From assembly GCA_031398205.1 (NCBI GenBank), contig JANNMV010000341.1:1-33469 (forward strand): DNA of 33,469 bases, read 5' to 3'. The translations under genes were made by a program, and so were the position numbers. This document shows, in pieces, positions 1 to 33,469 of this stretch (its first letter is position 1; every line of letters begins with the position of its first letter). The notes beneath the pieces were generated by a model. That model was not told where the DNA came from, did not search any database, and was given only the letters and a program-made list of their open reading frames with translations. Source of the DNA: Pseudomonadota bacterium. Lineage in GTDB: Bacteria > Pseudomonadota > Gammaproteobacteria > Burkholderiales > JALYOK01.

Positions 1-304
1 GAGCGGCCTGTGCATGAGTGTAGGTGCCGCAAGGCAAATGCGCTTGCGCACAAGTCGAACCGCGTTAGCGGTGCGGCAGGTAAGGGTGAAACGGTGGTGT
101 AAGAGACCACCGCAGACGCGGCAACGCGCGCTGGCGAGGTAAACCCCATCCGGAGCAAGGCCAAATAGGGGAACATTCGCGCTGCTCGCGCGGTTCCCGG
201 GTAGGCTGCTTGAGCGGCGCGGTAACGCGCCGCCTAGAGGAATGACTGTCTGGGGCTTGGCGACAAGCCCAACACAGAACCCGGCTTATCGGCCAGCTTC
301 TTTC
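1..304 (+). ncRNA. rnpB: RNase P RNA (type A), partial; 5' end lies outside the window
   Basis: Conserved M1-RNA blocks appear in the E. coli order: GGTAAGGGTGAAA (79-91), GTAAGAGACCACC, CCGGAGCAAGGCCAAATAGGGG, CCCGGGTAGGCTGCTTGAG, and the 3' ACAGAACCCGGCTTATCGGCCAGCTTC (274-300). The 5' P1-P4 segment is missing because of the window edge. Confidence 0.9.
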
Positions 305-427
305 TTTACCCCGAGCGGCGCCTTGACGGCGTCATTGCCAAGCCATGTACTTCGTTGTACAGTAAGAGCGCTGTTTGCTTTTTCAATCAGCGTGTTTTGT
401 CCCTAAGCGCTAGCGGCTGGAATCAAA

Positions 428-1117
428 ATGGGCGACGCGATCAAATTGCGGGACGATGAACCGCATTTCACTTTCCGGTGCGTAGACGGTACCGACGCGC
501 TGGAAGAATGTTATCGCCTTCGGTTTGACGTGTACTGTCTCGAGCGTGGTTTTCTGCGCCATGAGGATTACCCATCCGGCCTTGAAATCGACGAATTTGA
601 CATCCACTCGCTGCACTTCGCCGCGTTCAATCGTGTCGGGGATATCGTTGGCGCCATTCGCCTTGTAAAGCCTAATCCGCTAGGTTTTCCGCTACTGCAA
701 CATTGTCAGCTTCATGACGAAGTGATCCCGGATGAAATCGTCGAGATCTCACGCCTGGCGGTCAGCAAAAACTATCGCCGCCGCGTGGAGGATGACATCT
801 ACGGCATCACGCCGGAACAAATTATAATGCCCGACCCACGGCCGGAGGAGCGTCGGCGCCGCCCGGAGATCGTGCTCGGCCTTTACAAAATCATTTATCA
901 GGAAAGTAAGCGCCGCGGTATTTCCCACTGGCTTGCCGCCATGGAGCGGTCGCTCGTCAGGTTGTTATGGCGTTACGGATTTTCGTTCGATGCCATCGGT
1001 CCCGAAGTCGATTACTACGGCCCGGTAACACCCTATATCACAAATATTTCCGAGATCGAACGCGATGTGTTGGCGATCAGGCCGTCGATTTTTAAGGAGT
1101 TCAACGAAGGTCTATGA
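428..1117 (+). CDS. PEP-CTERM/exosortase system-associated acyltransferase, paralog 1 (autoinducer-synthase-like GNAT; LuxI / FeeM N-acyl amino acid synthase superfamily)
   Basis: 229-aa ORF with motifs YRLRFDVYCLERGF, EISRLAVSK, and WLAAMERSLVRLLWRYGF..IGPEVDYYGPVTPY. These fit the exosortase-associated acyltransferase family as I remember it (TIGR03694-like). It lies next to a PEP-CTERM gene. Confidence 0.8.
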   Translation: MGDAIKLRDDEPHFTFRCVDGTDALEECYRLRFDVYCLERGFLRHEDYPSGLEIDEFDIHSLHFAAFNRVGDIVGAIRLVKPNPLGFPLLQHCQLHDEVIPDEIVEISRLAVSKNYRRRVEDDIYGITPEQIIMPDPRPEERRRRPEIVLGLYKIIYQESKRRGISHWLAAMERSLVRLLWRYGFSFDAIGPEVDYYGPVTPYITNISEIERDVLAIRPSIFKEFNEGL

Positions 1118-1137
1118 CCCCGCCTACAAATTGAAAA

Positions 1138-1161
1138 GGGCGGGCCGATATCGGCCCGCCC
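1138..1161. terminator. Perfect 24-nt GC-rich palindrome between convergent genes; likely a bidirectional rho-independent terminator
   Basis: GGGCGGGCCGAT/ATCGGCCCGCCC. On the minus strand it is followed by TTTTCAATTT, a good U-tract for the PEP-CTERM gene. On the plus strand an A-run precedes it and the trailing T-tract is weak. Confidence 0.6.
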
Positions 1162-1190
1162 TCAAGATCAAATAAAGTAGCAGGAACTTA

Positions 1191-1955
1191 CTACATTTTC
1201 CGTTGGCGGGTCGTGAAGCCTATTCCAAGCAAACCCAAACCTAACAGCGCAAGCGTCACTGGCTCCGGTACCGGTACATCTACGGCAACGATCCGCGCGG
1301 TAACGAACAACTCGCTAATCTGGCCTTCTGCCGTATACACTCGATTGCCGTCAACAATGGTGCCGTCACCCGCCTCAAGACCAAAAATCAGTTGATAGTC
1401 GATGCCGCCTGAACTAAATAGCACTGGGGCGAGATCGCCGGCGTCAAAGTCAAAGAAGTCATCGCATATCGTGGCGGCTGGGTTGGGATTCGCACAGGGT
1501 GGCCCGATGTTTGGCGTTTCCGTGAATGCGATACTAACTGCGTTGCTGTCGGTAAGAACAATCGCAAGACCATTCTCGTCCGTGACCTGAATGGTATTCA
1601 CGATGTCGATGGAGTAGCTGAATCCTCGCGGAATTACTATATTGGTATGGGTTAGCTTATTAATACGCACTGCCGGATCGCCGGCATTGACGTTGTTAAT
1701 AGTTGTTAGGCTCAACAGATCCAACGAACTAACCGGGGTAAAGCCTTCAACCCACTCGATGTGGTCAGGCGTAGCGGGTAGGCAACTTAAACCACCGGGG
1801 GGAGCCGAGGGAGGGCTAGCGCTAGCACAATCAAAACCCTTGGGTTCGATGTTATCAAGGGTGAACGGGGCGGCCGATGCGGCCATTGGCAAAACCAACG
1901 ATGCTGTCAAAGCACCTAAGATTGCCAGCCCACTTGTTGATATTGTCTTAAACAT
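1191..1955 (-). CDS. PEP-CTERM sorting-domain secreted protein (possibly THxN family)
   Basis: Signal peptide MFKTISTSGLAILGALTASLVLPMAASA/AP. The C-terminus VPVPEPVTLALLGLGLLGIGFTTRQRKM has the PEP motif, a TM helix and a basic cluster. There is an internal LTHTN motif. RBS AAGGAG sits 7 nt upstream of the ATG. Confidence 0.85.
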   Translation of the reverse strand: MFKTISTSGLAILGALTASLVLPMAASAAPFTLDNIEPKGFDCASASPPSAPPGGLSCLPATPDHIEWVEGFTPVSSLDLLSLTTINNVNAGDPAVRINKLTHTNIVIPRGFSYSIDIVNTIQVTDENGLAIVLTDSNAVSIAFTETPNIGPPCANPNPAATICDDFFDFDAGDLAPVLFSSGGIDYQLIFGLEAGDGTIVDGNRVYTAEGQISELFVTARIVAVDVPVPEPVTLALLGLGLLGIGFTTRQRKM

Positions 1956-2028
1956 AATAAAGCTCCTTTGTTATCTAAAAAGTAAAAAAATCAGCGTGTA
2001 TTATTGTTATTCTCGTATTCATATCCCT

Positions 2029-2044
2029 AGCATAAACTGTGCCG
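2029..2044 (-). promoter_or_regulatory. Candidate sigma-54 (-24/-12) promoter for the PEP-CTERM gene
   Basis: The minus strand reads CGGCACAGTTTATGCT against the consensus TGGCACG-N4-TTGCW. The GG and GC dinucleotides are separated by exactly 10 nt. The site is about 75-90 nt upstream of the ATG at 1955. Confidence 0.45.
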
Positions 2045-2343
2045 ATTAAAAAATGGATTAAATTTCAATTAGATACAAATTCCGCCCGCTCTGGCTGAGC
2101 GATTAGTGTTAAGAATTTCGACATCGAATTTTGGCAAAAACTGTAATGAATGGATTGTAATTTTCCTCAAACAATCCGTTGAGGGGGCCTCGGTTATATA
2201 TAACATTATGTTTATTACCAGTTATATTTTTATATGGGGCACCCAACGCTGAAATTGCTATCCGGCTGATGGTGTAAGAAAAATCGACAGTTAACCGAAG
2301 AACGAAACACAAAATCGACCGCCGCGGCGAACATCGAAACGAT

Positions 2344-3756
2344 TTACCCCGCATAAGCGAATTTTCGTTCGTAATCAAGGGTGAGGCCGAAGGGAAAATC
2401 TAAGTAGGCCCAAAATTTGACGTCGCTACGGGCTCGAAGCCCTTCCGGTAACCCATCGCACACCAGGCCGGCGATCGGTTCGCCTTGGCTTTTCCTGAGT
2501 TGGATGTGCATAGTTATCCGTTCGCCATCGGTGATGAGGCGAAACGCGCCGGTTACGGCATCGGCAACGCTTTGGTTGTCATATAACGCATCTTGATACT
2601 GAATGACATTGCCGCCGGCCCCAAGCGAGCTTTTTTCTCGGCCCATCAGGGCGATCAGCGGCAGGGCAGACATGGTTGGCATCGCCAGGCCAACGTGGTC
2701 AAAGGCTTGGCGCACGTTTTCGCGCGTGACGACGCGCGCGATGTCGCCGGTCGTGTAGCGAATCAGCGGTATAACCCTGCCGTGTTCTATCATCGAAACA
2801 ATAAGTTGGCCAAAGCCTTGCGCGTTGGGTTCAATAATCTCAATGAACGTGCGTAGCGGATTGTAATGAAATAGGGTTGCCACCGCGGCCTGGGGCGAAT
2901 CCGGACCGAACAGCGCATCGCGGAATAACGGGTGAGAACGCACCAGACGACGAATTTGTATCGTTTGTCGCGTTTCGAATAGAATGTTCAGCCCCAATTC
3001 CGCGACGCCAAAAGAAGAACCGATCCAGCCACCGGCCGCGCTGTCTTGATCAATACCCAACTGCCGCGCAAGGTACGCGCGATAGTTTTCGCCGAAGGGC
3101 TCCTCGCCTATGATGACGCTGATCCGTTGCTTGTTCCAACTAATACCTTGGTCTCGGGCCAGGTCGACCAAGCATTTTAGAAACAACGGATCGCCAATAA
3201 GTATGATTTGATCGAACTGTGGTCCAACATCACGTGCAATCGCAAGGGCCATATCTTCGCGCACACTCGTTTCCGCAACGCAGACGGTGTTTGACGAAAA
3301 CCGCACCCCCATAGGCAAGCAGTTAATCACCAGGGTGCGCAAATGGTCGATATCAAATGCTTCTTGTAAACCGAGGTCTATATCGTCGGCCGCCGCGCGC
3401 GCCGCCACCCAAGTTGAGAGGCCGAAACTAAGACGGCCGGTCGCTCCGGAACTAGTGAGCACCCCGGCAACTTGATTCAGAGTTCCCGGCATTGCAAGTT
3501 GGGTGAGGGAAAAGCGAATGAAGGTATTTTGTTTGTTCAATATTGGGGCGCGGCGCAGGACTTCATCGGCACTGGACACACTTTGCCAGTCGAGATTGTG
3601 CTCGCGAAGCAACGTCAGATAGGCCTCACTTTTTGCGGCGCCGCGAAACGCTTTCAGTAACCTTTGATTACTGATGGCGAGCAGCTTCTCCGGCGTTGCT
3701 TTCGCCAACAATGCCAGGCGAAAGCGGCGCATCAATTTGTTTTTTAGTGAAACCAT
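2344..3756 (-). CDS. Stand-alone adenylate-forming enzyme (PaaK / coenzyme F390 synthetase / LuxE acyl-protein synthetase-like)
   Basis: 470-aa ORF. The ordered motifs TSSGATGR (P-loop-like adenylation motif), IIGEEPFG and YTTGDIARV (YxTGD) have spacing like phenylacetate-CoA ligase-type enzymes. No carrier or thiolation domain is present. Confidence 0.6.
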   Translation of the reverse strand: MVSLKNKLMRRFRLALLAKATPEKLLAISNQRLLKAFRGAAKSEAYLTLLREHNLDWQSVSSADEVLRRAPILNKQNTFIRFSLTQLAMPGTLNQVAGVLTSSGATGRLSFGLSTWVAARAAADDIDLGLQEAFDIDHLRTLVINCLPMGVRFSSNTVCVAETSVREDMALAIARDVGPQFDQIILIGDPLFLKCLVDLARDQGISWNKQRISVIIGEEPFGENYRAYLARQLGIDQDSAAGGWIGSSFGVAELGLNILFETRQTIQIRRLVRSHPLFRDALFGPDSPQAAVATLFHYNPLRTFIEIIEPNAQGFGQLIVSMIEHGRVIPLIRYTTGDIARVVTRENVRQAFDHVGLAMPTMSALPLIALMGREKSSLGAGGNVIQYQDALYDNQSVADAVTGAFRLITDGERITMHIQLRKSQGEPIAGLVCDGLPEGLRARSDVKFWAYLDFPFGLTLDYERKFAYAG

Positions 3757-3949
3757 GACAAACGGTTCAACCTTGAGGCGTGGTTTGTCAGGCTATTCTA
3801 TCGACTCACCGACTTGATGGCGAAAAATCTTGGAGTACGCGAGGCTAACGTCGCAGCAGCCTCGACATCGGCGTACACAGGTTCACGCACAGGTTGTATC
3901 TCGAGAATGACGCGAGGTTACCTCGGGGAATCTGAATGCGGGAAGTTAG

Positions 3950-4762
3950 CTAATCCAACTTTGGACAGGCGCCGCTGCGACCGCGGTGAAGATGAGGTTC
4001 AGTCGTCAATCGCATCACGCGGATGCCATCACCAAGATCGGGTTCCGGATTTCTAAACCAATCGGCCAACTGCCCGCTTAACCTTGACACGCTATCTTGC
4101 AGGCTGGAGAGACTCACACAATGGGGTGTAACTTGACCGAAGTAATCCGCCTCTGGGCCGATGGGGGCGAAAATCACGCCGTAGCGCTTGAGCAGCCGAA
4201 CCAGCGAGCGCTCCATTGCCGCATACCAGTGCGTGATACCCGCCTCGAGGCAGTATTGGTACATTGCCTTGTAAAGGCCCAATACGATCCACTCACAGCG
4301 CGGACGCGAACGCCGCTCGAGCCGCGTGGGCGCTAGCCGTCCGGATCCGGTGGCATCAATGAAGTCGCTATCCCGGTCTTCGGATCGCCGCAATAGGGTT
4401 TTGCTGACGACGAGCCGGGAAATTTCCATAGCATCCTCGACCGGTAATCCGCAGGCGCCGAGGGACGTATCGCGGCAGTAATTTTCGAATGGGAAGCCGA
4501 TGCCCGGCATATGCCGTACCAGTCGAACGCTTCCTAGGACTTTTCCGTTATGATCGACAGCGGCAAAATGCACGGCCGCAGAATCATATGAGTCAGATTC
4601 CTCCCCGTTCGGATAATTTTCCTGTGACAGAAAACCGCGTTCGACGCAATAAACTTGATATCGCAACGCGAATAACTCCCGCAGTTGATTCGTCCCGAGG
4701 TGGTCTAGCATGTCTGATTTTCTCCCTGTGCGAACTAGGACATCGAGCAAAAATGATGCCAA
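3950..4762 (-). CDS. PEP-CTERM/exosortase system-associated acyltransferase, paralog 2 (LuxI/FeeM-like GNAT)
   Basis: Motifs ALRYQVYCVERGF, EISRLVVSK, and WYAAMERSLVRLLKRYG..IGPEADYFGQVTP are collinear with the ORF at 428-1117. The start is uncertain: TTG at 4762, or ATG at 4711 preceded by GGGAGA. Confidence 0.8.
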   Translation of the reverse strand: MASFLLDVLVRTGRKSDMLDHLGTNQLRELFALRYQVYCVERGFLSQENYPNGEESDSYDSAAVHFAAVDHNGKVLGSVRLVRHMPGIGFPFENYCRDTSLGACGLPVEDAMEISRLVVSKTLLRRSEDRDSDFIDATGSGRLAPTRLERRSRPRCEWIVLGLYKAMYQYCLEAGITHWYAAMERSLVRLLKRYGVIFAPIGPEADYFGQVTPHCVSLSSLQDSVSRLSGQLADWFRNPEPDLGDGIRVMRLTTEPHLHRGRSGACPKLD

Positions 4763-5093
4763 TAAAATTTATTATAAATAACAACTGGTTAACTAACGTA
4801 GTTGCGATTTGCCCGCCTTTAATGTCTCCAAAAAACGACGAATAAAATAGATAAAATCTAACATCATGAATAAAAACGGAAAATTTTGTCTCAAAACGGC
4901 GACGATCGCGGTAAAAAATTCAGGCACGGGGCTAGTTGGCTACTTATATTCGCGGGTCAGGCTCGATAGTGCCTGTTTAGTGGATTTAGCCGATTCATCC
5001 CACGGATAACGGATTCAGTCGGGTCTCCGCGCAAGCAGGTCATCAGAGACTTCGTAACTCATTGTCCCGCCGTAAAAAAACTGTAATTTCTAC

Positions 5094-5122
5094 TTGACCT
5101 GGTATTTTTTTTCCCTTAAAGT
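5094..5122 (+). promoter_or_regulatory. Candidate sigma-70 promoter of the dcw cluster (Pmra)
   Basis: TTGACC (5094-5099), a 17-nt spacer, then TAAAGT (5117-5122), directly upstream of the MraZ-box repeats and mraZ. Confidence 0.5.
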
Positions 5123-5155
5123 GGGAAAATGTAGGAAGAAGTGGAATTTAATGGA
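5121..5155 (+). promoter_or_regulatory. MraZ operator: 10-nt-phased direct repeats
   Basis: GTGGGAAAAT / GTAGGAAGAA / GTGGAATTTA / ATGGA begin at 5121, 5131, 5141 and 5151. These are TGGGA/TAGGA/TGGAA/TGGAT pentamers with 5-nt spacers. They match the TGGGN-N5 repeat operator reported for E. coli MraZ. Confidence 0.6.
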
Positions 5156-5179
5156 TTTTTAGCGAGCCAAAACGACAAT

Positions 5180-5626
5180 ATGTTTCAAGGATCAACGGCC
5201 CTCACGTTGGATGCGAAGGGAAGGTTGGCAATTCCGACAAAGCACCGTGAGCTCATGAATGGACAGTCGCAAGGTAAGTTAGTGCTTACTGGGCACCCGG
5301 ATGGGTGCCTTTTGCTTTATCAGGCGCCGACATTTGATGAGGTTCGCTCCCGTTTATTGGCAGTAAGTGATACTAACTCACGGGTTGCCTCCTGGAAGCG
5401 CGTCATCGTCGGTATGGCTGAAAGTATCGAGCCCGACGGCCAAGGGCGGGTTTTGGTGACACCGGAATTGCGCAAATTCGCCGGCATGGAAAAACAACTA
5501 ATGATGGTGGGCCAAGGCAATCGTTTTGAAGTTTGGAGCGAGGCAGCCTGGAATCAACAATTGGAACACATTCGCGCTCAAAGCGGCCAATCGATGCCGC
5601 AGGCGATGGAGAGTTTTACTTTGTGA
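5180..5626 (+). CDS. mraZ: Transcriptional regulator MraZ
   Basis: From the ATG at 5180 the protein starts [24 protein letters not shown], the canonical MraZ N-terminus. A second SpoVT/AbrB-like repeat ([13 protein letters not shown]) is present. The upstream extension to 5141 overlaps the operator repeats. Confidence 0.9.
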
Positions 5627-6549
5627 GCGAAGCCTTCGTCCACCGTGCGGTGTTGTTGGACGAAGCGGTGGCGGCGCTGGCAATCAAAGCAGATAGGGTT
5701 TATGTCGATGCGACGTTTGGTCGCGGCGGACATAGTAGAAAAATTTTAGAAACGATCGGGCCGGCCGGAAGTCTTATCGCGTTAGACCGTGATCAAACTG
5801 CGATCGCGGCCGCGCAAGAGATCAAAGACCCGAGGTTTCAAGCGCTGCATGCAAGTTTTGGTCAACTTCAGGCGGTGTTAAGCGCTGTGGGTGTGGTGAA
5901 AGTGGCTGGGGTGTTACTGGATTTGGGCGTGTCATCACCGCAATTGGATGATCCGAGCCGCGGGTTCAGTTTTAGACATAACGGGCCTCTCGACATGCGC
6001 ATGGATCAAGGCCAAGAACAAGACGCTGCGCATTGGTTGAATCACGCCAGCGAGCTAGAAATCGCGGGGGTCGTAAAAGACTATGGTGAGGAGCGGTTTG
6101 CTAAGCAGATTGCAAGATCGATTGTTACGGCAAGGGGCCAACGGCCGCTTGCCACCACAAGGGAACTTGCCGCACTCGTGGCAGGGGCGGTCAAAACGCG
6201 CGAGCGCGGTCAAGATCCGGCAACGCGCACATTTCAGGCTGTTAGGATTTTCCTCAATCGGGAGCTTGAAGAATTGGCGTTAGTGTTAACTCAAGCGATG
6301 GACATGTTGGAAGCGGGGGGGCGCCTAGCAGTGATCAGTTTTCATTCGCTGGAAGATCGTATCGTCAAGCGTTTCATGCGCGATCAAGCCAACCCGGACA
6401 CGATGCCCTCGCGCCTGCCGCTCAAAGCCACGCAATTGCCACAACCTAAGCTCATTATTATCGGTAAGCCTGTATATGCGTCCGATGCGGAAGTTGTGGC
6501 GAATCCGCGCGCACGAAGCGCGGTTCTGCGCGTCGCGGAAAAACCATGA
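5623..6549 (+). CDS. rsmH: 16S rRNA (cytosine1402-N4)-methyltransferase RsmH (MraW)
   Basis: The GTG at 5623 overlaps the mraZ stop (GTGA). Motifs [22 protein letters not shown] and [10 protein letters not shown] are present. Confidence 0.9.
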
Positions 6550-6821
6550 TGACGCGCATCAATATCGTTTTACTACTGCTGCTGGTGGCGTGCAGCCTAT
6601 CCCTCGTGACGGCGCAACATCGCGCCCGAAAAACGTTCATGGAACTGGCACGGCAACAGGAAATCGCCGCAGCTCATGAAGTTGAATTCGATCGCCTACG
6701 GCTCGAGGAGCGAACCTGGGCGATGCACAGTCGCATTGAAAAAGTTGCACGATTGAATCTGAAAATGCAGGCGCCGGAAGCCGACCGCGTGCGCATCTTG
6801 AGTTTCCCATCCCGCCCCTGA
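6546..6821 (+). CDS. ftsL: Cell division protein FtsL
   Basis: 91 aa with a single N-terminal TM helix followed by a coiled-coil-like region. It sits in the conserved position between rsmH and ftsI, and its start overlaps the rsmH stop (ATGA). Confidence 0.8.
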
Positions 6822-6822
6822 C

Positions 6823-8559
6823 ATGAGCTACTCGCCCCATAACCCAGCCCTCAGTCTAAAGCTCGAAGGCTGGCGTTCGCGTTTGTTGTTGGTGTTGATT
6901 TGCCTGATCTTCGTCGCTCTCACGGCTCGCGCGGCGTACCTGCAGGGCGTGCGCCACGATTTTTTGCAGCAAAAAGGCGAGGCTCGCTATAGCCGTGTGA
7001 TCGAACTGCCGGCCAATCGTGGCATCGTCTACGATCGTCATGGCGAAGCCTTGGCAATCAGCACGCCGATGGAATCGGTTTGGGCCAGTCCACCCGACGC
7101 TAATTTGAGCGCAACGCAATTAACTAAACTGGCAAAAATTCTTCGCCTGGAAAAAAGCGAAATCCAGAGCCGCCTTAACGACAAGGCGCGTGGCTTTGTT
7201 TATTTAAAGCGCCAAGTTTCGCCGGAACTGGCGGCCACGGTGACGGCGCTTGATATTCCCGGCGTGTTTTTGCGCCGTGAGTACCGGCGTTACTACCCCG
7301 CCGGCGAAGTGATGGCGCATGTCTTGGGCTTCACCGGAATCGACGACAAGGGCCAAGAGGGACTGGAACTGGCATTCCAAAACTCCCTGGCCGGCTTGCC
7401 GGGCGCCAAGCGCGTGATTAAAGATCGCGCCGGCCATGCGGTGGAGGACGTCGAAAGCATCAAGCTGCCGCAGGACGGCAAACCGCTCACGCTTTCGATC
7501 GATAGCAAGATTCAATACCTGGCTTACCGCGAGCTGCGTGATGCGGTGAACATCCATCGCGCCAAAGCGGGCTCGATCGTGGTTCTGGATGTTCAAAGCG
7601 GCGAAGTCGTTGCGCTTGCCAGCCTACCTGACTACAACCCGAATAATCGGCTGAGCGTGACGCCGGCGCTGATTCGCAATCGGCCGGTCATCGATATGTT
7701 TGAACCTGGTTCAACGCTCAAGCCATTCACTATTGCTGCCGCCCTGGAGGTTGGGAAAATCACGCCGAACACGGTGATTTCGACAGCGCCCGGTTTTCTG
7801 AAGATCGGTAATCGCACTATTCACGATGCTCATCCGCAAGGCGAACTCACTGTGGCGCAAGTAATCCAAAAGTCTAGCAATGTTGGATCGGCGAAGATCG
7901 CGTTGTCGCTGCCGGCGCAAGCGATGTGGACGATGTTCAATCAGGTCGGATTCGGTACCTTGCCCAATTCCGGTTTACCCGGTGAAGCAAGCGGAAAAGT
8001 GCGGCCATTCAAGACCTGGCGGCCGATCGAGCAGGCGACTATGTCCTACGGACACGGTATTTCCGTAAGTCTGTTGCAGTTGGCGCGCGCTTATGTCGCG
8101 TTTGCCAGTGGCGGCGAGATTCGCCCCGTCACCTTGTTGAAATCCGATGCTGTTGTCGAGGGTGAACGCGTTATCTCTGAACGCACGGCAGGAGCGGTGA
8201 CGGCGATGCTGGAAATGGCCGTGCAGACGGGCGGTACCGCGCCGAAAGCGCAAGTGCCGGGTTATCGCGTCGCCGGAAAAACCGGCACCGCACATAAGCA
8301 AATCGGTTCTCGCTATGCGGAGGATCGATACGTATCGTCGTTTGTCGGTTTCGCGCCGGTGTCCGCACCACGCTTTGTGATCGCGGTGATGATCGATGAG
8401 CCGTCGGCTGGTCAATACTACGGCGGCGCGGTTGCCGCCCCGGTCTTTTCAAAGGTGATGGGTTACGCGCTACGTAGCTTGGCCGTGCCGCCCGATGCGC
8501 CGCTGAAGGAGTGGTCCGATCCCGTATTTAGCGCGCCTGAAATTAAGGAAGAAGCCTAG
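6823..8559 (+). CDS. ftsI: Peptidoglycan D,D-transpeptidase FtsI (PBP3)
   Basis: N-terminal membrane anchor plus the transpeptidase triad STLK (SxxK), SSN (SxN) and KTGTA (KTG). Confidence 0.92.
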   Translation: MSYSPHNPALSLKLEGWRSRLLLVLICLIFVALTARAAYLQGVRHDFLQQKGEARYSRVIELPANRGIVYDRHGEALAISTPMESVWASPPDANLSATQLTKLAKILRLEKSEIQSRLNDKARGFVYLKRQVSPELAATVTALDIPGVFLRREYRRYYPAGEVMAHVLGFTGIDDKGQEGLELAFQNSLAGLPGAKRVIKDRAGHAVEDVESIKLPQDGKPLTLSIDSKIQYLAYRELRDAVNIHRAKAGSIVVLDVQSGEVVALASLPDYNPNNRLSVTPALIRNRPVIDMFEPGSTLKPFTIAAALEVGKITPNTVISTAPGFLKIGNRTIHDAHPQGELTVAQVIQKSSNVGSAKIALSLPAQAMWTMFNQVGFGTLPNSGLPGEASGKVRPFKTWRPIEQATMSYGHGISVSLLQLARAYVAFASGGEIRPVTLLKSDAVVEGERVISERTAGAVTAMLEMAVQTGGTAPKAQVPGYRVAGKTGTAHKQIGSRYAEDRYVSSFVGFAPVSAPRFVIAVMIDEPSAGQYYGGAVAAPVFSKVMGYALRSLAVPPDAPLKEWSDPVFSAPEIKEEA

Positions 8560-8561
8560 CC

Positions 8562-10016
8562 GTGTCCATTCTGCAGCAACTCGAACATCTCGGTACACGC
8601 ATTACTCGCCTCACCGCCGATAGCCGGAAAGTCTCGCCAGGCGTGGCTTTCGCGGCATACCCCGGCGAACGGCAAGATGGGCGTGCCTTTATACCGCACG
8701 CGATTGAGCGCGGCGGCGATGCGGTGTTGTGGGAGCGCAAGAATTTTCGTTGGCATCCGGATTGGGCAATCGCCAACGTCGGTGTGGATCAACTGCGCGA
8801 TCACGTTGGCGAAATCGCCAGCGCCGTGTACGGTCATCCGTCGGAACGGCTATGGATACTTGGCGTAACCGGGACGAATGGGAAAACCTCCGTTAGCCAT
8901 TGGTTAGCACAATGCTTATCGGCATGCGGCAAGCAAACGGCTGTCATGGGCACGCTAGGCAACGGCTTTCTCGATGCGCTCGTACCTGCGGTGAACACCA
9001 CGCCGGACGCCATTGAGTTGCAAGAAGGCTTGGCTACTTACCGCGACCAAGGCGCGCACGGTGTAGCAATGGAAGTGTCATCCCACGGATTGGCCCAGGG
9101 CCGCGTGAATGGTGTGCGGTTTGACGTGGCGCTGTTCACCAATCTCTCGCGCGACCATCTCGACTTCCACGGCGACATGCAAAGCTACGCAGCGGCAAAA
9201 GCAAAGTTGTTCGATCTGTCGGGGCTTAGTTACGCCGTGGTGAATCTTGATGATCCTTTTGGCAGGACGCTGGTAGAGCGGCTCGAAGCGAACAAAGTAC
9301 CGGCTATCGGTTATACGATCGGCGCCGATCGCGCCCCCATTTCAACCACATTACAGGCACACAATCTGCAATTTTCCGATGAGGGACTGGCGTTTGAAGT
9401 TAGCAGCACCTGGGGCAGCGGCGTTGTCAAGGCGCCGGTATTCGGTCGCTTCAATGCCTACAACGTCCTCGCCGTTTTGGGCGGGTTGATTGCCAGCGAC
9501 GTCGAGTTCGACGTGGCGTCAGAGCAAATGGCTCACCTCAAACCGGTGCCGGGACGCATGCAACGTTTGGGCGGCGGACAACAGCCCTTGATCTTAGTTG
9601 ACTATGCCCATACGCCGGATGCCCTGGAGAAAACACTGATCGCGGCGCGGGAATTGGTCGCCGCCGGAAAGCTCGTTTGCGTCTTTGGCTGCGGCGGCAA
9701 TCGCGATAAGGGCAAGCGTCCGGTGATGGGTGAAATCGCCGAGCGGCTGGCCGACCAAGTGATTCTCACCAGCGACAATCCGCGCGACGAAGAGCCGCAA
9801 GTTATTTTGGACGAAATTCGCGCCGGCATGGTGCGCGATTGCCAAATCGTTCCCGACCGCAACGCCGCCATTGCCCAAGCGGTCGCCCAAGCCCGAGCAG
9901 GTGACGTCATTCTGATCGCCGGCAAGGGGCATGAAAATTACCAAGAATGTCGCGGTATCCGTACCCCATTCAGCGATCTGGATGTCGGGGCGCGGGTGTT
10001 GGGAGACATCACATGA
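8562..10016 (+). CDS. murE: UDP-N-acetylmuramoyl-L-alanyl-D-glutamate--2,6-diaminopimelate ligase
   Basis: GTG start preceded by AAGGAAGAAG. Mur ligase P-loop GVTGTNGKTS and the DNPR motif (TSDNPRDEEP) typical of meso-DAP-adding MurE. Confidence 0.92.
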   Translation: MSILQQLEHLGTRITRLTADSRKVSPGVAFAAYPGERQDGRAFIPHAIERGGDAVLWERKNFRWHPDWAIANVGVDQLRDHVGEIASAVYGHPSERLWILGVTGTNGKTSVSHWLAQCLSACGKQTAVMGTLGNGFLDALVPAVNTTPDAIELQEGLATYRDQGAHGVAMEVSSHGLAQGRVNGVRFDVALFTNLSRDHLDFHGDMQSYAAAKAKLFDLSGLSYAVVNLDDPFGRTLVERLEANKVPAIGYTIGADRAPISTTLQAHNLQFSDEGLAFEVSSTWGSGVVKAPVFGRFNAYNVLAVLGGLIASDVEFDVASEQMAHLKPVPGRMQRLGGGQQPLILVDYAHTPDALEKTLIAARELVAAGKLVCVFGCGGNRDKGKRPVMGEIAERLADQVILTSDNPRDEEPQVILDEIRAGMVRDCQIVPDRNAAIAQAVAQARAGDVILIAGKGHENYQECRGIRTPFSDLDVGARVLGDIT

Positions 10017-11398
10017 TGACTTTGCTGGAAGCGGCACAAGCGATCGGGGCGTTGGCCTCGGGGTCGAATGTGCCATTCGTTGGCGTGAGTACCGACAGCC
10101 GGAGTGTTGCCCAGGGCGATCTTTTCATCGCCCTAAAAGGTGAGCGCTTCGATGGGCATGAATATATTCGCACGGCGTCGAGTTTCGGCGCCGTCGCGGC
10201 GATGGTCGACCAGAGTTGGCCGGTTCAGGATGTTGGATTGCCGTTACTGCGTGTCGACGATACTCGTCTGGCACTCGGCCGACTCGCGCAAGCCTGGCGC
10301 GGGTTGAACAACACGCCGCTGGTCGCCATCACCGGAAGCAATGGCAAGACCACGCTGAAAGAAATGGTCGCCGCGATCCTGCGTGCAGAGATGTGGGGCG
10401 ACGACCCAGGCGAAGGGCAGGATGCGCTGTTGGCCACGGAAGGTAACCTCAACAATGACATCGGTGTGCCGCTGACCTTACTCAAACTGCGAGCGCGACA
10501 TCGCTACGCGGTGATCGAGATGGGTATGAATCATCCCGGTGAGATCGAATATCTATCGCGCATGGCCGGTCCGGATATCGCGGTGATCAACAACGCGCAA
10601 CGGGCGCATCTAGGTTTGCTCGGAACTCTCGAGGCAGTCGCCCATGCCAAAGGGGAAATCTTTGCTGGCCTGCGCAGCAATGGCATCGCCATTATTAATG
10701 CGGATGATCCGCACGCGTATGTTTGGCGCGAATTGACCGGTAGCCGCAAACGCATTGAATTCGCTCTGTCACAGCCAGCAACGATATCAGCCCGTTACAG
10801 TTTGACCGCGTTCGGCAGTCACATCGATTTTCTGACGCCACAAGGGGAAATTTCAACTCAGTTGCAGGTTCCTGGCGCCCATAACGTGCGCAACGCGCTT
10901 GCCGCTTGCACCGTTGCTGTTGCGTTGGGCGTAAAACCGGTCAGCATCAGCGCCGGCTTACGCGCATTTGCCGGTGTGAAAGGGCGCATGCAACGTAAGA
11001 GCGGAACGCACGGCGCGATCTTGATCGATGATACCTACAACGCCAATCCGGATTCGGCCATGGCCGCACTCGATGTCCTGGCGCAATTCCAGGGAATGAA
11101 AATATTTGTCCTTGGCGATATGGGGGAGGTCGGTCCCGACGGCAACGAGATGCATGCGGCGATCGGACAATATGCCAAGGATCTGGGCATCGACCGTTTG
11201 TTTAGCTTGGGTGAAATGTCCCACCAAGCAGCGGCGAAATTCGGCAACGGCTCGGCGCTGTATGTTCGAGCCGAAGATTTGATCGCAAACTTGCGCCCTT
11301 TGCTCAAAGCGGACGTCACTGTCCTCATCAAGGGCTCGCGCTTCATGCACATGGAGCGCGTCGTGGATGCGCTCGCCGCGGAACCGGCGCACAACTAA
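10013..11398 (+). CDS. murF: UDP-N-acetylmuramoyl-tripeptide--D-alanyl-D-alanine ligase
   Basis: The ATG at 10013 overlaps the murE stop (ATGA). P-loop ITGSNGKTT and motif DDTYNANP. The 22-aa upstream extension in the ORF track lies inside murE. Confidence 0.9.
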
Positions 11399-11400
11399 CC

Positions 11401-12504
11401 ATGCTCCACGCACTCGCACAATATCTTGCTCAAGACGTTCGCGCGTTTAACGTCTTCGGCTACATTACATTGCGTGCGGTGTTGGCGAGCATGACGGCCT
11501 TGGCCATTTCGTTTTTCGTCGGGCCGACGATGATCCGAAAACTTACTGACTATAAGATCGGACAATCGGTACGCGACGACGGTCCGCAAACGCACTTGAT
11601 CAAAGCCGGTACGCCCACCATGGGCGGCGCGCTTATTCTGGTCGCCATCGCCATCACCACCTTGCTGTGGGCCGATTTGCGCAATCACTATGTCTGGATT
11701 GTGCTGCTGACTACGCTCGGCTTTGGCGTGGTCGGCTGGATCGACGACTATCGAAAAATCGTTCATCGAAATCCAAAGGGGTTGTCGGCAAAATCAAAGT
11801 TTCTCGGCCAGTCCATTGTTGCCTTTGTCGCCGGCGCCTATCTTGCCTTTAGCGCCGAGCTACCGGCGCAGACTGAGTTGATCGTCCCATTTTTTAAAAC
11901 CGTGGCTATTCCGCTTGGTGCAATCGGGTTCATTCTTCTGACTTATTTCGTGGTCGTCGGCACCAGCAATGCGGTGAATTTGACCGACGGCCTGGATGGT
12001 CTGGCCATCATGCCCACCGTGATGATCGGTAGCGCACTCGCCATATTTGCGTATGTGGCGGGGAACGCTGTTTTCGCGCGCTATCTCGGTTTACCGCATA
12101 TTCCCGGCGCCGGGGAATTGTCCGTGTTTTGCGCGGCGATCGCTGGCGCCGGATTGGGTTTTCTATGGTTCAACGCCTATCCGGCGGAAGTGTTCATGGG
12201 CGATGTCGGCGCGTTGGCATTGGGTGCGGCGCTAGGCGTGACCGCCGTGATCGTGCGCCAAGAAATCGTACTTTTCATCATGGGTGGCGTATTCGTGGTC
12301 GAGACCCTGTCCGTGATGATCCAGGTGACGTACTTTCGTTATACCAAGCGCAAATATGGCGCCGGCAGGCGAATTTTTTTGATGGCGCCGTTGCATCATC
12401 ACTTTGAACAAAAGGGCTGGAAAGAGAATCAAGTCGTCGTGCGGTTTTGGATCATCACCATGATGCTGGTGCTTTTTGGCCTGTCCACTTTGAAGCTGCG
12501 CTGA
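11401..12504 (+). CDS. mraY: Phospho-N-acetylmuramoyl-pentapeptide transferase
   Basis: Polytopic membrane protein with motifs [30 protein letters not shown] and APLHHHFE. Confidence 0.95.
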
Positions 12505-12508
12505 GGAT

Positions 12509-13921
12509 ATGACACACGCGATAGCGGATAAACGTTGGCTAGTGCTTGGGCTCGGTGAAACCGGCTTGTCGCTTACGCGCTGGTTGTGTCGCCACGGCGC
12601 TAAAGTGCGCGTGGCCGACACCCGCGACGATCCACCCCACGCAACTAAGCTGACGCGGGATTTCCCGGCCGTCGATCTGGTAACGGGAGACTATGCCGCG
12701 GCCACGTTTGCCGATGTCGATGCTATTGCCATCAGTCCTGGCGTGCCCTTGCGCGAACCAGCTGTTAGGGCGGCTGTTTCAAGAGGCATACCCGTTGTTG
12801 GCGACGTGGAACTATTTGGTCAAGCACTCGCAGCCAATCCTAATCGGCCAAAAGTCATTGGCATCACCGGTTCGAATGGTAAATCGACGGTGACGACCAT
12901 GGTGGGCGACATGTGTAAATCCGCCGGACTCAACACCGTCATCGCCGGCAACATCGGTTTGCCGGTGTTAGACGCGCTGTTCGCGGCGGAGAAAGCCGAG
13001 TCGTCATCCGCGCCCGGCTGCTACGTACTCGAATTGTCCAGTTTTCAACTGGAAACAACGTCGAGCCTTGCCTTCGACGCGGCGAGCGTTTTAAACGTTA
13101 CCGAGGATCATCTTGATCGCTACGACGGGATGGCGGACTACGCAGCGGCCAAGGCGCGCGTATTTAATCACTGTCGCCATCAAGTGCTAAACCGTGACGA
13201 TCGTTTTAGTATCGCGATGCGAAACAGTTCGGGTGGCGTATCTTACTTCGGCCAATCGGCGCCGCTCGGCGCGGATCACTTCGGGCTGCTTTCGACGCAA
13301 AGTGAATACTGGTTGGCGCACGATCAGACACCACTTCTGGCTGTCGCGGATCTTCCCCTTGCGGGTGGCCACAATGCCGCGAATGCGCTCGCAGCCTTGG
13401 CCTTGGCGCGGGCGATTGATCTTCCCTATGCTCCGCTACTTGAAGCGTTGAAACGCTTTCGTGGCTTGCCCCATCGGGTAGAAAAGGTCATGGACATTGG
13501 CGCGGTCGGTTTTTACGACGACTCGAAAGGCACGAATGTCGGCGCTACCGTCGCGGCGCTGAATGGCATGAAGGAAAAGGTGGTGCTCATCGCGGGTGGT
13601 GATGGCAAGGGGCAAGATTTCTCGCCTTTGAATGACGCTGTGGCAAAACATGCGCGCGCCGTTGTGCTGATAGGCCGTGACGCGGAATTGATCGCCTCCG
13701 CTATCGCGGCCAGCGGGGTTGCGATACTACGCGCTAAGAGTATGCACGAGGCGGTGAAACTATCGTTGCAGGTGAGCGAGCCGGGTGATCGCGTGTTGCT
13801 GTCGCCCGCTTGCGCCAGTTTTGATATGTTCAACAACTATGCCCATCGGGCGCAAGTGTTCGTCGATGCGGTGCGTTCGCTGGCCGCCGCGCAGCGATCC
13901 GTCAGCAATGGGACGGTCTGA
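12509..13921 (+). CDS. murD: UDP-N-acetylmuramoylalanine--D-glutamate ligase
   Basis: N-terminal Rossmann motif LGLGETGLS and P-loop ITGSNGKST, in the conserved dcw position. Confidence 0.92.
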
Positions 13922-13922
13922 C

Positions 13923-15077
13923 ATGTTTTACACCGCGACTCGCCCACAACGTCCGGAATACGACCCCTCGCTGGTCTGGGCCATCGCGTTGTTGTTGGCG
14001 TTGGGATTGGTGATGGTGTACTCGGCGTCAATCGTTGGCGCTGAAGGTAGCCGCCACACGGGCTTTCGGAGCACCTATTTTTTGTTTCGCCATGGCGTGT
14101 ATGTGGCGATCGGTATCGCTGCGGCGATTGCCGCGTTCCAATTGCCTTTGCGTATGTGGCAGCAAGTCGCGCCGTATGCGTTCCTCGGCGGCGTCGTGCT
14201 GTTGTTACTGGTATTAGTTCCCGGAATAGGTCGCGATGTGAACGGCAGCCGCCGCTGGATCGGCCTGGGCATTCTGAATTTGCAACCGTCCGAGCTGGTG
14301 AAATTTTTCGCTGTGCTGTACGCCGCCGACTATACCGTGCGCAAGGCGGCGTTCATGGATAGTTTCAAGAAAGGCTTCTTGCCGATGCTCGGCGTGATGC
14401 TGTTAACCGGCGGCTTATTACTACGCGAACCGGACTTCGGCGCCTTCGTGGTGATTGTGACGATCGCCATGGGAATATTGTTTTTAGGCGGCATGAACTG
14501 GCGTTTATTTGCCGGGCTGATCGTTATGTCCAGCATTGGCTTTGTGCTCTTAGTGTTGATGTCCCCCTACCGCATGCAGCGTGTACTTGGTTTTATGGAT
14601 CCTTGGGCTGATCCCTTCGGCAAAGGCTATCAATTGAGTCATGCGCTGATCGCCTTCGGCCGCGGTGAATGGTTGGGCGTCGGCTTGGGCGCGAGCGTGG
14701 AAAAATTGATGTATTTGCCCGAAGCCCATACCGATTTCCTGTTAGCCGTAATCGGCGAAGAACTGGGTTTTGTCGGCGTTTGCCTGGTGTTGGCACTGTT
14801 CGTTTTCCTCATCTATCGGGCCTTTAGGATTGGCCAGCAATCGGCTTCTCTTGAACGCTATTTTTCCGCGTTGGTTGCCCAGGGCATCGGTTTGTGGCTC
14901 GCGGTGCAGGCGGCGACCAATATTGGCGTCAACATGGGCGTGTTGCCGACCAAAGGATTGACCTTGCCACTACTGAGTTTCGGCGGCAGCGGCATCGTCA
15001 CCAACTGCATCGCGCTGGGTGTTCTACTGCGGATCGATTGGGAAAACCGTCAGTTGATGAAAGGCATTACGCTTTGA
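13923..15077 (+). CDS. ftsW: SEDS-family peptidoglycan glycosyltransferase / cell division protein FtsW
   Basis: The ATG at 13923 is 2 nt after the murD stop. Multi-TM protein with motifs [25 protein letters not shown] and [15 protein letters not shown]. Confidence 0.9.
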
Positions 15078-16186
15078 CGCCCACCATTCTGATCATGGCA
15101 GGCGGCACCGGCGGGCATATCTTTCCGGCGCTGGCGGTTGCCGACCGGCTCAAACTAGACGGCTGGCGCATCGTCTGGATGGGAACGCGCAACGGCATGG
15201 AAGCCGATGTCGTGCCTAGGCGCGGTTACCCAATGGAGTTCATCGCGTTTTCTGGCGTTCGCGGTAAGGGTTTGCTGCGCATGCTGACGTTGCCATTCAC
15301 GTTGCTGCGTGCCTTTTGGCAAGCGGCGCGCATCATTCGTAAACTCAAGCCCGATGTGGTGCTCGGCGTAGGCGGTTATGTCACCTTCCCCGGCGGCATG
15401 ATGGCGTCCTTGCTCAATCGGCCGTTGATCATCCACGAGCAAAACTCAGTCGCGGGCCTAAGCAATCGTGCGCTTGCCGTCGTTGCCGATCGCATACTCA
15501 CCGGTTTCCCGTGCGCGTTCGAGGTGAGGATCACCAGCCCGATCGCAAAATGGTTGAAGCCCAATGCGAAGGTGGAGTGGACCGGCAATCCGGTTCGCGC
15601 GGAGATTGTTAGTTTGCTCGAACCGGCACAGCGTTTCAAACAACGCAGCGATCGCTTAAGCGTGTTGGTGGTGGGTGGCAGCTTGGGCGCCCAAGTGTTG
15701 AACGAGGTCGTTCCCAAGGCTTTGGGTTTGTTGGATGTGGCGCGGCGCCCCTGGGTGATCCATCAAGCCGGAATGAAACATATCGAGGCACTAAAAGCGG
15801 CTTACGCAGCGGCCAGCGTGGAAGCGGATATTCGGCCCTTTATCGACAATATGGCCGCCGCCTACAGCGATTGTGATTTGCTGATCTGCCGTGCCGGTGC
15901 GCTCACCGTTGCGGAAATTTGTGCGGCGGGTATCGCCAGCGTGCTGGTGCCGTTTCGCCATGCGGTCGATGATCACCAAACGGGAAACGCGCGTTTTCTC
16001 AGTGACGTCGGCGCGGCGGTGCTTATTCCGCAATTGGAACTGACGCCACAGCGCTTGGCCGATCTGATTAAGCGTTTCACACGTGAACAATTGCAACAGA
16101 TGGCGACCAAAGCGCGAGCGTTGGCAAAGCCCGATGCCACCGAACATGTGGCCAAGGTTTGCATGGAATTGGCGCATGCAGCATAG
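15074..16186 (+). CDS. murG: UDP-N-acetylglucosamine--N-acetylmuramyl-(pentapeptide) pyrophosphoryl-undecaprenol N-acetylglucosamine transferase
   Basis: [17 protein letters not shown]-loop near the N-terminus. The likeliest start is the TTG at 15074, overlapping the ftsW stop (TTGA); the alternative is the ATG at 15095. Confidence 0.9.
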
Positions 16187-17606
16187 AGTTAAAAAAGTTC
16201 ATTTTGTCGGCATTGGTGGCGCTGGAATGAGTGGCATCGCCGAGGTGATGCTGACCCAGGGTTTTCATGTGAGCGGTTCCGATTTGGGCAGCAATGCGGC
16301 CACGCGTCGGCTCGAATCGCTTGGCGCGCGCGTTATTCAGGGCCATGGCGCGGAAAATATTCAGGATGCGGATGTGGTGGTTGTCTCCACCGCCGTTAAG
16401 CCCGATAACGCGGAAGTTGTCGCGGCGCGGCAGCGGTATATTCCCATTGTGCCGCGCGCCATGATGTTGGCTGAACTCATGCGTTTAAAGCAGGGCATTG
16501 CCGTCGCCGGTACCCACGGCAAAACCACCACCACGAGCCTGATCGCGAGCATCCTCGCGGAAGCGAAGATGGATCCGACGTTCGTGATCGGCGGGCGCTT
16601 GGAGGCGGCAGGCGCCAACGCGCGTCTGGGCAGTGGCGAGTTCATTGTTGTCGAAGCCGACGAATCCGACGCATCGTTTTTGTACCTGCAACCGGTGTTG
16701 GCCGTGATCACCAATATCGATGCCGACCACATGGAAACCTACGGTCACGACTTCGAAAAACTAAAATCTGCGTTCGTCGATTTTGTCGGCCACCTGCCGT
16801 TTTACGGACTTGCGGTGTTATGTTCCGATGACGCCCATGTGAATGCCATTATCCCGCGCATCAGCAAACCGGTGATGACTTACGGCACGTCAGAGCAAGC
16901 GCGCGTGCGCGCGACCGATATTCGCGCCGATCAAGGGCGCATGCATTTCAATGTCGCGATTAGTGATCCGCGCCTCAACGCCAATTCGAACTTCTTTTCC
17001 GTCACGCTGAACTTGCCCGGTAATCACAACGTGCTGAACGCGTTAGCCGCCATTGCGGTTGCGTTGGAGGTGGGTGTCGAAGGCGACGCGATCGTCAAAG
17101 CCTTGGCGGATTTCAAAGGTGTGGGGCGGCGCTTTCAACATTACGGCGAAATCCCGTTATCGGCCGGCGGCTCGTTTTTGTTGGTCGATGACTATGGCCA
17201 CCATCCGGTTGAAATGGCCGCGACCATTGCCGCCGTGCGTGGCGCCTACCCGGAGAAGCGCTTGGTGCTTGCCTTCCAGCCACATCGCTATTCGCGCACG
17301 CGCGATGTGTTTGAAGATTTCGTGAAAGTATTATCGACTACGGATGTATTGCTACTGACCGAAGTTTACGCGGCGGGCGAAGCGCCGATCGTTGCCGCCG
17401 ATGGCCGTGCGCTGGCCCGCGCGGTGCGTTTGGCGGGCCGGGTTGAACCGCAGTTTGTCGATCAAGTACAAGAATTGCCGCAAATCATTATGACGATGGC
17501 GCAAGCCGGCGACATTGTACTGACCATGGGGGCCGGTTCTATTAGCCAGGTTCCCGGGCAACTCGCCCAATCTCGACCGGGCCCGTCGAAGGCAGCGCTG
17601 CGATGA
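16176..17606 (+). CDS. murC: UDP-N-acetylmuramate--L-alanine ligase
   Basis: The ATG at 16176 gives [25 protein letters not shown]-loop [11 protein letters not shown]. It overlaps the murG end by 11 nt. Confidence 0.92.
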
Positions 17607-18568
17607 ATCAAGTCAAGCATAAGGCGTTTGATTTTTCCGTGCGCGGCGAGGTGCGTTACCAGGAGTCGATGCGCCGCCACACCAGTTGGCATGCGGGCGG
17701 CTACGCGCAACGTGCCTATGTGCCGTTTGATTTACCGGATCTATCGCGTTTTCTGCGCGGTTATTCATCGAGTGAGCCCGTCACCATGATCGGAATGGGC
17801 AGTAATTTACTGGTTCGCGATGGCGGCTTGCGCGGCACGGCGGTGTTGTTGCATCGCGCATTGAATGAAACACGACTATCCACGACCGCCAGCGGCGGCG
17901 GCGTTATCTACGCCGAGGCGGGCGTGGCTGCGCCCAAGATCGCGAAATTTGCCGGAAGAAACCAGTTGGATGGTGCGGAATTTTTTGCCGGTATTCCCGG
18001 CACTATTGGCGGTGCGATCGCGACGAACGCCGGATGTTATGGCGCCGAAACTTGGGATTTCATCGTGTCGGTCACGACGGTGGATCGCATGGGGCGGCTG
18101 CGTGAGCGAAGACCCGAAGACTATGAGATCAGCTACCGCAGCGCAAAGCTGAAATCCAATAACGCCTCGACCGCAACGGGGACGGCCGCGAAGGCGGCTT
18201 CAGAAGAATGGTTTGCCGCCGCTCATTTTGCATTTCCACCCGGTGAAACGTTAGCCTCGGAACGAAAAGTCAAAGAACTTCTTGATCGACGGCTGGCGAC
18301 GCAACCGTTCGGCCAACCCAATGCCGGATCGGTTTTTCGCAATCCGATCGGCCATCATGCGGCGCGCTTGATCGAAGCCTGTGGCCTGAAGGGACTCACT
18401 ATTGGCGGCGCGCAGGTTTCAACCAAACACGCAAATTTCATTGTGAATCTTGGCACGGCAACGGCCGCCAATATCGAGAATTTGATCGATAAGGTTCAGT
18501 TGGTCGTGAAACATCAGCAAGGCATCGAGATGGAACGTGAAATCCAGATTATTGGTGAGAGGGCCTAG
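17603..18568 (+). CDS. murB: UDP-N-acetylenolpyruvoylglucosamine reductase
   Basis: ATGA overlap with murC. FAD-binding N-terminal region ([12 protein letters not shown]) and C-terminal motif GSVFRNP...[15 protein letters not shown]. Confidence 0.9.
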
Positions 18569-18572
18569 ACAA

Positions 18573-19484
18573 ATGCGCCAATTCGGAAAAGTCGCGGTGT
18601 TGTTAGGCGGTAAGTCGGCGGAACGCGAAGTTTCGCTAATGAGCGGCGCGGCCGTACTTGAGGCCTTGTGTAGCCGTGGCATCGACGCCCATGGTTTCGA
18701 TCCGGCGCAGCGCCCACTGGAAGATTTGCTGCGCGAAGGATTCGCGCGTGCGTTCATTGCGCTACACGGCCGCTACGGTGAGGACGGCACGGTCCAAGGC
18801 GCATTGGAACTGCTCAATATCCCCTATACCGGCAGCGGTGTGATGGCCTCGGCCCTGGCGATGGACAAGTGGCGCACCAAGCTCGTTTGGCAAGCGGTAG
18901 GCATACCGACGCCGCGCTTCGAGATGCTCACCACCGCGAGCGATTTCGCTGCGGTGGTTGCAAAACTTGGTTTGCCGATCATTGTGAAACCGTCACGGGA
19001 AGGATCGACGATTGGCCTCACCAAAGTCATCCAGGGGGATCAGCTCGAAGCGGCTTTCCACCTCGCCGTCAAACACGATGCGATGGTGCTGGCGGAACAG
19101 TTCATGTCGGGCTCGGAACTGACGGCATCGATTTTAGGTGATACGGCCTTGCCACTTATTCGTATCGCGGCTGCCAATGGTTTGTACGATTATCACGCGA
19201 AATATTTCGCCGACGACACGCAGTATTTTTGCCCGAGCGGTTTGCCCCAGGCGCAGGAGCAGGTGTTGCAAACCCTCGCCTTGCGCGCGTTTCAAATCGT
19301 CGGTTGTAGCGGCTGGGGTCGCGTCGACATCATGTTGGATCAGAACGGCGCGCCGCATTTGCTTGAAGTCAATACGTCACCGGGTATGACCAGCCACAGT
19401 TTGGTGCCGATGGCGGCGAAAGTCCACGGCTTAGCGTTTCCCGATTTAGTCCTTCGCATATTGGAATCTGCCCATGTCGGATAG
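18573..19484 (+). CDS. ddl: D-alanine--D-alanine ligase
   Basis: From the ATG at 18573: [28 protein letters not shown]-grasp motifs [12 protein letters not shown] and [10 protein letters not shown]. Confidence 0.92.
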
Positions 19485-20331
19485 GCAGCGCGACAAGCGT
19501 AAGCCGCCATCCGGGCTCGTTCCCGGTGTCAGTTATGGTCGCGGCAGTATGGGGCGATCAAGTTCCGCGCCGACTGAATCGATTCCTATCGCACGCTGGT
19601 TTACCGCGGCGCGGATGAACGGGCTGGCCAATGGGCTGTTGCTGCTCTGCGCGCTGCTGGCGCTGTTTGCGGCGTTCAGATGGATTGGCGGCAGCGCCAT
19701 GTTTAGACTGCAACACGTATTTGTCAGCGCACCACTGCAACAGGTGGATGAGGCGGTGTTAGGTGGCGTGATGCGATCACTGCGCGGCGATTTGTTGAGT
19801 GTGGATTTGGACCAAGCCCATGCCAACGTTGCCAAGCTGTCGTGGGTGCGGCGTGTCGAAGTGCGCCGCGAATTTCCTGATCGGCTGTATGTCTCCATCG
19901 AAGAGCACGAACCCCTTGGCGGTTGGGGCGATGAGGCGCTGATCAATACCCTCGGAGAAGTGTTCGAGGCAGACTATCGCGGCGTGTTGCCGCGATTTTC
20001 CGGACCCGATGGTAGCCAACACGATGTGGTCGATTTCTATAAGCGCAGCAAATCCGCGCTCGCGCCACTCGGTCTGACGCCAGTTGCCGTCAACCTATCA
20101 CCGCGCCGTGCCTGGCGCGTCAAGTTGGATAACGGATTAATCCTGGAACTGGGGCGTGAGCAAATCGACGATCGCCTGGCGGTGTTTGCAAGAGCGTATC
20201 CGACCGCACTCGCGCAACTCGCGGGGCGCGCAGGCACGATCGATTTGCGCTACGACGGCGGATTTGTCCTAAAAGCCGGCTTGGGTAAAGGACTTATTAA
20301 GAAAGAACGCGAGCAAGGCCACAAAGGATGA
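19474..20331 (+). CDS. ftsQ: Cell division protein FtsQ
   Basis: Basic N-terminal tail, a single TM helix ([14 protein letters not shown]), and a POTRA-like region ([23 protein letters not shown]). The start is uncertain: 19474 overlaps ddl, and later ATGs are possible. Confidence 0.8.
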
Positions 20332-21569
20332 TCAGCAAAACTCGGGAGTACAAAAATCTAATTGTCGGTCTGGACATCGGAACGTCCAAGATTGTCGCGA
20401 TCGTAGCGGAGGTGACGCCGGAGGGACGGCTTGAAATTATCGGCATGGGCAGTCATCCATCACGCGGACTGAAAAAAGGCGTGGTGGTGAATATCGAAAC
20501 CACGGTGAATGCCATTCAGCGTGCCTTGGAAGAAGCTGAGCTGATGGCCGATTGCAAGATCCGCGAAGTGATTACCGGCATTGCGGGCAGCCATATCAAA
20601 AGTTTCAACTCCCATGGCATGGTCGCGATCAAGGATAAAGAGGTCGCGCAGGCGGACGTTGATCGCGTTATCGAAACGGCGCGTGCCGTGTCGATACCGA
20701 TGGATCAGCAAATACTGCATATTCTGACGCAAGAGTTCGTCATCGACGGTCAGGAAGATGTGCGCGAGCCGCTCGGCATGGCGGGCGTGCGTCTGGAAGT
20801 AAAGGTTCATATTGTCACCGGCGCGGTCAGCGCCGGACAGAACATCATGAAGTGCGTGCGCCGCTGCGGCCTTGAGGTGCGCGACCTGATTTTGCAGCCA
20901 TTGGCTTCGGCTATGGCGGTGTTGTCGGAAGACGAAAAAGACCTTGGCGTGTGCCTGGTGGATATCGGCGGTGGCACCACCGACATCGCGGTATTCACCG
21001 AAGGCGCGATTCGCCATACCGCCGTGATTCCCATCGCCGGCGATCAAATCACCAACGACATCGCCATGGCGCTGCGCACACCGACCAAAGACGCGGAAGA
21101 CATCAAAGTGGCACACGGCTGCGCCCTGCGTCAGTTGGCAAGTACAGAAGAGAGCGTCGAAGTGCCGGGTGTCGGCGAGCGCGGCGCGCGGCAATTGTCG
21201 CGTCAGACCTTGGCGGAAGTGATCGAGCCGCGGGTGGAGGAACTCTACTCGTTGGTGCAAGCCGAGCTACGTCGCAGCGGATTCGAAGAGCTGATGTCTT
21301 CAGGCATTGTCCTGACAGGCGGCTCCGCCATCATGCAAGGCATGGTGGAGTTGGGCGAAGAGGTATTTCACATGCCGGTTCGATTGGGAATACCCAGCTA
21401 CGCCGGCGGACTGGCCGAGGTGGTGAAGAGTCCACGCTATTCGACCGGTGTTGGTTTGTTATTGGCTGGTCATGAGCAACATAAACGCAATCAAATCATT
21501 AAGCTTTCAACGAGTTCGTTTCAGCAGATTCTGGAGCGGATGAAGGATTGGTTCAAAGGAAATTTTTAG
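20328..21569 (+). CDS. ftsA: Cell division protein FtsA
   Basis: Actin-like ATPase motifs VGLDIGTSKIVAIV and VDIGGGTTDIAVF. ATGA overlap with ftsQ. Confidence 0.95.
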   Translation: MISKTREYKNLIVGLDIGTSKIVAIVAEVTPEGRLEIIGMGSHPSRGLKKGVVVNIETTVNAIQRALEEAELMADCKIREVITGIAGSHIKSFNSHGMVAIKDKEVAQADVDRVIETARAVSIPMDQQILHILTQEFVIDGQEDVREPLGMAGVRLEVKVHIVTGAVSAGQNIMKCVRRCGLEVRDLILQPLASAMAVLSEDEKDLGVCLVDIGGGTTDIAVFTEGAIRHTAVIPIAGDQITNDIAMALRTPTKDAEDIKVAHGCALRQLASTEESVEVPGVGERGARQLSRQTLAEVIEPRVEELYSLVQAELRRSGFEELMSSGIVLTGGSAIMQGMVELGEEVFHMPVRLGIPSYAGGLAEVVKSPRYSTGVGLLLAGHEQHKRNQIIKLSTSSFQQILERMKDWFKGNF

Positions 21570-21604
21570 GCATTGAATTTAGTTAACTTACGGAGGATGT
21601 AACC

Positions 21605-22753
21605 ATGTTTGAAATTATCGAAAATCAGTTGCAAGACGCCACGATTAAAGTAATCGGCGTAGGTGGCTGCGGCGGCAACGCAGTCGATCATATGATCAAC
21701 AACGGCGTATCGGGCGTGGAGTTCATCTGCGCCAACACGGACGCGCAAGCGCTAAAGCGTAGTCAAGTGAAGAATGTTATCCAACTTGGCGGCGGGTTAA
21801 CCAAGGGTTTGGGGGCGGGGGCGAATCCAGAGGTTGGCAAGCAAGCGGCCGAAGAAGATCGCGAACGCATTTCCGAGGCGATTCAGGGCGCCGATATGTT
21901 ATTCATCACGGCAGGAATGGGCGGCGGCACCGGAACCGGCGCTGCGCCCGTGGTGGCGCAGATTGCCAAGGAACTGGGCATACTCACCGTTGCGGTGGTG
22001 ACCAAACCGTTTGCCTTTGAAGGTAAGCGCATGCGCGTCGCACAAGCGGGAATCGAAGCGCTGTCGCAGTATGTCGATTCGCTGATCATTATCCCAAACG
22101 ACAAACTCATGGAAGTTTTGGGCGAAGATGTCGGTTATCTTGACGCCTATAAGGCGGCAAACGACGTGCTACGCGGCGCCGTCGCGGGTATCGCGGAAGT
22201 AATCAATTGCCCAGGCTTAGTAAATGTCGACTTTGCGGACGTGAAAACCGTTATGTCGGAAATGGGTGTCGCAATGATGGGATCAGCCCAAGCGGCCGGC
22301 ATCGATCGCGCTCGCATGGCCGCGGAGCAAGCCGTCGCCAGCCCGCTGCTCGAAGACGTGAACTTATCCGGCGCGCGTGGCGTGTTGGTTAATATCACGG
22401 CCGGTCAGACGATGAAGCTCAAGGAAGTGCATGAAGTGATGAATACCATTCGCGGCTTTACCGCCGACGATGCGACGGTGATTTTCGGTAGCGTGATCGA
22501 TCCGGATATGGGCGATAACCTGCGCGTGACCATCGTAGCAACGGGTTTGGGTGGTGTGTTGGCGCGTAGCCAAGCCAAGCCGTTTGCCGTGGTCAAGAAC
22601 GGTACGGATAACTCGGCTATGGAAGTTGACTACGAGGCATTGGCGGCGCCAGCGGTGATGCGTCGCCGTCGCGACAGCACGGTTGAAGCGCTGAAACAAT
22701 CGGGTGTCGAGTTGCTCGATATTCCGGCATTTTTGCGCAAGCAAGCCGACTGA
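21605..22753 (+). CDS. ftsZ: Cell division GTPase FtsZ
   Basis: RBS GGAGGA upstream. Motif [10 protein letters not shown], tubulin signature [11 protein letters not shown], and the conserved C-terminal peptide [11 protein letters not shown]. Confidence 0.97.
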
Positions 22754-22883
22754 CCGATCAATAATTTAGTGACGTTGAGAGCGGTAGAGTGTCCGGCGCA
22801 CGCACTGCGCGGTTGTTGGGTGAGCGTCGAATGTGCTATTATTATCAGCTATTTACGCAATCTTCCTGTGTAACAAAGAGAAT

Positions 22884-23798
22884 ATGATTAAACAACGTTC
22901 GATTAAAACGGTCATCCACGCAACCGGTGTGGGGCTGCATTCCGGTCAAAAAGTTTATATGACTTTGCGACCGGCGCCTGTTAACACCGGTGTCGTGTTC
23001 ATTCGCAGCGACTTACCGCAGCCCAATTCTATTCGGGCCGAGGCGCGCCGCGTCGGCGATACGCGCTTGTCCACTTGCTTGGAAGAAGCGGGTGTACGCG
23101 TCGCAACCGTCGAACATTTGATGTCAGCCATTTCTGGTTTGGGCATCGATAATTTGTTCGTCGATCTCACGTCAGCGGAAGTCCCGATTATGGATGGCAG
23201 CGCGGGGCCTTTCGTTTTTCTGCTGCAAAGCGCGGGGATTGAAGAACAGAAAGCCGCTAAGAAATACATTCGCATCAAAAAGCCGATTCAGGTGGCCGAC
23301 GGCGATAAGTGGGCGCGCTTTGAGCCTTTTAACGGCTTCAAGCTCACCTACACGATTGCGTTTGATCATCCGGTTTTTGATGCTGATAATTCCAGCGTGA
23401 CCATCAATTTCGCCGATACATCGTATGCGCAAGAAGTCAGCCGCGCGCGAACCTTTGGCTTCATGCAAGATGTGGAAACACTCCGATCGATGGGGTTGGC
23501 GCAAGGCGGTTCGCTCGACAATGCCATCGTGATGGACGAATACCGAGTCTTGAACGAAGATGGTCTGCGCTATAAAGACGAATTCGTCCGCCATAAAATT
23601 CTCGACGCCGTGGGCGATCTTTATTTGCTCGGTCACCCGTTGATCGGTGCATTCCACGGTTACAAGGCAGGTCATGCGCTACACAATCGTTTGCTGCGTG
23701 AGTTGATGCAAGAGCAAGCGGCGTGGGAGTTCGCGACGTTTGACTCCTTGGACGCGCTGCCGCAGGGTTTCTTTGGCCTCACTACGCAACCCGTTTAG
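22884..23798 (+). CDS. lpxC: UDP-3-O-acyl-N-acetylglucosamine deacetylase
   Basis: From the ATG at 22884: [24 protein letters not shown]. Also TVEHLMSA and the C-terminal [12 protein letters not shown]. The 17-aa extension in the ORF track is unlikely to be real. Confidence 0.95.
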
Positions 23799-23820
23799 TT
23801 CCTAGCCGCAACGGGGCGAC

Positions 23821-23997
23821 ATGGTCTTTTTTCGCCTGATTGTCGTTGTTCTACTAGCCGCCCTCGGCATTTGCGTCGGGCTTTATGTCTTCACCCGCGA
23901 TCGGCGTTTCCTCCGTTATGCAGGCCAAATCATGAAGGTTGGATTAATTGTCGTCTTGGTGGTTCTGGCGTTGTTCGCCATCGACCGAATAATCTAG
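23821..23997 (+). CDS. Possible small membrane protein (58 aa, two hydrophobic helices)
   Basis: This ATG..TAG ORF falls below the ORF-track size cut-off: MVFFRLIVVVLLAALGICVGLYVFTRDRRFLRYAGQIMKVGLIVVLVVLALFAIDRII. It has two TM-like segments around a basic loop, only a weak G-rich RBS, and no recognised homology. Confidence 0.35.
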   Translation: MVFFRLIVVVLLAALGICVGLYVFTRDRRFLRYAGQIMKVGLIVVLVVLALFAIDRII

Positions 23998-24005
23998 TCG
24001 CCGTT

Positions 24006-24449
24006 TTAATTCTCGCGACGAGCTTGCCGTTTCAGCAGCGTCGAAACTTCGTCTTTCAGCGTCGATGCCGGCAGCTCGGCAGCGAGGCGCTGCAAGCTTT
24101 CGAGCGCAACCGGACCCATAACCGGTTTATGCTTTTGCGGCCGGCTGACGCGTTCTTCCGAATCTACAAGCACATTCACTTTAACGTCAACGGGCTGTTG
24201 CAAAAGCTGCGAGATTTTCTGTTCTAAGCTCGGGACGACTTGTTTCAGCTTGGCCGCAGCCGCGCCGTTTTTGGCAACGACAATCAGAATTCCATTTCGA
24301 AACGAGCCCACTTGGCCCAGCGCGGCAAAGGCCGCTGGAACTGAATTTTGGTAGAGTCGCTGCATATAACTCAATTCCGAAAGCTGCTGGAGTAGCGGCT
24401 TTAGCGCGGGCTCCGCATGGATGAAGGCAGTGAATGAGCGTGCGGACAT
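24006..24449 (-). CDS. dciA: DUF721 / DciA-family protein (putative replicative helicase operator)
   Basis: From the ATG at 24449 (AAGG 6 nt upstream): MSARSFTAFIHAEPALKPLLQQ...GILIVVAKNGAAAAKLKQVVPSLEQKI. This matches the DUF721 pattern from memory. The 26-aa upstream extension in the ORF track runs into AT-rich, promoter-like sequence. Confidence 0.65.
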   Translation of the reverse strand: MSARSFTAFIHAEPALKPLLQQLSELSYMQRLYQNSVPAAFAALGQVGSFRNGILIVVAKNGAAAAKLKQVVPSLEQKISQLLQQPVDVKVNVLVDSEERVSRPQKHKPVMGPVALESLQRLAAELPASTLKDEVSTLLKRQARREN

Positions 24450-25018
24450 GTGGCCTTCGAGAATCGTCGAGTAACGGAAATTAAAATTTCTTAATTCTTT
24501 GGATGCGCCATCATAATCCATGTACAAAAGCTTAGAAACTAGAACATCGGCCCGCGCTTGAAGTCGCTCCGCTTGCCTGAGCTACATTCTCGATTCATAA
24601 GTGGAAACATCGGCCCGTGGATGGTGCAGAGTTATCCGCGTCGGCGTGCTCGTTATTTTTCTCGATCGTTGCAATTCCGCTGGGCGCGTCAGGTCGCTGT
24701 GGGGAAGATTTACAACTTCGCGCCAATCGCGCGTTTGATGGCGATGTCGCGGGTTTTTAGACTTGTCCGGTTCTGTAGCACACGAATTGTCGGCTTTTTC
24801 TGTCGCGGGCGGGAAATGGCGCAGGGCGTAGCCCGGAGTGGGTTTACGCCCTGGACGGCGCGTCTGGCGGACGCCCTTGCTGCATCGCTAGCTGTGGCAT
24901 AGAATCTTCCTGGTATCCAGTGCTCATAAGATACGACAGTCGAAGGGTGGAATTCCCGATCAACTAACTCGTTGTATGTGGTATCAGTAATTCGTCTTCA
25001 CTCAAAGGAGGATATTTG

Positions 25019-26269
25019 ATGAAACATCTGCTTGCAAAAAAGAACTTTTCACTAATCACATTGGTTGCGGCCGCCGCACTCGCAGGCGGAATCTATAGCA
25101 GCGCAGCCAGTGCCGCCGATCCAATCAAACTCGGTTTGCTCGAAGACGAGTCGGGCAACTTTGCCATCGCGGTGATTCCCAAAATTCACGCGGTACAGCT
25201 TGCGGTGGAAGAGATCAACGCCAAAGGTGGTGTGCTCGGCCGTCCGCTGCAAGTGATCCATTACGATACGCAATCGGACAATACCCGCTTCCAAGAAATG
25301 GCGCGGCGCATCACCCAGCAAGATAAAGTGGACGTTGTATTTGGCGCTTTCTCAAGCGCATCGCGTGAAGCCATACGCCCCATCATGGATCGCGCCAAAA
25401 TGTTGTACTTCTACAATAACCAGTATGAGGGTGGCGTCTGCGATTCGAACGTGTTCGTTACCGGCGCCGTGCCAGAGCAGCAATTTTCCACCCTGGTGCC
25501 CTGGCTGATGGAGAAATACGGCAAGAAGGTTTACACCATCGCGGCCGATTACAACTTCGGCCAGATATCGGCGGAATGGGTGCGCAATATCGTCAAGCAG
25601 AATGGCGGTACCATGGTGGGGGAGGAGTTTATTCCGCTATCCGTTTCCCAATTCAGTCAAACCATACAAAAGATTCAAAAGGCGAAACCTGATGTATTGA
25701 TGACCTTGCTGGTGGGCGCCAACCAGGCGTCGTTTTATGGGCAACAAGCGGCCGCGAATCTCGGAATTCCCATGGGCAGTTCGGTGAATGTCGGCCAAGC
25801 CTATGAGCACAAGCGCTTCAAACCGCCCGCATTAAAAGACATGTACGTGACTGCGAATTATGTTGAGGAAGTCGAATCACCGGCGAGCGCCGATTTTGTC
25901 AAACGCTTCCGCGCCAAGTTCCCAAAAGAGCCGTACATCAACCAAGAGGCCGCTAACTCGTATACCGCCGTTTACCTATATGCGAAGGCAGTAGAGAAGG
26001 CCAAGACCACCGATAAAAAAGCCGTCGCCAAAGCCTTGGAAGGCGGCGATATCTGTCACGATGGCCCGTCGGGTAAGGTGTGCATCGATCCGAAGAGCCA
26101 TCACCAGAGCCACACGATTTACTTGGTGCATGTCCAAGCCGACCACTCGGTGAAAATTCCGAAAGTCTGGAACGACATTAAGCCTTACTGGCTGGGCGAT
26201 GTCGGCTGCGATCTTTCCAAGAAGGCCGATAACTCGCAATACACACCCAGCAGCCTGCCGAAGAAGTAA
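25019..26269 (+). CDS. Urea/short-chain amide ABC transporter substrate-binding protein (UrtA/FmdD/AmiC family)
   Basis: RBS AAGGAGGA 6 nt upstream. Signal peptide ending ASA/ADP. Motifs AVEEINAKGGVLGRPL and YNNQYEGGVCDSNVFVTGAVPEQQ closely resemble UrtA-type binding proteins. Confidence 0.85.
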   Translation: MKHLLAKKNFSLITLVAAAALAGGIYSSAASAADPIKLGLLEDESGNFAIAVIPKIHAVQLAVEEINAKGGVLGRPLQVIHYDTQSDNTRFQEMARRITQQDKVDVVFGAFSSASREAIRPIMDRAKMLYFYNNQYEGGVCDSNVFVTGAVPEQQFSTLVPWLMEKYGKKVYTIAADYNFGQISAEWVRNIVKQNGGTMVGEEFIPLSVSQFSQTIQKIQKAKPDVLMTLLVGANQASFYGQQAAANLGIPMGSSVNVGQAYEHKRFKPPALKDMYVTANYVEEVESPASADFVKRFRAKFPKEPYINQEAANSYTAVYLYAKAVEKAKTTDKKAVAKALEGGDICHDGPSGKVCIDPKSHHQSHTIYLVHVQADHSVKIPKVWNDIKPYWLGDVGCDLSKKADNSQYTPSSLPKK

Positions 26270-26287
26270 GCTCAAAGGAGAAATCGG

Positions 26288-26316
26288 GGGAAGCGTTCGC
26301 TCGCTGGACGCTTCCC
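26288..26316 (+). terminator. Intercistronic stem-loop after the binding-protein gene (partial terminator or mRNA stabiliser)
   Basis: GGGAAGCGT, an 11-nt loop, then ACGCTTCCC (9-bp perfect stem), followed by TCGGTTGATT. It sits between the SBP stop and the permease start. Confidence 0.45.
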
Positions 26317-26320
26317 TCGG

Positions 26321-27223
26321 TTGATTGCGGCGTCAACCTACTCGCGGCTAAATATCTTGACTGAGTTTTTCGCGTTTTTGTACCTATGGGGGGACGCGTT
26401 TACGTTTCTCGTACTCTCCGCAATGGGGCTCGCCATCATCTTCGGCATGATGGGCGTGATCAATCTGGCACACGGCGAATTCATCATGTGCGGCGCCTAC
26501 GTAACGGTGTTGACCAGCCGGTTGAATTTGCCGTTACCGCTATGTATGCTCTGCGGCGCCTTGGCGGCGGGAATCATCGGCGTCATTTTGGAGCGGTTGA
26601 TCATCCGCCATCTTTATCACCGTTTGTTCGATTCCATCGTGGCGACTTGGGCCATCAGCCTAATCGTGACGCAAGGAACACTTATATTCGCGGGGCCCTC
26701 AATCGAGGGTATTAAGACGCCATTTGGCAGCTTCAACATCGGCGGCTACTCGTTTTCCACTTATCGCGTGGCCCTGATGGCGATCGCGGTGTTGACGCTA
26801 ATTGCAATGTATTTGTTGTTCATGAAAACCAAGTATGGCGTGCGCGCTCGCGCCACCATACAGAACCCGCGCATGGCGCAGGCGCTGGGTGTTGATACGG
26901 GGAGGATATACAGCCTCACCTTCGGCCTCGGTGCCGCTCTGGCGGGACTGGCCGGCGCACTCTATGCGCCTACCACTACCACGGTCCCAACCATGGGAAG
27001 CGCGTTTATCGTGCAGTCGTTTGTCACGGTGGTGGTTGGCGGCGCTAACGCACTGGTCGGTACGGCGCCTGCGGCAGGAATATTGGGCATTATTCAAAGT
27101 TGGCTTGGGGCCGCATTCGGTCAAACCATCGGCCAAATCGGATTACTCGTAACCGTGATACTCGTGGTGCGACTGCTCCCCAGGGGGCTGAGCGGCGTAC
27201 TCTCGCGAGGCGGAAATGGCTAG
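26321..27223 (+). CDS. ABC transporter permease (UrtB/LivH-type)
   Basis: Polytopic protein with LGLAIIFGMMGVINLAHGEF near the N-terminus. The start is uncertain: TTG at 26321 or TTG at 26357. Confidence 0.85.
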   Translation: MIAASTYSRLNILTEFFAFLYLWGDAFTFLVLSAMGLAIIFGMMGVINLAHGEFIMCGAYVTVLTSRLNLPLPLCMLCGALAAGIIGVILERLIIRHLYHRLFDSIVATWAISLIVTQGTLIFAGPSIEGIKTPFGSFNIGGYSFSTYRVALMAIAVLTLIAMYLLFMKTKYGVRARATIQNPRMAQALGVDTGRIYSLTFGLGAALAGLAGALYAPTTTTVPTMGSAFIVQSFVTVVVGGANALVGTAPAAGILGIIQSWLGAAFGQTIGQIGLLVTVILVVRLLPRGLSGVLSRGGNG

Positions 27224-28313
27224 CTGGTTCGCATGGCTCAATGGTCCTCAGACCCTGGGAAACGGCCGGGGATTTTGGCTGAGTTTCTCCATGGTCGTGC
27301 TGCTACTCCTGATCCTGCCATTCTTTGCGGACGAGTATCTGGTAAACAACATCGGCTACTTTTTCATCTGGGTATTCATGGCCATGGGCCTGTCGTTGTT
27401 GTGGGGCTATACGGGCATCTTGAGTTTCGGTCAAACTGCCTTCTTTGGCGTCGCCGGCTACACGTATGGCATCATCACGCTCAACTATGGCGCCGACTAC
27501 GGGTTAACGTTTGGAGCGCTGTTACTGGCCGTGGCGTTAGCCGCAATAGTTGCATGGATTATCGGCTATTTCATGTTTTACGGCGGCATCCGCGACGTGT
27601 TTGTCGGTATCGTCACGCTCTCCGTCACGCTAGTGTTGGAGACTTTCATGGCGCAAACGGCGGGACCGGAATGGGCCATCGGCGCAGCGCGCCTAAATGG
27701 CTTCAACGGTATGTCGGGTATGCCGCCGCTGACGATTCCGTGGCCGGGTGAGGATGAAATTTTCCTGGAAGGGCGAACCCTATTCTGGTTCCTGGTAGCG
27801 CTAGTGGTGTTGGTGTATCTCGGGTTACGCATACTCGTGAATTCGCGCTTTGGCAACGTCATGGTGGCGATCCGCGAAAATCCAAACCGGGTGGAGATGC
27901 TGGGTTACGACGTGCGCCGCTATCAACTGATCGTCTTCATCATCGGCGGCGCGCTGGCGGGCTTAAGCGGCGTGCTGTACACCACTTGGGGCACTTACAT
28001 CACGCCCTCTGCCATGGGGCTCACGGCGGCTGCACTACCGATTATATGGACGGCGGCGGGGGGAAGAAAAGATCTCACCGCGACCCTGGTCGCCACCGTG
28101 TTCCTGGTTTGGTTGTCGCAGATGCTTGCGGTCAAGGGAAGTCAGTATGCCCTGATTCTGATGGGGTTGATTTTGTTGGTTGCCGTGATGCTGGCGCCGG
28201 AAGGTTTTGTTGTCACGCTAGCGAAAAAAATCGCACGGCTTAAGGGAGAAAACAGTCAACCACCCGCCGGCGTCCCGAAGCCAAAACTCGCAGAATCATC
28301 GCCTCCGCCATGA
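27216..28313 (+). CDS. ABC transporter permease (UrtC/LivM-type)
   Basis: Polytopic protein with LLWGYTGILSFGQTAFFGVAGY. It overlaps the preceding permease gene by 8 nt. Confidence 0.85.
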   Translation: MASWFAWLNGPQTLGNGRGFWLSFSMVVLLLLILPFFADEYLVNNIGYFFIWVFMAMGLSLLWGYTGILSFGQTAFFGVAGYTYGIITLNYGADYGLTFGALLLAVALAAIVAWIIGYFMFYGGIRDVFVGIVTLSVTLVLETFMAQTAGPEWAIGAARLNGFNGMSGMPPLTIPWPGEDEIFLEGRTLFWFLVALVVLVYLGLRILVNSRFGNVMVAIRENPNRVEMLGYDVRRYQLIVFIIGGALAGLSGVLYTTWGTYITPSAMGLTAAALPIIWTAAGGRKDLTATLVATVFLVWLSQMLAVKGSQYALILMGLILLVAVMLAPEGFVVTLAKKIARLKGENSQPPAGVPKPKLAESSPPP

Positions 28314-29023
28314 CGGCAATCCTGGAAACGAGAAATCTCAGCAAGCACTTTGGTGGGCTGCACGCCACCAATGGCGTGGACTTAAGCATCGAAGCCGGCG
28401 AACTGCGCTGTTTGATCGGACCCAACGGCGCGGGAAAGAGCACACTGTTCAAATTGATTCTCGGCAACTATCCGCCGACTTCCGGCGAGATTTGGTTCAA
28501 CGGCGAAAACATAACCAAGCTATTGCCCTATCGCCGCATCGAAAAGGGAATCAGCATTAAGTTTCAGGTACCCGGTATATTCGACGATCTCCCGGTTGCG
28601 CAGAATCTACTCATCGCATTACAACATCGCATGAGTAAAGAACGTTCGAAAACCGAGTTAGAAAGGCTGATGACGCTGCTGGATCTACAAGCCGCGCGGG
28701 CGAAGCGCGCCGGCGACCTGTCGCACGGGCAGAAACAATGGTTGGAGATCGGCATGGCCATCGCATTGTCGCCGTCATTACTGTTATTGGACGAACCCAC
28801 GGCGGGTATGTCTCCCGAAGAGACCTTCAAAACCGGTGAATTGGTCAAGCAACTTAACCAACAGGGCATGACCGTCCTGGTGATCGAGCACGACATGGTA
28901 TTTGTTCGGCAAATTGCGCAGAAAGTGACGGTGTTGCACTTCGGCAAGATTTTTGTCGAAGGATCGCTCGCCGCCATCGTCGACAACGAAGACGTCGCGC
29001 GCATTTATTTGGGGAAAGTCTGA
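28310..29023 (+). CDS. ABC transporter ATP-binding protein (UrtD/LivG-type)
   Basis: Walker A in GELRCLIGPNGAGKST (UrtD-like context), signature LSHGQKQWLEI, and Walker B LLLLDEP. ATGA overlap with the upstream gene. Confidence 0.9.
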   Translation: MTAILETRNLSKHFGGLHATNGVDLSIEAGELRCLIGPNGAGKSTLFKLILGNYPPTSGEIWFNGENITKLLPYRRIEKGISIKFQVPGIFDDLPVAQNLLIALQHRMSKERSKTELERLMTLLDLQAARAKRAGDLSHGQKQWLEIGMAIALSPSLLLLDEPTAGMSPEETFKTGELVKQLNQQGMTVLVIEHDMVFVRQIAQKVTVLHFGKIFVEGSLAAIVDNEDVARIYLGKV

Positions 29024-29736
29024 TGGCGGGGATCGAGATGCTGCAAGTTAAGGGCGCCAGCACCGGCTATGGCACTACGCCGATTTTACAAGGCATGGAA
29101 TTCACCGTGAACAAAGGCGAGATCGTCGCCATCATCGGCCGCAACGGCGTCGGCAAATCGACGTTGATGAAGTGCCTGATCGGTCTGCTGCCATGCAACG
29201 CGGGTAGCATCTGGTTCAACGGCGGCGATGTTACCCGGGAACCCGCCAACCGGCGCGCCGGACTTGGAATGGGCTACATCCCACAGGGCCGTGAAGTGTT
29301 TCCCCAATTAACCGTCGCTGAGAACCTGTTCATGGGCAATCTGATCAGCCGTCACAAGACGACCAAATTGACGGACCTAGTGTACAAATACTTTCCGATC
29401 CTAACCGAGCGACGCGAGCAAAAGGCTGGCACCATGAGCGGCGGCGAACAACAGCAGCTTGCAATAGGACGGGCGTTGATCGGCAATCCGGACCTGATGC
29501 TGTTGGACGAACCCTCCGAAGGCATACAGCCTTCCATCGTGCAGCAGATCGCCGAAAATGTTCGGCAGCTCAATAAGGAAATCGGATTGACCGTGTTGTT
29601 TGTCGAACAGAACGTCGACATGATCATGCATATGGCGCAACGTTGTTACGTGATGGATAAAGGCCGGATCGTCGACGAAGTGGCGCCGGAAAAATTGGCG
29701 GACCCAGCGGTGGTACGCCGTTATTTAGCGGTTTAA
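29023..29736 (+). CDS. ABC transporter ATP-binding protein (UrtE/LivF-type)
   Basis: GRNGVGKSTL Walker A and PQGREVFPQLTV (UrtE-like), signature MSGGEQQQLAIG, and Walker B LMLLDEP. It overlaps the upstream stop by 1 nt (TGATG). Confidence 0.9.
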   Translation: MAGIEMLQVKGASTGYGTTPILQGMEFTVNKGEIVAIIGRNGVGKSTLMKCLIGLLPCNAGSIWFNGGDVTREPANRRAGLGMGYIPQGREVFPQLTVAENLFMGNLISRHKTTKLTDLVYKYFPILTERREQKAGTMSGGEQQQLAIGRALIGNPDLMLLDEPSEGIQPSIVQQIAENVRQLNKEIGLTVLFVEQNVDMIMHMAQRCYVMDKGRIVDEVAPEKLADPAVVRRYLAV

Positions 29737-29763
29737 AAACACCCTATTCGGGAGGCGGTAAAC

Positions 29764-30753
29764 ATGGATTGGCTTAAAACTTCGATTATGCATACCCGCG
29801 GTGTGGCCAAGGGAAAAATCGGCGCGACCCATCAACTCACGGAAGCCAAGCAAGGCAAATATCACTACACGATGGGCCCGTACTCCGATCCGGTGCTATT
29901 TATTAAGCCGGGTGACCGCGTCGTGGTCGAAACCCGCGATGCGTTTGGAGGCGCGATCAAGAGCGAGCAAGATAAGCCGACGCAAAAGCTCGTGATGCCG
30001 TTTCTTAATCCACAAAACGGCCCCATCATGATCGAAGGGGCCGAAAAAGGCGACGTGGTTGCGGTCTATATCGAAACCATGGTTCCCCGCGGCCCAAACC
30101 CGCTGGGTACTTGCTGCATGATTCCTGAATTCGGCGCACTCACGGGAACTTACTACACCGCAACGCTGAACGATCCATTGCCGGAAATCGTGCGCAAGAT
30201 CAATGTCGACGAAAACAACGTGTATTGGAGCGACCGCGTGACGCTGCCGTACAACCCGCACATCGGCACTTTGAGTCTGTCGCCGGAAATTGATTCCATC
30301 AACTCACTCACCCCCGACAATCACGGTGGCAACATGGACTTGCCGGACATGGGTCCCGGCAGCATCACCTACCTGCCGGTGCGTTCGCCCGGCGCGCGGC
30401 TGTTCATTGGCGATGCACACGCCTGTCAAGGCGATGGCGAGGTCTGCGGCGTCGCCGTTGAATATCCCACCACCACCACTATCCACGTCGAGTTGATCAA
30501 GGCCTGGCCGATCGAATGGCCGCGGCTGGAACGGGAAGACTTCATCATGGCGATCGGCAGCACCCGCCCGCTGGAGGACGCAACACGCATCGCCTATCGC
30601 GAATTGGTGCGCTGGATGGCCGCGGATTATGGTTTCAACCAATGGGACGCCTATATGATGCTGAGCCAATGCGGCAAGGTGCGGTTGGGCAATTTCGTTG
30701 ACCCCAAATACACCGTCGGCGCTGCGATCAGCAAAACCTATCTTGCACCATGA
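29764..30753 (+). CDS. Acetamidase/formamidase-family amidohydrolase (FmdA/AmdA family)
   Basis: RBS GGGAGG upstream. Motifs NGPIMIEGAEKGDVVAVYIE and HGGNMDLPDMGPGSITYLPV...GDAHACQGDGEVCGVAVE are characteristic of the family. Confidence 0.85.
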   Translation: MDWLKTSIMHTRGVAKGKIGATHQLTEAKQGKYHYTMGPYSDPVLFIKPGDRVVVETRDAFGGAIKSEQDKPTQKLVMPFLNPQNGPIMIEGAEKGDVVAVYIETMVPRGPNPLGTCCMIPEFGALTGTYYTATLNDPLPEIVRKINVDENNVYWSDRVTLPYNPHIGTLSLSPEIDSINSLTPDNHGGNMDLPDMGPGSITYLPVRSPGARLFIGDAHACQGDGEVCGVAVEYPTTTTIHVELIKAWPIEWPRLEREDFIMAIGSTRPLEDATRIAYRELVRWMAADYGFNQWDAYMMLSQCGKVRLGNFVDPKYTVGAAISKTYLAP

Positions 30754-30898
30754 TCAGCGTGTTCACTGATTTGCACAAAGCTGCGTGTCGAGCCCCAGCA
30801 GGTTCGAAACAATCCGAAACCACTATGTGCTCGAACGCGCCCGTTGGGTGCGCCTGATCGGTTGCATTGTCTGCGGGACCCGGCCCAGGAGCCGCTAG

Positions 30899-31342
30899 GG
30901 TATCAAATTCGTTCGCGATGGAGACACCAGCACGGCGGTATCGGTCACCTTCGCGACCAGCGACTTGACAGCGAAGGTCAGCGATGACGATTATGAAAGC
31001 GCCTCCGGCACCTTGAGTTTCGGCGTCGGTGTTACCGCGCAGACTTTCACCATTAAGGTCAAGTCAGATGGGGGTATCGAGAGCGTCGAAGATGTGCGGC
31101 TGTCATTGCTCAACGCAACCAGTGGTGCAGAGATTTCCACACCCAGTGCCACGCTGCAAATTTTCGACGGCGCGCGAATCGACGACGAAGGCTTCGGTGA
31201 CACTTGCGACGATATCAAGCTCGGTGGCTGCACGCTGCGGAAGCGCGCCGCTCTCGATCCGCTACTTCCAATGTTGCTGCTGTTGGCGGGCGCAGCACTG
31301 ATTGCGCGGCGTATGCGGCATCATCCTAGAAACGGCAATTGA
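30899..31342 (+). pseudogene. 3' remnant of a Calx-beta-domain surface protein gene with a C-terminal sorting-like tail
   Basis: Calx-beta-like sequence (VRDGDTSTAVSVTFATSD.TA...DDYESASGTLSFGVGVTAQTFTIKVKSDGGIESVEDVRLSLLNATSGAEI) begins immediately after an in-frame TAG (30896-30898). There is no signal peptide and the first strands of the domain are missing. The only in-frame start is a TTG inside the domain (30965). Confidence 0.55.
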
Positions 31343-31367
31343 CCGCGCGCTCATCCTTCAGCCCTTT

Positions 31368-31408
31368 GATGCCTGGAGACGGGCTACCAGAGCCGATCTC
31401 CAGGCATC
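31368..31408. terminator. 12-bp perfect inverted repeat between convergent genes (possible terminator, no U-tract)
   Basis: GATGCCTGGAGA, a 17-nt loop, then TCTCCAGGCATC. It ends 1 nt before the stop of the minus-strand AttH-like gene. Neither flank is T-rich. Confidence 0.4.
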
Positions 31409-31409
31409 G

Positions 31410-32483
31410 TCAAAATGCAAGTGGGGACGCGTAACCGGTCAATTCTAAATAGCCGCGGCCAACGATCTTACCGTCGATCAGTGCGCGAACCGCGCCCTCC
31501 CAATACACGGCGCGTGTCGTGGCGCCGGAATCGAGCTCTTGATCGTCGAGCAAGGGTTGCAATATTATTTCGCGATCACCCACGCGAACCCGGCACGAAA
31601 CCGGATAGCTCGCATGGGTTCGCGGTGAGCGCCATTGCTTGAGCGGCGTGAAGGAAATTTCCTCCGGGCGCAAAATCTTAATCGCGCCGTTTTTATCGCG
31701 ATAGGTTCCGCCTGCCCACAATGTCTTGCCGGAGTGCTCGCGCATGCGAAATGCCATCAGCGCCGCGCCGTCGTCAAAGTTAATGCCAGCCCAATCCCAG
31801 CCCGCCGCGCGTGGATCCATGTACTCGCTTGACCACTCGTGATCGAGCCAGGCGGTTCCTGTCACCGACTGAGTTTTGCCGTGCTGAATGAGTTTTCCCG
31901 TAAGCTGCAATTGCGCAATGCTGTAGTAGTAACTCGCGGCGAGCGGATTGGGTGACTTCTGGCTGTAGCCACGCTCGCCGTTCAACATCGGCGGCGACCG
32001 CGCCTCAAATTGGAAATCGAACGCGAACTGCGGCGCGAGAATTTTGGCGCGATACTGATTGCCATCTTGCTGCAACGACCAATCGCCGATCCACACGTTG
32101 GTCGCGCCGGTCTTCGCCTCCGCCAGGCCGAGACCGGCGCGCGCGCTGCGTTGTGCGTGCAAAAGCTTTCCTTCCGACACATCGCTCAGCGCGACGTGGG
32201 CGAACAGAATGTGTCGCGGCGAAAATTTGCTCGGGTTATCAGTGGCAACGTTATCGGGGCGGGCGCGAAAGAACGTGATTTGAAATCCACGTTCGCGTTT
32301 ATCAGCGCTTTGTAGCCATCCGGTAACGTACCACCACTCGATTCGAAATTCCGGATGGCTGCCTTCGTCGCGCGGAAAAGCTATTGCCAATCCCGGCGTC
32401 ACATTTGAGTAAGTAATGTTTTCGGCGGCAGGCGCCACCCTCGTTACCGCAAACACGATCGCGAGTAGAAGAATTCTTCGCAT
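31410..32483 (-). CDS. AttH-like lipocalin / CrtC (hydroxyneurosporene synthase)-like domain protein, secreted
   Basis: Signal peptide MRRILLLAIVFAVTRVAPAA. Motifs HPEFRIEWWYVTGWL and AWLDHEWSS are typical of the AttH/CrtC-N family. The ATG at 32483 overlaps the upstream permease stop (ATGA). Confidence 0.75.
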   Translation of the reverse strand: MRRILLLAIVFAVTRVAPAAENITYSNVTPGLAIAFPRDEGSHPEFRIEWWYVTGWLQSADKRERGFQITFFRARPDNVATDNPSKFSPRHILFAHVALSDVSEGKLLHAQRSARAGLGLAEAKTGATNVWIGDWSLQQDGNQYRAKILAPQFAFDFQFEARSPPMLNGERGYSQKSPNPLAASYYYSIAQLQLTGKLIQHGKTQSVTGTAWLDHEWSSEYMDPRAAGWDWAGINFDDGAALMAFRMREHSGKTLWAGGTYRDKNGAIKILRPEEISFTPLKQWRSPRTHASYPVSCRVRVGDREIILQPLLDDQELDSGATTRAVYWEGAVRALIDGKIVGRGYLELTGYASPLAF

Positions 32484-33469
32484 CACCAATCTTCTCGGAC
32501 CGACAGCACCACGTCATCGCCCATCGCTTGGCGTGCGCTGAGCCATGCCGTGGTTGCGGTCGCGGCGATAATTCCAATGCTGAGCAGCGCCAGCCATGAC
32601 CACGGTACATGCACGTCCATGCTCCAATGAAACGATTGCCGTGTCACCACGTGAATCAAGATCAAGCTCAAAACAAATCCGCCGAGGGTGCCCGACAATG
32701 CCCCAAGAACGCCTATCCATGCGCCTTCCAGGCCAAGTGATCGCGCGATTTGACGGCGCGTCAAACCGATGTGACGCAGCATGCCGAATTCTTTGCGGCG
32801 CATCAGCAGCGAACTGCTGAAACTGGCGCTCACCCCGAACAGGCCGATCAACACCGTCATGAGCTCCAGCGCATAGGTGACATAAAAACTCCGATCGAAA
32901 ATTTGTAAGCTGAGTTTCCTGACCTCAAACGAAGTGGTGAACTCCAGTTGCTCGCCTTGCGCTACGTTGATTTTCAATGTGCGGATCACGTCAGCGCCGC
33001 GAAAACCGGGTTGCAGAAACACGGCGGCGTCATTTGCCTTGGTGTCGCCGGTCAAGCGGATGTAGCTATCACGTTCAATCAACAGCGCGCCGAACTGCCG
33101 CGCATAGTCGCGCCAAACGCCGGTGACAATGAATCGCGCCGGCTTTCCGGCGATGGGAATATCGATCTTCTGACCCCTGTCAAAACCGTACAGATCGTGC
33201 ACCGCTTCGGAAATCCAAATGGGCGGCGGATCGTTCGCGTACCGTTGGTAGGTCGTGCCGACCAAAGGCAGTGCGTGATGTTGCGTCAAGTGTTCGACCG
33301 GGCGCGCGATGAGTGCAACCGGCGCCTGATTGGAGCTGAGCACGATGCTCTGGAAGCGGACAAAACTCGCGTAGGCAACACCGGGTGTCGTGGCAATGGC
33401 GTGCTGGGCCGCCTCATCAAAAAAACTCGATTCGCCCGCTTGGCCGGAACGAACGTAAAGATCCGCCGG
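32483..33469 (-). CDS. ABC transporter permease, FtsX/MacB-like (AttF/AttG-type), C-terminal part; gene continues beyond the window
   Basis: The reading frame stays open to the window edge; I translated 33344-33469 by hand and found no stop. FtsX-domain motif MRRKEFGMLRHIGLTRRQI lies between TM helices, with three C-terminal TM segments. Confidence 0.8.
   Translation of the reverse strand, partial: PADLYVRSGQAGESSFFDEAAQHAIATTPGVAYASFVRFQSIVLSSNQAPVALIARPVEHLTQHHALPLVGTTYQRYANDPPPIWISEAVHDLYGFDRGQKIDIPIAGKPARFIVTGVWRDYARQFGALLIERDSYIRLTGDTKANDAAVFLQPGFRGADVIRTLKINVAQGEQLEFTTSFEVRKLSLQIFDRSFYVTYALELMTVLIGLFGVSASFSSSLLMRRKEFGMLRHIGLTRRQIARSLGLEGAWIGVLGALSGTLGGFVLSLILIHVVTRQSFHWSMDVHVPWSWLALLSIGIIAATATTAWLSARQAMGDDVVLSVREDW

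Follow-up and report, generated by a model that had tools for sequence, protein, structure and literature searches.

The window, by which we mean the whole stretch of 33,469 nucleotides analysed here, begins inside rnpB, the gene for class A RNase P RNA (1..304, plus strand; Rfam RF00010, 174 bits, E 9.7e-55), whose missing 5' end is cut off by the window edge. This is the left anchor of the locus. The right anchor is mraZ, the first gene of the dcw cluster (5180..5626, plus strand; TIGR00242, 122.5 bits, and PF02381); its product of 148 aa has the same length as in relatives, its longest ORF begins at 5141, and a sigma-70-like site lies before it at 5094-5122. Between the anchors there are four ORFs separated by AT-rich spacers, as an earlier note on this DNA had described, at 428-1117, 1191-1955, 2344-3756 and 3950-4762. 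The GC content is 0.35-0.37 in 1901-2300 and 0.35-0.42 in 4701-5000, compared with 0.50-0.62 in the coding parts.

The earlier note claimed that this interval is an insertion into a conserved junction. We agree, since the rnpB-mraZ site is empty in two pairs of relatives, L084/L085 and L086/L087. The rnpB of L084/L085 is 98% identical to the one here and the homology ends at about window position 306. By blastn, positions 1-230 of L084 match window 77-306 and positions 451-1082 match window 5062-5693; homology to the empty-site relatives picks up again at 5062. These breakpoints delimit an inserted segment, the island, at 307..5061, in which 4,755 nt take the place of about 220 nt in L084. We found neither a target-site duplication nor a terminal inverted repeat nor an integrase for the island, so it carries no such signature of mobility. 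Genes for an exosortase, PrsK/PrsR, a carrier protein (ACP) and glycosyltransferases are lacking, as had been said of the island, and this holds for the whole window.

One of the four genes (1191..1955, minus strand) encodes a THxN-family PEP-CTERM protein of 254 aa (NF038125, 105.5 bits against a cut-off of 85; TIGR02595; PF07589). The protein has a Sec signal peptide, a beta-sandwich domain, a THTN motif at residues 102-105 and a C-terminal PEP-CTERM sorting signal, the C-terminus being made up of VPEP, a TM segment and RQRK. On NF033554, the model of the floc protein PepA (PMC9850573), it scores 32.9 bits where the cut-off is 80. In Foldseek its AF2 model (pLDDT 75) finds its best matches in peptide-binding domains from the adhesins MpIBP and FrhA, a likeness at the level of the fold only (TM ~0.46, with no sequence match). 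In its predicted fold it is akin to the domains with which RTX adhesins bind peptides in a Ca2+-dependent way. The gene is convergent with its neighbor, AT1, and between the two is a GC-rich hairpin with a 12-bp stem (1136..1163; GAGGGCGGGCCGATATCGGCCCGCCCTT, then a T-rich tail) that is likely a bidirectional terminator.

Upstream of the PEP-CTERM gene lies a sigma-54 (-24/-12) element, CGGCACAGTTTATGCT (2029..2044, minus strand; CGGCAC-N5-ATGCT), which begins 89 nt and ends 73 nt before the ATG. The same element precedes 23 of 31 THxN genes and 9 of 11 other PEP-CTERM genes, against a background of 5.2%, and it corresponds to motif 2 of Haft et al. 2006 (PMC1569441). A putative site for the enhancer-binding protein PrsR, TGTCGAAATTCTTAACA (2107..2123, minus strand), is found 62 nt upstream of the element, and a second one, TGTCGATTTTTCTTACA (2273..2289, minus strand), sits in the same spacer. 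The pattern TGTCG-N8-TTACA is present in 31/32 sigma-54-bearing upstream regions (background 0.3%), 62-96 nt away, and matches Haft's motif 1 in position (PMC1569441). The proposal that the cargo gene is driven by sigma-54 is supported by these elements; RpoN dependence has been demonstrated in Aquincola (PMC9850573). Reading the AT-rich spacer as a mark of foreign DNA must be rejected, because this architecture is the published one for PEP-CTERM genes: the large AT-rich spacer, both promoter motifs, the signal peptide and the PEP-CTERM tail are all shared with PrsK/PrsR/sigma-54 single-gene operons (PMC1569441) and with floc proteins such as PepA (PMC9850573). By its motifs the spacer is the known PrsR/sigma-54 regulatory region. 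The AT-rich spacer on the right (4763..5061, GC 0.35-0.42) presumably holds the promoter of the two remaining genes, AT2 and ADE; it contains no sigma-54 motif (best sigma-54-like score 7/11) and no match to the PrsR-site regular expression.

AT1 (428..1117, plus strand, 229 aa), a LuxI/FeeM-like GNAT, and AT2 (3950..4762, minus strand, 270 aa from a TTG) are N-acyl amino acid synthases (NAS) of the TIGR03694 type, with 196.2 and 179.5 bits where the cut-off is 111.95. Synthases of this kind associated with PEP-CTERM/exosortase systems are reportedly the subject of Craig, Cherry and Brady 2011 (J Bacteriol 193:5707). AT2 probably starts at the ATG at 4711 instead of the TTG at 4762, giving 253 aa; its counterparts in relatives have 254 aa. 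AT1 keeps every residue that is shared by 90% or more of the family, AT2 keeps the family invariants, and both carry the pattern R...D-x-x-D...R...E-x-S-R, which we take to be that of the LuxI family. By these residues both are intact TIGR03694 enzymes, and dN/dS is 0.06-0.07 for AT1 and 0.10-0.18 for AT2. They are 47% identical and fall in separate deep clades; as paralogues they probably have different preferences for the amino acid or the chain. Being far above the cut-off, with invariants kept and a PEP-CTERM gene adjacent, they resemble TIGR03694 systems elsewhere. Those systems have the same genes within XrtA/PrsT EPS loci, whereas the island is a 4.7-kb rnpB-mraZ insertion distant from EPS and exosortase genes.

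The earlier note held that this acyltransferase family has no demonstrated function. This is contradicted by the long-chain N-acyl amino acids its members make in heterologous hosts (PMC9762135). With reference to Craig et al. 2011, that paper describes the TIGR03694 family as long-chain N-acyl amide producers. A homologue annotated as TIGR03694 family makes N-acyl-Orn/Lys in E. coli, and enzymes of this type yield long-chain N-acyl amino acids there on their own, with no ADE (PMC9762135). In Methylomonas LW13 a NAS mutant lost a polysaccharide band (PMC11072679). The note's general idea of a module for an N-acylated small molecule is reasonable.

Both acyltransferases match PF13444 and PF21926 (the FeeM model), as FeeM and LuxI acyl-ACP-dependent N-acyltransferases would, but only in the N-terminal half, and no FeeL-like ACP gene is co-localised with AT-ADE loci. 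AT2 also exceeds the PF00765 threshold (41.5 bits against 24) and there are weak TraI matches in NCBIfam, so one could argue that the LuxI-like enzymes make a diffusible AHL-like signal from an unusual acyl-CoA supplied by ADE. We consider quorum sensing very unlikely. The PF00765 match covers only the N-terminal part (profile positions 7-86 of 183) and is absent from AT1, the NCBIfam AHL-synthase equivalog models give 15-18 bits where their cut-offs are 250-292, and no LuxR-type family turned up in the 30 neighbour clusters that are shared most widely, with representatives annotated for about half of them. The products of the family members characterised so far are N-acyl amino acids rather than AHLs (PMC9762135).

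ADE (2344..3756, minus strand, 470 aa) lies directly downstream of AT2 on the same strand, and motifs, a profile search and the predicted fold assign it to an uncurated family of PaaK-fold adenylate-forming enzymes. It matches no Pfam or NCBIfam family: it reaches 17 bits on PaaK TIGR02155, whose cut-off is 646, and gives no Pfam match to LuxE PF04443 at E<=0.01. The identities first proposed therefore stand for three of the four genes, with the acyltransferases matching TIGR03694 and PF13444 and the PEP-CTERM protein TIGR02595, while PF00765 holds for AT2 only and neither PaaK nor LuxE holds for ADE. The motifs TSSG, SSxGxxELG, RYxTGD, GRxKD and DYERKF are invariant, and the P-loop, A5, A7 and A8 motifs are present along with a C-terminal lysine of the catalytic type. 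A profile search with ADE matches PaaK structures (E 8e-7), and the AF2 model (pLDDT 88, pTM 0.87) matches BT_0428, PaaK1, ClxA, NatL2 and AjiA1 in Foldseek with E 1e-17 to 1e-21 and TM 0.6-0.73. We are confident from motifs and model that ADE is an intact enzyme with the two-domain fold of the phenylacetate-CoA ligases PaaK1/2 and these relatives. It is only 14-18% identical to them, however, and forms a separate, well delimited family with a NAS as genomic partner: in 1.84 billion representatives, relaxing the threshold from E<=1e-30 to E<=1e-3 raises the number of clusters from 492 to only 1,721. Its dN/dS is 0.15 and that of the THxN gene 0.17-0.50; all four island genes are under purifying selection.

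The description of ADE as an orphan is refuted by its neighbourhoods. A TIGR03694 gene adjoins ADE in 72/80 loci, including loci outside EPS clusters, and these span Beta-, Gamma- and Alphaproteobacteria, Acidobacteriota, Verrucomicrobiia and Myxococcota. In four proteins (L034, P0092, P0113 and P0347), from several lineages, the two are fused, with the AT N-terminal and the ADE C-terminal. ADE is a near-obligate, sometimes fused partner of TIGR03694 acyltransferases, and here the two entered the rnpB-mraZ junction together. No mention of a conserved PaaK-like partner or of AT-ADE fusions was found in the literature searched, a scope outside which Craig et al. 2011 falls. The system is of a known kind; ADE is the only part for which no description was found. 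The co-localisation of the four genes, checked across genomes, is found widely and mostly inside exosortase EPS loci, so the module is a conserved one and not a peculiarity of the window. Many loci are within large exosortase EPS clusters of dozens of genes, and one could therefore hold that the genes are adjacent only as fellow passengers, with no functional module at all. This is the least probable reading we weighed: the pair is retained across phyla and outside EPS loci, it shifted together into the junction, and the fusions in several independent proteins bring this reading close to refutation.

The best explanation, which we hold tentatively and at somewhat less than even chances, is that the island is a compact version, moved to a new site, of a conserved PEP-CTERM/exosortase module of the biofilm or floc matrix that makes activated lipoamino acids. 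AT2 and AT1 would transfer fatty acyl groups from acyl-ACP to the amino group of amino acids. ADE would then spend ATP on adenylating the alpha-carboxylate that is still free in the N-acyl amino acid, and the lipo-aminoacyl group would pass to a further nucleophile, which may be CoA, another amino acid, or an EPS or envelope group (amine or hydroxyl). Among the closest folds to ADE are the benzoxazole ligases NatL2, AjiA1 and ClxA, PaaK-type enzymes that need no CoA and join the adenylate to another substrate.

The main rival reverses the order. ADE would act first, turning a free fatty acid or an unusual acid (for example aromatic or branched) into an acyl-AMP or acyl-CoA for the acyltransferases, and the product would be a specialised N-acyl amino acid independent of fatty-acid synthesis. 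Characterised PaaK-family enzymes, whose fold ADE shares, mostly activate small or aromatic acids, making acyl-CoAs or acyl-adenylates. The neighbourhood lacks an ACP gene, which we count in favour of both orders, and the only sequence-level PDB matches of AT2 are the CoA-using LuxI-type synthases RpaI (6wn0) and BjaI (5w8a), but these are weak and partial (E 1e-4 to 1e-3, confined to the N-terminal 60 residues). The tight pairing and the fusions would suit substrate channelling in either direction, and neither gene order nor fusion order gives any indication of which enzyme acts first. What argues against ADE as a supplier of donors is that NAS enzymes are active in E. coli with no ligase (PMC9762135) and that acyl-ACP is the established donor in aminolipid synthesis, where use of FAAL/FACL-type activation is not established (PMC11631085), so ADE is unneeded for donor supply. 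In one locus (L018, a single long-read MAG) both acyltransferases have stayed whole and under purifying selection whereas ADE and the THxN gene have decayed, which suggests that the acyltransferases are independent of ADE. We therefore regard the rival as possible but unlikely.

If the lipoamino acid is activated as we propose, the amphiphile would be exported. About 20 of the 80 loci carry lipid-export genes, namely those for two LolCE/MacB-like permeases, a LolD-like ATPase, LolA_like and DUF1302, and such a set would do the work in many genomes; here the export machinery would be encoded elsewhere. About 15 loci have genes for PrsT, a sugar transferase and an epimerase. The product would work in the matrix alongside the THxN protein, with its predicted adhesin-type ligand-binding fold. 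That protein would be made only once PrsK/PrsR and sigma-54 activate the exosortase regulon, and an exosortase whose gene lies elsewhere in the genome would process it. A PEP-CTERM gene occurs in 26/52 loci with full flanks, each time within 3 kb of ADE; since half lack one, the pathway does not include a THxN protein in every case.

A bolder idea is that the activated lipoamino acid, or N-acyl-Lys/Orn, is the missing exosortase partner, joined to the cleaved THxN C-terminus or to exopolysaccharide and giving a lipid-anchored protein or polymer that LolCDE-like/LolA-like machinery carries to the outer membrane. Haft et al. suggested that exosortase uses a nucleophile in the periplasm (PMC1569441), and the N-acyl-Orn/Lys of the homologue has a free amine (PMC9762135). 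The minimal island retains exactly AT, ADE and the THxN protein, the Lol-type lipoprotein-release homologues sit beside the pair, and in L018 it is ADE and the THxN gene that decay together. We nevertheless think anchoring improbable. The acyltransferases and ADE have no signal peptides and so are cytoplasmic, whereas exosortase chemistry takes place at the membrane or in the periplasm; the nearby PEP-CTERM gene is missing from half of the loci; the cargo gene is a separate, differently regulated transcription unit; and lipidation of a bacterial PEP-CTERM protein is not reported in the literature searched.

The logic we propose for activated lipoamino acids is analogous to that of LuxD and LuxE. 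LuxD frees a fatty acid from acyl-ACP and LuxE, an acyl-protein synthetase, re-activates it with ATP; likewise the AT would make a free carboxylic acid that ADE would activate for hand-over. The parts differ, as ADE has no PF04443 match, the AT is GNAT/LuxI-like and not an alpha/beta hydrolase, and there is no reductase partner. The stieleriacine cluster of Stieleria maiorica also has several NAS paralogues and a PEP-CTERM gene, adjoins EPS genes, and is the case where an ATP-dependent enzyme has been postulated to activate the carboxylate of an N-acyl-tyrosine (PMC7293339). Its postulated activating enzyme is TcdA-like (E1-type), in contrast to the PaaK-like ADE, and it includes methyltransferase, desaturase and oxidoreductase genes, all three lacking in the island (PMC7293339). 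The conserved NAS-ligase pair offers a concrete biochemical route to why these synthases track exosortase systems.

The four genes lie where the earlier note had put them, as the RF00010 match to rnpB (1-304; 174 bits) and the ORF calls confirm. AT1, an acyltransferase of TIGR03694 type, is encoded on the plus strand (428-1117). The other three ORFs are on the minus strand: the THxN PEP-CTERM gene (1191-1955; NF038125, 254 aa), the gene for the 470-aa protein ADE, assigned by motifs and fold (2344-3756), and a second TIGR03694-type acyltransferase, AT2 (3950-4762), whose start is probably the ATG at 4711. The next gene is mraZ (5180-5626). The AT-rich spacers are real, with GC of about 0.35 at 1901-2300 and 4701-4900 versus 0.50-0.62 in coding DNA. 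Exosortase, PrsK/R, carrier-protein and EPS genes are absent from the whole 33-kb window. Beyond the island it carries the dcw cluster and lpxC, an ABC transporter of urea/amide type, an amidase-like gene and three ORFs left unassigned. The five transporter genes and the gene that follows them occupy 25016-30753, downstream of lpxC. On the "archaeal-type" urea model TIGR03669 the substrate-binding protein scores 593 bits, above the cut-off of 495; the permeases and ATPases fall just under the urea-transporter cut-offs, and the following gene is acetamidase/formamidase-like with a weak FmdA match. This system may take up amides rather than urea. No NCBIfam model matches the three unassigned ORFs (24006-24527, 31410-32489 and 32483-33343, all minus strand; 173, 359 and 286 aa) at E<=1e-10.

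The idea that the island was inserted into a conserved rnpB-mraZ junction is borne out by empty sites. Two relatives at comparable distance (L084 and L085; RsmH 83%, FtsI 86%) lack the island, as do the remoter L086 and L087, and the rnpB-mraZ gaps of these empty-site relatives measure 240-340 nt. Homology with the empty site stops at about 306 and resumes at about 5062, so roughly 4.75 kb stands in place of about 220 nt. The order mraZ, AT2, ADE, PEP-CTERM gene, AT1, rnpB is found again, within the reach of the contigs, in L003, L004 and L001, and it recurs in the more distant genome L018. The best GTDB match to the window is L003, a Burkholderiales MAG (ADE 95%, RsmH 97%). Values of dN/dS are 0.06-0.07 for AT1, 0.10-0.18 for AT2, 0.15 for ADE and 0.17-0.50 for the PEP-CTERM gene. 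The insertion is old, patchily retained and under purifying selection. A classical mobile element or mobile genomic island was considered and rejected. We dropped the idea because a search at the island ends found no target-site duplications and no terminal or flanking repeats; none of the four island genes is a mobility gene, no integrase or transposase was found in the island, and its coding DNA has a flank-like GC of 0.50-0.62.

The copy in L018 (10001-12540), a single long-read MAG, is partly decayed. Its ADE gene has at least three frame changes and one stop and its THxN PEP-CTERM gene has three stops; AT1, AT2 and every core gene in the flanks are intact and have low dN/dS. ADE and the cargo gene may have been lost jointly, or the long-read assembly may be in error. 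Several MAG contigs of the lineage stop at or inside rnpB, just upstream of mraZ (L083:1-382, L084:1-230, L085:1-225), and in L083 rnpB is absent from the first 382 nt. Assemblies seem to break at this junction, and the reason may be that the presence of the island varies within populations.

Both acyltransferases pass the family model that the earlier note had proposed for them. Against the TIGR03694 cut-off of 111.95 bits AT1 scores 196.2 and AT2 179.5, covering positions 13-231 and 16-234 of the 241 in the profile. The two proteins are 47% identical. In an alignment of 84 sequences both have the consensus residue at every column that is at least 90% conserved, with the sole exception of L22 in AT2, where 91% of sequences have F; the retained invariants include R34, E55, D57, D60, R80, E113, S115 and R116 (AT2 numbering). 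We regard it as established at the level of sequence that AT1 and AT2 are intact enzymes of the NAS type (synthases of N-acyl amino acids). Acetyltransf_5 and FeeM are the Pfam families that match both; FeeM (PF21926, gathering score 27 bits) gives 31.3 bits for AT1 and 31.0 for AT2, over profile positions 1-95 of 158 only. PF00765 (Autoind_synth) matches AT2 over positions 7-86 of 183 only and does not match AT1. A LuxI-type AHL synthase is rejected since a full-length match fails for both, and the NCBIfam TraI models give 15.5-18.5 bits with cut-offs of 250-292.

ADE is more difficult to place by family models. It matches no NCBIfam family and no Pfam family at E<=0.01, including AMP-binding (PF00501) and LuxE (PF04443), the latter having been suggested for it in the earlier note. 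The PaaK model TIGR02155, also suggested there, gives 17.3 bits against a cut-off of 646.3 (E 1.4e-3, residues 315-344 only). None of the 120 homologues listed has a precomputed Pfam domain over the ADE region. Twenty-five diverse members nevertheless share the invariant motifs T101-S-S-G104, S247-S-x-G-x-x-E253-L-G, R333-Y-x-T-G-D338, G372-R (GRxKD) and D461-Y-E-R-K465-F. These correspond to the core motifs of PaaK and ANL enzymes: the (S/T)SG P-loop, A5 G-x-x-E, A7 Y-x-TGD, A8 GR-x-D and the A10 lysine. The family profile aligns the P-loop with SSGTTG of PaaK and finds PaaK chains in structures at E 8e-7 to 2e-5. The AF2 model (pLDDT 88.3, pTM 0.87) has the two-domain PaaK fold, and Foldseek matches it to BT_0428, PaaK1/2, ClxA, NatL2 and AjiA1 at E 1e-17 to 1e-21 with probability 1.0 and TM 0.60-0.73. 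On the strength of motifs, profile matches and predicted structure we call ADE an adenylate-forming enzyme of PaaK fold belonging to a separate, uncurated family. In a set of 1.84 billion representatives that family has 492 clusters (50% identity) at E<=1e-30, and relaxing the limit to E<=1e-3 raises the count to no more than 1,721. Its members are named "hypothetical protein" at NCBI and "phenylacetate-CoA ligase" at JGI.

Taking one genome per GTDB species, we found relatives of ADE in 234 stretches and examined 80 loci. A TIGR03694-type gene adjoins ADE in 72 of the 80, mostly directly upstream and on the same strand, and the exceptions are mostly contigs too short to hold a neighbor. The two are fused, acyltransferase N-terminal and ADE C-terminal, in the acidobacterial genome L034 and in at least three metagenomic proteins (P0092, P0113 and P0347) whose N-terminal part passes TIGR03694. 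These loci show the intact adenylating enzyme to be a conserved or fused partner of NAS. At least two acyltransferases are present in 22 of the 72 loci. AT1 and AT2 fall in different deep clades. Two universal subfamilies, one adjacent to ADE and one "extra", would have argued for two obligatory steps; this was rejected because across taxa the position of an acyltransferase is not tied to its clade, and because only those 22 loci have two or more.

A homologue of the THxN gene adjoins in 29 of the 80 loci and another PEP-CTERM family in 12. Of the 52 loci with full flanks, 26 have a PEP-CTERM gene by a detector that is independent of family, and in all 26 it lies no more than 3 kb from ADE; the full-flank loci without one are mostly from Acidobacteriota, Chromatiaceae and Alphaproteobacteria. 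In about 20 of the 80 loci there are also two permeases of LolCE/MacB type, an ATPase resembling LolD, a LolA_like protein (PF17131) and a DUF1302 outer-membrane protein, the last two being without an NCBIfam model. This set lies within 10 kb of ADE in L062, L072, L077, L078, L030, L071, L081, L052, L012, L020 and L026, and PrsT often comes next. It seems to be an export pathway that belongs to exosortase loci and is dedicated to lipids or lipoproteins. About 15 loci have PrsT (TIGR02917, 542 bits) together with a sugar transferase and an epimerase, which is the mark of an XrtA-type EPS locus. Sulfurimicrobium lacus (L002) has two PEP-CTERM genes, an acyltransferase, ADE and another acyltransferase in that order within such a locus. 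At L002:17145-21422 there are also an Orn/DAP/Arg decarboxylase-family gene, an AMP-binding (PF00501) ligase and two ATP-grasp_ST genes; the ligase is a second adenylating enzyme in the same exosortase locus, unrelated to ADE. This decarboxylase and ligase may resemble the exosortase-A-associated decarboxylase and ligase families. The earlier note would have given up its reading had the four genes never been found together elsewhere. They co-localize widely, which speaks for a real module. It follows too that the combination is not peculiar to this window.

As described by Haft et al. 2006 (PMC1569441), each PEP-CTERM gene forms an operon of its own after a large intergenic region, in which a sigma-54 motif ends 71 nt short of the start codon on average and a presumed PrsR site lies about 63 nt farther upstream. 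In the window the upstream spacer is 388 nt long. It contains the -24/-12 element CGGCACAGTTTATGCT (2044-2029, minus strand), which ends 73 nt before the PEP-CTERM ATG. An element of this kind lies upstream of 23 of 31 THxN genes and of 9 of 11 genes from other PEP-CTERM families, compared with 5.2% of random windows; none of 79 ADE genes has one, and acyltransferase genes are at background (6 of 96). The motif TGTCG-N8-TTACA occurs in 31 of 32 PEP-CTERM upstream regions that bear a sigma-54 element (background 0.3%), 62-96 nt upstream of that element. The window has two copies of this putative PrsR site, one at 2107-2123, 62 nt upstream of the sigma-54 element, and the other, TGTCGATTTTTCTTACA, at 2273-2289, about 165 nt farther upstream in the same spacer. 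By these motifs the AT-rich spacer upstream of the PEP-CTERM gene is recognizable as the known PrsR/sigma-54 regulatory region. The signature leads us to predict that the cargo gene is a separate transcription unit dependent on PrsR and sigma-54; experiments in Aquincola have shown that a PEP-CTERM floc gene there depends on RpoN (PMC9850573). The promoter of AT2-ADE differs from that of the cargo gene. Scans of the island for sigma-70 promoters and terminators gave no excess over shuffled expectation, the only notable terminator-scan feature being a 12-bp GC-rich hairpin at 1136-1163 between the convergent AT1 and PEP-CTERM genes. A PEP-CTERM gene with this signature adjoins the acyltransferases in a 33-kb window from which exosortase, PrsK and PrsR are absent, and its predicted dependence would call for PrsK/PrsR and an exosortase encoded at another place in the genome.

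The cargo protein itself is a PEP-CTERM protein, as the earlier note had said (TIGR02595 22.2 bits, cut-off 16; PF07589 26.0 bits, cut-off 20.7), and it belongs to the THxN subfamily (NF038125, 105.5 bits, cut-off 85). It has an AxA-type signal peptide, a THTN motif and a VPEP-TM-RQRKM tail. Its AF2 model is an oblong beta-sandwich (pLDDT 75). Foldseek gives significant matches only to those domains of the RTX adhesins MpIBP and FrhA that bind peptides in a Ca2+-dependent manner (E 3e-7, TM ~0.46); a sequence-level PDB search gave nothing meaningful, so the adhesin resemblance comes from Foldseek. As a lead at the level of fold it suggests a ligand-binding, adhesin-like role. The FrhA domain binds AGYTD and AGWTD, gripping the terminal alpha-carboxylate with two Ca2+ ions (PMC12970687). 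A preference of that domain for an aromatic C-terminus was rejected, as these ligands are bound through the terminal carboxylate. The invariant polar residues of the THxN family are H103, N105, E146, N149, D166 and E210; at least 90% of members also have D165, and there is a Cys154...Cys164 pair. A metal- or carboxylate-binding site is plausible.

What does ADE do? The earlier note described the acyltransferase family as having no demonstrated function. This is wrong, since products and a mutant phenotype have been published (PMC9762135, PMC11072679). Other TIGR03694 members make long-chain N-acyl amino acids, according to a passage of PMC9762135 citing Craig 2011, a work also cited in a passage of PMC4897644. 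The catalytic region of a Neisseria meningitidis protein with the same annotation makes N-acylated ornithines and lysines in E. coli (PMC9762135), and Methylomonas LW13 loses a polysaccharide band when its gene is disrupted (PMC11072679). In the main rival to our reading, ADE would provide the acyltransferases with their donor, an acyl-AMP or acyl-CoA. AT2 is weakly similar to the CoA-using synthases RpaI and BjaI, which hints at this rival; however, NAS enzymes work alone in E. coli, and we judge it rather unlikely. Acyl-ACP is moreover the established donor in related aminolipid synthesis (PMC11631085), and ACP or donor-making genes are not linked to ADE; for ACP, a search of its surroundings with E. 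coli AcpP gave three weak matches only, about 5.5 kb off in Undibacterium loci. For these reasons ADE is probably not needed to supply acyl groups.

We tentatively favor a reading in four parts, stopping just short of calling it probable. The acyltransferases would make N-acyl amino acids, ADE would adenylate their free alpha-carboxylate, the lipo-aminoacyl group would go on to a further acceptor and the product would be exported into the exosortase-dependent matrix. There are precedents for this. The closest folds to ADE include PaaK-type ligases that join the adenylate directly to a second substrate, and ATP-dependent activation of the carboxylate of N-acyl-tyrosine has been postulated for the stieleriacines. 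The LuxD/LuxE pair follows an analogous logic. A more adventurous version, in which the activated lipoamino acid would be placed on the PEP-CTERM protein or the polysaccharide, seems very unlikely to us; the Lol-type neighbor genes would be in keeping with it, as would the decay of ADE together with the THxN gene in the single long-read MAG L018. In its fullest form, which is decidedly unlikely, the acyltransferase-ADE pair would be the missing small-molecule arm of the exosortase pathway, and a lipo-aminoacyl unit would be covalently joined to the processed THxN protein or an exopolysaccharide. The unit could be attached directly or could serve as the exosortase nucleophile, and the lipid-anchored matrix component would then reach the outer membrane by the LolCDE-like/LolA-like/DUF1302 route. 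If true, this would explain why NAS genes track exosortases, and it would be a new bacterial pathway of C-terminal protein or polymer lipidation.

It is important to separate what was known from what is new. The NAS link to PEP-CTERM/exosortase systems was reported in 2011, and a planctomycete cluster of four NAS genes and a PEP-CTERM gene has been linked to N-acyl-tyrosine derivatives (PMC7293339). The island is a member of this known association, and its spacer is textbook for PEP-CTERM genes. The literature searched, to which Craig et al. 2011 does not belong, makes no mention of a PaaK-like partner of NAS, and one review on PEP-CTERM, N-acyl amino acids and CoA ligase does not describe the pairing with ADE. 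The conserved, sometimes fused PaaK-like partner is new, as are the recurrent THxN and Lol-type neighbors and the minimal four-gene version relocated to the rnpB-mraZ junction.

In papers as recent as 2016-2024, what these lipoamino acids do physiologically is still described as unclear (PMC4897644, PMC11072679). A dedicated PaaK-fold enzyme turns a vague NAS-exosortase association into a defined two-enzyme pathway, and the pair often travels with one PEP-CTERM family and Lol-type lipid-export genes. The window's island represents the module in a natural minimal form, and culturable carriers available for genetics include Thauera propionica, Undibacterium spp., Ectothiorhodospira shaposhnikovii, Thiocapsa roseopersicina, Haliea alexandrii and Sulfurimicrobium lacus. 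If ADE does no more than diversify acyl donors, the finding would add modestly to what is known of lipoamino acid biosynthesis. Should ADE join lipoamino acids to matrix proteins or polysaccharide, the finding would bear on the construction of flocs and biofilms.
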